Assembly (NCBI GenBank): GCA_963717505.1
Contig: OY970342.1
Span: forward strand, 2,912,001 to 2,976,000
Direction: 5' to 3'
DNA from: Candidatus Eiseniibacteriota bacterium
Lineage (GTDB): Bacteria; Eisenbacteria; RBG-16-71-46
DNA length: 64,000 nt
Shown here: positions 1-64,000 of the stretch, piece after piece
Layout of the letters: every line of letters starts with the position of its first letter
Position numbering within the stretch: the first letter of the stretch is position 1
The notes under the pieces: generated by a model
Databases searched by the model: none
Told to the model about the DNA's origin: nothing
The model's input: the letters and a program-made list of their open reading frames with translations, nothing else
Position numbers and translations under genes: made by a program

Positions 1-105
1 AGGAGTGGCGAGCAACAGCCAAAGGATCATGGTAATGATCAAGGCAACGCTCACTTTGCAGTCGCCGGGTTCCATCGGGAACGACGAGGGATTGAAGGAT
101 CCCAT
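1..105 (-). CDS. 5' part of a probable exported protein, truncated by the window edge
   Basis: Manual translation from ATG at 105: MGSFNPSSFPMEPGDCKVSVALIITMILWLLLATP, with a hydrophobic signal-like stretch and no stop before base 1. Confidence 0.4.
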   Translation of the reverse strand, partial: MGSFNPSSFPMEPGDCKVSVALIITMILWLLLATP

Positions 106-160
106 CTAAACGTACGTCGGGAGTGTGCGCTTCCCGCGAGCCTGAAACCAGCGTGATTGA

Positions 161-245
161 TGGCGTCCCCAACGGTCGTTACTTCGACCGGCTGGTCGCC
201 TGGCGCGGGGAGATGGACGGACTCCGGCAGGTGCTGGCAGCGTGA
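161..245 (+). repeat. att-like repeat copy 1: tRNA-Glu 3'-end core plus conserved tail
   Basis: tggcgtccccaacgg (161-175) is identical to 16849-16863. The following ~70 bp align with 1985-2055 (gagatggac..ctccggcaggtgct.gc.gcg-stop). Confidence 0.85.
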
Positions 246-267
246 GGTTTCTCGACCTCCGAAGTCC

Positions 268-888
268 CTAGTGAAACACGTTTCGATTTACGAGCAACAG
301 GTCCTCCGACCAGTCGTCCTCGCTGGATGCGATGTTCGACCAGATTCGCAGATAGAGGAAGGCCTTGCCGCCCTTCTCCGGTTCGTAGTCTGTCTTCTCG
401 ATCCCGATCACGAGCGGATCCTCACCCAATTCAGGGATCTGGCGTAGCAAGTCGGCGCGTCCCGCCAACTCGACCCGCCCATCCTCGAAAACTTCCCAGA
501 CGCCAGTGGAGTCGATGGTGAACGTCCGTATCAGGTCCTCTGAGAACGGAAGGTGGACCGCATTCAGTGTCAGGTACCCGCTGAGGTCGAAGGGAGGCAA
601 CGTCTCCGACTTCTGCGTCCGAGCCCCGGTCATGGCATTCTCCGAGTAGGCGACGTCGCGAAGTGGAATCTGCTCCACAACGCTAAGATCGGACTTCCGC
701 ACCTTCTCGAGTCGGAGCGTTCGCCTGTGCGAGTAGTAGGAGGGCGGATACTCGCTGATGGTCACGTACCGGAAGAAGTGGTCGGCGTTCTCTCCGAGGA
801 GCGTCTGCCGCCGCCACGTTCCAGATCCGGGCGTGGCCGCAGCATCCGCTGCGATCAAGATGCTGATTGCGATGACGAGATACCTCAC
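268..888 (-). CDS. Hypothetical exported protein
   Basis: ORF 268..915. A GTG start at 888 gives signal-like MRYLVIAISILIAADAAA. No recognisable domain. Confidence 0.7.
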   Translation of the reverse strand: MRYLVIAISILIAADAAATPGSGTWRRQTLLGENADHFFRYVTISEYPPSYYSHRRTLRLEKVRKSDLSVVEQIPLRDVAYSENAMTGARTQKSETLPPFDLSGYLTLNAVHLPFSEDLIRTFTIDSTGVWEVFEDGRVELAGRADLLRQIPELGEDPLVIGIEKTDYEPEKGGKAFLYLRIWSNIASSEDDWSEDLLLVNRNVFH

Positions 889-998
889 GGGCTGGTTATC
901 GGCAGCGCAAGGCATTCGCAGGAGACGAACCAGAGCCGCTTTCGAGGGGATGCGCTAGCGCTGATATCAGGCCCGGTGGAGGTGGTAGCCTGCGGTTC

Positions 999-1910
999 AT
1001 GAATCAGTTGCGAGTGTTGCTGACGGTGCTGGTTACGTTAGTGGTGCTCCCTACAGGCGCCGGGGCCTCGGCAGAGTCGCAAGTCGAATCGCTGTGGAGG
1101 GGCGTTTTCGAGGGCGACTCACTGTTCGTCCGCGCTGCCTGGATTCCGACAGTCGGTTCCGCGTCGTGCTATCAGAACGAAACCGGCGGCGCCGATACGA
1201 GTGAAGTGCGCCGGAAGTACGTCGAATACAGCATCGAGGACCTTCGCGGGAATGTCTGGCACCGCGGCGTGCTCTCAGAACCGGAGTCCCAGCAGTTCTG
1301 CTGCGATGAGGTATCCGCCGAGGTGGCCCCCTGGCCAGACAGATTGATCGTTAAGCTGACCACTCTCGGCTGGTACTGCGAACCTGCGGGGAACTGCCTG
1401 GCGTCGCGATTCATCCATGTCGCTGGCCCGGACTCGGTGGCAGAGAGCGCTTGGAGCGCTTGGGATGAAATCCCCTGGAACCCCGCGAGAGGCAGTTACT
1501 TCGACGCATGGGTGATCGAAGGGTGCTTTCAGTACCCGATGCGGCTGGAGGCCCGGTTGCAGGGCCACGCTCTCGAATTCAAGCCGACGTTTCCGCCTGG
1601 CGTGACGGAAGGCGATTTGCTCGAGAAGGAAGTCTACAAGGGCGAGGAGTTCGCGTACTGCCTACGGCCATTCAGCCCGACGAAGCCCACGTCGGTCGCC
1701 TGGTATCTGAAGTCAGACTCGAAGTCACCCGAGCGACTGATCATCCAACCGGGCGAGTCGATCGAGATCGTGTCGGCCGTGGTTCGAGCGGAGCGATCTG
1801 AAGGTGGGGAGCTTGCGCCCAAGATCGTCCAAGTAGGTGTCCGAGTGGCGGGCAGGCAAGGCTTCCTGACGCGGGTCGACTTGAAGGCTCTGGGCTTCAT
1901 CGGACTCTGA
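999..1910 (+). CDS. Hypothetical exported protein, Cys-containing
   Basis: 303-aa ORF with Sec-type signal (MNQLRVLLTVLVTLVVLPTGAGASA). No family recognised. Confidence 0.75.
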   Translation: MNQLRVLLTVLVTLVVLPTGAGASAESQVESLWRGVFEGDSLFVRAAWIPTVGSASCYQNETGGADTSEVRRKYVEYSIEDLRGNVWHRGVLSEPESQQFCCDEVSAEVAPWPDRLIVKLTTLGWYCEPAGNCLASRFIHVAGPDSVAESAWSAWDEIPWNPARGSYFDAWVIEGCFQYPMRLEARLQGHALEFKPTFPPGVTEGDLLEKEVYKGEEFAYCLRPFSPTKPTSVAWYLKSDSKSPERLIIQPGESIEIVSAVVRAERSEGGELAPKIVQVGVRVAGRQGFLTRVDLKALGFIGL

Positions 1911-1969
1911 ACGTTCGGTGTCCGTCGACCAAGAAGGCTTGCCGTCACTGAGCCAGAGCTCAGGAATAC

Positions 1970-2055
1970 TGGCGTCCCCAACGGGCGTGGATTCGAACTC
2001 GCTGATGGGCTGGCTCCGTGAGATGGACGCGCTCCGGCAGGTGCTCGCTGCGTAG
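1970..2055 (+). repeat. att-like repeat copy 2: tRNA-Glu 3'-end core plus conserved tail
   Basis: tggcgtccccaacggg is identical to 16849-16864. Frame from 1969 reads LASPTGVDSNSLMGWLREMDALRQVLAA-stop. Confidence 0.85.
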
Positions 2056-2168
2056 AGCCGAGTTCAGTACCGAACCCGTAGAGCGCCGTCCGTGCGATCA
2101 TGTACGATAGGTTGCCTTCGGGCAGCCTCAGAAATCGACTCTGCCTCCTGCGAATGGAGTCGTTCACT

Positions 2169-3119
2169 ATGCTCCGCACCCTGTTGCGCTGCGTCCTGCT
2201 CGCGCTCGTCGCGTCGTTGGGCGCGCGGCATGCACAAGCTCAAGCCCCAACGTTTCTGCTGCAGTGGGGCACCTCGGGAACTGGCGATGGACAGTTTCAG
2301 TCACCCTTCGGGATCGCCGTGGATCCGACCGGCTGCGTTTACGTTTGTGACCAGTACAACAATCGCATTCAGAAGTTCAGCCCAGACGGAGCATTTATCA
2401 CGAAGTGGGGCACGTACGGGCTCGACCCAGGGCAATTCAACATCCCACATTCCATTGGAGTTGACGCAATGGGGCACGTCGCAGTCGTCGACGTCGCTGA
2501 TCGGATTCAGGTTTTTACCTCCGACGGTGTTCTTATGCATTCGTGGGTGCAGCCCGACCATGCGTCTCCGACGATTCGGGATGTGACCGTTGACGCGATG
2601 GGTGTGATCTACATAGCCGACTATCAGGCCGAACGGATCGAGAAGTACAGTCTCGCGGGTGACTTTCTCGGGTCGGTAGGAGACGGCATCGATATTCCGC
2701 CGGGGAGCGTCGCACTCGATCCCATGGGCAACATATACGTGGGCCGGTACGGAAAGATTCGCCAGATCGTTAAGTTCAGTTCAGATGGTGGACAGCTGAC
2801 GAGCTTCGGGCAGGAGGGAGATGGCGACGGGCAGTTCCAGTCGCCGGTCGGGTTGGCGGCGAGCGACGATCTGGCCTACGTGGTCGACTACCAGAATTAC
2901 CGCGTGTTGTTCTTCACGAGCACAGGCGAGTTCCTGGGCAAATGGGGAAGCCCGGGCGCGGGTCCCGGTGAATTCGAGCAGCCGGTTCGCACCGCGCTGG
3001 CGAGCGACGGCGCGGTGTACGTCGTCGATCTACTCAACAACCGAATTCAGAAGTTCGCCCATGTTGTGACCCCTGTTCTTCGCCGGTCGTGGGGAGCGTT
3101 GAAAGCTCAGTATCGGTAG
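2169..3119 (+). CDS. Exported NHL-repeat (6-bladed beta-propeller) protein with C-terminal WGxxKxxYR motif
   Basis: Signal peptide ending AQA; repeats of GxGxGQFxxPxGIAVD..VYVxDxxNxRIQKF; ends VTPVLRRSWGALKAQYR. The ORF is open from 2100; start 2169 chosen from the signal peptide. Confidence 0.9.
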   Translation: MLRTLLRCVLLALVASLGARHAQAQAPTFLLQWGTSGTGDGQFQSPFGIAVDPTGCVYVCDQYNNRIQKFSPDGAFITKWGTYGLDPGQFNIPHSIGVDAMGHVAVVDVADRIQVFTSDGVLMHSWVQPDHASPTIRDVTVDAMGVIYIADYQAERIEKYSLAGDFLGSVGDGIDIPPGSVALDPMGNIYVGRYGKIRQIVKFSSDGGQLTSFGQEGDGDGQFQSPVGLAASDDLAYVVDYQNYRVLFFTSTGEFLGKWGSPGAGPGEFEQPVRTALASDGAVYVVDLLNNRIQKFAHVVTPVLRRSWGALKAQYR

Positions 3120-3247
3120 CGAGACCCGTCGATGTGAAAGTCGCGTCGTCGCTCCCGCGCTCGCCGGATTCGAGAACCAGAACCGACCGCGCAACCCGCT
3201 GTGGGTCCGCGAAACGCCCGCAAGTGCCAGGGCCACAATGGCGGAAC

Positions 3248-3270
3248 TGGCGTCCCCAACGGGATTCGAA
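3248..3270 (+). repeat. attR-like exact duplication of the tRNA-Glu 3' end (23 bp)
   Basis: tggcgtccccaacgggattcgaa is identical to 16849-16871. Confidence 0.92.
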
Positions 3271-3384
3271 TCGGAGGACCGCACGAAAGCACCGAATCCC
3301 ACGAGCGAGCAAACGAACGACGACAACGAGTTGCGGCCGATCGCTGAGGACGATAGTGGTCGATAGTTAGCTTTGCTGCTCGAT

Positions 3385-3409
3385 AGTTCCCGCACAGTTC
3401 CCGCACAGT
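3385..3409 (+). repeat. Tandem 11-bp direct repeat (agttcccgcac x2), possible integrase arm-type sites
   Basis: Copies at 3385-3395 and 3396-3406, ~115 bp inside the att core. cgatagt also occurs at 3351, 3361 and 3381. Confidence 0.6.
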
Positions 3410-3640
3410 GTCCGCCGCAGAAGCCCCAGGTCCGCTACCTGCCCACCCGGCGACTGGGACTCGTGAGAGGCGGCTCCCCTTGGGCGTGAGAGGCTCCAGC
3501 GTGCCAGCCTGCCGGACGGTCGGATGGGGCCCCATTTCCTTTGCCAGGAGTCCCGTTCCAGAAAACTCAAGGAACGAGGGCGGCGAGCGTCGCCAGTGCC
3601 TCCGCGTTCACGTCGTAGGGGTTCTCTTTGCTCTCGTTGC

Positions 3641-4180
3641 TCATTGCTCGCCCGCCAGTGGCGGCTCGCCCGACGAGCCGGGGTAGCTTTGGCCCCCAAA
3701 AATAACCGCGGTGTAGTTCACGTGGCCGTCGTAGTCGCTGAGTGCGGCCATCGGAATGCGGATGTGAACCCACTGCGCCGGGGTCGGCCATCGGTACGGC
3801 CCCAGGCGCGTGTATCCCACAAACGCCCAATCGCTCAAGCGATAGACGTAGTAGCCGCTGCGCCACGCGTTCTGGGTGATGTAGAACTCCCAGCCGTCAT
3901 GGTTGCCGGTGGCGGGGTTGGAGTCAGCGTCGATGCCGATGCTGAGCCCCAGCTCGCGCACGTCCATGATGTGGTGCCCATCGAACAGCGCGCTGAAATA
4001 CAGATAGCCTCCGCGCGCAACCATCTCGTGCTGCAGGATGACCGGCACCGCGAGCGGTAGCTCGGGGTGGTCGGGGTTCGCGGGGAGCGCCGCGAGGCGC
4101 CCCCCGTGCTCGAGGTCGGGCGAAGTGATGCGGCAGCCGCACAGCGCGGCGGCCACGAGCAGCGTAGCGAGTCTGTTCAT
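3641..4180 (-). CDS. Hypothetical lipoprotein
   Basis: MNRLATLLVAAALCGC lipobox-like signal; IGIDADSNPATG motif reminiscent of Ca-binding beta-sandwich proteins. Confidence 0.75.
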   Translation of the reverse strand: MNRLATLLVAAALCGCRITSPDLEHGGRLAALPANPDHPELPLAVPVILQHEMVARGGYLYFSALFDGHHIMDVRELGLSIGIDADSNPATGNHDGWEFYITQNAWRSGYYVYRLSDWAFVGYTRLGPYRWPTPAQWVHIRIPMAALSDYDGHVNYTAVIFGGQSYPGSSGEPPLAGEQ

Positions 4181-4413
4181 GGAGTGTGTCCCAGCGCGGG
4201 ATTAGTAGTGAATCCTGGCGGACAATAGCGGTTGATGAACGTTTCTGCGATGTCGCGTTCCTCGTCGGTCGGCACCCCCCGAAGAACCTGTCCGGAATTC
4301 GACAGTTGTCCCGGCTTCGGGGCGCCGCCGCCTACGGTTCCGCGGGAGGCAAGGCCGAAACGGCCAATGGAAGGTACGTATTGTGCCGTCCCGTCGGAAT
4401 GAGAGTGCCTCAT

Positions 4414-4460
4414 TGCGGCGTTTCGGTGGCGAATGTCGAGCGCCAGAGAAAAACGCCGCA
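4414..4460 (-). terminator. Stem-loop downstream of the FG-GAP gene
   Basis: Outer arms tgcggcgttt / aaacgccgca, inner arms tggcg / cgcca, ~30 bp after the stop at 4489. No clear U-tract. Confidence 0.35.
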
Positions 4461-4488
4461 GGATAGACCCTTCCCTTCCTCAGCGGGT

Positions 4489-6108
4489 CTACCGGGCGAC
4501 CACGATCTTGAGACGCTCGTCGTGGCCTGCCCACCGCGCGAGCAGAAAGTAGAGTCCGTTCGGCACCGGCCGGCCGCCATCGTCGCACCCGTTCCAATCC
4601 GTCGACTGATGTCCGGCCGCGAAAGCGCCAGGCGCCAAAGTCCGCAACCTGCGGCCCGTGAGGTCGTAGATCTCGAGCACAGCTTCGTCGGCGCTCCCTT
4701 CGAGCCCTCTGGCTGTCGCCAACGTCACCGCCAACTTCTCACCGCGGCACGGCAGCGGCCACGCCGCCAGCGATCGGGTCGGAAGGTGCGGGACCTCCAC
4801 GGACGCCACCTGATCCTTTCCGACAAACAGGTATGCCTGGCCGGCGGCCGCGCCGCCAGCGTTGTTGATGGGCCCGCCGAGAAGCAGGTCGTCGACCTCG
4901 TCGCCGTTCACGTCTCCGGCCCCAGCGACGGCCGTGCCGAGCATCTCACGTAGGGATCCGATCACGATGAGATCTGCAACAGCATCGACTCCAGGGCCAC
5001 CGTGGTAGACACGGACGCTCCCGGCGCCCGCCGCGTCACCGGGCGCTCCGATGACCATGTCGGCGAACCCGTCGCCGTTCACGTCTCCAGCGCCAGCGAT
5101 GCTACCGCCTCCCGTCAGCGTCAGATCGGCGACTTCATCAGCTTCGGGCCCACCGTAGTAGAGGAACGCGTTGCCGCCGCCGACGAGAAGATCGTCGTAC
5201 CCATCGCCGTTAACATCACCAGCACCAGCGACGGCCTGTCCGAAGACATAGGCCCCGACTTCATCGAGAACGAGGTCGGCGATCGCATCGGCCGCCGACC
5301 CGCCGTAGAAGACGTAGGCTCGATCGCTGCCAGGCCCGTTCTCGGGGGGGGCGCCAACGATCACATCGTCGTAGCCATCGCCATTCACGTCCCCTGCTCC
5401 CGCAGTGGACCTCCCGAAGTTGTCGCCCGCCTGTTCTCCCGACAGGACGAGATCCGCCGTATCGTCCATCGGGTTCCCACCATGAAAGAGGTAGGCCTGA
5501 CCGGCGTCGGTGCCGCCGGCGTCGTTCCGATAGGCACCAACGATCAGATCCGCGAAGCCATCACCATTGAAGTCTCCTGCTCCTGCGACCGAGTATCCGA
5601 ACCAGTCGGTGTCGCCGATGCCGGTCAATGTGAGATCGGCAATCGCATCCGCTGCAGGTCCTCCTAAGAAGACGTACGCCCTCCCGACATTGGTGCCCCC
5701 GGCCCCGTCATTGTTGGGAGCACCGACGATCAGGTCGGCGAATCCATCGCTGTTCACGTCCGCGCTCGCCACTGAATAGCCAAAGGCCGAACGATCGGGT
5801 CCGGTGAGGGTGAGATCGGCAGTGGCATCGGCGCTAGGCCCCCCGAAGTAGAGATCGACGCTTCCGGCCTCGGGCCCACCGGCATCGTTGCCGAATGCGC
5901 CGATGATCAGATCGGCGAATCCATCGCCGTTTACGTCACCTGCACCCACAGCGGAGCCGAACCAGTCGCCCGGCGCAGTGCCAGTGAAAGTGAGATGGGC
6001 ACCGTGGACGGTCGGAGGCCCGGGTAGCGCCGAGAACGCCGTTGAGGCGAGCACCGAGACGGCGACCGCAATGATGAGGAAAGCGAGAACCGCTGACGAC
6101 TTTGGCAT
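4489..6108 (-). CDS. Secreted FG-GAP (integrin-alpha-like) repeat protein with C-terminal FlgD-Ig/T9SS-type domain
   Basis: About 7 repeats FGxxVAGAGDVNGDGFADLIVGA; tail IYDLTGRRLRTL..WNGCDDGGRPVPNGLYF; signal peptide. Confidence 0.92.
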   Translation of the reverse strand: MPKSSAVLAFLIIAVAVSVLASTAFSALPGPPTVHGAHLTFTGTAPGDWFGSAVGAGDVNGDGFADLIIGAFGNDAGGPEAGSVDLYFGGPSADATADLTLTGPDRSAFGYSVASADVNSDGFADLIVGAPNNDGAGGTNVGRAYVFLGGPAADAIADLTLTGIGDTDWFGYSVAGAGDFNGDGFADLIVGAYRNDAGGTDAGQAYLFHGGNPMDDTADLVLSGEQAGDNFGRSTAGAGDVNGDGYDDVIVGAPPENGPGSDRAYVFYGGSAADAIADLVLDEVGAYVFGQAVAGAGDVNGDGYDDLLVGGGNAFLYYGGPEADEVADLTLTGGGSIAGAGDVNGDGFADMVIGAPGDAAGAGSVRVYHGGPGVDAVADLIVIGSLREMLGTAVAGAGDVNGDEVDDLLLGGPINNAGGAAAGQAYLFVGKDQVASVEVPHLPTRSLAAWPLPCRGEKLAVTLATARGLEGSADEAVLEIYDLTGRRLRTLAPGAFAAGHQSTDWNGCDDGGRPVPNGLYFLLARWAGHDERLKIVVAR

Positions 6109-6385
6109 CGTGCTTCTCCCCGTCTTGGTCGCTGCGAACGGCCTGCATCACCAGGCCAGCCCTGAGATTCGAACGGATCGACGAGTCGATGGGACTCGGC
6201 CTGGTTATCGGCCGAGCCGACGCCGACCTCGAAATGTTGTTCCCGGAAACCGGCTCGAGGTGCACGACGATCGTGCCACTCGGCATTGTCCCCGCATGGC
6301 GATCGCTTGACAGGCCGAATGCATAGGCGTTGACTCGGGTGCCACTCAGGACTGGGGCAGCAAGGCCCCGCGACAAGGAGGTCGC

Positions 6386-9300
6386 ATGCCCACGATGCCC
6401 ATATCGTGCTTCCGCCCGTCATGGACGACGGTCACAGCCACCGCCACTTCCCTGCTGGTGGCCCTCACTCTGGGACTGTTCACGCCTCCTGCGCCGTCTA
6501 GTGCCCAGGAACTGAACCCGGAGTTCCCCGTTACCGACGGCACTGTCTGGGCCATGACTGTGTTGGACAGCACGCTCTTCATTGGGGGTTCATTTACGTA
6601 CGTGGGCCGAAATACAGGCGGGTTTGTCGGTGTTGATTCCGCATCGGGCGAAGTGGCTGCGGGATCGGTCCGTGTCGATGGGCACGTGTACGCCAGTGCT
6701 CCAGATGGGCAAGGCGGTCACTATCTGGGTGGCTCGTTTAGGAGTATTTCCGGAGTCCCTAGGGATCGGCTAGCACATGTTCGATCCGATGGAACGCTAG
6801 GCGATTGGAACCCTGGAGCAGACGGCAATGTACGGGCCCTGGCGGTGACCGGTTCGACTGTCTATGTCGGTGGCTCCTTCACGACTATTGGAGGGCAGCA
6901 ACGGAACCGCATTGCTGCTCTCGACGCCACCACCGGGTTGGCCACGAGCTGGAATCCAGGGGCCAACGGAACAGTGAACACAGTCGCGGCGAGTGGGCCG
7001 ACCCTTTACGTCGGCGGAGCATTTAGTAACGCGGCCGGCGTAACGCGAAACAACCTGGCGGCGATTGATGTGGTGACAGGTGCTGCGACTATCTGGAACC
7101 CAGGCGCGAACCAACCTGTATCGGTTTTGGCTGTGAGGGGGCCCACGGTCTACGCGGGGGGGGCCTTCACAAGTATTGGTGGACAGTCACGAGACCGCGT
7201 CGCCGCACTCAATACAGTAGGCGGTCAGGCCAGGAGCTGGAATCCTGGTGCGAGTGGCCTCGTAGCCGCGCTGGGGTTTCGGGGATCACTAGTTTACGTG
7301 GGCGGCAGCTTCTATAACATCGGAAGCCAGGCCCGGCAATCACTAGCTGAGATCGACTCGGTGAGCGGTCTGGCCACATCGTGGAATCCCGCCATCGAAA
7401 GCGGCTCTCTCCCTGGAGTAGTGGGAGCCATCTTAGTTAGTGAGGCATCGGTCTACGTTGGCGGAGCATTTACCAGCGCGGGTGGGCAGGGGCGCTTGAA
7501 CGTGGCTGAGATAGACGCCGCGACGGGCCTTGCCACGAGCTGGAGCCCGCACACCAGTGGTCAGGTGAACACCATTTCCTGGAGCGGGTCAACAGTCTAT
7601 GTCGGTGGAATCTTCACAAGCATTGGTGGAGTCAAACGTAACCGTCTCGCCGCAATTGACATCACGACCGGCTTCACGACTGGATGGGACCCTGGAGCGA
7701 ACTACAACGTCATGGCATTAGAAGGGAAGGGCTCGACAATCTACGTCGGTGGCTACTTCACCGGCATAGCCTCAGAGTCGCGAAGCAACATCGCCGCTCT
7801 CGACGCCTCCACTGGGCTGGCCACAAATTGGAGCCCTGAGGCAAGCGGACCCGTCTACACCATCGCTCTCAGGGGTTCGACGGTCTATGTCGGTGGCGAC
7901 TTCACCAGTATTGGTGGGCAGTCACGAAATCGCATTGCAGCAATCGACTCTGCCACCGGTCTGCCTACGAGTTGGGACCCCGGAGCAAACGGAGACGTGC
8001 GGACTATTGCGATGGGTGACTCGACTGTCTATGCAGGCGGCTTCTTCACCAGCATAGGAGGAGAGCCACGAAGCAGGATTGCCGAGCTTGACGCCACCAC
8101 CGGGTTGGCTACGAGTTGGAACCCAGCCGCTGGTGGGGAGTGGTTCACCGTGCAGACCCTCGCGTTGAGCGGCCCGACGGTCTATGTCGGCGGCATCTTC
8201 ACGAGCATGGGTGGGCAGCCGCGATCCAACCTCGCCGCCATCGATGCCACTACAGGCCTGGCCAACAACTGGAATCCCCAGGCGGATGGCATGGTCTACG
8301 TTCTGAAAGTTGCTGGACCGACGGTCTATTCGGGTGGGTCCTTCTCTACGATCGGCGGACAACAGCGCAACGGCCTCGCCGCACTTGTTGGCACCACTGG
8401 ACTGGCTACGAGCTGGTCAGCAGACGCAGATAGTTTCGTGTCCATCCTTGCTGTGACCGATGATGCGGTCTACGCCGGTGGCTCATTCAATTCAATCGAC
8501 GGCAGAAGCAGGCCCAACTTGGCGCAATTTCTTGGACCGACACCCATACCAGTTCCGAGGGCTGTTGTTTCGGACATCCAAATTGCAGAAGGCGATGTGG
8601 GGGCGGCCCAACTACTCTTCACCGTGACGTTGTCAGAACCGTTCGACCAGCCGGTGACTGTGGACTTCAGCACTGTCGACGGTTCAGCTACAGCTGCGGA
8701 CGACTACGTAGCGATCTCGGGGACGCTCACAATCCCTCCTCACGAACCAAGTGGGGTAATCTCAGTGAGCGTTGTTGGCGATGGCGTGTACGAGCCGGAT
8801 GAAACACTCTTACTCAGCCTGAGCAACCCCACAAACGCCGAAATTGGCGATTTCCAAGCCGTAGGCACGATCATTAACGATGATCCGATTCCGACGATTG
8901 CCGCCGTCGCCCCCGTCGAAACCCTTTCTCCGACCACGCCATCCCTAGCCATCCCGGTGACGATTGCCCGCGGGGACCCTTCGGTGATTCTCGGGTACTC
9001 GGTGCGGCTGCATCTCACCGATCTGACGATTACTGGCGGCGGGATCGCTGGGTTTGTCGAGGGAACATTCCTTCAAGCTGGCAATCCTCTAACGAGCTTT
9101 CAGGTGGTCGACAACGGTGGTGGATCGTACACGGTGGACAACGTGACGCTGGGCATGCCTTGCGGATCGACCGCAACAACCGGAACCCTGTTCAGTGTTG
9201 CTGTTGGAAATGGCACGCTGGCTGGCTTCGGTTCCGTGACGATCGACCAGGCGACCGTCTACGACTGCAACAATGCTGCCTCATCGTTCGCCATCGGGCC

Positions 9301-11125
9301 ACCGGTTGCGGTCTCTATCGACTACACCCCACCGGTGGTGGCAGTAACATCGCCAAACGGTGGGGAATTCTGGCCCGAGACAATCACCTGGAACGCGACG
9401 GATGACGTCGCGATCGCGCAGTGCGATCTGCACTATTCAACTGACGACGGCACTACGTTCTCGAACGTCATCGCGCTCGATGTCCCCAACTCGGGGACGT
9501 ACGCATGGTCGCCGCCCACTACACCAAATGCGCAGGCTCGAGTTCGAGTGACCGCCTATGACGTGAACGGCAACGCCTCTAGCGATGCCAGTGATGCGAG
9601 CTTTGTTCTTGGGCAGTACGGCCTGACGGTGAGCGTGTCCAACGGTACCGTCGTTAAGTCGCCAGATTTGCCCGCGTACGACCCAGGGGTCGATGTGATG
9701 CTTACGGCGACCGCAGTGGCCGGCTTCCATTTCGTGGAATGGACCGGTGACGCGACTGGGTCCGCAAACCCCGTGACGATCACAATGGATGGCAACAAGG
9801 CCGTCACCGCGATCATCCAGGCGAACCCTCCTGTAGCACCGATCACCGCGCTATCTGCCACTCAGGTCAGAACTGGAAACGACTCCGACGGCTCAACGAA
9901 GATCCGGTTGAGCTGGCCATCAGTGCCCGCAGGCACCGTAGTCGTGGTCTATCGGGCGGGGTTTGGCTACTACCCTCGATACGACGAGCTTGGTGGTGCA
10001 GTCCCCTCGGTCCCGTCCTATCCGCCACCAACTCCGTGGAGCCCAGTAGCGGTTAGTTCGTCGGGCGAGACCGATGAGCCGCCAGGGCGGGACTTCCACT
10101 ATTACGTCGCGTTTGTCGTTGATGGGTTTGGAACCGTCTCACCGGCATCGAACCTGACCGGCGGGGCCCTGAACTACCACCTCGGCGACGTGACGAATGG
10201 CGCGACACCAGGTCAGGGCGACAACATTGTGGACATCGCAGATGTCTCGCTACTAGGAAGTCACTATGGCGCGTCGGGTGCCGAGGCAATCGCATTTGCA
10301 TACCTCGATGTCGGGCCGACCACTGATCGATCAGTGCACACGCGGCCGACAACAGACGGGCGACTCGACATTGAGGACTTGGTCTTGTTCGGACTCAACT
10401 ACGCTCAGGTGTCCGCTCCCATGGCCAATGCTCGAACGACGACAATCAAGGCCGGCGTCGATGAGTTGACATTGCTCGTGGCCGAATTGCCGCCCGATCA
10501 ATTGGAGGCGACCCTCGAACTCAGAGGCACCGGAGCCATACAGGCTCTTGCGACCACGCTGCAATGGGATCCGGCGGTAGTGGAGCCGGTCGACCATGCC
10601 GCGGGCGAATTAGTCGTGGACCAGGGTGGACTGGCACTGTCCCCGGGGCCCGGCCGCATTGACGCGACGCTTCTTGGTGCCCGGCCCATGGGGCTCTCCG
10701 GCGTTGGCGAGGTGGCTTCGATCAGGTTTCGCCGGCTGGCGCCAGGGGATCCCGCTATCGAGTTCCAGTCCGCGATCGCGCGGGATGCTCTGAATCAGGA
10801 TGTGCCACTGTCTACCACGTATGCAGCCGAAGTACCGCATGGCCCCATGGCGTACGCATTGTCACCGCCATTCCCGAATCCCTTCCGGTTAACCACGACG
10901 CTGTCCTTTGGCCTAGCGCATTCGGGAACTGTTGAGCTAGCCGTCTTTTCCGTAGACGGACGGCGGGCTCGGACGCTTCTTAGCGGGCCAATTGGCGCTG
11001 GGGACCACCGGGTGCCCTGGGACGGGCGGGACGCCCTGGGCAGCCGCGTCCCAGCCGGTATCTACTACGCGCGACTCACCACGACGCACGGCCAATTCCT
11101 ACAGAGGGTGGTCCACCTGCCATAG
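6386..11125 (+). CDS. Large secreted multidomain surface protein: 14 propeller repeats, Calx-beta, cohesin-like, Ig-like, dockerin-like, FlgD-Ig C-terminal domain
   Basis: 14 repeats of TVYVGGxFTxIGG..RNxIAAxDxxTG..WNP; Calx-beta-like VTVDFSTVDGSATAADDY..GTIINDD; paired GD..VDIADV / DGRLDIEDL loops; tail PFPNPF..WDGRDALGSRVPAGIYY; aaggagg RBS. Confidence 0.9.
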   Translation: MPTMPISCFRPSWTTVTATATSLLVALTLGLFTPPAPSSAQELNPEFPVTDGTVWAMTVLDSTLFIGGSFTYVGRNTGGFVGVDSASGEVAAGSVRVDGHVYASAPDGQGGHYLGGSFRSISGVPRDRLAHVRSDGTLGDWNPGADGNVRALAVTGSTVYVGGSFTTIGGQQRNRIAALDATTGLATSWNPGANGTVNTVAASGPTLYVGGAFSNAAGVTRNNLAAIDVVTGAATIWNPGANQPVSVLAVRGPTVYAGGAFTSIGGQSRDRVAALNTVGGQARSWNPGASGLVAALGFRGSLVYVGGSFYNIGSQARQSLAEIDSVSGLATSWNPAIESGSLPGVVGAILVSEASVYVGGAFTSAGGQGRLNVAEIDAATGLATSWSPHTSGQVNTISWSGSTVYVGGIFTSIGGVKRNRLAAIDITTGFTTGWDPGANYNVMALEGKGSTIYVGGYFTGIASESRSNIAALDASTGLATNWSPEASGPVYTIALRGSTVYVGGDFTSIGGQSRNRIAAIDSATGLPTSWDPGANGDVRTIAMGDSTVYAGGFFTSIGGEPRSRIAELDATTGLATSWNPAAGGEWFTVQTLALSGPTVYVGGIFTSMGGQPRSNLAAIDATTGLANNWNPQADGMVYVLKVAGPTVYSGGSFSTIGGQQRNGLAALVGTTGLATSWSADADSFVSILAVTDDAVYAGGSFNSIDGRSRPNLAQFLGPTPIPVPRAVVSDIQIAEGDVGAAQLLFTVTLSEPFDQPVTVDFSTVDGSATAADDYVAISGTLTIPPHEPSGVISVSVVGDGVYEPDETLLLSLSNPTNAEIGDFQAVGTIINDDPIPTIAAVAPVETLSPTTPSLAIPVTIARGDPSVILGYSVRLHLTDLTITGGGIAGFVEGTFLQAGNPLTSFQVVDNGGGSYTVDNVTLGMPCGSTATTGTLFSVAVGNGTLAGFGSVTIDQATVYDCNNAASSFAIGPPVAVSIDYTPPVVAVTSPNGGEFWPETITWNATDDVAIAQCDLHYSTDDGTTFSNVIALDVPNSGTYAWSPPTTPNAQARVRVTAYDVNGNASSDASDASFVLGQYGLTVSVSNGTVVKSPDLPAYDPGVDVMLTATAVAGFHFVEWTGDATGSANPVTITMDGNKAVTAIIQANPPVAPITALSATQVRTGNDSDGSTKIRLSWPSVPAGTVVVVYRAGFGYYPRYDELGGAVPSVPSYPPPTPWSPVAVSSSGETDEPPGRDFHYYVAFVVDGFGTVSPASNLTGGALNYHLGDVTNGATPGQGDNIVDIADVSLLGSHYGASGAEAIAFAYLDVGPTTDRSVHTRPTTDGRLDIEDLVLFGLNYAQVSAPMANARTTTIKAGVDELTLLVAELPPDQLEATLELRGTGAIQALATTLQWDPAVVEPVDHAAGELVVDQGGLALSPGPGRIDATLLGARPMGLSGVGEVASIRFRRLAPGDPAIEFQSAIARDALNQDVPLSTTYAAEVPHGPMAYALSPPFPNPFRLTTTLSFGLAHSGTVELAVFSVDGRRARTLLSGPIGAGDHRVPWDGRDALGSRVPAGIYYARLTTTHGQFLQRVVHLP

Positions 11126-11139
11126 GAGGTGAAGAGTTC

Positions 11140-11964
11140 GTGTGCGGTTCACGATGCTGTGCCACGTTCTCGCCATTCGTGTGGCTTGGAACGGCGCTTC
11201 TCGTCATGTTCGCATCTTCTTCGGAGGCGGGGGTAGTCGTGTCGATCCCTCCCGACTCTTTGGTCGTCGCGGCAGGTTCAGAGTTCGAGGTCAGCGTCGT
11301 TGTTACGGAAGCAGGGTCAAGTTTCAACGCGATCAGTTTAGTGATTGGGTTCGATCCCGATGCCCTGATGCCGCTGCCAATATCTCCGCTCACGGGGCAG
11401 GTCGGCGCGGCCCTGCTCGATGCCTGCACGAGCGTGTTCCACGATTTCCGCATTGGCTCTTTGAGCGACACAATCAACTGTGCGCTGTTGTGCGGCGGTG
11501 CTTCGACTTCTGGACCTGGCCAAATCTACCGCCTGCGATTTCGGGCCTCGCCGGTTCCTCAAGTCACGGAGCTGACTTTCGTCGAGAGCAAGTTCTACCA
11601 GGCAGGCGTACTCGTGACACCGGTTACGTCAACCAACATGGTTGTTCAGGTCGCAGCACAGGCGGCGGGGGTCACTGATGGGACCCTGACTGGGGCCTTG
11701 TCCGTCCAGGCAACGCCGAACCCAATAAGAGGGGGGACCCTCCTCGTGGTCCACGGTCCAGAAGCCGGGTACCTGACGCTTTCGGTCATGGACATCCAGG
11801 GGCGGGCGGTGCGTCAGTTGGTTGCCGGATGGAGCGTTGGGCCCTGGAAAGCATGGTGGGACGGTAAGGACGATTCGGGTGTAACTGTGCCCGCGGGTGT
11901 TTACTACGCCGTGGTTCGCACGTCGTCTGGATCCGCCCAAAGCCGAATCGTCGTGCTGCGCTAG
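11140..11964 (+). CDS. Secreted cohesin-like protein with FlgD-Ig C-terminal domain
   Basis: Cohesin pattern GSEFEVSVVV..FNAISLVIGFDPDAL..GQIYRLRF; tail TPNP..WDGKDDSGVTVPAGVYY; aggaggtg RBS. Confidence 0.85.
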   Translation: MCGSRCCATFSPFVWLGTALLVMFASSSEAGVVVSIPPDSLVVAAGSEFEVSVVVTEAGSSFNAISLVIGFDPDALMPLPISPLTGQVGAALLDACTSVFHDFRIGSLSDTINCALLCGGASTSGPGQIYRLRFRASPVPQVTELTFVESKFYQAGVLVTPVTSTNMVVQVAAQAAGVTDGTLTGALSVQATPNPIRGGTLLVVHGPEAGYLTLSVMDIQGRAVRQLVAGWSVGPWKAWWDGKDDSGVTVPAGVYYAVVRTSSGSAQSRIVVLR

Positions 11965-12010
11965 CTGTGATGTCTCACCACTGAACAACCTCCTGAGACA
12001 TCACAGTTAG
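11961..12010. repeat. Near-perfect 17-bp inverted repeat with a TGT...ACA core
   Basis: ctagctgtgatgtctca ... tgagacatcacagttag, 16/17 complementary, 16-nt loop. Confidence 0.85.
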
Positions 12011-12305
12011 GTCAGGACTTCGCTTGCGCTGCGGCGGCGCAGATGCATGATGTTTCCCGGTTGCGGCGCTGGTGCGTGGTGTTCGGCGATAAGGAACGAA
12101 GCATAGGCTGAGTGTGTCGAGCTGGCCTGGCAACTGTGAGGGACGTTTGGTGGCGAAGTCACGCCTGGTCGACATGCTGCTAGGCTTGATGACTGTCTTG
12201 GGGGACAAACCCTGCTGACGCGTGGGGGTCGGACGATTGCGAATGTTCGGCTTGGCCTCAAGAATAACCAAGTGAGCGACCTGCGTTCGCTTCCAAAATA
12301 GGCAG

Positions 12306-13022
12306 ATGACCGACCAGCCTTCCCCCTCAGAGGTTCCCAGCTCAACCGGCCTGCCATCGGCGGACACGACCCCCGAGAATTCGGCGCTTCTCGGAGATGC
12401 GAGCCGCACACTTTATCGTCGATTTGTCCGCAAGGATGCCGAGGTCCCGGTGAAACCGCCGCCTCTGGCGGCAATGTACTTGGGCGCCAAGATGGTTCGC
12501 CTCCGCCCGGACAATCCCGAGTTCATCTCCCACGCTGGCCACAGCATCCGAGAGCTCATCGACGCGCTTCCCGGCAAGTACCCAAACGTTCCGGTGTTCG
12601 ACCATGTGGATCTAGTTTCAAGGTCGCGTTCGCTGATTGACGCCTGGACTGCTTACCAAGGTGCGGCGCCCGGCGTCAAAGCCCACCTTGGCGCGACATT
12701 CGAATCCACTATGCAGGGCTTTGCGACAGACATGGCGGGAGTGCGCGTTACGAGACGAGAGCAGGCCGGAGCCCTGATGGGAGCGATGGACCCTTCAGGT
12801 CGCCCGCTTCCACCTGTAATAGCGGAGCTCAGGGTGGACGAGTGGGGCGCCTATCGCGCGTTCTTTGTCCGGGCCTGCCACCATGGTTTAACGACCCCCG
12901 AAGACTTCGACAGAATGCTGGAGCTATTCGAAGAGTTTCTGATAGATCGATTGGGTCTGAGGACGTTTCGGAGTCAAGCGGCTCTCGAAGCGATAGTCGC
13001 GGAAGGAGAGCGGCATGCCTAA
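12306..13022 (+). CDS. Hypothetical helical protein, possibly HEPN-like
   Basis: 238 aa; motifs MYLGA..DNPEFISHAGHSIRELI and FFVRACHHG; stop overlaps the next start by 8 bp. Confidence 0.75.
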   Translation: MTDQPSPSEVPSSTGLPSADTTPENSALLGDASRTLYRRFVRKDAEVPVKPPPLAAMYLGAKMVRLRPDNPEFISHAGHSIRELIDALPGKYPNVPVFDHVDLVSRSRSLIDAWTAYQGAAPGVKAHLGATFESTMQGFATDMAGVRVTRREQAGALMGAMDPSGRPLPPVIAELRVDEWGAYRAFFVRACHHGLTTPEDFDRMLELFEEFLIDRLGLRTFRSQAALEAIVAEGERHA

Positions 13023-15912
13023 CCGCGAGCAGGTCAAGAGGGCAATCGCCGCCATTAAGAGTGCGGCCGACACGGAGTATTTCTTTGACGCACTAAAGTC
13101 GCCAGATTGGATTGTGCACCTGGAGGCAGAAGGACTGTTCCGTCATCCACCGGAGCCGATTCGCGAAAATCAGACGATTGGGTTTCCATTCTGGCCGCAA
13201 TCTCGCTACCTCCAGCGCATGGCTCCTCTCGCGGCTGATGAGGTGCTTCGAGTCATCCTCGCGATCCCGGACACGGACAACGTTCGCGTTCAGGAGGATT
13301 TTCTCGATGCCGCGATAGTGATGCCAGCGGACCGTGCCGCGCGAATGGTGCCGAAGGTGATCAAGTGGGCGTCTTCACCGTATCAACTGCTCCTTCCGGA
13401 GAAGGCCGGCAGTCTTGCGTCCCGCCTCGCGAGTGGAGGTCAGGTCGATGGGGCCTTGAGCATCCTTCCAGAACTTCTTGCGCTCCGACCGGACTCGCCG
13501 CCAACCACGAGGGAAAAAGGGGCTGGGTTTGCCCTGCCTCCAACCCCGGTCGGCCGATTCCATGAGTGGAAGTACAGGCAGATCCTCGAAAAACATGTCC
13601 CGGCGATTGTGGCAGCAGACGGCCTGAGAACGCTCCAGGTGTTGGTTGAGCTACTAGACAACGCAGTCGCAATCTCCAGACCAGATGCGCGAGGTGGTGC
13701 CGACCATTCCTACATGTGGCGACCGTCAATTGAGGATGGCTCTCAGAACCACGACCACGGTCCACGCGACCACCTCGTCTCCGCTGTGCGTGATGCTGCA
13801 GAGGGAACAGTTACGGCGCACGCCGATTTACTAACCCGGGTTGTCGAAGTATTAGAGGCCAAGGAATGGGACGTGTTCCGACGGCTGGCTCTCCATGTCC
13901 TTCGCAGGTTTCCGACAGCTGGTTTGGCACTCGCGAAGGAGCGAATCCTTGATGAAGAGGCAGTTGAGGATGTCGGCGTGTTCCACGAGTACTGGCTGCT
14001 GGCCGGGGTGATCTTCCCCAGGCTGGAGTCCGTGGAGCAAGAGCGCCTTCTTGCGATGCTCGACGACAAGCTCGCCACGGAAGAGGCCGAGGCGAACAAG
14101 GAGCCGACGCCCGAGGCAAAGGACGAGGCCCGCGAGCGTGCTCGCCATTGGCTCTATCGGCGCTTGACCCTCCTTGGTCGCGCGCTCCCTCGGAAGCGCG
14201 TCGATCAGTTGCAGCGTCTTGCCGAAGAGTTTGGTCCGATTGAGCACCCAAGTTTCCTGGCATATTCATCTGGCGCCGTGTGGGTCGGACCGACCAGCCC
14301 GAAGGGCGAGCAAGACATCTCTCGCATGTCCACAACGGAACTGGCCGACTTCCTGAGGAATTGGCAACCAGCCGGCAGTGTCATCGAAGCTACCCCAGAG
14401 GGATTGGGACGTACGCTTTCGGGAGCTGTTGCTGCAGACCCAACTCGATTTGCGTCGGGAGCACGAGACTTTGTAGGGCTCGATCCTACTTATGTGAGGG
14501 CGATCTTCTCGGGTCTCACCGAGGCGGCTAAGGCGCAGAGGTGGTTTGAATGGGCCCCGGTGCTGGCGCTCGCTCGCTGGGCTGTCGCTCAACCTCGAGA
14601 TGTGCCTGATCGTCCCAACCTCCATTTTGAGGCTGATCCGCACTGGGGGTGGGCCCGCAAGGCCATCGCTGAGCTATTGACCGCCAGTTTTGGACAGCCG
14701 GGGGAGGGGCTCCCGTGGGCTTCCCGAACTGTCGCCTGGGATCTTCTGGAACCACTCACGAACGACCCCGACCCTACGCCTGAGCGTGAAGCACAGCACC
14801 TCGGCAAGAACATGAACCCGCTCACGCTGTCGATAAACACGACCCGTGGCGAAGCGATGCATACAGTCGTGCGGTACGCTCTTTGGGTGAGGCGGTATCT
14901 TGACGATGAGTTCACCAAAGGTCAACAAACGAGCCGCACCTTCGATGTGATGCCCGAGGTGCGCTACGCGCTCGAGACACATCTCGACACTAGACGTGAT
15001 TCATCGGCGGCAGTCCGCTCGGTCTACGGCCAGTGGTTCCCGTGGCTGCTTCTACTCGACTCACACTGGACTCGAGATCACATCGCGTCGATCTTCCCTC
15101 CATCGGCAGCCGCCCTGGGGCTGTGGCGAGCCGCATGGAACGCTTACATCTCCTTCGGCGGCACCTTCGACGACGTCTTCGAGGTTCTGACCGAAGAGTA
15201 CGCGCGAGCGATCGCCCGTATTGGCCAGGACTCGGATGCGCGTTTTGGAGGCACACGCCCGGACAATCGACTTGCACAACACCTCATGGTGTTCTACTGG
15301 CGTGGCAAAATGCCGCTGGGCAACCGCGAAGGCTTACTCGCTGCCTTCTACAGGTCTGCGGGACCAGAGCTGCGGGAGTACGCCCTCGACTTTGTGGGTC
15401 GCGCCATGCACGGCGAAGACAAACCGCCGGTGCCAGATCCAATCCGCGATCGACTTCAAGCGCTGTGGGCTTGGAGGCTTAGCGAGAGTCGTGCGATCGA
15501 GGCATCTGAACGCGCCGTAGAACTTGCTGCGTTTGGGTGGTGGTTTGCTTCTCGCAAATTCCCTGACGATTGGGCGCTTGATCAACTGCTTCAAGCTCTT
15601 CGGTCCGGCGGCAAGCTCGAGGCGGGTCACCTTGTGATCGATGAGCTTGCGACGTTCTCTACACGCGAGCCCGACAAGACGATTGAGGCACTTACGTTAA
15701 TCATCGACGCCGACAAAGAAGCATGGGGAGTGTCGCTGCGAGCTGACAAGGTCGAGACGATCATTAGTTCTGCACTGAACAGCGGAAACCGGATCGCTGC
15801 GGAGAAGGCCGCCGATCTCGTTCACGTTCTGGGAGCGAGAGGCTTCAGGACGTTCGGCCGACTCCTGCAGGGCGAAGGGCCGGGGCACACGCCACCCGCG
15901 TCACTATCATGA
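13015..15912 (+). CDS. Large hypothetical alpha-helical (HEAT/ARM-like) protein
   Basis: Clean 965-aa ORF, rich in Trp, Leu and Ala; no signal peptide; no Walker motif seen. Confidence 0.85.
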   Translation: MPNREQVKRAIAAIKSAADTEYFFDALKSPDWIVHLEAEGLFRHPPEPIRENQTIGFPFWPQSRYLQRMAPLAADEVLRVILAIPDTDNVRVQEDFLDAAIVMPADRAARMVPKVIKWASSPYQLLLPEKAGSLASRLASGGQVDGALSILPELLALRPDSPPTTREKGAGFALPPTPVGRFHEWKYRQILEKHVPAIVAADGLRTLQVLVELLDNAVAISRPDARGGADHSYMWRPSIEDGSQNHDHGPRDHLVSAVRDAAEGTVTAHADLLTRVVEVLEAKEWDVFRRLALHVLRRFPTAGLALAKERILDEEAVEDVGVFHEYWLLAGVIFPRLESVEQERLLAMLDDKLATEEAEANKEPTPEAKDEARERARHWLYRRLTLLGRALPRKRVDQLQRLAEEFGPIEHPSFLAYSSGAVWVGPTSPKGEQDISRMSTTELADFLRNWQPAGSVIEATPEGLGRTLSGAVAADPTRFASGARDFVGLDPTYVRAIFSGLTEAAKAQRWFEWAPVLALARWAVAQPRDVPDRPNLHFEADPHWGWARKAIAELLTASFGQPGEGLPWASRTVAWDLLEPLTNDPDPTPEREAQHLGKNMNPLTLSINTTRGEAMHTVVRYALWVRRYLDDEFTKGQQTSRTFDVMPEVRYALETHLDTRRDSSAAVRSVYGQWFPWLLLLDSHWTRDHIASIFPPSAAALGLWRAAWNAYISFGGTFDDVFEVLTEEYARAIARIGQDSDARFGGTRPDNRLAQHLMVFYWRGKMPLGNREGLLAAFYRSAGPELREYALDFVGRAMHGEDKPPVPDPIRDRLQALWAWRLSESRAIEASERAVELAAFGWWFASRKFPDDWALDQLLQALRSGGKLEAGHLVIDELATFSTREPDKTIEALTLIIDADKEAWGVSLRADKVETIISSALNSGNRIAAEKAADLVHVLGARGFRTFGRLLQGEGPGHTPPASLS

Positions 15913-15921
15913 ACGGAGTAG

Positions 15922-16752
15922 TCATGCTGGCCGAATCGTTAGCCTGAATTCGGAATCCGCCAGGTTCGCTTGGAGTACTTGGACAGGACGGTTGCGACGT
16001 CCCAGGATGTCACGGACGCGAGCCTGATCCTCGCGGGATACTCTGCAACCGAGGATAACGCCGTCGATCGCCTCCTCGGGGATCTCCACCAAGCCAGGTC
16101 CCCCATGGCGCACGATCCGCCACTCACGCTCGTGACTCCATACGACGGCCTTGGTCGCCAAGGTTGATTGACTCCGTCGGAAGGGACTAGAGCGGTAGAA
16201 GTTGATCTTGGGGTAGGTGTTCTCGTACGTAACTGGCATGGGTCCGTAGCAGCCTAGCCATTCATGGGACCTTAGAAGCAGTCCCGTGTTGAAGCGCAGG
16301 CATACACCTCGGTGCCCATCCGCGTAGTAGCCCCACATGGGCAAATCGTTGGGGACCTCGCTGAGACACACAACTCCGAGTTGGGCCACTGCCTCATCAT
16401 GACCAGCACGTAGCCGCTTGTGGGCTTCCGTGACGGGCATCATCAAGATGCGATCGATGGCACTGGCATCTCTTGCGAGACCCATTTCAACTTGAACGCG
16501 TTCCCAGAACTCTCGTTTCTCTTGGTCTGTCGCGTCATCAACCGGATAAACAGCACCATCAAATGGATCATTGAACTCGGAGATCATAGGAAAGTAGAGC
16601 AGCGATCGAAGGGCGAGATCACAGAACCAGGCGAATCGATCGCCCCGGATGCTTACGTACCTGTAAAGACTGGGCAGGTGTTCCAGACGCAATCTCCACG
16701 CGGCGATCGTCGCGTGGTCCTCCTCAGTAAATCCTTGCTCGGCGTCGTTCAT
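15922..16752 (-). CDS. DUF2971 domain protein
   Basis: Motifs LYRY, FNDPFD, VVCLSE..LPMWGYYADGHRGVCL, TKAVVWSHEREWRI, IDGVILG. Start set at MNDAEQ (16752), because the longer ORF runs through the tRNA. Confidence 0.88.
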   Translation of the reverse strand: MNDAEQGFTEEDHATIAAWRLRLEHLPSLYRYVSIRGDRFAWFCDLALRSLLYFPMISEFNDPFDGAVYPVDDATDQEKREFWERVQVEMGLARDASAIDRILMMPVTEAHKRLRAGHDEAVAQLGVVCLSEVPNDLPMWGYYADGHRGVCLRFNTGLLLRSHEWLGCYGPMPVTYENTYPKINFYRSSPFRRSQSTLATKAVVWSHEREWRIVRHGGPGLVEIPEEAIDGVILGCRVSREDQARVRDILGRRNRPVQVLQANLADSEFRLTIRPA

Positions 16753-16848
16753 GGCTAACCTCGCTTTCTGCCTGCCTGTGGTGACCGCAGCAAGGCGTGC
16801 TTTCTGAACGTCTCTGCGCCGGAGTGTCCGAGGGGCGCGTGAACGGTC

Positions 16849-16924
<76 letters not shown>

Positions 16925-16970
16925 GCATCGACGCGCGGCGAGGAGTCGGCCGCCACGCGGAAGGCGCGAC

Positions 16971-17000
16971 ACCTTATCAGGGGAGCCCCCCGGGCGGCAA
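16971..17000 (-). promoter_or_regulatory. Candidate sigma70 promoter for tRNA-Glu
   Basis: Minus strand TTGCCG-N18-TAAGGT, ~45 bp upstream of the tRNA. Confidence 0.4.
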
Positions 17001-17016
17001 GTGCGCCGGAATAGCG

Positions 17017-17043
17017 AAACGCGCCCGCCTTTCGGCGAGCGCG
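17017..17043 (-). terminator. Candidate intrinsic terminator after pyrE
   Basis: Minus strand cgcgctcgcc-gaaa-ggcgggcgcg followed by ttt, ~25 bp after the stop. Confidence 0.5.
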
Positions 17044-17068
17044 CTCGCGCAACCCTGGAACCGGCGCC

Positions 17069-17623
17069 TTACTTCTCGGCCGGCAGCAGCTCGTCGATCG
17101 AGAACAGCGACGTGAACGGCAGCCCACGCTGCTGGAAGATCTGGGCGCGCCCTGCGCGCGATCGACCACGGCGAGCACGCGCACGACCTGCGCCTTGTAC
17201 GACTCGGCGGCTTCGGCGGCGATCAGGGCGCTCTCGCCGCTGGTGATCACGTCGTCGAGGATGACGACGCGCTTGTGGCCGGCGAGGTTGCCCTCGACCT
17301 GGCCGCGCAGTGCCGTGGTCCTTGGTCGTGCGGCGCACCAGGAATCCCTCGAGCGGTTTGCCCTTGGACGCGCTGTGCAGCATGAGGCCGGCGACCAGCG
17401 GGTCGGCGCCCAGCGTCAGTCCGCCGACGGCGGTGATGTCGTCGCCCGCGAGCATCTCCCAGAACAGCTTGGAGATCATGGCCAGCCCTTCGGGATGCAG
17501 GCTGGTCTTGCGCACGTCGATGTAGTAGTTCGACGTCGCGCCCGAGCTGAGCACGAACTCGCCGAAGCGCATCGAGCGGTCGAGCAGCATCTGGCGCAGT
17601 TGATCGCGTTCGTTCGCGTTCAT
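17069..17623 (-). CDS. pyrE: Orotate phosphoribosyltransferase (frameshifted in this assembly)
   Basis: FGEFVLSSGATSNYYIDVR and AVGGLTLGADP; PRPP motif VVILDDVITSGES lies in another frame (shifts near 17310 and 17150). Confidence 0.92.
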   Translation of the reverse strand: MNANERDQLRQMLLDRSMRFGEFVLSSGATSNYYIDVRKTSLHPEGLAMISKLFWEMLAGDDITAVGGLTLGADPLVAGLMLHSASKGKPLEGFLVRRTTKDHGTARPGRGQPRRPQARRHPRRRDHQRRERPDRRRSRRVVQGAGRARARRGRSRAGRAQIFQQRGLPFTSLFSIDELLPAEK

Positions 17624-17838
17624 GGTTCCTCTGAAATAGTGTGCGCGAGGCCGGTGCGAGGGGGGTGCCGGTGGGACGCGCGAATTTTGCCGACGCTCAC
17701 GACGATGTCAAGGAACGCGGCTCGTCGGAACGTCTGGGCTCTGGGGAGCGTTTTCGGCGGGACTTGCCGGGGGGTTCAGGGCTACCTAAACTTGTTGCGC
17801 CCGTGCTGAATCATCCCAGCTCTCTACGCCCGCATTCG

Positions 17839-20800
17839 ATGCTGCTCCGACCCCGGTTGATTCGGCTGCTGGTGGGCGTTGCGGCTGCGGCACTTGCCGC
17901 TGCCTCTCCGGCTCCGGCCGCGATCGATGGCAGCGCCCCGGGCCCGATTCGGCTGGCGGTCCGACCGTATCGAGCTCCGCCTGGCCCCGCCGGCGGCCCG
18001 CACGGCGTGGTACGCCCGCGTCTCAGGAGGCGCTGGCCGGTCGGCACAATCCACGATCGCGCGCAATTCTCGCCGGCGCGTCACTCGCCACCGACGTAGC
18101 GTTTCGAGACACCGGGAGCCCCGCGCTCGACCGCGCGCTCGCGAGCTTCGGCGAAGTCACGCTCGAGCCCGAGTTCCGCGGCGAGCTGCCGCCCGGTCCC
18201 GCCGACGACGCCACCGACTTCACCTCGTTCTACATCGCGCGCTGGTCGCGAGAGGTTCCGGTCGAGCGAGTCGTGGCTCGCCTGCGCGCGCTGCCCGAGG
18301 TCGCGAGCGCCGATCCGATTCCGCTGCTGCCGGTCGCGGTCACGCCCAACGACTCGACGTTCGCGGCGTCGTACTGGTTCCAGGATCTGCCGCTCCGCCA
18401 CGACATCGCCGCACCCGAGGCGTGGAATGTGACCACCGGCGACACCGCGATCGTGGTCGGCGTGCTCGACACCGGCATCGTGCCCTACCACCCGGACCTG
18501 GGCGGCGTGATCGCCGGACTCGCGGGTCAGATCTGGACGAATGCTGCCGAGGCCGACGGCATTCCGGGCGCCGACGACGACGGCAATGGCTTCATCGACG
18601 ACGTGCACGGCTGGGACTTCATCAATCGGCCGCCCGACGGTGTGACGACCGGCGAGGACTACGCCGACCAGGATCCCGATGCCAACGACATGGCGGGCCA
18701 CGGCACGGCGGTCGCCGGCGTGGTCGGGGCGCTCACCGACAACACGATCGGCGTGGCGGGCACGGCGTGGAACGTGCGCCTGATGCCGCTGCGCATCGGC
18801 TGGTCCGCGGTCGGCGCACCGCTCGGCCTGGTCGACATGTCGGCGGTGGCGCAGGCGCTGCGCTACGCGGCGCGCATGAACGTGCCGGTGGTCAACTGCT
18901 CGTTCGCCACGATCAACCTCTCGGGTCTGATCGCGGCCGCGTCGTCGGCCACGCGCGCCGGGGTGGTGATCGTCTCGGCGGCGGGCAACGGCGGACAGCC
19001 GCACGATCTCGCCGACCGCGAGGACGTGATCGCGGTCGCGGCGACCGGGCCGGGCGACGTGGTCGCCGGCTTCTCGAACCTGGGTGCGTTCGTGGACTTG
19101 TCCGCCCCGGGGGCCAGCATCGCGACCACGTTCGTGCGGCCGACCACCAGCGACAGCATCGGACTCCGCCAGCCGAGCTACGTGGTGATCGACGGCACGT
19201 CGTTCTCGTCGCCCATGGTCGCGGGTGGTGCAGCACTGGTGCAATCGCAAAGGCGCGCGACTGGGCAGAAGCTGCTCAACGCTCAGGGCATGCTGCTGCG
19301 GTTGACCGAAACCTGCGACGACATTTCTGCTGAGAACACCGGTGTCACGGGCTACGGTGCTGGCAGGCTCAACCTCGAGCGTGCGCTCACCGATCGGCCG
19401 ACCTCGACCGCGTCGCGCTCGGGTGCCGCGGTACTGGGACCGGCGCTGGTTGTGCCGGTCGCGGGGTCGCAGCCGTATCTCGCGTATCTCACGCAGAACC
19501 AGCGTCTGATGATCAAGGCTGGCCAGGCCGAGGACACGGTGGCGGTGGCGACGCTGCCCGGTCCGCCGATCGGAGCACTCGCGGGCGGGCGGGCCGGGCC
19601 CGGCGCGTCGATCGACGAGGGGCCTTTCTGGATGTTCACGAGCACGGGCAACGGCCGCGTCGTCGGTCTCGACGAGTCGGGCGTCGTGCTTTCGGGTTTC
19701 CCGGTGACTGCGGGCGGCGTGTTCACGCCGCCCACCGGTGGCCCTGCGCTCGGCGATCTCGATGGCGACGGCACGCTCGAGGTCGTGTGCGGCCTGGCGT
19801 TCGGGGACCTTCACGCCTGGCATCGCGACGGCACTCCGGTGGCGAACTTTCCGGTGTTCACCAGCCCGGGCGGCAACGCGGCGCCCGTAGCGATCGCCGA
19901 CCTCGACGCCGACGGCGCCGATGAGATCGTCGCTGCCGGCGCCGATGGCGAGGTCCACGTGGTTCACGGCGACGGCAGCGAGATGGCCGGCTGGCCGGTA
20001 ATCGTGAATGCGGATCCGTTCGCCCCGGTGGTCACGCGGTATGCGATGGGCGAGATGCCGGTCATCGTGGTCGCCTCGGGCGCGGATGTCGCGGCGTTTC
20101 ATGCCGACGGCACCCCGCGCTTCAGCCTTACGCTGCCGGGCCTGGTCACGCAGCCTCCGGCGCTCGGCGATCTCGACGCCGACGGGGTCGACGAGATCGT
20201 GCTGGCGCTCGACACGCCGGCGATCGCGGTCGTGGACTCGTCGGGCGCCATGGTCGGTGGCGCGCCGTTCGCGCTGTCGGCGCCCGCCAATGGTCCACCG
20301 CTCATCGGCCCGATCACCCCGGGCGGGCGCGAGATCGTGATCTTCGAGGGCGCCAATCTGGCGGCGTTCGCGGTCGACGGCACGCGACGCGGCCCATTTC
20401 CCAAGCCGGGTCGCGCGGGTAGCTGCGGCAACACTCGCCGACCTCGACGGCGACGGCGCCACCGAGATCACCGCTGGCACCAGCACGGATTCCATCCTCT
20501 ATGTCTACGACGCCGGCCTAGGCGGATGGACGGAAACCTGGCGCGACCGCGCATGGCTCACGCCGCGCGGTGATGCGCATCGCACCGGCAGCCGCGACGT
20601 GGGTCCGCCTTCGGCGGTCGCCGACCTCGGCGTTACTTCGGTCACCGACTCGAGCGTGACCCTGGGGTGGAGTGCGCCCGCCAACGAGGACGCCAGCGTG
20701 CGCGGCGTGGATTACGAAGTTCGCAGTCGACGCGACACGCTGACCGCCGGTGGTTGGAACTCGGCGCTCGAGGTTGCCAGGTTCCGCACGACCGTGGCCA

Positions 20801-21225
20801 CCGGGCGACAGATCACGCTCCCCCTCAGGGGGTTCGAGCCCGGCACGCAATACGCGTTCGCGCTGCGCACCACCGACGAGGCGGGGAACGTTTCAGGGAT
20901 CTCCAACATCGCGACCGCGACGACGAGCCTCGGCGGCCCGCTCGCAAACCACGCGGGTCCGGGAATCGCACCGAGCCGCCGGCCGTCGGGCCGACAGACC
21001 GAGCTGTACTGGCGCGGCGCCGGGGGCGGAGTGCCGCAGGAGATCAGGATCTACGATGTGGTCGGGCGGCGGATTCGACGAATCCCGCTGCCGAGCGATC
21101 CCGAAGGGGTCACGACCTGGGACGGCCGCGACGACGACAATGCGTTGGTGCCGGCGGGTGTTTACTTCGCGCGCCTGACCAGCGGCTCCGTCGGTGTCCA
21201 GACGCGGGTCGTACTGCTTCCCTGA
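17839..21225 (+). CDS. Secreted S8 subtilase with FG-GAP repeats, FN3 and FlgD-Ig C-terminal domain (frameshifted)
   Basis: Catalytic triad VLDTG / HGTAVAG / GTSFSSP in ORF 18273..20573; GDLDGDG repeats; FN3 and WDGRDDDNALVPAGVYF in ORF 20599..21225; signal-like MLLRPRLIRLLVGVAAAALAAA at 17839. Confidence 0.85.
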
Positions 21226-21237
21226 TCCGCGGCGAAA

Positions 21238-21711
21238 TCAGTCGGCGAGTCGCAGGCGCGGGTCGCCTTCGGGCTCGCGGCCACCCTGGCCGATGCCGCC
21301 CTGGGAAATAGGCCCGAGGGTCGCGGCGTATTCATTCGACAGTGGGCTGCGATTGCCGATCGTGTCCACCGCGCGCACGCGGAAGTGCGTCTCGATCGTT
21401 TCCTGATTGGGCGTGAGGTTGAACCAATTGCCAGCCGCTTCGCCGATCATCACGTACGAGTTGTCGCGCGAGGGGTCGGGCAGGTACTGATACACCTCAT
21501 AGAGCACGACGTCCGGGGCTGGGCTCGCGGCCCACGTCAGCCGATGGTATTCAGGTTGGCTGACCACGGCGAGATTCTCGGGCGAGGGCGGGGGAGCGGT
21601 GTCAGAAGTTCCGGTAACAGCGGTGACATGCTGCGTGGTATCGCAACCCCAGAGTGCGACCACGCTCGCAAGCGCGACCCATAGAAGGGACAGGAATCGA
21701 TTGCGGATCAT
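21238..21711 (-). CDS. Lipoprotein with FN3-like domain
   Basis: MIRNRFLSLLWVALASVVALWGC lipobox; PPSPENL..LTW..Y..FRVRAVDTIGNRS. Confidence 0.8.
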   Translation of the reverse strand: MIRNRFLSLLWVALASVVALWGCDTTQHVTAVTGTSDTAPPPSPENLAVVSQPEYHRLTWAASPAPDVVLYEVYQYLPDPSRDNSYVMIGEAAGNWFNLTPNQETIETHFRVRAVDTIGNRSPLSNEYAATLGPISQGGIGQGGREPEGDPRLRLAD

Positions 21712-23902
21712 GGCTCGAATCTCCGGGTGCGGCCTCGTCGACGCCTCCACTAACTGTGGTGGCTCGACGCGGGACGCCGGTGGTCGAGCAAACGCGGTGC
21801 CACGCACGAAATCGCAGGGCGTCGAGGCAAAGCGCCGTGCGCGCAGCCGGCGGCCGCATGCATTGCGCAGGCTCGTGGGCTTGACCGCGTGCGGGGTGCA
21901 ATTGGCCCTGACGACCGCTTGCGCCCAGGTCAGCCCGGCGCTGCACGCGGCCGCACCGCCGCCCGACGCGGCTCATCCGGTTCTCGCGCCGTCGTTCCCG
22001 CCGTTCGCACACGCACCGCTCGATACCCCGCTGGTGGTCACCGGCACGTTCGGCGATCGGCGTGGCGGCCACTTTCATGCCGGGCTCGACCTGTCGACCG
22101 GCGAGATTGTAGGCAAGCCGGTCTACGCGCCGGCGCCGGCTGCCGTGGTGCGCGTTCGCACTTCGGGCGTGGGCTACGGCCGATCGCTCTACCTCAAGAC
22201 CGACGACGGTCGCCTCGTGGTCTACGGGCATCTCGACGCGTTCGCCGAGCCGCTCGCGTCGTACGTCGACTCGCTGCAACGCACGAGCGGCCGCTACGAG
22301 CAGGACCTGTGGCCGCCGGCGAGCAAGTTCCGCGTGGCGCCCGGAGCGATCGTCGCGTGGAGTGGCCAGAGCGGCGCCGGGCCGCCGCACCTCCATGCCG
22401 AGATTCGGATCGTCGACATGGCGCACCATCCGCTGCGCGCCGGTTGGCCGCTGGCCGACGCAGCGCCGCCCCGGATCGATCGCATCACGCTGGTTCCGGT
22501 CGACGACAGCTCGCGAGTCGCCGGCACCACGGCGCCTTACACCCGATCCACGGTCGAGGGCGACACCGTCGTGGTCGAGGGGCGCTTCGAAGTCCGAGTC
22601 GAGGCCGGCGACGCGCTGGGGTCGCGCCGGGGGCTCGCGCCGTGGTCGACCGTCGTGCAGCTCGGCGATCGCAAGGTCGAGTGCCGGTTCGACAGCGTGT
22701 CGTGGGCCGGCGACATGTCCGACGCCGCCTACGTCTATGACGGTGACGCTGTGCGTCTGGCGGCACCCGAGGGCGCCCGGCCGAGGGTGCTGAACGCCGA
22801 GTGGCCGAGCGACGGCGAGGGGCTCAATACCGCGCCGCAGTCCGCGCGCGCGGGAGAATTCGATCTTGATTCGAGTGCTCCGACCACGCCACTCGACGTG
22901 ACTGTGCGCGATGTCGCGGGCAATGTGGCCTCGCGTCGGTTGTGGGTGCGTCCACCGCGCGCCACCGACCGCGTCGCGGCGCTGCCCGACACGCACCGGG
23001 CGGTTGCGCTTCGCGACCTCGACTTCGATCTGTCGCCCGCGGGGCACGGCTGCGTCCGCGTCGTCCTGAGTCATGCGCCGCGAGAGTCACGCGCCGTGTG
23101 GATCGGACTCGAAGGCGGCGCGCTGGTTCCCGCCGGGCGTGTCGGCGCACAGTGGTCGGGGCTGCTGTGCCCGCGAACGACCGGTTCCGTCACCGTGGTC
23201 GTGGTCGGAGTCGATCACGCGCCGTGGCGCACGACGCAGGCTCTGAACCTGGACGCGGTCGGGCTCGAGGCGAACGCCGGCCGCAACCCATCCACCGAGT
23301 TCCGCTGGAGCCATGGCAAGGGATCGGTGTTCGAATCCGGTGCGCTCGCGGTGTCGCACGAGAGTACAACCCCGACGGGCGAGCTGGTCCCGGTGAGCGA
23401 CGTGCACGCGCTGGAACCCGAGGATCTGCCGCTGCGAAGCTCTTGGACCGTGACGCTGTCCGCGCGCTCCGGCGCCGACACGAGCCGCGTGGCGGTCTAT
23501 CGGCGCGGGTCGCGGAACTGGGAGTGGGCGGGCGCGGAGCGCGACCTCGAGTCAGGGACCTGGTCGGCGTCCACCCGGCGCCTCGGCGCCTTCGCCCTGT
23601 TTCGGGATGTTCGCGCGCCGGTGATCCACCTCTTGCCGGCGTCGAGCCCCAGCCGTGCGGGCCCTTATTCGCGCTGGACGATCGAGGCGCGAATCGACGA
23701 GCAGGGGAGCGGCGTCGAGGCCGAGCGTTCGCAGCTCTTCATCGACGAGAAGCCAGTGCCCACCGAGTGGGATCCCGATGCCGGCCGCCTGCGCTGGCGT
23801 CCGTTTTCGCTGCCGGCGCGTGGCGAGCATGCGGTGCGCGTGCGCGCGGTCGATCGCGCTGGCAATGTGAGTGAGGCGAGCGGCCGGTTCGACGTGGAGT
23901 AG
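21599..23902 (+). CDS. M23 family metallopeptidase with C-terminal Ig-like domains (true start probably ~21875-21900)
   Basis: GTFGDRRGGHFHAGLD, GYGRSLYL, YGHL, SGQSGAGPPHLHAEIR. Confidence 0.88.
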   Translation: MSEVPVTAVTCCVVSQPQSATTLASATHRRDRNRLRIMARISGCGLVDASTNCGGSTRDAGGRANAVPRTKSQGVEAKRRARSRRPHALRRLVGLTACGVQLALTTACAQVSPALHAAAPPPDAAHPVLAPSFPPFAHAPLDTPLVVTGTFGDRRGGHFHAGLDLSTGEIVGKPVYAPAPAAVVRVRTSGVGYGRSLYLKTDDGRLVVYGHLDAFAEPLASYVDSLQRTSGRYEQDLWPPASKFRVAPGAIVAWSGQSGAGPPHLHAEIRIVDMAHHPLRAGWPLADAAPPRIDRITLVPVDDSSRVAGTTAPYTRSTVEGDTVVVEGRFEVRVEAGDALGSRRGLAPWSTVVQLGDRKVECRFDSVSWAGDMSDAAYVYDGDAVRLAAPEGARPRVLNAEWPSDGEGLNTAPQSARAGEFDLDSSAPTTPLDVTVRDVAGNVASRRLWVRPPRATDRVAALPDTHRAVALRDLDFDLSPAGHGCVRVVLSHAPRESRAVWIGLEGGALVPAGRVGAQWSGLLCPRTTGSVTVVVVGVDHAPWRTTQALNLDAVGLEANAGRNPSTEFRWSHGKGSVFESGALAVSHESTTPTGELVPVSDVHALEPEDLPLRSSWTVTLSARSGADTSRVAVYRRGSRNWEWAGAERDLESGTWSASTRRLGAFALFRDVRAPVIHLLPASSPSRAGPYSRWTIEARIDEQGSGVEAERSQLFIDEKPVPTEWDPDAGRLRWRPFSLPARGEHAVRVRAVDRAGNVSEASGRFDVE

Positions 23903-23939
23903 CCGCGTTGCGTCGCACACTCACATCGGCGAGGTCAAC

Positions 23940-23975
23940 CTCCGAAATGTCGGAGTCGGCTCCTGCCATTCGGAG
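23940..23975. promoter_or_regulatory. Tandem dyads, candidate enhancer (UAS) sites for a sigma54 activator
   Basis: ctccga-aatg-tcggag at 23940-23955 and degenerate ctcctg-ccat-tcggag at 23960-23975, ~100-135 bp upstream of a -24/-12 motif. Confidence 0.55.
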
Positions 23976-24074
23976 TTAGCCGAGCCTTCGGGCGTACGGC
24001 GAGATCCTTTCCCACTTGATCCATCCTCAATTTCAGCAAGTGATTGCGGTCGTTCGTCGACCGTGGGACTCAGG

Positions 24075-24090
24075 CGGCATGTCCCGTGCA
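24075..24090 (+). promoter_or_regulatory. Candidate sigma54 (-24/-12) promoter
   Basis: cGGCAtgtcccgTGCa fits GG-N10-GC, upstream of the first gene of the cluster that ends at a sigma54 activator. Confidence 0.6.
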
Positions 24091-24183
24091 GAACCACCTG
24101 GCGGATTTCGGTTCCCTCTGGCGTCCGGCACCCGCCCCAATGTGGGCGATGCCGGCGCTCGTCACGCGACTGCGAGGTTTTCG

Positions 24184-24534
24184 ATGGCGTCGCAGCAGGT
24201 TCGAATGACCGTGGAATGGTCTGTGCCGCGTGGAGAGATGGGAGCCATCAATTCCGCCATGCAGACTTTGATGGTTGCCACGCGTGCAGCACCCGGTTGC
24301 GTGGAATGCTCGCTCTCGACCCAGTTGGGCGAACGAGCGGGCTTCCAGTACCAGGAGGAGTGGAGGACGGAAGAAGACTTGGTCGTGCAGCTACGGTCCG
24401 GGCGATTCGCCAAGCTGGCGCACCTCGTGGAGAGCGCATCCGAGAGACCGCGAATCGAGTTCCATCTCCCGGGCGGGAAACGTGGGATGGAGTACGCCGA
24501 GGAAGTTCGTCGGACGCATGGAGAGGTCCCGTGA
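24184..24534 (+). CDS. Small ABM-like (dimeric alpha/beta barrel) protein
   Basis: Pattern TRAAPGCVEC..YQEEWRTEEDL..LRSGRF typical of the antibiotic biosynthesis monooxygenase-like family. Confidence 0.7.
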   Translation: MASQQVRMTVEWSVPRGEMGAINSAMQTLMVATRAAPGCVECSLSTQLGERAGFQYQEEWRTEEDLVVQLRSGRFAKLAHLVESASERPRIEFHLPGGKRGMEYAEEVRRTHGEVP

Positions 24535-24586
24535 GGCCATGGGCCACATGGGCGCGCAACAATCGGGAAACGTGAGGAGGTCAGCG

Positions 24587-25813
24587 ATGAAGCGCATGAA
24601 ATCGAAGACGGATGCATTGAACGGTCTGCGGTGGCTGGTTCTGGCCATCGTCGGCGGGCTGTCGATGGCGTCCGTGGCTCGCGCAGAGAACGGGTCGACC
24701 CAGTTCGATATCTACGGGTTCGCCATGCTCGACATGGGTTACCAGACCAAGCAGAACGATCCCGCATGGTTCGACGTTCTGCGGCCGACCAAGCTGCCGT
24801 CCGTCGACAATCAGTTCGGCGAGGATGGCCGGTTCTTCGCGGGCGTTCGGCAGACGCGGCTCGGCTTCAAGTCGAGCACGCCGACCGACATGGGCGAGCT
24901 GAAGACCCAGTTCGAGTTCGAAATGTTCGGAACCGGCGTCGACGCCGGGCAGACGACGATCCGCCTGCGTCACGCGTACGGCGAGCTGGGCAAATTCGGC
25001 GCCGGGCAGTACTGGAGTCCGTTCATGGACATCGACGTGTTCCCGAACTCGATCGAGTACTGGGGACCGAACGGCATGGCGTTCTTCCGCAACGTCCAGG
25101 TGCGGTGGATGCCGATCCAGGGCGAGACTCGCGCGACGATCGCGCTCGAACGGCCGGGCGGCAGCGGGGACCTGGGAGTTGCCTCTCAGATCGTCGGTGG
25201 CGATATCCTGGGTCGCTTCCCCCTACCGGACGTCTCGGCGGAGTACCGGATGGGCCGCGACTGGGGCTACATCGAGGGCGCCGGCATCGTGCGGCAGGTC
25301 GCGTGGGACGACATGGACCCGGCGGACGCGGATGGGGATCTCTCGGGCGAGGCTACGTGCTGGGGTCTCAACGGCAGCACGAACATCAAGGCCGGCCGGG
25401 GCGTCGTCCGGGCATCCGTCGTCTACGGCGAAGGCATCCAGAACTACATGAACGACGCGCCGGTCGATGTCGCCGTGGATATCACCGGTCCAGCTCCCGG
25501 GGACATTGAGGGCGTGGCACTGCCGGTCCTCGGTATCTCCGCCTTCTACGACATCACCTGGAACGAGCGCTGGACCAGCACCGCCGGGTACTCGATGGTC
25601 GACATCGACAACAGCAACGGTCAAGGCCCGACTGCATTCAAGACGGGATCGTACGCCCTCGCCAACCTGCTCTACTACCCGGTCAAGAACGTCATGATGG
25701 GCGGAGAGATCCAGTGGGGCGAACGCGAGAACATCAACGGATTCACCTCGGACGATCTGAGGTTCCAGTTCTCCGCGAAGTACAACTTCGCGACAACCAT
25801 TGGAGGGCAATGA
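24587..25813 (+). CDS. DcaP-family outer-membrane porin
   Basis: Signal peptide; IYGFAMLD, RQTRLGFK, IRLRHAYGE..GAGQYWSPFMD; C-terminal FSAKYNF; gaggagg RBS. Confidence 0.88.
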   Translation: MKRMKSKTDALNGLRWLVLAIVGGLSMASVARAENGSTQFDIYGFAMLDMGYQTKQNDPAWFDVLRPTKLPSVDNQFGEDGRFFAGVRQTRLGFKSSTPTDMGELKTQFEFEMFGTGVDAGQTTIRLRHAYGELGKFGAGQYWSPFMDIDVFPNSIEYWGPNGMAFFRNVQVRWMPIQGETRATIALERPGGSGDLGVASQIVGGDILGRFPLPDVSAEYRMGRDWGYIEGAGIVRQVAWDDMDPADADGDLSGEATCWGLNGSTNIKAGRGVVRASVVYGEGIQNYMNDAPVDVAVDITGPAPGDIEGVALPVLGISAFYDITWNERWTSTAGYSMVDIDNSNGQGPTAFKTGSYALANLLYYPVKNVMMGGEIQWGERENINGFTSDDLRFQFSAKYNFATTIGGQ

Positions 25814-26860
25814 TGAATATCGTGAACTCAGTGCTGCGGCGAACGGCCGTGGGCACGATGGTGTTGGCGATGGCATTGACGTCGATCGCTTCGGCGCAGA
25901 CTGCCGCCCAGATCGACGCTGCGATCAAGGCAGCTCACGACAAGTTCCTGCCGCTCAAAGAGGGCAAGAACGCCGACTACATCCCGGCGCTGGCCAAGGT
26001 GGATCCGAACATCTACGGAATCGCCGTGGTCACCGTGGATGGCAAGGTCTACATCGACCGGCGACATCACCTCGGAAGTCTCGATCCAGTCGATCTCCAA
26101 GGTGTTCACCATGGCCCGGGTCATGGAGGAGCAGGGCCCGGACGCGATCGCCAACAACATGGGCGTCGACGCCACCGGTCAGGTGTTCAACTCGATCGTC
26201 GCGGTCGAGCAGTACCGGGGCGCCGAGATGAACGCGATGGTGAATCCCGGTGCCATCACCTCGACCAGCATGGTGAGCGGCGCCACGCGTGAGGAGATCT
26301 GGAACAAGATCCTGTCGACCCATAGTGACTTCGCGGGTCGCACGCTCACGGTGAATCAGGAGGTGTTCAAGTCCGAGGCCGAGACCAACCAGCGCAATCA
26401 GGCGATCTCGATGCTCATGTACGCCTACGGACACATCAAGGAAGAGCCTCTGCGTGCCTGCGACATCTACACCGAGCAGTGCGCGATCAGCGTCAACGCC
26501 AAGGACCTGGCGATGATGGCCGCCACGCTGGCGAACGGCGGCAAGAACCCGGTGACCGGCAAGCAATGCATGAACGTCGCCAACGTTCCCAAGGTGCTAG
26601 CGGTGATGGCCACCGCCGGGCTGTACGACGATTCGGGCAAGTGGCTGTTCACGACCGGGCTGCCGGCCAAGAGCGGCGTCGGTGGCGGCATTCTCGCCGT
26701 TTCGCCGGGCAAGTTCGGGATCGCCGTGATTTCGCCGCCGCTGGACGCGGCGGGGAACAGCGTCAAGGCTCAGAAGACGATTGCGGACGTCTCCAATGCG
26801 CTGGGAGGGAACCCCTACGCGGCTAAGCCGGCCGCTGCGGCAACCACGAAGAAGAAGTAG
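25810..26860 (+). CDS. glsA: Glutaminase A with N-terminal signal peptide (frameshift near 26055)
   Basis: GKNADYIPALA; SIQSISK; NAMVNPGAI; GLYDDSG..GLPAKSGVGGG. Confidence 0.92.
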
Positions 26861-26948
26861 CGGCCACGCGCCGCCACCGGTCCAGGGTTAGGCCGTGTAC
26901 GTCATCCGTCAGGGCGTACACGGCACATCCGGACCCAGGAGAAACATC

Positions 26949-28511
<1,563 letters not shown>

Positions 28512-28525
28512 AACAGGAGGACACC

Positions 28526-29605
28526 ATGAGAGCACTACGATATGCGGGCGTGGTTGGAATGGTTGGCCTGATCGCCGTCGCGGCGGCTTGTGCCCAAAGT
28601 TCCGGCCAGGCCGGCAAGAAACCAAAGGTGGTGATCGTCGCGACCGGCGGCACGATTGCCGGTTCGGCGGCTTCCCAGACATCGGCGGGTTACCAATCCG
28701 GCGCGGTCGGCGTCGATATCCTGATCGAGGCGGTGCCGCAGCTCAAGGACATCGCGGAAGTTACCGGCGAGCAGGTCGCGAGCATCGGCAGCCAGGACAT
28801 GAACGACGAAGTGTGGCTCACGCTGGCGAAGAAGGTGAACGAGGTGTTGGCCAAGCCCGACATCGCCGGTGTCGCGATCACGCATGGTACCGACACGATG
28901 GAAGAGACCTCCTACTTCCTCAATCTCGTGGTCAAGAGCGACAAACCGGTGGTGCTGACCGGCTCGATGCGGCCGTCGACCGCGATGAGCGCGGACGGGC
29001 CCCTGAACATCTATAACGCCGTAGCGATTGCGGCCGATCCGATGGCGCGCGGACGCGGGGTGATGGTGGCGGTGGATGACGACATTCACTCCGGCCATGA
29101 CATCATCAAGTTCCACGCCACCGACGTCGCGACGATGCGATCGGGCGAGGCTGGGCTGCTCGGAGCCTCGCTGTTCGGCAAGAACACGTGGTATCGGACT
29201 CCGAGCCAGGTCCACACCTCGAAGAGCGAATTTCGGATCGACAATGTGACGGCGCTGCCGCGCGTGGACATCATCTACGCGCACGCCAACATGTCGCCCG
29301 ACGTCATCACCTCCGCCGTCGAGCACGGCGCCAAGGGGTTGGTCATCGCCGGGGTCGGCGACGGCAATATGACGGCGCCGGCGATGGAGCAGGTCAAGGC
29401 CGCGATCGCCAAGGGAGTCGTGGTGGTTCGGTCCTCGCGGACCAACGGCGGCATCGTCCGTCGCAACGTCGAAGTCAATGACGACGAGATCGGCACCGTC
29501 ACCTCGATGGAGCTGAATCCGGGCAAGGCGCGGGTGCTGCTGCAGCTGGCGCTGCTCAAGACGCAGGATGCGAAGAAGATCCAGGACTACTTCAACCGGT
29601 ACTGA
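28526..29605 (+). CDS. ansB: Type II (periplasmic) L-asparaginase
   Basis: ATGGTIAG, IGSQD, THGTDTMEE, SADGPLN; signal peptide (possibly lipoprotein AAAC); aggagg RBS. Confidence 0.93.
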   Translation: MRALRYAGVVGMVGLIAVAAACAQSSGQAGKKPKVVIVATGGTIAGSAASQTSAGYQSGAVGVDILIEAVPQLKDIAEVTGEQVASIGSQDMNDEVWLTLAKKVNEVLAKPDIAGVAITHGTDTMEETSYFLNLVVKSDKPVVLTGSMRPSTAMSADGPLNIYNAVAIAADPMARGRGVMVAVDDDIHSGHDIIKFHATDVATMRSGEAGLLGASLFGKNTWYRTPSQVHTSKSEFRIDNVTALPRVDIIYAHANMSPDVITSAVEHGAKGLVIAGVGDGNMTAPAMEQVKAAIAKGVVVVRSSRTNGGIVRRNVEVNDDEIGTVTSMELNPGKARVLLQLALLKTQDAKKIQDYFNRY

Positions 29606-29647
29606 CGTTTTCTCGATCTGCTGGCGGGTGGGCGCCGCGGTGGTACC

Positions 29648-31072
29648 GTGGCGCCCGCTTCCTCACCTCGACGCACGGAGGATGACTTGGGTAACTCATT
29701 GGCAGGCTCGAAACTTCGGCGTGCCACGGCATCCCTCTCGAGCGGGGCGCGAGGTGTTCTACAACCTACTCGCGGCCGAGCAGCGTTGTCGGTGTTTGTC
29801 GCATTCGCCGGGCTCTGTCTCGGCGCAGTCGGTTCGACCGTCACGCCGGTAGTCGCTCACGCGCAGGAGTCCAGCGAGGTCGCGGGGGCCACGGTGGACA
29901 CCACGCTCGATGCCGGCGAGGAGGACGCAGTCAAACCCAAGCGAAAGATGGTCAAGTGGAACGAGTACGACGGCCCGGTGTCGACCCTGCGGTTCGGCTA
30001 CCACTTCATGTACGACTTCGCGAGCTACGTTCAGGACGACGAGAGCAAGCAACAGGTCGTGATGGAAACCGACAACGGCGTGCGCGACTTTCGCCTGCTT
30101 GCGAAGGGACGGTTCAAGACTGATCGGTCGATCACGTGGACGTTCGGCTACATGTACGACGGCGTGGAAGATGAGTGGAGATTCCGTCAGACCGGAATCC
30201 AGGTGGCGGTTCCGGAGGTATCCGGACAGTTCTTCCTCGGACGCACCAAGGAAGGGTTCTCTCTCATCAAGGTGATGACGGGAAGTTTCATCTGGGGGAT
30301 CGAGCGCTCCCAGGCTCTCGACGCCTTCGTCCCAATCCTCGGCGACGGCATCAAGTACATGGGGTACTACCCCCGCCAGCGCATCGTCCTGAATCTGGGC
30401 TTGTTCGCGGACGCGCTGTCCGAGAATGAAAAGTTCTCCACATACGACAACCAGTTCGTGACCCGGCTCGCGTGGCAGCCGGTGCTGTCCGAGGAAACCC
30501 ACACCGTGGCCCACGTCGGGGTCATGACGCGTAACGGCACAGCGGATGACGGCTTCCTTCGCGAGAAGTCGAAGCCTGGCTCGTACCTGGCGCCCAACGT
30601 GCTCGACACAGGAAAGTTCGCCGCCGACGGCACGGACGCATACGGCGTCGAGGCTTTCTACCGCCGCGGCTCCTGGCTGTTCGGAGGCGAATACGACTGG
30701 CAAAAGGACCATGCGAAGAGCGGCGAGAACCCGTTGTTCCACGGCGGGGACGCCTGGGCTGTGTGGCTGATTACGGGCGAGGTGCGGCCCTACAACGCGC
30801 CCGGCGGTATCTTCACCCACGTCACTCCGAAGAGAACGATCTTCGAAGGCGGGTGGGGTGCCTTCGAGAGCGTGTTCCACTTCAGCTATGCGGATTTCGA
30901 CGACGGTGCCAGCTTCCAGGGAGGAAAGTTCTGGCGGCTGAGTCCCATGCTGCACTGGTACCCGACCGCGTACCAGCGCCTCGAATTCGTCTATGGCTAT
31001 GGGAATCTCGACCGCTTCGGACTGGAAGGTCGCACGCAATTCTTCCAAGTTCGTCTCCTGAGCATGCTGTGA
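29648..31072 (+). CDS. OprO/OprP-like outer-membrane porin (start uncertain)
   Basis: GRTKEGFSL, IERS, WLITGEVRPY; amphipathic strands; hydrophobic leader ending AHA. Confidence 0.75.
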   Translation: MAPASSPRRTEDDLGNSLAGSKLRRATASLSSGARGVLQPTRGRAALSVFVAFAGLCLGAVGSTVTPVVAHAQESSEVAGATVDTTLDAGEEDAVKPKRKMVKWNEYDGPVSTLRFGYHFMYDFASYVQDDESKQQVVMETDNGVRDFRLLAKGRFKTDRSITWTFGYMYDGVEDEWRFRQTGIQVAVPEVSGQFFLGRTKEGFSLIKVMTGSFIWGIERSQALDAFVPILGDGIKYMGYYPRQRIVLNLGLFADALSENEKFSTYDNQFVTRLAWQPVLSEETHTVAHVGVMTRNGTADDGFLREKSKPGSYLAPNVLDTGKFAADGTDAYGVEAFYRRGSWLFGGEYDWQKDHAKSGENPLFHGGDAWAVWLITGEVRPYNAPGGIFTHVTPKRTIFEGGWGAFESVFHFSYADFDDGASFQGGKFWRLSPMLHWYPTAYQRLEFVYGYGNLDRFGLEGRTQFFQVRLLSML

Positions 31073-31133
31073 CCGAAGATCATCCACGACTTCGCACTCG
31101 CTCTGGAATCGTCGCCGCGGCACAACCTGCGGA

Positions 31134-32486
31134 GTGACACTGCAAGGAGGTTCTGGATTGAGTACATCCTTCAAGCACGTCAATGGCCGACGGGCTGTTT
31201 TAGCGACCATCGGTGTCCTGTTGCTTTTCGCGGCGACGTCACATGCGCAGGACGAAGGGGGGCCACCCGATACCACGGGCACTGTGGCGGACACCTACGC
31301 GAACATGGCTGCGGGGGAGTTCACCCCCGCCCAGGGATACGACATCATCAGGACGGAACGCGGCAGTCTGAACATCAGCGTCTATGGGCTGTTCCGCTAT
31401 CTCGGCCAGTTCCCGGAGAATCAGACGTTCACCGACCATTTGGGGCGGGAGCGCCCGGTCGCGGTAAAGAACGACATCAACTGGCACCGAACGTTTGTGT
31501 GGTTTACAGGGTTCTTCGGTGATCCGAAATTCCTCTACAACATTTCGGCGTGGTCGCTGGGTTCGACGGAGCAGACGCTGCTCTTTGGCAATCTCCAGTA
31601 CCGCTTGACGAAACCCCTGGCTTTCGGGGTGGGCATGGGCCCCAACAACACGAACCGCTCGCTCCAGGGCTCATGGCCGTTCTGGGCGGGGAGCGACCGG
31701 CAGATGGCCGAGGAGGCCCTGCGCGGCGGCTTCGCATCCTCGTTCTGGGTCTCAGGCCAGCCGATCGACCGCTTCTACTACAAAGTCTCGATCAACCGAA
31801 GCCTCAGTCAGCTTGGCATCACTGCGGCCCAGGACAACCGTGACTTCGCGTACAGCGGCAGCGTCGTGTGGGTGCCGACGACCGGCGAGTTCGGCCCGCG
31901 CGGCGGTCTCGGGGATCTCGAGCACCACGAGCAGTTGGCAACCCGTTTCGGTCTCTCGGGCTGTACCGCCGTGGAAGGCCGCTACGCTCCGAACGATCAA
32001 GCACCGAGGCATACGCAGATCAAGATGTCCGACGGCGTCAACCCCTTCGAGACCGGTGCCCTCGCGGACACCGTCACCGTCGAAGAGCTGCAATACGCGA
32101 ACCTGTCGTTCGACGGCGGCTTCAAGTACAAAGGCTTTTCGTTCCAGGGCGAGTACACGATGCGACGGCTGTCGAACTTCAAGGCGACGGGGCCGGTGCC
32201 CGAGAGCAAGCTTGTGGACCACGGGTTCTTCGTGCAGGCCATGCACATGGTCGTTCCCAAGCGCCTCGGCGTGTACGCGACGACCTCGTACATCATGGAC
32301 GACTTCGAGCGAAACCCCTGGGAGGTGTCGGGGGGGGCCAGCTTCTACCCCTACGGCAGCCGAAGCTGGCGCATCAACCTGCACTTGATCCGCGTCGAGA
32401 AGTCGCCGGCGGGCTCCAACTTTGGCTACTACACCGCCGGTCAGAGTGGCACGACGATCTCGATCGGAACGGACATCCTGCTCTAG
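31134..32486 (+). CDS. Outer-membrane beta-barrel protein of unknown function
   Basis: Signal ending SHA; shares motifs with 35281..36585 (LxIxVYxxxRYL, GxxPxW..DRxMAxE, WxPTTGEFG..GG.GD, NPW). Confidence 0.75.
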   Translation: MTLQGGSGLSTSFKHVNGRRAVLATIGVLLLFAATSHAQDEGGPPDTTGTVADTYANMAAGEFTPAQGYDIIRTERGSLNISVYGLFRYLGQFPENQTFTDHLGRERPVAVKNDINWHRTFVWFTGFFGDPKFLYNISAWSLGSTEQTLLFGNLQYRLTKPLAFGVGMGPNNTNRSLQGSWPFWAGSDRQMAEEALRGGFASSFWVSGQPIDRFYYKVSINRSLSQLGITAAQDNRDFAYSGSVVWVPTTGEFGPRGGLGDLEHHEQLATRFGLSGCTAVEGRYAPNDQAPRHTQIKMSDGVNPFETGALADTVTVEELQYANLSFDGGFKYKGFSFQGEYTMRRLSNFKATGPVPESKLVDHGFFVQAMHMVVPKRLGVYATTSYIMDDFERNPWEVSGGASFYPYGSRSWRINLHLIRVEKSPAGSNFGYYTAGQSGTTISIGTDILL

Positions 32487-32513
32487 GTGAGGCTCGGCGT
32501 GGGCGAGCGATGC

Positions 32514-34025
32514 ATGCGTTGGGTCCTGCGGTCCGGCTTGCTGATCGCGATGCTGGGAATGGCGGTTTCCGTCGGGTGGGCTCAGGCGCCAAAAGCCAAG
32601 AAACCCGCCGGGCCCTCGGTGTCGGCTCGTGTCGCCGAGCAGAATAAGCAGATCGAAGCGCAGCAGGCGACGATCGAGACGCAGCGGGCACTGCTCGACA
32701 CGCTCTCGGCCGTGGCCGACAGCCAGACGGTCCGGATCGCGACGCAGCAAGCACAGTTGAGTGCTCTCGAAGCCCAGCTCGTCCAGATGAAGAATCGTCT
32801 CGAGGCGCTCGAAAGCCAAGCCAACTTCCCGGCGTGGGAGGACTCGCTCGAGAAACGTCTCCGGCAGGTCGAGGCTGCGGCACACAAGTCTCCTGAGCTG
32901 CCGCCCGACATCGTCTCGGCCGGTGACTTCCCGGGATCGATCCGGATCCCGGGCACGGACGCGGCCATCAAGTTCGGCGGACGGATTCGCACATCGATGG
33001 TCCTGACGCTCGATCCACTCGGAACCGACGATCGGTTTCTGACGAACTCAATTCCGGTCGGGCAGCCGGTCACAGGCGAGGCGAAACGGACCAGTATCTC
33101 GGCGCGAGCGAGCCGGCTGAACATCGAGTTCCGCACGCCTGGTGGTGCCGGAGGAGCTGCGCGCGTTCTTCGAGGGCGATTTTGCGGGCGCGGGCAACAC
33201 CTATCGGATGCGACACGCGTATGCGCAATACCGCGGCTTCATGGTCGGGCAGACCTGGTCGACGTTCTCCGACCCCTGGGTCGAGCTGGAGGACCTGGAC
33301 TTCGAGGGTGTCAGCTCGGAGAACGTCATCCGCCAGCCGCAGATTCGTTACTGGTGGTCGCCCAAGCCCAACACCCGACTCGCGGTTGCGGTGGAGACCC
33401 CTTCCGTGTCGATCACCGGCGCCCTCGGGGTCAATTTGTTCCCAGATGTCATTGCGCGAGGCTTCTGGGGGCACCGAGCATGGTGGCCACATCCAGCTGG
33501 CGGGCGTGGCTCCGTCAGATTCGCGGCCAAACCGAAACCGGCCTCGTGCGCTCCGAATGGGGCGGCGGTGGCAGTCTGACCGGTGTCGCGACGGTGCCGT
33601 TCCGCGGTCTGACCGATCGCTTCCTGTTTCAGGTGAACGGCGGGTACGGGATCGCCCGGTACATCAACGACCTCAACTCGGCCGGTGGGCTGGACGCCGT
33701 GTTCGACACCACCAGCCAGGAGCTGAAGCCCGTGCCCGCGATCGGCTGGTACCTGGCGTACGAGCATCGCTGGAAGGAATGGGAGATGGTCGAGACCATG
33801 AATCTCCGCTCAACCGTCCTCTGGAGCGTGGTGGTGGTCGACAACCTCGACATCCAGCCTCCCGACGCCTACCGGCGCACCCATCGCTTCGCGGCCAACG
33901 TCGTGTTTTCACCGGCGCCGCGTGCGGATCTTGGACTGGAGTACCTCTTCGGAACTCGAACCAACAAGGACGGGCAAAACGGCCGCGCCAACCAGTTCCA
34001 GTTGGTGGCGCTGCTGCGCTTCTGA
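32514..34025 (+). CDS. DcaP-like porin with N-terminal coiled coil (frameshifted 33150-33510)
   Basis: Signal; Q/E-rich coil; GDFPGSIRIPGT, SRLN; YRMRHAY..GQTWSTFSD in the alternate frame; terminal F. Confidence 0.82.
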   Translation: MRWVLRSGLLIAMLGMAVSVGWAQAPKAKKPAGPSVSARVAEQNKQIEAQQATIETQRALLDTLSAVADSQTVRIATQQAQLSALEAQLVQMKNRLEALESQANFPAWEDSLEKRLRQVEAAAHKSPELPPDIVSAGDFPGSIRIPGTDAAIKFGGRIRTSMVLTLDPLGTDDRFLTNSIPVGQPVTGEAKRTSISARASRLNIEFRTPGGAGGAARVLRGRFCGRGQHLSDATRVCAIPRLHGRADLVDVLRPLGRAGGPGLRGCQLGERHPPAADSLLVVAQAQHPTRGCGGDPFRVDHRRPRGQFVPRCHCARLLGAPSMVATSSWRAWLRQIRGQTETGLVRSEWGGGGSLTGVATVPFRGLTDRFLFQVNGGYGIARYINDLNSAGGLDAVFDTTSQELKPVPAIGWYLAYEHRWKEWEMVETMNLRSTVLWSVVVVDNLDIQPPDAYRRTHRFAANVVFSPAPRADLGLEYLFGTRTNKDGQNGRANQFQLVALLRF

Positions 34026-34056
34026 TCGTCGGCGTCACGACCCATGGGGGCACACT

Positions 34057-35132
34057 ATGAAACGAGCCTGCGAACTGCCACGCGTGCTGGCCGCGTTGAT
34101 CCCGCTACTGATCGGCGCCGTGGCGCACGCCGCTCCGGCCGCGCAGCCGAGCAACCCCTGTTTCACGACAGCCACGTCCACCTGACGAACTACGTCCAGG
34201 AGGGCATTACCGCCAAGCAGTTCCTGAAGGTGATGGGGACTCGCGTCGGACGCTCGACGCTGTTCGGCATTCCGCTCCAGCAGCAGTGGTCGCACCGTGT
34301 GTCCGGAGACGACAAGCCGACCTACTACCTCGACACCGATTCTCCGCTCTACTACTACTCGTTCTGCGACGCATTCATCGCCATGGAATACCGCTCACTG
34401 ACCAAGAGCGAGCAGGCCCGGTTCGACCCAATGATCATCGGGTTCAACCCGACCGACATGTACGCCGCGGACCACATTCGCCGAGTGCTGCAGACGTTTC
34501 CGGGCGTGTTCGTCGGCATCGGCGAGTTTACGATCCACAAGGAGTTCGTCTCGCCCAAGGTCGCCGGCGACGTGGCGAGTCTCAGCGATCCGGCGCTCGA
34601 CCGCATCTTCGAATTCGCCGCCGAGACCGGGCTGGTCACGTTGATCCACAGCGACATCGCCAAGCCGTTCCCGAAGGCCGCGACCACCGACTATCTGCCG
34701 GAGATGAAGGATCTGTTTCGCCGCCATCCGAATACCACCACCATCTGGGCCCACATCGGACTCGGGCGGGTCATCCATCCGGTCAAGGACCAGGTGGTCG
34801 CGATCGAGGAGATGCTGCGCGACCCGGCGTACAGCCACGTGCACTTCGACATCTCGTGGGACGAGGTCAACAAGTACGCGATCGCAAGCGATGCGGCGAT
34901 CGAGCGGGTGGCCGACGTGCTCAACCGATATCCCGATCGATTCCTGTTCGGGACCGACACCGTGGCGCCGCGCGACGAGCAGGCGTACTTCGCTGTCTAC
35001 CACTTGTGGGATCCGGTGTGGGAGCGACTGACACCCGAGGCGCGGGAGAAGGTGACGAAAGGCAATTACGAGCGCTTGTTCGACGCCGGGCGCGTCAAGG
35101 TGCGGGCGTGGGAGAAGAAGCACTCGAAGTAG
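34057..35132 (+). CDS. Exported amidohydrolase (metal-dependent TIM barrel; frameshift near 34160)
   Basis: DSHVH, GIGEFTIHKE, LIHSD, IWAHIG, FDISW, RFLFGTD; the signal peptide (..AVAHA) is in the adjacent frame. Confidence 0.85.
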
Positions 35133-35280
35133 GCCGTAGGCTGAGTCAAGAGGTAGCTGCCTACCAGTCGCGGGCGGGGTGGTGTCCGGACCTCAGCGGG
35201 TCCGGCTTCCTTTACGCAATGAGTCGATTCCGCAGAGGTCGCGCGCGGAGTCAGCGGTGATGGGTACCGGAGGTGAGTGT

Positions 35281-36585
35281 ATGAGGGGACTTGATGGGCC
35301 GTTCACGATCGCATCTATTGCGCTGGCGATGACCTTCACGGCGAATGTCGCCTTGGCACAGGGTGACATCGACAGCACCGGTACCTATGGCAGCTACATC
35401 CCGAACGCGGGATTCAAGGTGGCCAGTACCGACAAGGGCGACCTCTCCATCCGCGTCTACACCTACGTCCGGTATCTCAACCAGAACGGGCTCGATGCGA
35501 CCTACACGGACTCGTTCGGGAAGACGAGCACGATCCAGCGTCGCCATGACATCATGTTCCAGAAGGCGGTCATCTTCTTCCAGGGCTGGTTGATGGACCC
35601 GAAGTTCAAGTACGTCACCTACGTCTGGACCTCCAACACCAGCATGGGGCAGGGCGCGCAGGTCGTCGTGGCCGGCAGCCTGAACTACGTCTTCCGCAAG
35701 GAGTTCCTGCTGGGTGGTGGCGTCGACGGCCTGCCGGGCGTGCGGGCGACCGAGGGGAATTTCCCCTACTGGTTGACAGTGGACAATCGCCTGATGGCCG
35801 ACGAATACTTCCGCCCGTCCTACACCATGGGCGTTTGGGCGAGGGGCGTGGTCCTCGATCGTCTCATCTACCGCGCTATGTTGGGCAACAACCTGAGCCA
35901 GCTGGGCGTAGATGCCGGCCAGCTCGACAACAAGCTGAACACGATGTCGGCGGCTCTGATCTGGCTGCCGACGACAGGCGAGTTCGGGACCAATGGCGGT
36001 TTCGGGGACTTCGACGACCATAAGACCGTGGCGACCCGGCTCGCGGCCCACTACACCACCAGCACCGAGAGCCGTCAGGGCGCGCCGACCACGAGCGCGT
36101 TCGAGAACGTCCAGATCCGCATCTCGGACGGGAACCCGATCTTCGCTCCCGATCTGTTTGGCGCCGGCGTCCAGGTGAACAACGCCGACTACCACATGTT
36201 CGCGACCGATGGCGGCGTCAAGTACAAGGGGCTGTCGCTCGAAGGCGAGTTCTACTGGCGACGGATCGACACGCTACAGGGTCCTGGGGTCGAGACGCTC
36301 GGCTTCAGCAAGCTCGAGGACCACGGATTTCAGCTGCAGGCCTCGGGTATGCTGATGCCCCAGACGCTCCAAGTGTACGGGGGTCTGTCGAAGATCTACG
36401 GTCAGCACGGGAACCCGTGGGACCTGAGGGCCGGCATCAACGTGTTCCCGTGGAAGAACTACGTCGGGCGTTGGAACACGGAGGTTCTGCACACCAAGCG
36501 GAGTGCGACGGGTGGTGCGAGCCTTCCTAGCGTCGTCGGTGGCACCGGGGATGTCATCTACTCGAGCATGCAAATCAACTTCTGA
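35281..36585 (+). CDS. Outer-membrane beta-barrel protein, paralog of 31134..32486
   Basis: Signal ending ALA; shared motifs; terminal ..MQINF. Confidence 0.78.
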   Translation: MRGLDGPFTIASIALAMTFTANVALAQGDIDSTGTYGSYIPNAGFKVASTDKGDLSIRVYTYVRYLNQNGLDATYTDSFGKTSTIQRRHDIMFQKAVIFFQGWLMDPKFKYVTYVWTSNTSMGQGAQVVVAGSLNYVFRKEFLLGGGVDGLPGVRATEGNFPYWLTVDNRLMADEYFRPSYTMGVWARGVVLDRLIYRAMLGNNLSQLGVDAGQLDNKLNTMSAALIWLPTTGEFGTNGGFGDFDDHKTVATRLAAHYTTSTESRQGAPTTSAFENVQIRISDGNPIFAPDLFGAGVQVNNADYHMFATDGGVKYKGLSLEGEFYWRRIDTLQGPGVETLGFSKLEDHGFQLQASGMLMPQTLQVYGGLSKIYGQHGNPWDLRAGINVFPWKNYVGRWNTEVLHTKRSATGGASLPSVVGGTGDVIYSSMQINF

Positions 36586-36646
36586 GCGGGATCATTGCGG
36601 CCTTGGGCCGTTCCTGCGCAGCACGCGCGCGACGCCAGTCGGTGAA

Positions 36647-38725
<2,079 letters not shown>

Positions 38726-38861
38726 CCGGCCGCGGCCCAGCCGGGTGCCCGGGAGTTAGAACCTGTTGCTAAGACGCGAAGCGACAGCCGCTTACGCCAT
38801 GAAACCACTGTGTGCTAGATTCGCGGTCCGACACGACGTTTCCCCTGCGCAGGATGCGCCG

Positions 38862-41800
38862 ATGCGCCACGCCGACTTCGTCCACCTCCACAATCACAGC
38901 GACTACTCGCTGCTCGACGGCGCGAGCCCGATCGCGGGCATGGTGCGCGCGGGCCGCGGAGCTGCGCATGCCCGCCCTGGCGCTCACCGACCACGGCTCG
39001 CTGTTCGGCGCGGTCGAGTTCTACCAGGAGGCGCGCAACGGCCGGGGTCAAGCCGATCGTGGGCATGGAGGCCTACGTCACCCGCGGCAGCCGCCACGAC
39101 CGCACCCGCGAGACCGCCCACCACCTGGTGCTGCTGGCGCGCGACGAGCGCGGCTTCAAGAACCTGATGCGGCTCTCTTCGCTCGCGTTCCTCGAGGGCT
39201 TCTACTACAAGCCGCGCGTCGACCACGAGATCCTGAGCCAGCATGCCGAGGGGCTGCTGGCGCTCTCGGCCTGCCCCAAGGGCGAGGTCGGCGACCGACC
39301 TGCTCGCCGACAACGAGGAGGCGGCGTTCCAGACCGCGACATCGCTACCGCGACATGTTCGGGGCCGAGAACTACTTCCTCGAGATCCAGAACCACGGAC
39401 TCGAGATCGAGGACGAAGATCCGCGGCAAGGTCGAGGCCCTGGCGCGCGCGCACCGGGATCCCGCTGGTCGCGACCAACGACTGCCACTACCTGCAGCAC
39501 GAGGACGCCGACGGCCCACGACGTGCTGCTGTGCATCCAGACCGGCAAGATCGGTCGACGACGCGAATCGCATGCGTTACGAGACCGATCAGGTCTACTT
39601 CAAGTCGGCCGACGAGATGCGCGCGCGCTTCAGCGACCATCCGCGAGGCGCTGCGCAACACCATCGCGATCGCCGAGCGCTGCAACCTCAGACTCGACTT
39701 CGGCCAGCCGCTGCTGCCCGAGTTCCCGCTGCCGCGAGGGGCGGACCAGCGCCGAGGATTACCTGCGCGAGCTTGCGGCCGAGGGGGTGCGCCAGCGCTT
39801 CAGCCACGTGAGCGACGAAGCGCGGAAGCGCCTCGAGTACGAGCTGGACGTCATCTGCCGCATGGGCTTCGCGTCGTACTTCCTGATCGTGCGCGACTTC
39901 ATCGCACTTCGCGCGCAGCCAGCGGGCATCGGCGTCGGTCCGGGCCGCGGCTCGGTGGCCGGCTCGCTGGTCGCCTACGCGCTGCGGCATCACCGACGTC
40001 GACCCGCTCAAGCACGGGCTCTATCTTCGAGCGCTTCCTCAACCCCGAGCGCGTGTCGATGCCCGACATCGACATCGACTTCGACGATCTGCGGCGCGGC
40101 GAGGTCATCGAGTACGTGACGACAGAAGTACGGCGAGGACAACGTCACCCAGATCATCACGTTCGGCACCATGGGCGCCAAGGGCGTGGTGCGCGACGTC
40201 GGCCGCGCGCTGGGCATGGCGTTCGCCGAGGTCGACCGATCGCGAAGCTGGTGCCCGACGGCCTCGGCATGACGCTGGAGCGGGCGCTCGAGCTGTCGCC
40301 GGACCTGAAGAGCCTGCCGGCGCGCGGGCCCGTCATTCGCGCAGGCTGCTGCACAGCGCGCAAGGTGCTCGAGGGGCTCGCGCGTCACGCCTCGACCCAC
40401 GCCGCCGGCGTGCTGATCACGCCCGGGCCGCTGCTCGACTACGTGCCGCTCTACCGGCAGAAGGACGAGTCGATCACCACCCAGTGGGACATGAAGTCGG
40501 TCGAGAAGGCCGGGCTGCTCAAGATGGACTTCCTCGGCCTGCGCACGCTGTCGGTGCTCGACGAGGCCGTGCAGCTGGTCGAAGCGACACCACGGCGTCG
40601 AGATCGACCTCGACCTCCTGCCCGAGGACGACGCCGGCGGCCTACCGCGTGTTCCAGGACGCCGACACGGTGGCGATCTTCCAGTTCGAGTCGGCCGGCA
40701 TGCGCGACTACCTGCAAGCAGCTCAAGCCCACGCGTGTTCGACGACCTGGTGGCGATGAACGCGCTCTACCGGCCCGGTCCGATGGAGAACATTCCCGTA
40801 CTTCATCGACTGCAAGCACGGCCGCCAGGTGGCGCGCTACGACCATCCCGGCGCTCGAGCCGATCCTCAAGGGCACCTACGGCGTGTTCGTCTACCAGGA
40901 GCAGGTGATGGCCGCAGCCAACGTGCTCGCCGGCTTCTCGCTGGCCCAGGCCGACGAGCTGCGCCGCGCGATGGGCAAGAAGCGGCCGGAGGAGATGGAG
41001 GCCAAGCGCGCGGAGTTCGTCGACGGCTGCGCGAAGAACCAAGATTCCCCGCGCGAAGGCCGAGAAGATCTTCGCGACCATGGAGAAGTTCGCGGGCTAC
41101 GGTTTTAACAAGTGTGTGGTGGCCGAGACGGAGATCATCGACGCGAGGACGGGCGAGCGGACGACCGTCGGAGACCTCTATCGAAAACCGCGTCCGTTCA
41201 CTATTCATGCGCTCGATGACGAGCTGCGGCTCGTCCCCCGCCGGGTCGTGGATGTGATGGCCAACGGACGGAAGCCGGTGTTCAAAGTGCGCACCGCACA
41301 GGGACGAAGCATCCGAGCGACTGGCAATCACCCGTTCTTCACCGTGGCTGGGTGGCGCACGGTCGATGAGCTTCGGGCCGGTGACCTCGTGGCGACGGCG
41401 AGGGCCATCCCCGTTGAGAGCAGGAAGCGGTGGGAAGAGCATGAGGTGATCGCACTCGCTGGCCTGCTGGCGGAGGGCAATACCTGTCACCCGACCACTC
41501 TTTACTTCTACTCGATGACTCCTGAAATCATCGCGGACTTCTCGCGAGCCATTGCTTCATTTGAGAACACAACCGCGCGCATTCACGTGAGACGTAACGG
41601 CCTCCTGGAAGTTCAAGCGAATTTGGGAAGCGTCCGAGAGGGTGATCAGCCATCGTATTCAGCAGTCGTCGGGAATACTGCATTGGTCATGGACGACGTG
41701 CCTCGACGTTCTGGCGCTTTTCGTTGGGCACAGAGTCTTGGGATCACTGGCAAGAAAGCGACCGAGAAGCGGATTCCTGCTGAGGTTTTCGAGCTCCGTG

Positions 41801-43656
41801 AAGGGGACCTCGAACTGTTCCTTGGGCGACTGTGGTCAGGAGATGGCTTCATTTCCGATGCTCGGGGAAGCGCACCCTTCTACGCGACCTCGTCGCTTGG
41901 ACTCGCTCGCGATGTGCGCGACCTGCTCCTCAGGCTACGAATCCTTTGTCGCATTCACACCAAGTCGTTTCGCTACCGAGGGGGACACCGCCCTGGCTAC
42001 ACCGTCCATCTGGTGGGGGATGGCGCACGCGAGACGTTCCTGAAGCGCGTAGTGCCGCACATCGTTGGCCGAGGTGAGCAGGTTGATCGATACCGCATGC
42101 AGGTATCTGAACGTCCACAGTACAGGATGAGCATCGACATCGTCCCGGTGGGGGCATGGAAGGAGATCGAAGCCCGACGGTTGCAGCGGGGTTGGACCCG
42201 CGAGGAAATGGTCCGCCGTGCGGGACTCCGTGGACTCACGCGGACCTGGGGCCGGGGAGTAGTCAAGAGAGGGTTCCGGCGGCAAACGATCCAGAAACTC
42301 GGCAGAGCTCTGGAGTCTCCTCAGCTGCGGGCGTTGGGTGATTCGGATGTCCTGTGGGATCGAATCGTTTCGATCGAAACTGACGGCAAAGCGGAGACCT
42401 TCGATCTCACGGTCGAAGAACATCACAACTTCCTCGCCGACGGCTTCATTGTCCACAATTCGCACTCCGCCGCCTACGCGCTGCTCGCCTACCAGTCCGC
42501 CTGGCTCAAGGCGCACCATCCCGCCGAGTTCATGGCCGCGACGATGACCAGCGAACTCGCCGACAGCTCGCGCATCGCGACGCTGGTGGAAGAGTGCAAG
42601 CGCATGAAGCTCGCGTTGTTGCCACCGGACGTGAATGCCTCGGAGTGGCGCTTCGGCATCGAGAACGGGGCGATCCGCTACGGCCTCGGTGCGGTGCGCA
42701 ACGTCGGTCAGGCGGCGGTCGAGGGTATCGTCCAGGCGCGCGCCGAAGGCGGACCGTTCCGGGATTTGTTCGACGTCGCGATGCGGGCGGGGGCGAAGCT
42801 CAACCGGAGAGTGCTCGAAAGCCTGGTCGGCGCCGGCGCCTGCGACGCATTGGGCAGCGACCGGGCCACGATGTTCGCCGGCAGTGCTCGCGTGCTCGAT
42901 CAATCCGCGGCGATCCAACGCGAGCGCTCGAGTGGCCAGTCGTTGTTGTTCGGCGACGACGCGAGTGCCCTCGCGGTGGTCGCGCCGGCGCTTCCCATGT
43001 CCGAACCGTGGACCGGGCGCGAGCGCAGCGCACGCGAGAAAGAGTCCCTGGGCTTCTACCTGACCGAGCATCCTCTCGAGCCCTTGCGTGAAAGCCTGCC
43101 CGAGGTGGCGTCCCATACCGCGGTGGAAGCGCTCGCCTGTGAAGATCAAACCGAGGTGCGGCTCGCGGGCCTGATCGGCGACCTCAAGACGTTCGCGACG
43201 CGCAGCGGCCGCCTGATGGCCGGCGGCGTGATCGAGGACTTGAGCGGTCGCATCGAGTGCACGTTGTTCCCGGACTTGTACGAGACCATGAAAGAGCGCC
43301 TGGGCGGCGACGAGGTGTTCGTGATCAGCGGCCGCGTCGAGATCCGAGATCTGGGCACCAAGGTCCTGGTGTCCGAGATCCGACCGTACGCCGAGGCGCG
43401 CGAGACCTACCGGCCCGTGCTGCACCTCGAGGTGCGGGCCGAGGACTTGTCGGTGCCGTGGCTCGAACGGGTCGACCACGTGCTGTCCGCCCACCCCGGG
43501 GACTGCGAGGTGTATCTTCACATCGTGATGCCCGACCGGTCGCGCAACGCCAGCCGGTCGCGTCGCTATCGCGTGGCGCGCGGCGAGGGGATCGTCGCGG
43601 CGTTGCGCGAGGACTTCCCGGCGCTGCGCCCGCGCTGGGGTCGGGGGGTGCCGTGA
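38862..43656 (+). CDS. dnaE: DNA polymerase III alpha subunit with intein (many frameshifts 38950-41080)
   Basis: [73 protein letters not shown]-terminal OB fold; pieces lie in shifting frames. Confidence 0.95.
41113..42459 (+). mobile_element. 449-aa intein with LAGLIDADG homing endonuclease and HTH insert
   Basis: Starts CVVAET after GFNK; block B ATGNHPF; LAGLLAEG and LGRLWSGDG; ends [20 protein letters not shown] followed by Ser. Confidence 0.96.
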
Positions 43657-44621
43657 CCGTCTGGCTGGACTTCGAGAAGCCGGTGATCGAGCTCGAGGAG
43701 AAGATCCGCGAGTTGCGCGCGCACGCGACCGCCAAAGGGCTCGACGCCCACGCGGAGCTGGCCGACCTCGAGCGCAAGGCCGAGTCACTGCGACGCGACG
43801 TGTACGCGTCGCTGACTCCCTACCAGCGCGTCCAGCTCGCCAAACATCCGCGCCGTCCCTACACGCTCGACTACATCGAGCAATGCTTCACCGAGTGGAC
43901 CGAGCTGCACGGCGATCGCCACTTTGGCGACGATCCGGCGATCGTGGGCGGCCTCGCGCTGCTCGGGGATCGGCCGGTGATGGTGATGGGGCACCAGAAG
44001 GGGCGCGACACGAAGGAGAATCTCTACCGCCGGTTCGGCATGGCCAATCCCGAGGGCTACCGGAAGGCGCTCCGACTGATGCAGCTCGCGAACCGTTTCC
44101 GGGTCCCGATCGTGACGCTGGTCGACACGCCGGGGGCTTACCCGGGTCTGGGCGGGGAGGAGCGCGGTCAGGCCGAGGCGATCGCGGTCAACCTGCGCGA
44201 GATGGCGGTGCTCGAAGTGCCGATCGTGACGGTCATCATCGGCGAAGGCGGATCGGGGGGCGCCCTCGGCATCGCGGTCTCGGACGTCGTGCTCATGTTC
44301 GAGAACGCGGTCTACTCGGTGATCTCGCCGGAGGGCTGCGCGGCCATCCTGTGGCGCGACGCCAAGAAGGCGCCGCAGGCGGCGGAAGCACTCAAGCTCA
44401 CGGCCGTGGACCTGCAACGCCTGGGGGTGATCGACGGCGTATTGCCGGAGCCGGTGGGCGGGGCTCACCGCGATCCCGCGACCGCGGCAGCCACGCTCAC
44501 CCGTGGCCTGAAACAGCAGCTCGAGGCGCTGGCGCCGGTTCCGCCCTTCGATCTGATCGAGCGGCGGCTAATGCGTTTCCGGCGCATGGGCGTGGTCGAG
44601 GAAGCGGGCGCAAAGTCTTGA
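43653..44621 (+). CDS. accA: Acetyl-CoA carboxylase carboxyltransferase alpha subunit
   Basis: [35 protein letters not shown]; GTG overlaps the dnaE stop. Confidence 0.97.
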
Positions 44622-44647
44622 CCGTCACGGCGCGTGACTGATAGGGT
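44618..44647 (+). promoter_or_regulatory. Candidate sigma70 promoter with dyad in the spacer
   Basis: TTGACC-N18-TAGGGT; spacer contains GTCACG-gcg-CGTGAC. Confidence 0.4.
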
Positions 44648-44785
44648 TTTTGCGCCGTCGCTCCCCCTCAGAGGATCCTTCCCAACGCTCCTGGTTACGG
44701 GCAGGCCGCAGGCAGCACACCTTGTCACCCAGCCACCCGAACCCGGGATCCTGCCGCTTCGGCTCCGGAATGTGAGGCGTCATTC

Positions 44786-44953
44786 ATGGCGATCAGTCCC
44801 GATCTCCTGACCATCCTCGTATGTCCTGCATGCAAGGGCGATCTGGTGTATGACCCAGCGGGCGCGACGCTGACGTGCAATGCGTGCCGCCTGCGGTATC
44901 GGATCGAGGACGACATTCCGGTGATGCTGGTCGAGGAGGCGCAGAAGTTCTGA
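44786..44953 (+). CDS. Trm112/YcaR-family small protein (not in ORF track)
   Basis: MAISPDLLTILVCPACKGDLVYDPAGATLTCNACRLRYRIEDDIPVMLVEEAQKF, 55 aa. Confidence 0.93.
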   Translation: MAISPDLLTILVCPACKGDLVYDPAGATLTCNACRLRYRIEDDIPVMLVEEAQKF

Positions 44954-47900
44954 AGCGAGCGTTCTGGCTGTACGGGGTCGCGGCCGCGCTGGGCGCGTGG
45001 CTGCCCGTCGTGGCCGAGGCGCGTCCGGAGGGTGTCGGCCCGCCGCTGGTGGCCGAGTCGTCGGTGCGTTTTTCGGTCGATGTGCCCCCGCCCCTGCTGA
45101 TCCCGATCGGGAGCGGCCGGCATCGCGTCGACCTCGAGGGCTACGACCTCGACGGCTCGCCCGGCGGCGAAGCGTCCCTGGTGCGCACGGTTTTGGTCGC
45201 CGTGCCGCCCACGGGCGAGGTCGCGGTGCGTGGCCAGGTCTCCGCCTGGCGCGAGCCACTCGCGATCGACATGGCCCCGGTTCCCGATGCGATCGAGCGG
45301 GGCGCCGCGTTCGAGGAGCGCTACGGGGCGGCGCCGAGGCGCGCGGCCGCAGCCCCGAACGTGCGCCTGCGCGGCGTGTCGTGGTTGCGCGACCAACGCG
45401 TGGCGCATGTCGAGATCGCACCGATGCGCTCGTCGGTGGGCGCCGTCGAAGTGGCCCAGCGCATCGAGGTCGAGGTCGAGTTCCGCGCCCCTCGGTTTGG
45501 CGCGACCGGTGCGCCGGTCCAGCGTCCCGATCGCTTCGAGTCGCTCTACGCCGACGTGTTGGTGAACTACGAGCAGGGGCGTGGCTGGCGCCGCGCGCGG
45601 GACGCGAAGGCCGATCCGTCGAGCGCGCGGTCCGGCGAATCGGCGATGGGTGGCGCCGGTGGCGGCATCGACACCACGAACATCTTCGCCGGCCGCACGT
45701 GGGCGCGGATCGCGATCCCGCAGACCGGCTTCTACCGCATCACCTTCGGGCAGCTGCGCAACCTCGAGGTGTTCGGCGGCGCGACCAACACGCCGCTCGA
45801 CAGCCTGAGGTTGTTCACCTGGCCCGGGCTGCCGGTCCTGCCGGAAAACGACTACTGCGACGCTTGCGGATACCAGGAGGTCGCGATCGGCGTGGTCGAT
45901 CGATCCTCGGACGGACTGTTCAACGAGAACGAGGACTACTTCTACTTCTACGCGCTCGGGCCCAACGATTGGCGGGACGCGTTCGTGAGCCTCGAACCCG
46001 ACACGCTCTACCTCAATCACCCCTACGAGACCCAGAACTATTGCTATCTGACATTGGCGACCGCCGAGATTCCGGTGCCGGGCGCGCCGCGCCGCATCGC
46101 GACGCGGGATGCGGCGGCGAATCCGGACGGGTCCGAGATCACCCCGATCACGTTCGCCGAGCGGCTCCACTTCGAATCCGACGCCGAGTACTTTCCCGAC
46201 GCGTCACCCTTCTACCCGGACGACCGCAATCCCAGCACGTACTTTTGGGAGAAGTGGTTCTGGCGCTCGCTCGACACCGGGCGGGGGATGACCGAGGTGG
46301 TCGACGCTCCGGGCGCCGACACGCTCCAGACCGCCCGCTTGCGGGTCCGGTTGTGGGGTATCTCGTCGACCGACTCGTGTCTCAGCAATCCGTTCCGCTT
46401 CGAGCATCTGGCCGACGTGAGCTGGAACTCGAACCTGCTGGGTCGCTCGCACTGGCTGCTGCGCGAGGGATTCACGGTCGATGCTGTAGTTGGGGAAGCC
46501 GCACCGGGCATGGCTCCGAGCCGAGTACGGTATCAGACAATCGCCGGACTCAAGCGCGCGGGCAACACGGTCCGTATCGAGCTGCCACTGGTGCCGGGCT
46601 GTCCGAGCCGCAGGGACCGGGTCGGGGTCGCGTGGTTCGACCTGTTCTACGAACGATTCTTCGAGCCGCTCGCCAACGAGCTGTCGTTCAAGTCGCCCGC
46701 TGATCCGGGAAACTATCTGTTCCGCATCGGTCCGTTCACGCCCGATGTGCCACCCAGGGTGTTCGACATCACGGATCCGCTGGCGCCGGTCGAGCTGACG
46801 GGACTCTCGTATTCCGGGCCGACCGGCAGCCGGACGCTCGAGTTCGAGTCGACCCAGACGTCGGAGCGGCGGTTCCGGATCGTCCAGGACGCGAGCATCG
46901 CGCGACTGCCGACCACCGCGTTCCTGAATCCCAAGCCCTCGAGCCGGGAGAACCTCCGAAGCCCCGATCATCGCGCCGACTACCTGGTGATCTACTACGA
47001 CGAGTTCCAGCAGGCCGCCGACCTCCTGACTGAATGGCGGAAAGACCACAACGGGTTCGAGACCCGCTCGGTGCCGATCTCTGCACTCTACGACCAGTTC
47101 TCGGGCGGGCCGCACCGACCCGGCGGCGATCCGCAACTTTCTGCGTGCGGCCAAACTCAACTGGGACTTGAGCCCGGTCTTCGTCACGCTGCTCGGGGAC
47201 GCGTCCTACGACTTCAAGAACCTCACCGGACGGGCGCCGAGCGGAAAGCCGGGGACGCTGTTGCCGTCCTACGAGCTGGGGTGGGACGGCGTGGTCGCGC
47301 GCCAGTTCGCGACCGACGACTGGCTGCTCAACGTCGACAACGCCGCAGTGGTTCTGCCCGACTTCTTCGGCGGGCGCATTCCGGTGAACGACCTGGCGAG
47401 CGCCCTCGACGTGGTACGCAACAAGGTGATCCTTTACGAGCAATCGGCCCCGCTCGGCGAGTATCGCAATGAGGTGATGCTGATCGCCGACGACCAGTTC
47501 CAGGGGCCTCTGGTCGACGGTCTCTACTGGAGCCATCTGCGGCAGACCTGGCGTCTGGACTCGATCGCCACCCCCGGCCACATCGACCGACAACGCGTCT
47601 ACTTGCACACGTATCCGACCCAGGCCGGCTCGACCAAGCCCGACGCCAAGGAAGCGATCAAGTCCAACATCAACAATGGCATCGTGATGTTCAACTACAT
47701 CGGCCACGGCAGCCCGTTCAAGCTCGCCGACGAGAGCGTGTTCCTCGACACCGACGTCGGCACCCTGAAGAACACGGTGCAGCTGCCGATCTTCGTCGCC
47801 GCGTCGTGCGACATCGGCAAGTACAACGATCCCACGGTCGAGAGTCTCGGCGAGTTGCTGTTGACTACGCCGGGGCGCGGGGCGATCGCCGTGATCTCGG

Positions 47901-49228
47901 CCACCGAGCTGGCGCTCAGCGGTCAGAACGCGAGTCTGAACATCGGGCTCTACCAGCGGCTCTTCCGGCGCGACACCACGAGTGGCCAGTTCTCCGCCAG
48001 CGTTTCCGAGGCGTTGCTCGCGACCAAGTCGGGCGGCGACAACAGCCAGAAGTACCAGCTCATGGGCGACGCGGCGATCGTGCCGAACGCGCCGAGGACG
48101 TGGGTCGAAGTGTCGCTGTTCGACTCGGCCGGCGTGACGCCGGTGACTGCGCTCGAGCGCGGTCGCACCCTGATGTTCCGAGGCCAGGTGGTCGAGGGCA
48201 AGATCCCGAACAAGGTGTTCCCGGCGGTGCCGCTCGAGGGTGTCCTGTCGATGCGGATCGAGGACTCGGCGCCGCTCGAGTCGGCGCCCGATTGCGCTCC
48301 GGTCTGCAACAGCAACCCACCCAGCTATCTGGCGGCGGCGGCGACGGTGTACGTCGGGGACGTCGTGCTTCGGGGCGGAGCGTTCCAGGGGCGTTTCGTG
48401 GTGCCGCTCGAAGCGAAGACCGGTCCGCTGGCGCGATTGCGCGCCTACGCTTCCGGATCGACGGGCGGCACCACCGGGATCGACGGGGTCGGCAGTCTGG
48501 TCCTGACGCTCAACCCCGGAACGGCGCCGCCCGGCGACGTGACCGGTCCCCAGATCAACCTCTCGTTCGGCGGCTCGACCACGGTGCGCCCGGATGCCTC
48601 GCTGCGCATCGACCTGTTCGATCCGAGCGGGATCCTGATCACCGGCCACACCCCGCAGAACGGGATCATCGTCACGGTCGACGGCAACACGACGAATCGG
48701 GTGGACGTGACCTCGTCGTTCCGCTATGCCGCGGACTCCTATCAGGCGGGCGTGGCGACGTTCCAGCTGCCGAACCTGCCCGAAGGGACGCACACCATCT
48801 CGGTGTCGGCGGCCGACAACCTCGCCGCCGGCCTCGAGGCCGGGCAGCACCGATCGACCCAGGCGATCACCTTCCAGGTCGCCGCCGTGCCGCCGCTCGA
48901 CGTGACCCGTGCCTACCTGTTCCCCAACCCGACCGTTTCCGGGGGGCCGTTCGGTGGGGGGACGTTCGTGGTCGACGCCCCGGGGGATTCGGTCAACGTC
49001 CTGCTCCGTCTCTACACGGTGTCGGGCCGGCTGATCCGGACCCTGAAGTCCTTCGGCGGGATCGGTCAGATCCAGATCCCCTGGGACGGGCTCGACGATG
49101 AGCAGGCGGAGCTTGCGAATGGCCTCTATCTGTTCAAGGTCCACGTGAACGTGCGCGAGCCGGACGGGGAGAGCAGTCCGAGGCAGAAAGCCGAGGCCGT
49201 GGGCCGCTTCGTGATCGTCAACCGATGA
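44950..49228 (+). CDS. porU: C25 cysteine peptidase, PorU-like sortase (frameshift near 47110; start uncertain)
   Basis: TGFYRITF, DYLVIY, LLGDASYD, ATDDW, GRIPV, LIADD, NYIGHGS (His), AASCDIG (Cys), YQLMGD, DVTGPQI, C-terminal FPNP domain; directly upstream of a PorV-like gene. Confidence 0.82.
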
Positions 49229-49429
49229 TCGTTTCGGCCCCGGGCCCTGGCGGGTTCGCGCCGCCAATCCCGACCTCTTCCGGGTTTTCGGGCCTATGGG
49301 TGCCCGGCACCCCGGCCGTCGGGAGCGGCCGTCGGAAAAAGTCGGGACTCGCTGGCGATCATGCGGTGTAGTATGACAACTTCAGCCGCCCGAATAGGGG
49401 CCCCTATGCCTTCGGAGGTTCAGCAGACT

Positions 49430-50387
49430 ATGCGTTTGTTTCGGATCGCTGTTCTTGGAATGGCCGCTACTGCCCTGTTCACTGGCTCGGCTCTGGCTCA
49501 GGGAACGGGTCGTTCGCTCGATATTCAGCCCGGCGCCCGACAGAACGGGATGGGTGCCACCGGCGCTGCCGTACTCGGTGACGCCACCGGGGCGACCTGG
49601 TGGAACCCTGCCGCACTCGGCTTCGCTGAGCGCAACGCCATCGAGCTCACCTACGCGCAGCTGGTCCCCGGACTCGCGAGCGACGTCAGCTACAACTACG
49701 GCACCTACGTCCAGCCGATGAAGGGCTGGGGCGCATTCGGCCTCGGGATCGTGTTCCTCTCGTACGGGCAGAGCGAGGGCACCGACAACTCGGGCAACTC
49801 GACCGGCATCGTTCGGCTCGAACGAGTTCTCGCCCGCGCTCTACTGCGGCACGCGCCTGCTCCCCGACCTCGCGGTCGGCGCCGCGCTCAAGTGGATCCG
49901 GATCCAGCTCGCGCCCGACGAGGCAAGCGGCATCGGCACCACCTTCGGACTCGACCTCGCGGCGCTCTATCGCATCCCCGCCGCGCACCTGAACTTCGGT
50001 GTCAACGTCCAGAACCTGGGACCAAGCGTGACGTTCATCAACGAGGATCAGGCGAGCCCGCTGAGCCGCAACCTCAAGACCGGTTTCGCCTGGGAAGCGT
50101 ACTCGGCGAAACAGTTCTCGTTCCTGATGGCCGGCGACTTCAACCAGTCGCTGGTGCCGGGCAGCGAGGAGTTCCGCACCTATCACGGCGGCGTCGAACT
50201 CGGCTACGCCGAACAGATCACGGGCCGGCTCGGCTACTACTCCGATCCGCTCGGCGATATCGAAGACCTCACGTTCGGTCTCGGCTTCACGTGGAAGAGC
50301 CTCGGGCTCGACTACGCCAGCATCCCGCAGGCCAAGGATTCTGGGCTCGACAACGTGAACAAGATCACCCTGGGGTATCGCTTCTAG
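49430..50387 (+). CDS. porV: PorV/PorQ-family outer-membrane protein (frameshifts ~49810-49850)
   Basis: LDIQPGARQNGMG..DATGATWWNPAAL, QLVPGLASD, NVQNLG, RLGY, terminal GYRF. Confidence 0.85.
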
Positions 50388-50406
50388 CGCCGGACCGGAT
50401 CCCTTC

Positions 50407-53400
50407 GTGCGTGGACTGGCAACGACCCTTGCGACCGTGGGGCTTATTGTCTCTGCGGCGGCGTCCGCCCATGAAACCCCGTCGCTGAAGGTCTTCCCGG
50501 TGGTCGATCCCGCGGGTCCTGCACTCCAGACCCCGAGACCCGGAACCCGCGTGTTGACCCCGGCGCAGGCCCGACTCCAGACCCAACGCGCCGAGCGCCA
50601 GCGTTCGTTCCGCGATGTGCTGTCGGCGCCGGGAATGGACTGGTCGCGCGAGACCGGCCCGCGCGGAGCGCGCAAGGCGAATCCGCTGGCGCCGACGCTG
50701 GCGGGCGGCCCCGCACCCCCGGACACCATTCGCGTCGCGTTCGTGCGCATCGACTTTCTCAACGACCGCGACGGCGGCCAGTCCACGGGCAGCGGCCGCT
50801 TCGACCTGTCCGGCCCCGACACGCTGGTGCCGCCGATCGATCGCCCGCCCCGCAACCGCACGTTCTTCCAGGCGCATTTCGAAGCGCTGCGCCGCTACTA
50901 CGACGCCCAGAGCTACGGCACCGTGGTGGTCGAGGGCGACGTCTGGCCGCGCACCGAGAACGGCGCCTATTCGGTCAGCGACATGGCGGACTTCGGGCCG
51001 TGGATGTTCAGCCAGGAGATCTATCGCGACGCGGTCCACATGTTCCGCACCATGATGTTCGCGGCCGACTCGCAGTCGATCGTGCTCGGCGACCGGATTC
51101 CGTGGGACGACATCGACCGGATCGTGTTGATCCACGCGGGCGCGGATCTTCAGAGCGACATCCGCCAGGACAGCCCGCACGACATTCCCTCGTTCACGAT
51201 CGGCGTGGTCGACACCGACGTCGTGATCTTCCCGGACTCGACCACGCGACCGATCGACCGCGCCGCCCTCGTCCCCGAGACCATCACCCAGGACGAGCTA
51301 GATGGGCACGATCAACGGCGTGATGGCACACGAGTGCGGGCACCTGCTGTTCGACTTGGCGGATCTCTACAACGTCGCGACCGGTCAATCGGTGGTGGGG
51401 GCCTGGAGCCTGATGGACAGCGGCAATCTGGTCGGCTCGCAGGTCATCCTGCCCGGCGGGGAAATCGGCTTCGCCACCGGGCTCCTGCCGCCCAGCGTCG
51501 ATCCGTTCCAGCGAGCGTTCATCAGCCCGCAGATCCCCCCGTTCCAGGAAGTGTCCTACGGCGACACCGTGGTCTACCGGTCCAGCGCGCGCCATCCGGA
51601 CATTCGCAAGGTCACGCTGTCGAGCGACGAGTACCTGCTGCTCGAGAACCGCTGGCTGGCGCCGGCGGATGTCGTGACCCTCGACCAGGACAGCACGACC
51701 CGCGTGATCCTGGGGCCCGACAGCCCCGATCGCTACGAGTACGACGCCCTGCTCCCTGGCTCGGGCATCGTCGTGTGGCACATCGACGAGAGCGTGATTC
51801 CGCTCGAGTCGTACTTCCCGGTGGACACGGCCCTGCGCGCCAATCCCGACCTCGGTTGGAACACGAGCTTTTCTCGACCCGGGGTCGACGTGATCGAGGC
51901 CGACGCGCTCGGCGATCTCGGCGACTACGGATCGCCCTATGCTTTGAGCGCTCCATTCGACCCGTACTTCCAGGGCAACTACGCAACGCTTTCGGACTCG
52001 ACGATCCCTGACTTGATTCCGCATGTCGGTACCCGGCCGCACAAGCGCATGGACGTGCTCGATCCGCCCGATTCCGTGATGCGCGTGGCGGTGTTCAAGA
52101 CCTGGGAGCTGAAGGGCTGGCCGGTGTCCACGTCGTTCCCACCCGGGGGGCCGGTATTGCTGGCGGTGGACGCCGACGGCAACCGGAGCCTCGACGTCTG
52201 CTGGGCGGGCGGAGATCCGGCGAGCGCCGACAGTACTTCGCTGTTCGCGCTAACTCCGGACGGCGCCGGACTCGGCGGCGGTCCACAGTTCTTCGCGCGA
52301 CTCGATCGCAGGCCGCGGCGCGAGATGGCGGCGATTGCGCTGGGCGAAAGTGTCTTCCCGAACGAGGCGACCGAAGGCCCGGCGCTGTTCGCGGTATCGA
52401 CCTGGCCCGACGGCCCCGACACCACGTCCGCCGGTGGTCGCGTCTGGCTCGTCGACCATCTGGGGAACATCCAGCCGGGTTGGCCGCCGCCGCTGCCGGA
52501 GGTCGTGACCACGCCGCCGATATTCGCCGGGCTCTATCCCAATGCGCGCGTCGTGGTCGGCTGCGCCGACGGACGCGTCTACACGATCGGCCTCAACGGC
52601 GCGATTCTCGCCCAGTCGCCGGTGCTGTGGTCGGGTGGCGTTGTCGGCCGGCTGGCGGTCGATCCCAGCTTCGGCACGGCGCCGCCGCCGCCGCCGCTCA
52701 CCGCGATCACCGATCTGGTGGCGGCCGGTGGTCCGACCGGTGAGGTTGCGATCGTTGCGTTCGACGGCAATCAGTCGGTGATCATGCCGGGATGGCCACG
52801 CGCGGTGGGGCCGACGGACTTCGCACCCGACTTCCTGTGGATCGATTTCAACGGCGCACCGGATGGCGTCGGCCCGCTGGCCGCGGGATCAGCGGCATCG
52901 ACCGCGGCGACGCCGGTCGCGTGCGGGGGTGGCCGGTCCTTGGTCGTGCACCACGCCGATCGGCTGTGGGCCCATTGCCTGAGTGGCGAGCCGCTGCCGG
53001 GATGGGGACAGGCGCAGGCCGATACGCTGGTCCCGGCACTTGGGGCCGGCGATCCGGACGGCGACGGTTATCCCGAAGTCTTGTTTCAGGCGGTGAGCCT
53101 CGGAGTCGGCTTCGTCAACGTCGGCGGGCGGCCGTCGCCGGGATGGCCCAAGCGGCCGACGGCGGAGCAGTTCCCGAGCGGCAGCACGCCGCTCGCCCTC
53201 GACGTCGACGGCAACGGCACGAGCGAAGTCGTCGCGCTCAACGCGAGCGGGATCGTCGCCGCGCTGCGGACGGACGGCACCACCGCCGAAGGGTGGCCGC
53301 TGGCGACCGGGGTCGGTGCGACCGGCTCGCCGGTCGCTGCCGATCTCGACGGCGACTCGCGTCTCGACCTGGTAGCGCCCGACCGTTTCGGTCGCCTTTA

Positions 53401-53809
53401 CGCTTATCGGATTCCAGTGACCAGCGGGCGCACGCCGGCCACGTCGTGGATCATGCTCGGCGGCGACGCCTCGCGCAGCTCGAGCTTGCCGCCGCAGCTC
53501 ACGGTGCTGCCGCCGGTCACCTTCGCCGGTCCATTGATCCAGGGATCGCTCAAGGCCTATCCGAATCCGGCACGACGGAAGCCCGTCTCGTTCGCCTACC
53601 AGCTGACCGAGCCTTCCGACGTCGAATTCCGCATCCTGGACGCATCGGGACACGAGGTGGCATCGTTCACCCGTTCGGGAAGCCCGTCGGACAACCTCGA
53701 GGTCTGGGACCCGGGGGCGTTGCCCGCCGGCCTGTATCTGGCGCGGCTGCGTTTCCGTGGCGCCGGCACCGAACGCGTCGAGATGATCCACCTGGGGATT
53801 CTGCGATGA
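50407..53809 (+). CDS. Secreted M6 (immune inhibitor A-like) metalloprotease with FG-GAP repeats and T9SS-type C-terminal domain (frameshift ~51300)
   Basis: VLIHAG, HECGH..LADLY, WSLMDSG, EYLLLENR, GIVVWHIDE; DxDGDG repeats; tail YPNP..GLYLARL. Confidence 0.85.
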
Positions 53810-54600
53810 ATTGGCGAGCATCGGGGATGCTGGTGCTGCTGATGGCCGGCGCCGGCACGGCGAGCGCTCAGGGAGTGGAGTCGTGGCTCTCCGGCTCGCG
53901 GCTCGCGCTCTCGCGCGTCGATCTTCACGGCTCGCGTGGCGTCGTGCTCGCGCAACGCGCGATCGAACGCGAGTGGGGACCTGATTCGGATTCGCTGGCG
54001 GTGCGCGTCCAAATGGAAGGGCAGCGCTCGCAGTCGGTGGCGATGTTGCTGTCGGCGGCGGTGCCGGGGGCGGGCCAGGCCTACGTCGACGGCGCGCCGA
54101 ACGGAATCTGGTTCTTCCTGGTCGAGGCGGCAGCCTGGACCACCGGCGCCCTGCTGCGCACCAGCGGCGAGCAGGCGCGCGACGACGCAGTGGCGTACGC
54201 CGGCGTGCCCGCGGACAGCGCGAGCAGCTGGTCGTTTGCCCGCTGGTCGGCGGCCACCGGCGAGGACCCGTCGCCGCTCGAAACGCTGTACTCCGGCGAC
54301 CGCGAGGCGTTCTACGATCTGATTGGCAGCGACGATCGAGCGCTCTTCGGCTGGTCCGGCCAGCCCGAAGCGACGCGTTCGGGATTCGTCGACTTGCGCG
54401 AGACTTCGGATCGCCGCCTGCACGGAGCGCGCTGGTCGGAGTCGGTGATCTGGGTCAATCACGTGGTGTCGGCGTTCGACGCGATTCGTTCCGCGCGCAA
54501 GCACAACCAGGCACTGGGCGGCGGCCTCGGCCTCGAGTTGAACACCGGCTGGCGGCATGGATTTCCGACGTTCTCGGCCACGCTCGAGCGGAAGTTCTGA
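53806..54600 (+). CDS. Hypothetical exported/membrane protein (DUF5683-like)
   Basis: Signal; AMLLSAAVPGAGQAY motif; NHVVSAFDA; terminal F; coupled to both neighbours. Confidence 0.75.
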   Translation: MNWRASGMLVLLMAGAGTASAQGVESWLSGSRLALSRVDLHGSRGVVLAQRAIEREWGPDSDSLAVRVQMEGQRSQSVAMLLSAAVPGAGQAYVDGAPNGIWFFLVEAAAWTTGALLRTSGEQARDDAVAYAGVPADSASSWSFARWSAATGEDPSPLETLYSGDREAFYDLIGSDDRALFGWSGQPEATRSGFVDLRETSDRRLHGARWSESVIWVNHVVSAFDAIRSARKHNQALGGGLGLELNTGWRHGFPTFSATLERKF

Positions 54601-55376
54601 TGTCGCGGACCCGCGTGCCTATGGCCACGGTTGCTCTGTCGGCGGCGCTGCTGCTCGGCGTGGTTGCGCCGCTCCCGGGGCGGGCCGGCGAGGTGGTGCG
54701 ACTCGACGCGCTCGAGGCCGAGCAGCTGGCGAACGCGTCACCGTCCTCTCCGCCGCTCGGTTTGTCGGCCGAGCGCGCCCAGGTCTTGCTGCGTTCGCTG
54801 ACCGTGCCGGGTTGGGGGCAGGCGACCCTCGGACACCGGACGTCGGCGACCGTCTTCTTCGTCGCCGACCTGGCGATCTGGACGTCGTTCGCCGCGTTCC
54901 AGGTGCAGAGCGAAATGCGCACGGAAACCTACGAGCGCACCGCCCGGATCTTTGCGGGGATCGATCTCTCCGTGCGCGACGAAGAATACCGGCGCACCGT
55001 GGGCTCTTACATCAGCAGCGAGGAGTACAACCAGTTGGTGGTCTATCGCGATGCCGCCAATCTCTTCTACGACAATCCGGATCGCTATCGCGAGTACATC
55101 GCGGAGAACTCGATCGGGGGCGAGAACGCATGGGCCTGGCAGAGCGAGCAGGACTTCGACCGCTTTGGGGCGCAGCGCAAGGACGCTCAGCGCGCGGACA
55201 TTCGCGCCAACACCGCACTGGCAGCAGCCGTGGTCAACCGACTCTTGAGTGCATTGCACGCCGCGCGCATCCACGCACGCCCGTCCTCGAGCGCGACGAC
55301 ATGGGAAGTCCGGCTGGCGCCGCGCCCGGAGTTGGGCGATGGCGCGCTCGCGATCCAGGTGCACACCCGCTTCTGA
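54600..55376 (+). CDS. Hypothetical exported/membrane protein, paralog of the preceding gene
   Basis: LLRSLTVPGWGQ, NRLLSALHA, terminal F. Confidence 0.75.
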   Translation: MSRTRVPMATVALSAALLLGVVAPLPGRAGEVVRLDALEAEQLANASPSSPPLGLSAERAQVLLRSLTVPGWGQATLGHRTSATVFFVADLAIWTSFAAFQVQSEMRTETYERTARIFAGIDLSVRDEEYRRTVGSYISSEEYNQLVVYRDAANLFYDNPDRYREYIAENSIGGENAWAWQSEQDFDRFGAQRKDAQRADIRANTALAAAVVNRLLSALHAARIHARPSSSATTWEVRLAPRPELGDGALAIQVHTRF

Positions 55377-55389
55377 GGGGGGAGTGCCG

Positions 55390-56433
55390 ATGAGACGCGG
55401 AAGCCGAGCCGGCATCGCCCTGGCGGCGATGATCGGGGCATTCACGGGATCGGCAGGCCCGGCGGGCTCGGGGACCGACTCGACCCGCGCGGTGATCGCC
55501 GACTCGTCCGGGGCGGCGGTCGGCCAATCGACGGCGCCATCCAAGGTCGACTCGGCTGCCACCGCGCGTGATGCGAAGACTCTGACCCTGTCCTTGCGTC
55601 CGGTGGCGACGTTGCTCGCGCCGTCCGGGAACGGCGGCAGCCAGCCGCAGCCATCGGGGCTGGTGGTCGACGCGTTCGGTCGCGTGTTCGTGGCCGATGC
55701 CGGGCTCCACGGATTCCTACGCATGGACGCGACTGGCCGAACCCTCGGACAGGCCGGAACCCTGGGGAGCGGCGCCGGCGCCCTGCGTCGCCCGTCTTCG
55801 CTGGCCTTGCTCGGAGCACTGCGGGTTGCGGTGCTCGATACCGAGAACCGGCGCGTCGTGGTCTATGACCTGTTCGACCGGCTGCAGGGCACGTTGATCG
55901 AATTCGAAACGCTCGAGGATCCGCCGGCGCGCATCGATCCGGTGGCGATGACCAGCGATCGGGGGGGCGCGGTCTACGTCAGCGATCGCGACCGGGACCG
56001 CGTCGTGGTCTTCGACTTCTCCGGGCGTTTCGTGCGCGTGCTGGGTGGATTCGGGCAGGGACCGGGCTCCTTTCGCGGGCCCTCGGGACTCGCGGTCAAC
56101 CGACTCGGCGAGCTGATCGTCGGCGAGCGCGTCGGACGGCGCGTGCAACGGCTCGATCCGGCGGGACAACCCCGCGCCTGGTGGTCGCTGCCCGCGGGCG
56201 CGGCCGGCGAGCTGGCGGTCGCAACCGACGACTCGCTACGGGTGGCGGTCGCCGACGAGGCTCGCGGGGTGGCGTGGGTCTACACCGCGGACGGTCAATT
56301 GCTCGCCGAGGAGAAGGGCCTCGACCGTCCGAGCGCTCTCGCCTTCGCGCCCGACGGCTCGCTCCTGATCGGCGAGCGCGGCGCCGGGCGCCTGCGGCGC
56401 TTCGTCCTTGCGCCGCGGGACGCGGAGGACTGA
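55390..56433 (+). CDS. Exported NHL-repeat beta-propeller protein
   Basis: PSGLVVD..VFVAD, GGFGQGPGSFRGPSGLAV repeats; signal-like N-terminus. Confidence 0.82.
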   Translation: MRRGSRAGIALAAMIGAFTGSAGPAGSGTDSTRAVIADSSGAAVGQSTAPSKVDSAATARDAKTLTLSLRPVATLLAPSGNGGSQPQPSGLVVDAFGRVFVADAGLHGFLRMDATGRTLGQAGTLGSGAGALRRPSSLALLGALRVAVLDTENRRVVVYDLFDRLQGTLIEFETLEDPPARIDPVAMTSDRGGAVYVSDRDRDRVVVFDFSGRFVRVLGGFGQGPGSFRGPSGLAVNRLGELIVGERVGRRVQRLDPAGQPRAWWSLPAGAAGELAVATDDSLRVAVADEARGVAWVYTADGQLLAEEKGLDRPSALAFAPDGSLLIGERGAGRLRRFVLAPRDAED

Positions 56434-56437
56434 CGAC

Positions 56438-59400
56438 ATGCGGCAGCCGGCGATCCTCTGCCTGGCCGCCGCGGTCCTGACCGCGCCGGCTCCGGCGACC
56501 GCACACGCGGCCGAGGATCCGTCGTGCGCGACCTGGCGGATCCCGGTGGTCGCGAATACGGTCATCTATCCGTTGCCGCGCTCGTTTCTGCGCGCCGGCA
56601 CCGACACGGTGTGGATCGGCGAGGCGCAGCTCGACCCCACGCGCGACTACTCGCTCGACCGACTGCGCGGCGAGCTGCGGCTGCTGCGCACGCCGCTTCC
56701 CGGTGACACCCTGCGGGTGCATGCGTGCGCCCTGCTTCGCCCGCCGCCGCTCAGCGTGCAACCGACGCCCTATCGGGCCGCCGCCGATGACCCACCCGAC
56801 ACGGTGGCGGTGGCGGCGAGTTCAGTGCGGCCGCGCCCTGCGACTGCGCGGGCGCCGGGCGAAACGCCGGCTGGAATCGGCATCACGCTCTCCGGCAACA
56901 AGACCCTGGCCGTGGACTTCGGGTCGAATCAGGACGCCTTCCTGCGGCAGTCGCTCGACCTCACGGTCGGCGGCACCGTGGCGCCCGGGGTCGAGCTGAC
57001 TGCGGTGCTCTCGGATCAGAGCGTTCCAATCACCGAATCCGGATCGACACAGAGCCTCGAGAGCGTCGACCGCGTGCTGCTCGAGCTGCGCTCCCCGCAG
57101 GGTGGCGCCGCACTCGGCGACATCGCCCTCGACTGGGATCGCGGGGAGTTCGGGCGCATCGAGCGCCGGCTCCAGGGCGTGCGCGCCGACTGGCGCACCG
57201 GAACTCTGGAGGCCGCCGGAGCGGCGGCAACTCAAACCGGCGAATTCCGACGGATCCAGTTCTACGGCATCGAGGGCAGCCAGGGCCCGTATCTGTTGAG
57301 TGACTCGCAGGGGCGCACCGGCGTCGGGGTGGTGGCCGGCAGCGAGGTGGTCACCGTCGATGGCGGGCGCATGAACCGCGGCGAGTCGGCCGACTATTCG
57401 ATCGAGTACGAGCGCGGGCGCATCACGTTCACCAACCGGCGCCCGATCTCCTCGGAAACCCGGATCACGGTCGACTATCAGGTGGCGACGTCGGCGTATC
57501 GCCGGAACCTGGCCGGCGCCGGCGCCGGCTGGACCCGGGGGTCGTGGAACGCGTTCGCCCGCGTGCTGCGCGAGGCCGACGACCGGGGGCGACCGCTCGA
57601 GGTTACGCTCGACGAGTCCGACCGCGTCCGTCTGGCGCTCGCCGGCGATTCGTCGGCCCGCGCCGTCGGATCGGGCGTCGAAGGTGGCGGCGGCGACTAC
57701 GACACGATTCGCGTTTCGGGCGGCCTGGTCTACTCCTACGTCGGAGCCCAGTCGGGCGATTTCAACGTCCAATTCGCCAACGTCGGGTTCGGACAAGGCG
57801 ACTACGCGGAGTCGACGCTGGTCGACAGCCGGCGGACGTATCGATTCGTGGGGGTGGGTGCCGGCACCTACTCGATCGGGCGCCCGCTGCCGCTGCCTGG
57901 GGCCCACGACCTGATCACGTTCGGCTCTGGTTTCGCGCGCGGTGGACTGACCGCGGAGGTCGAGGGCGCGACCAGTCGTCTGGATCGGAACACGTTCTCG
58001 AGCCGGGACGACGGCGACAATGCCGGCTTCGCCGGTCGTGCTCAGCTGCGCGCGGTCCATGACCTCCGAGGTTGGGGAGGCGTGATCGGTGTGGGAGCCA
58101 ACCTGCGAGGGGTCGAGTCGCGCTTCCAGTCGTTCTCGCCGCTCGAGCGACCTTTCGCCGAAGAGTCGTGGGGTTTGCCGCTCGGGGCCGACCTCGAGCA
58201 TTCGAAACGCGCCGAAGGCAACGTGTTCTGGCAGCCGCGCGGCGGGGGTGAGGTGCGCGCGTCAGCCGCCGGCCTGCGCACCGAGCAGGGCTACGAAGGA
58301 CTGAGGCGCGACGTGGTGTGGGTTCGCGAGGGCCGGATCAGCACGCTGGCGTCGTGGGAGCGCGCCGACGGCGAGCAGTCGGGCCTGGCTTTCCCCGACG
58401 GCGGTCGCGAGCGGTCGCGAGCGCAGGTCGGGCTCAACGGGCGCTGGCTGGCGCCGCTGGTGCGCGCCGAGCAGGACGAGCGCTGGACACCGAGCGACAC
58501 CGGTCGCGTTGCGGTGCGCGTGCGCGAGGGCGGGCTGGCGCTGGCGACCGGAACCGGCATCCGCTGGCGCGCGAGCGCCGGCGCCACGCTGCGTCGCGAC
58601 GCGCGTGCCGAAGGCGAGGAATTCCATGACCAGGCCGAAGTCCGCACCGGCAACCTCGGGCTCGAGAGCCCGGCCGATCGGCCGCTGCGGATCGCACTCC
58701 GCTACCAGCGTCGCGACGTCGAGCCTCTCGACGCTGGTGCTCGCTCGCGGGCCGATCTGGGGGGTGCGAGGATCTCGGCCGAACGCTCCGGTGCACGCGG
58801 CGACCTGGGGACCGAGATCACCAACGAAGGCGAGTCGCGCCGCGAGCGGACGCTGGTCTTCGTCGGCAGCGGCCAAGGCGCCTACGACGCGCTCGGCAAC
58901 TTCGTCGGCACCGGCGACTACGACCTGGTGATCGTGACCCGGCCGGAGATCGAGCAGGCGGCGCGGGCGGCGACCACCGGCAGTCTGGTGGTGCCGATCG
59001 GCCGCGGCGATGTCTGGCGGGGTTCGCGCGGGGAGTTCGGCTACGAAAGCGACGTGCGGCGCCGCGGGGCGCTGCGGGCGGAAGACCTGATGATTTCACC
59101 CGAGGCGTTGCTCGACGATCCGAGCATCGCACGCGGCGCGTTGCTGCAGCGGGTCGTGTTCGACCTGGCGCCCGGATCGCGAGCGGGAGCGGTGCTGGCG
59201 CGCATCGAGCGCCGGGTCACCGTCGATCGCTCGTTCTCGAACTTCGCGCAGTCGCTCGATGACCGGAGTGCCAGCGGCCGCTGGCGCGGGCGACCCTCGC
59301 CCCAGTTCGCGGTCGAGCTGGAGGCGCGCGCTCGGCGCCGGGCCGCCGATCAGGAACTGAGTGGCGGCACCGCTTACCGGCGCGTGCTCGAAGAACAGGG

Positions 59401-59773
59401 GGGCTTGGTGCAGGCGGTGTATACCGCCGGGAGTCGGCTGCGCGCGGTGGGCGTGGTCGACGCGACCTGGAGCCGCCCCGACGGGCAGAGCGAGCGCAGC
59501 CGCACGCTGCGCATCGGACCCGATCTCGGGGCTGCGGTCGGCGAGCGCGGACGACTCGAGCTGAGCGCACGCCGCATCGTGCACGCGGGGGTACCGGCCG
59601 TCGACCTGCTGCCGACTCCCGATCCGCTGTCGCAGCTCCGTTGGGAGGGTTCGGCGCGCTTCGACTACCGGTTGCACTCGAGCACGACCGCCGGTGTCTC
59701 GATCAACGCGCGCGACCGCGCGGATCGGAGCGCCAATGTCACCGGGCGGGCGGAAGTGAGGGCGTTCTTCTGA
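56438..59773 (+). CDS. Large outer-membrane beta-barrel protein with SprA/Sov-like N-terminal motifs
   Basis: About 1110 aa; signal; SGNKT..QSLDLTVGG..LSDQSVP; GSEVVTVDG..DYSIEYERGRITF; long amphipathic strand region; terminal FF. Confidence 0.7.
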   Translation: MRQPAILCLAAAVLTAPAPATAHAAEDPSCATWRIPVVANTVIYPLPRSFLRAGTDTVWIGEAQLDPTRDYSLDRLRGELRLLRTPLPGDTLRVHACALLRPPPLSVQPTPYRAAADDPPDTVAVAASSVRPRPATARAPGETPAGIGITLSGNKTLAVDFGSNQDAFLRQSLDLTVGGTVAPGVELTAVLSDQSVPITESGSTQSLESVDRVLLELRSPQGGAALGDIALDWDRGEFGRIERRLQGVRADWRTGTLEAAGAAATQTGEFRRIQFYGIEGSQGPYLLSDSQGRTGVGVVAGSEVVTVDGGRMNRGESADYSIEYERGRITFTNRRPISSETRITVDYQVATSAYRRNLAGAGAGWTRGSWNAFARVLREADDRGRPLEVTLDESDRVRLALAGDSSARAVGSGVEGGGGDYDTIRVSGGLVYSYVGAQSGDFNVQFANVGFGQGDYAESTLVDSRRTYRFVGVGAGTYSIGRPLPLPGAHDLITFGSGFARGGLTAEVEGATSRLDRNTFSSRDDGDNAGFAGRAQLRAVHDLRGWGGVIGVGANLRGVESRFQSFSPLERPFAEESWGLPLGADLEHSKRAEGNVFWQPRGGGEVRASAAGLRTEQGYEGLRRDVVWVREGRISTLASWERADGEQSGLAFPDGGRERSRAQVGLNGRWLAPLVRAEQDERWTPSDTGRVAVRVREGGLALATGTGIRWRASAGATLRRDARAEGEEFHDQAEVRTGNLGLESPADRPLRIALRYQRRDVEPLDAGARSRADLGGARISAERSGARGDLGTEITNEGESRRERTLVFVGSGQGAYDALGNFVGTGDYDLVIVTRPEIEQAARAATTGSLVVPIGRGDVWRGSRGEFGYESDVRRRGALRAEDLMISPEALLDDPSIARGALLQRVVFDLAPGSRAGAVLARIERRVTVDRSFSNFAQSLDDRSASGRWRGRPSPQFAVELEARARRRAADQELSGGTAYRRVLEEQGGLVQAVYTAGSRLRAVGVVDATWSRPDGQSERSRTLRIGPDLGAAVGERGRLELSARRIVHAGVPAVDLLPTPDPLSQLRWEGSARFDYRLHSSTTAGVSINARDRADRSANVTGRAEVRAFF

Positions 59774-61467
59774 TGGCCACTCGGGTGCGACTCGCGATCT
59801 CGGCGCTGCTGCTGGCCCTGGCCGCTCCTCCGGCGTCCGCCGCGGCGCGTCTGGACTACGACGGCGCGGGGCTGACGCGGCGCCAGGCCGAAGGCCTGAT
59901 GGCGCCGGCGTTGCGCACACCCGACGACTCGACGTCGCTGGCCAGCGGACTCGAGGCGGTGGTCGCGGCCCTCCAGACCGAGGGCTTCCTCGATGCGCGC
60001 GCGCACGGCGAGTGGACCGGCCGTGAAGTGCTGACTCTGCGGATCGACGAGGGCGCTCGCTATCGACTCGGAACCGTATCCGTCCGCGCCGGTTCGGTCG
60101 AGGACTCGGCGCGCGCCGCACAGGTGCTCGGTCTCAAGAGCGGCGACCCGGCTTCGCCGGAGCGCATTGCTCGAGCACTCGAGGCCGGTGCTGCGGAGCT
60201 CGTGCGTCAGGGACACGCCTACGCCGAGCTCGGCGTGCGCGGCTGGGAAGCCGATGCGGGACGGCTCGACCTGACGATCGCCGCACTGCCAGGACCCAAG
60301 GTCACGGTGTCGGAGGTGCGCATCGAGGGGCTGACGGTCACCCGTGAAGACGTCGCGCGGCGCGTGCTGCGCGGACTCGAAGGCGAATACTACGATCCGG
60401 CCGCCGCCGCCGCCGGCCGCGAACGGCTGCTGCGCCTCGGTCTCTTCCGTGACGTGCGTTTCGACGGTCTGGTGTCGGCCGGAGACTGGAGTCGGGGCCG
60501 GCTGCTCTATTCGGTCGACGAACCGCGATACAACGCGTTCGAAGGCGCGGTCGGAGCCCAGGGCGAGGGAGGAGTGGTGGGGCGCGTGCGCGTCGAGCTC
60601 GGCAATCTGCTGGGCACCGGGCGATCGACCTCCCTGCGCTGGGAGTCGACCGGACAGCAGCGGTCGAACATCGCCGCCTACTATCGCGAACCGATGGTGC
60701 TCGGCGCGCTGCTCGGCGCCGACTTGATGCTCGAGCACGAGGTGCGCGACTCGACCTACACCCGCACACGCTGGGGGGGCGGCCTGCACTGGACCGCGAC
60801 CGCGCGCCAGGTGCTCGAAGCCGGGTTCGACGTCGAGCGGGTGGTGCAGACCGCGGGGAACGTCAGCGAGTCGCGACTCGAGAACGTGCGTTTCGCCGTC
60901 GAGCGCGCGGTGTGGGACGATGCCGCTGCACCGCGCAGCGGCTACCGGACACGGGTGGCGGCCGCCCAGGTGTTCAAGCGCGAGCGGTTGCGTCCGACCG
61001 GTTCGAGCACGGCGCGCGCCAGTGCGGTCCAAGCCTGGATCGACCTGTTGCGGCCGCTCACTCCGCGCAGCGGTACCTCGCTCGAGCTGTCGGGCGCAGG
61101 TCGTTTCAGCTCCGAGTCGGTGCTGAGCACGTACGAGCGTTGGTCGCTGGGCGGTGCGGCGACGCTGCGCGGCTTCGACGAGGACCAGTTCCGCGTCGAC
61201 CGCTATGCGCTGTCGCGATTCGAATGGCGGCTGAGCGCCGGTGGGCACCAGCAGCACGCGTACCTGTTCTGGGATCACGCGTGGACCTGGACGCGGCAGG
61301 CCGTGGCCGCCGGCGGGGACGCGGTCGAGACGCAACACCTGGACGGGGTCGGTGGCGGATTGCGACTCGAGACGCGCGCCGGCCGAATCGGCATGGCCTA
61401 CGGCCTCGAGGTCGGCCGGCCACCGCTCGAAGGCAAGATTCACGTGCAGCTGGTTTCGGCGTTCTGA
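59773..61467 (+). CDS. Omp85 (BamA/TamA-like) POTRA-domain outer-membrane protein
   Basis: POTRA-like EGFLDA, LLRLGLF; NLLGTGR; LGGAATLRGF lid-lock motif; terminal F. Confidence 0.85.
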   Translation: MATRVRLAISALLLALAAPPASAAARLDYDGAGLTRRQAEGLMAPALRTPDDSTSLASGLEAVVAALQTEGFLDARAHGEWTGREVLTLRIDEGARYRLGTVSVRAGSVEDSARAAQVLGLKSGDPASPERIARALEAGAAELVRQGHAYAELGVRGWEADAGRLDLTIAALPGPKVTVSEVRIEGLTVTREDVARRVLRGLEGEYYDPAAAAAGRERLLRLGLFRDVRFDGLVSAGDWSRGRLLYSVDEPRYNAFEGAVGAQGEGGVVGRVRVELGNLLGTGRSTSLRWESTGQQRSNIAAYYREPMVLGALLGADLMLEHEVRDSTYTRTRWGGGLHWTATARQVLEAGFDVERVVQTAGNVSESRLENVRFAVERAVWDDAAAPRSGYRTRVAAAQVFKRERLRPTGSSTARASAVQAWIDLLRPLTPRSGTSLELSGAGRFSSESVLSTYERWSLGGAATLRGFDEDQFRVDRYALSRFEWRLSAGGHQQHAYLFWDHAWTWTRQAVAAGGDAVETQHLDGVGGGLRLETRAGRIGMAYGLEVGRPPLEGKIHVQLVSAF

Positions 61468-61498
61468 ACTCGCGCCGCACTCGGGATCGGGGAGGAAC

Positions 61499-63687
61499 GT
61501 GAGCGCATCGTGTGCCGAGCGAGTCCGCGAGCTGCTGACGCCGGGCTCCGAGTTCAGCCGGCGTTTCGCGGCGCGCTTCGGCCACGACCGGGGCGTTTCG
61601 GACGCGGCGATCCGCTACGAAGATCGGCCGGGACAACGCTCGTTCGCCGCCGAGGCCGCGGACACCCTCGAGCACGGTGGCGTGCTGGTGGCCGAAGCGC
61701 CGACCGGGATCGGCAAGTCGCTCGCCTACCTGCTGCCGGCCGTGCTCCTCGCGCACGCGCGCGAACGGCGCGTGGTGATCGCCACCTGCACCCGCTCGCT
61801 CCAGGATCAGCTCTACGAGCGCGACCTGCCGGCGGTGCTCGAGGCCCTGGACCTGACGCTGCCCTGCGTTCGACTCAAGGGAAAGCAGAACTACCTGTGC
61901 GTGCGCGCGCTCGATCAGGCGGCGGGGGAGGGCAGCGAGGAACGCGAGACGCTGGAGGCGCTTCGGCATTGGGCCGCGCACGACACAGAAGGCGACCTCG
62001 ACCGCTTTCCGCCCGCGGATGCCGAGGCCTTCCGTCGCGTGCGCCCGCGGCTGGGCGCCGACCCGGACGCGTGCACGGCGGTCACCTGCCGCCGCGGCCG
62101 CGAGTGCTTCTGGGTGCGCGCGCGACGCCAGGCGCAGCAGGCGAAGATCCTGGTGATCGTGAATCACGCGCTGCTCGCGCTCTCGGGCGGCGTCGAAGGA
62201 CTGCTGCCGGACTTCGACGCGCTGATCGTCGACGAAGCCCACCGTCTCGAGGGCGTGCTGCTCCAACAGCTCGGACGCGCCAGCTCGCTCGGACGCATCG
62301 AGGAGCTGCTGCGGGTCACCGGGGTTGCCGCGGTGGCAGCCGGCGGGGCAGCGGGCTCGCCGGCCGATTGCGTTCGTTCGCGCTGCCCTTGCTGGCCAGC
62401 GTCGAGCCGGCGCGCGCCGAACGCTGGTCGGCGGACCTCGCCGCCTGGAGCGAGCGCGCGTCCGCGGCGCGCACGGCAGCCGAGACGTTGTTCGCCCGGC
62501 TCGAGGTCGGCTGGCGCCCGGTCCCGGCGGGGCGCGCGCGCGCGCCGGAGCCGGGTACGGGTTGCGCTCGCGCTACCGGACCGCGGCCGAGCTGCTCGGC
62601 GGCGAACTGCAACTGCTCGAGGACGTGCTCGGTCATGGCGCCTGGTTCGCGCGGATACTCGGACGCTTCTCCAGCGAAATCTCGGCGACCGAACCGGGAG
62701 CCAAGTCGATCGAGCTGGCCGCCGAGCTCGAGCAGGTCGCGGCCCGCTGGACCGCGGCCATGTCCGACCTCGAGGATCTCGCCGATCCCGCGCAGCGCGA
62801 CTGGGTCTACTGGCGGACCGGCGGCACGCGGCGGGTCGAGCTGCACGGCGCGCCGGTGCTCGGCCGGCGCCGCACGCGCGACGGCTGGTGCTCGAACGCT
62901 GCCCGGCCGTGGTGCTGACCTCGGCGACGCTCTCGGCCGGCGGCGATTTCGGGTTCGTCGCCGAGCGACTCGGGCTCGGCGAGGAACACGGCGTTCCCTA
63001 CGACCGGCGGCCATCCACCCGTCGCCGTTCCCGCTCGAACGCCAGATGCGCGCCTACATCTACGACGGCGGCGCCGACGAAGCCGCGGCGGTGGCCGCGG
63101 TGGTCGAAGCGTTGCACGCGCGGACCCGGCGCAACCAGCTGGTGCTGTTCACGGCGCACGAGCGACTGCGACGGGCGCGCGCGCGGCTGCTCGAGCGCCT
63201 GCCGGCCGGAGCGATGCTGCTCGCGCAGGAGTGGGACGGTCCGGCGAGTCAGGTGAGCGAGCGCTTCCGCGACCGAACGCGGCGCGATCTTGCTCGGCGT
63301 CCAGAGCCTGTGGGAAGGTGTCGACTTTCCCGGTGACGCGCTGGAGATCGCTGGTGGTGGCGAAGCTGCCGTTCTCGGTGCCCGACGATCCGCTGGTCGA
63401 GGCGCGCGGCGAGCGGTTGCGCGAGCAGGGACTGGATCCGTTCCGGGACGACGCGGTGCCGGAGGCGGTGCTGCGTTTCCGCCAGGGGGTCGGCCGTCTG
63501 ATCCGGCGCGCCGACGATCGCGGCGTGCTCGTGGTGTGCGATCCGCGCCTGGCGACGGCGTCGTATCGGAGGCCGTTCCTGGCGGCGCTGCCGGCGTGGC
63601 CCCGGAGGTGCGTCGCGACGCCGAGGTGCTGGCGGCGGACGCGGCGCGCTTCCTCGAACAGGAGGTTTCGGTGGAGGAGCATCGTGA
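61499..63687 (+). CDS. dinG: DinG/YoaA-family Fe-S DNA helicase (multiple frameshifts; end approximate)
   Basis: RPGQ, EAPTGIGKS, LKGKQNYLC, DEAH, LTSATL, LWEGVDFPG, KLPF, RQGVGRLIR..DDRG. Confidence 0.88.
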
Positions 63688-64000
63688 TCGAGCTCGGCGC
63701 GCGCCCTCTGGCTCTGGGCGACGTCGTGGCGGTGGCCCGCGAACGCGCGCGCGGTGCGCCTCGCGGCCGGCGCGCGCGAACGAATGGCGGCCAGCCGGGC
63801 GGTGGTGGAGCGCGCGGTGCGCGAGGGTCGGGTGGTCTACGGCGTCACCACCGGTTTCGGCGAGCTCAAGGATCGCCACATTCCGCCCGACCAGGTGCGC
63901 GCGCTCCAGCTCAATCTGCTGCGCTCGCACTGCTGCCGGCGTCGGTCCGCGCGTCGCCGCGCGACGTGGTGCGCGCCATGCTGCTGCTGCGCGCGGCGTC
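63684..64000 (+). CDS. hutH: Histidine ammonia-lyase, 5' part (truncated by the window edge)
   Basis: GTG after ggaggag; VYGVTTGFG, LQLNLLRSH, VVRAMLLLRA. Confidence 0.85.
   Translation, partial: MIELGARPLALGDVVAVARERARGAPRGRRARTNGGQPGGGGARGARGSGGLRRHHRFRRAQGSPHSARPGARAPAQSAALALLPASVRASPRDVVRAMLLLRAA

Follow-up and report, generated by a model that had tools for sequence, protein, structure and literature searches.

The 64,000-nucleotide window analysed here, that is, the whole stretch of Candidatus Eiseniibacteriota DNA under study, contains repeats that can be regarded with good confidence as leftover ends of mobile elements stacked at a tRNA-Glu gene, and the short peptide tail that they encode is most probably the C-terminus of a recombinase whose gene crosses attP and which has this terminus swapped by integration. 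In the arrangement that we propose, each junction would consist of a displaced tRNA 3'-end core with the P arm of the element behind it. The recombinase gene of elements in Candidatus Eisenbacteria, usually that of a tyrosine integrase and sometimes that of a large serine recombinase, is predicted to span attP, so that the core would encode ..LASPT.. and the P arm the last 22-26 residues, a putative amphipathic helix (SN.L.GWLR.MD.LR...) ending in -AA. Integration would cut the recombinase gene within the core, the integrated recombinase would end in 12 antisense-tRNA residues (ASPTGFEPVSPP), and the tail would stay at the far end of the element; excision would restore it, as would the presence of a tail-bearing unit directly downstream. 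In the window, every recombinase would have been lost, and the tails would persist as untranslated relics between int-less cargo units.

The preliminary description of this DNA had pointed to two repeats close to the beginning of the window, and both were recovered by direct reading, repeat finding and alignment, starting at position 160 or 161 and at position 1969 or 1970, respectively (Table 1). Both open with 15 nt that are the antisense of the tRNA-Glu 3' end, and their tail portions, 53 nt in length, are 81% identical (repeat family D8). The readings first given for them also hold: the copy at 1969-2055 translates as LASPTGVDSNSLMGWLREMDALRQVLAA followed by a stop codon, the copy at 161-245 as RLVAWRGEMDGLRQVLAA and a stop after a 1-nt gap in the alignment, a deletion that breaks its frame, the last codons of the two differ as ctg/ctc, gca/gct and tga/tag, and at the real tRNA gene this frame gives ...GRVNGLASPTGFEPVSPP before a stop, ending at 16889. 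The tail sequence of the window is ...LREMDALRQVLAA, and VLAA is the end of both copies. The frame of the second copy is open for only 28 codons upstream and is joined to no real gene. Altogether, six copies of the tRNA-Glu 3' end, the two repeats among them, are distributed across 33 kb next to the real tRNA-Glu(TTC) gene, all in direct orientation and on the island side of the tRNA, in DNA with a G+C content mostly of 0.59-0.66 compared to 0.677 genome-wide. The tail is present in five of the six, with three intact, one with a degenerate core, and one (at window position 161) frameshifted. Absent from the preliminary description were a third core copy in the window (3247-3273, repeat family D5), which is followed by a different arm reading LASPTGFESEDRTK...DDSGR and a stop, with matches in 7 of the 89 family genomes, and three further tail copies that lie shortly before the start of the window (genome positions 2896092, 2910505, and 2911243). 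An Rfam search returned nothing but tRNA, and a 33-nt match on the minus strand just past the window, surrounded by ordinary sequence, was judged to be due to chance. Six sequencing runs each contain between 0.07 and 0.17 of the stretch, as contigs only.

Table 1. Features of the tRNA-Glu array, in window coordinates.
Feature	Position	Strand	Description
Distal att relic D	160..245	+	Core (161-175) and P arm encoding the probable recombinase tail
Distal att relic E	1969..2055	+	Core and intact end of the tail ORF, LASPTGVDSNSLMGWLREMDALRQVLAA and stop
Distal att relic F	3247..3366	+	27-nt tRNA-Glu 3' fragment, then second arm type
tRNA-Glu(TTC) gene	16849..16924	-	attB target; its 3' end is the repeated core
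34-codon open frame	16785..16889	+	Runs into antisense tRNA, ...GRVNGLASPTGFEPVSPP and stop; no integrase upstream here
Unit D cargo	268..1910		ORFs 268-915 (-) and 999-1910 (+); no Pfam match for either
Unit E cargo	2100..3119	+	NHL-repeat protein
Unit F cargo	3641..16752		13.6 kb, without recombinase
Unit F: FG-GAP protein	4489-6108	-	
Unit F: repeat protein	6386-11125	+	1579 aa
Unit F: protein with FlgD_ig tail	11140-11964	+	
Unit F: proteins of no assigned family	12306-13022 and 13015-15912	+	
Unit F: DUF2971 protein	15922-16752	-	Adjoins the tRNA

No match to PF00589 or PF00239 was found near the array in this genome (G000), and tblastn with 13 recombinase queries against the array of the window returned the tail and the core only, with no recombinase remnant; a weak similarity 20-26 codons upstream of two cores was not significant alone. 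The array has a full tDNA with displaced 3' fragments in direct orientation, which is how the Islander approach recognizes a tRNA island, and there is no integrase gene inside or overlapping it. The idea that the integration state sets the fate of a protein in this very DNA has thus to be abandoned for the window itself, where nothing is switched because no recombinase is there, and where the tails are orphaned from any real gene. The window tails are relics.

It is in the relatives of this bacterium that a gene crossing attP, as supposed at the outset, can be seen. Their tyrosine integrase ORFs enter the antisense strand of tRNA-Glu and end ...LASPTGFEPV(S/L)PP in the frame of the tail, and recombinase ORFs ending in ASPTGFEP at tRNA-Glu, which the preliminary description had named as something to look for, are hence present. 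Tyrosine integrases of Candidatus Eisenbacteria, about 400 aa long, end ...LASPTGFEPVSPP over the antisense tRNA-Glu, and in relatives the end of the integrase gene falls at the position equivalent to the 34-codon frame of the window. Three of the nine loci examined have an integrase ORF with the ...LASPTGFEPV(S/L)PP ending over tRNA-Glu, a further two of the nine have one that crosses the tRNA in another frame, and the same ending was seen in 16 of the 20 integrases retrieved. On G096:C183, the integrase that stops over tRNA-Glu is 405 aa long. One large serine recombinase (P0279) also has the tRNA-antisense ending LASPTGFEPV(S/L)PP, and another tRNA-like 3' end is entered by a serine recombinase frame of 593 codons. 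The other expected terminus was found as well, as the tail lies in frame with upstream recombinase coding sequence: it ends fragments with Phage_integrase, Arm-DNA-bind_2 or Zn_ribbon_recom domains, is carried by the near-full-length tyrosine integrase P0151 and, as known from protein sequence, by the serine recombinases P0280 (519 aa) and P0281 (515 aa), both of full length, and directly follows the core junction in P0022, P0059, P0024, and P0151. Because recombinases end either over antisense tRNA-Glu or in the tail, the recombinase gene would cross attP, and integration would consequently swap the C-terminus of the enzyme. The large serine recombinase initially proposed as the partner of the tail is right for part of the elements, but the usual partner in the family is a tyrosine integrase; 53 of the 89 family genomes match the integrase query, and one of the 89 the serine recombinase query. 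Among the core-crossing genes no repressor was seen, their Pfam domains being those of recombinases.

The 89 family genomes yielded only fragments or decayed copies of tyrosine integrases with the tail and none that was intact and full-length, and no intact element with both ends was found in the loci examined. The closest to a complete element, in G028:C20, has the tail 4.7 kb from the tRNA and the integrase in pieces; at all eight loci related to integrase P0153 the DNA upstream of int is too short to reach the far end. Several apparent fusions were discarded: a 454-aa frame joined to the tail in G017 lies on the strand opposite an NHL gene, frames of 917, 281, 268, and 267 residues that precede tails in G076, G103, G088, and G072, respectively, are Arg-rich and out-of-frame, and a 613-aa match in G060 belongs to a secreted protein that is unrelated.

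The tail is a stretch of coding sequence. Matches at E<=0.001 occur in 41 of the 89 family genomes, and this wider family supports the selection on the peptide that had been read from the synonymous last codons, even though the window pair alone is weak in this regard, with 12 differences distributed as 2, 4, and 6 over codon positions 1, 2, and 3. Across an alignment of 39 tails, variation in the conserved Leu, Arg, Asp, and Ala columns is almost confined to position 3, and no columns other than those of Trp, Met, and Asn are fixed. The pN/pS ratio amounts to 0.57 in frame compared to 1.15 and 1.21 when the frame is shifted, and most copies have a stop within a few codons of the profile end. 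The codons of columns 8-10 (S/W-N) are invariant at position 3 too, and part of the arm is therefore constrained as DNA. The tail also recurs behind other cores and in another core frame, and an extra copy lies elsewhere in this genome, at position 2670142, behind a different core; a tRNA-Gln gene 1.1 kb away was considered as its target and rejected, as the core mismatches the tRNA-Gln 3' end.

With regard to what the tail does, it would most likely serve as an ssrA-like degradation signal at the C-terminus. It is quite possible, although we propose it tentatively, that such a signal would make the recombinase short-lived unless its gene sits beside the tRNA. An ssrA-like degron for ClpXP is defined by a C-terminal L-A-A with a free carboxylate. 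The tmRNA tag of the host is ANEQFALAA, ending in ALAA, and its clpX (623.6 bits) adjoins clpP (285.3 bits). When the best 150 of 599 database representatives were considered, 127 had the tail at the C-terminus, and among these 90 end in AA and 114 in A, compared to a background of 40 AA ends in 1112 proxy ORFs of this genome (3.6%), with the caveat that the search profile contained the terminal Ala columns and is slightly biased toward AA-ended matches; the distance from Trp to the end ranges between 11 and 17 residues in the same 127. Tails taken from genomes end in AA in 29 of 49 unique cases, and of the copies in this genome one ends in KTP and one in AV. Of the terminal LAA emphasized early on, AA is thus kept in many tails, but strict LAA is limited to 10 of the 127 tails from the best 150 of 599 representatives, and the residue preceding AA in that set varies (V in 15, L in 10, E in 10, A in 9, T in 8, and K in 6 of 127), so that a strict LAA signal would not suit all tails. 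In the AlphaFold model of P0151, a 54-residue stretch with pLDDT below 50 is followed by a terminal helix (352-374).

This same helix could have another use. The tail might be a part of the recombinase that controls its activity or direction rather than a degron, perhaps a helix on which a directionality factor, some host factor or the recombinase itself would dock, and integration would then alter the abilities of the enzyme, by analogy with IntP and IntX of Mx8, and not its lifetime; we regard this explanation as rather unlikely. A conserved amphipathic helix in which Trp is invariant and Leu, Met, and Arg are nearly so goes far beyond the needs of a terminal degron, the residue before AA is not fixed, and the passages on Mx8 in PMC6070905 describe how integration provides int with a new 3' end and alters its specificity. 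However, the terminal AA is kept in spite of a varying spacing to the helix, which points to the free C-terminus itself, and the same tail is found on unrelated tyrosine and serine enzymes, so that it can have no part in either catalytic mechanism. The two roles are compatible, since an adaptor-binding helix with an AA end would suit both. If the tail acts in either way, as a degron or as a control helix, the topology of the DNA (free, tandem or beside the tRNA) would directly set the fate of the enzyme that changes this topology, and one gene would form a feedback switch without a repressor.

A further explanation, in our opinion also on the unlikely side, places the weight on the DNA: the arm would be kept mainly as a cis-acting recombination site of int-less cassettes, the peptide being secondary, and trans-acting recombinases would capture these cassettes and shuffle them at tRNA-Glu, a scenario that we judge doubtful to a similar extent. 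Codons 8-10, fixed at all three positions, speak for it, as do arrays of short units (0.45-7 kb) in G000, G032, G012, G002, and G092 with many tails and almost no recombinase remnants, a 735-bp higBA unit with 89% identity between two genera and homology bounded exactly by cores, and a 754-nt unit with 97% identity between two other genera that ends in the core. Such core-bounded units recurring in other genera suggest cassette-like shuffling. On the other hand, the codon-position pattern, the pN/pS values, and the conserved stop and AA end indicate selection on the peptide, the tail sits behind different cores and in a different core frame, and an attC-like single-strand hairpin was seen in none of eight strands folded as ssDNA (z from -1.06 to +1.34). 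This explanation is nonetheless compatible with a tail swapped by integration. Eisenbacteria may also carry an integron-like capture system at tRNA genes, which we consider unlikely but worth stating, where int-less cassettes of 0.5-14 kb, bounded by the 15-nt core, would each bring a portable tail, unrelated tyrosine and large serine recombinases would read through the core and take the downstream sequence as their C-terminus, and a newcomer at the tRNA would re-tag and disarm the recombinase of the resident. If true, an enzyme with a cassette or the closed circle downstream would have a tag-like tail and one with the tRNA downstream a neutral tRNA-antisense ending, and re-tagging would explain arrays whose residents lost their integrases. 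That the arm is kept solely as integrase binding sites, with the open frame and LAA end incidental, is very improbable: although P arms of tyrosine integrase elements normally bear arm-type binding sites, and the two window copies alone have no significant codon bias, the codon-position pattern, AA ends and pN/pS speak otherwise, recombinase ORFs run physically into the tail, and serine and tyrosine enzymes would have no common binding sites.

These results have practical consequences, as the tails can be used as markers of old integration sites even where no integrase remains, and annotators are cautioned to treat integrase ORFs that overlap tRNA genes as real. According to the relevant passages of the 2014 Islander paper (PMC4383910), only tyrosine-family integrases were known to target tRNA genes, and serine recombinases with tRNA-antisense endings therefore merit a closer look. 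Our literature search found no work on Eisenbacteria integrases, and in titles and abstract openings no integrase with a tag removed by integration was described.

Several known systems resemble parts of this arrangement. Tandem islands at tRNA genes are on record (PMC4383910, Table 1), and the array shares with them a full tRNA gene and, after it, displaced 3' fragments in direct orientation that are separated by foreign DNA; however, six units are stacked here, none with an integrase and most only 0.7-1.8 kb long, and the displaced fragments carry a coding tail. Arrays of short units of one or two genes, each with a conserved site of about 85 nt at one end and found again in other genomes with its breakpoint at this site, are reminiscent of integrons, but no intI or tyrosine recombinase lies near the array, insertion is at a tRNA gene, and the conserved site encodes a recombinase C-terminus and lacks an attC-like hairpin. 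The streptococcal CIMEs, int-less elements mobilizable in cis, are another case for comparison. In mycobacteriophage BPs (clusters G, I, N, and P), as described in the passages of PMC4557955 on this system, attP falls within an ORF that on integration loses a 33-residue C-terminal extension with an ssrA-like tag, so that the prophage form is stable, and the integrase also bears a C-terminal proteolysis signal. The likeness would reside in attP inside an ORF, in the C-terminal extension lost on integration and perhaps in its tag-like end; in BPs, however, going by those passages, the repressor crosses attP and the integrase is tagged in both states, whereas here the recombinase itself would lose its tail, the hosts are uncultured Eisenbacteria, and the loci examined showed no phage genes. 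Myxophage Mx8, as portrayed in parts of PMC6070905, has attP within the int coding sequence, and integration generates a recombinant gene with a new 3' end, whose enzyme is changed and not destroyed; Mx8 and SSV are both listed as having integrases that extend across attP in the corresponding section of PMC4383910. An integrase ORF across the crossover core was found in the relatives and not in the window, and the target is, here too, the 3' end of a tRNA gene. The swapped piece differs from that of Mx8 in being a short module, conserved family-wide, that ends in -AA and is common to tyrosine and serine recombinases and to elements with different cores, and the Mx8 passages of PMC6070905 make no mention of a tag-like tail or of sharing across families. 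If our reading is true, the oddities of Mx8 and BPs would be joined in an uncultured phylum, with one device on tyrosine and serine recombinases alike, and the arrangement, as far as sequence comparison allows, would combine the Mx8 design, with attP inside int, and the BPs design, with integration removing a degron, the degron here being putative.

The antisense of the last 15 nt of the only tRNA found by ARAGORN and Rfam in the first 20 kb of the window, a tRNA-Glu(TTC), is repeated on the plus strand at three positions (hereafter, the core), and two of these copies are followed by the peptide-encoding stretch that we call the tail. The copies at 161 and 1970 share 53 nt past the core with 81% identity, and the sequence past the core at 3248 is unlike either. 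Sequence reading and alignment reproduced what the preliminary description had reported of these repeats, namely their translations, the 1-nt gap in the copy at 161 and three synonymous differences at their ends. The array starts before the window, and six cores, all in direct orientation, lie within 33 kb ending at tRNA-Glu, in DNA with a G+C content below that of the genome. The open frame 5' of the core spans just 1 to 28 codons in four array copies checked, and 48 codons in the copy at 2910505. The second arm type, which follows the third core, was found with a 39-aa query in 7 of 89 family genomes, the copy of this genome aside, with 42-56% identity and a stop at about the same place, and in genome G094 it sits directly 3' of the core that closes a higBA unit; it may represent another kind of recombinase tail. 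Another orphan tail has a different core and lies near a tRNA-Gln gene, at a distance of 1.1 kb, but this core and the 3' end of that tRNA do not match. Genomes G027 and G108 also have cores of this type.

Features of the tail array and related loci
Feature	Coordinates	Remarks
tRNA-Glu(TTC)	window 16849-16924	minus strand
Core copies	window 161, 1970, 3248	plus strand
Upstream tail copy	genome 2896092	16 kb before window start
Upstream tail copy	genome 2910505	1.5 kb before window start; core degenerate
Upstream tail copy	genome 2911243	0.76 kb before window start
Array tail 1 of five		LASPTIENSNRLIGWLRGMDGLKQDLKTP, stop
Array tail 2 of five		VASSTGADSNRLAAWLRGMDVLRRVLAV, stop
Array tail 3 of five		LASPTGVDSNHLIGWLHGMYSLQRSLETAA, stop
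Array tail 4 of five		..RLVAWRGEMDGLRQVLAA, stop; frameshifted
Array tail 5 of five		LASPTGVDSNSLMGWLREMDALRQVLAA, stop
Third core and second arm type	window 3247-3366	LASPTGFESEDRTKAPNPTSEQTNDDNELRPIAEDDSGR, stop
735-bp higBA unit	genome 2910506-2911259 (retrieved locus L010:15506-16259)	upstream of window; core, tail, higB (HigB-like toxin), HTH antitoxin
Two large cargo genes with internal repeats	window 6386-11125 and 4489-6108	
Orphan tail	genome 2670142-2670216 (-)	outside window; ..LVALRGAGTNPIASWLREMDALRHALAA, stop
Host tmRNA gene	genome 1691166-1691516	outside window; tag ANEQFALAA, stop
Transposase between two tails, genome G017	L018 (G017:C81), 1686-2914	two ORFs
Left boundary of unit shared by G002 and G088	L094 979 / L063 3017	6-7-nt match to core start
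Large serine recombinase frame, genome G112	L089 (G112:C144)	full-length; meets tRNA-like 3' end at contig edge

Comparison of tail sequences indicates that selection acts on the tail as a peptide. Its profile matched 41 of 89 same-family genomes (E<=0.001) and 43 of 206 across the phylum (E<=1e-6; 38/88 in its own family, 3/10 in a second and 1/2 in a third), tallies that take in the unpublished genome G038. When 39 tails are aligned by codon, columns of conserved Leu, Arg, Asp and Ala prove variable at the third position and hardly so at the second (Leu16 0.33/0.00/0.52; Ala30 0.08/0.15/0.64 by codon position), position 3 being fixed only in the Trp, Met and S/W-N pair columns, and the mean pN/pS of columns 11-28 is 0.57 in frame vs 1.15 and 1.21 when shifted by one or two bases. 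A stop falls within a few codons of the profile end in most copies, and 29 of 49 different tails extracted from the retrieved genome loci end in AA. Among 1.84 billion representative proteins the profile gave 599 matches (E<=0.001); in 127 of the best 150 of these the tail is the C-terminus, 11 to 17 residues separating the invariant Trp from the end. Of these 127, 114 end in A and 90 in AA, a count to be read knowing that the profile itself includes terminal Ala columns and that the short representatives are not all independent; the background for AA, in a proxy set of long, high-GC3 ORFs of the same genome, is 40/1112 (3.6%).

Most profile matches are short orphan frames, and some carry recognisable domains upstream: the end of a Phage_integrase domain in database proteins P0022 and P0059, an Arm DNA-binding domain in P0072, and a recombinase zinc ribbon in P0057. 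When P0070 was queried against longer proteins, three serine recombinases of 500-519 aa (PF00239 and PF07508) were retrieved; the tail closes P0280 (...VASLSIPSWNQITGFLTSMRQLRDAVGFQA) and P0281 (...LASPVLASWNQITSWLQQIDGLRRAA), and serine recombinase P0279 ends ...RLASPTGFEPVLPP. The same search with P0022 yielded tyrosine integrases of ~400 aa; among 20 of these that were inspected, 16 have the ending ...ASPTGFEPV.PP or one very similar to it, with one using the same DNA in a different frame (..WRPQRDSNPCRRRERAVS), one (P0151) bearing the tail, and two with other endings. It had been predicted that recombinase ORFs ending in ASPTGFEP would be found at tRNA-Glu, and this is in fact the case at three of nine family integrase loci (genomes G104, G090 and G096, the latter with a 405-aa ORF), where the integrase enters the antisense of tRNA-Glu and ends ...LASPTGFEPV(S/L)PP. 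At two loci (G066, G073) the ORF crosses tRNA-Glu in another frame, in which a tail was also found (VWRPQDGELNQLLGWLREMNELRLALAEKAA, stop); two adjoin the gene without crossing it, one decayed and one stopping 59 nt short, one adjoins tRNA-Leu, and the last locus contains no tRNA. A third core also precedes tails, reading LVDLR.. or LVALR... Because tRNA-ended integrases and tails read the core in the same frame (GCG TCC CCA ACG), a crossover anywhere within it keeps the frame. A passage of the 2014 Islander paper (PMC4383910) gives tyrosine integrases as the sole kind then known to target tRNA genes. In G112, a 593-codon serine recombinase frame is still in the antisense of a different tRNA-like 3' end (...VVAPTGFEPVF) where it runs off the contig.

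In the array itself, tblastn with 13 recombinase queries returned core and tail matches only. The whole-genome search (completeness estimate 86.7%) gave no match to Resolvase and six to Phage_integrase, all distant from the array. The units between successive cores carry a dehydrogenase, an amidase, an S9 peptidase, secreted proteins ending in FlgD_ig or Por_Secre_tail, a higB/HTH pair, NHL, FG-GAP and DUF2971 proteins, and several unknowns. Of the two large repetitive cargo genes, that at 6386-11125 is built of 144-nt units (beta-propeller-like DUF5122, Calx-beta) and that at 4489-6108 of FG-GAP repeats of ~170-186 nt; both terminate in FlgD_ig-type sorting domains. Such arrays look like cassettes, which we offer as a lead. 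In four other genomes (G032, G012, G002, G092), tails follow tRNA-Glu in numbers of three to seven and at intervals of 0.45-7 kb, with recombinase remnants almost absent. The higBA unit has 89% identity to part of G094:C350, from a different genus, the alignment running exactly from core to next core with unrelated flanks. Genomes G002 and G088 share, at 97% identity, a 754-nt unit with a core at its end, and a 76% relative of it directly adjoins tRNA-Glu in G012. The short match to the core start at the left boundary of this unit may mark a secondary-site event. Folding of the tail site revealed no integron attC-type hairpin. The array of G017 holds a transposase (a 106-aa ORF, then an integrase-core-like 303-aa ORF) and an NHL-repeat gene resembling window 2100-3119 (~50%, tblastx).

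The tail could act as a degron, a tentative reading to which we assign slightly less than an even chance. In its favor we count the AA end, which is strong and independent of position, the host tmRNA tag, the adjacent clpP-clpX pair of the host, and the AlphaFold model of P0151 (27-sequence alignment, mean pLDDT 77.5), where 54 residues with pLDDT below 50 follow the catalytic domain and precede a terminal helix (352-374). Against it, or open, are the variable residue preceding AA and a conserved helix that exceeds what a terminal signal needs. That the tail is a control helix appears less likely, and the two roles can coexist.

In the reading that we consider likely, whether or not the tail acts as a degron, attP lies within the recombinase gene, and the integrated element reads, on the tail-sense strand, host flank, core, tail arm, cargo, recombinase gene, core and antisense tRNA. 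Integration would leave the recombinase without its tail, and excision would restore it, as would another tail-bearing unit downstream. The arrangement of myxophage Mx8, as described in part of its int paper (PMC6070905), is the same, with the recombinase gene across attP; Mx8 and SSV are both named in a section of the Islander paper (PMC4383910) as having integrases that reach across attP. In mycobacteriophage BPs, according to portions of PMC4557955, integration strips from the repressor a 33-residue extension with an ssrA-like tag, and the integrase has a C-terminal proteolysis signal too. The system proposed here would join the Mx8 layout with the tag removal that BPs applies to its repressor, as far as those parts of the two papers describe them (PMC6070905, PMC4557955).
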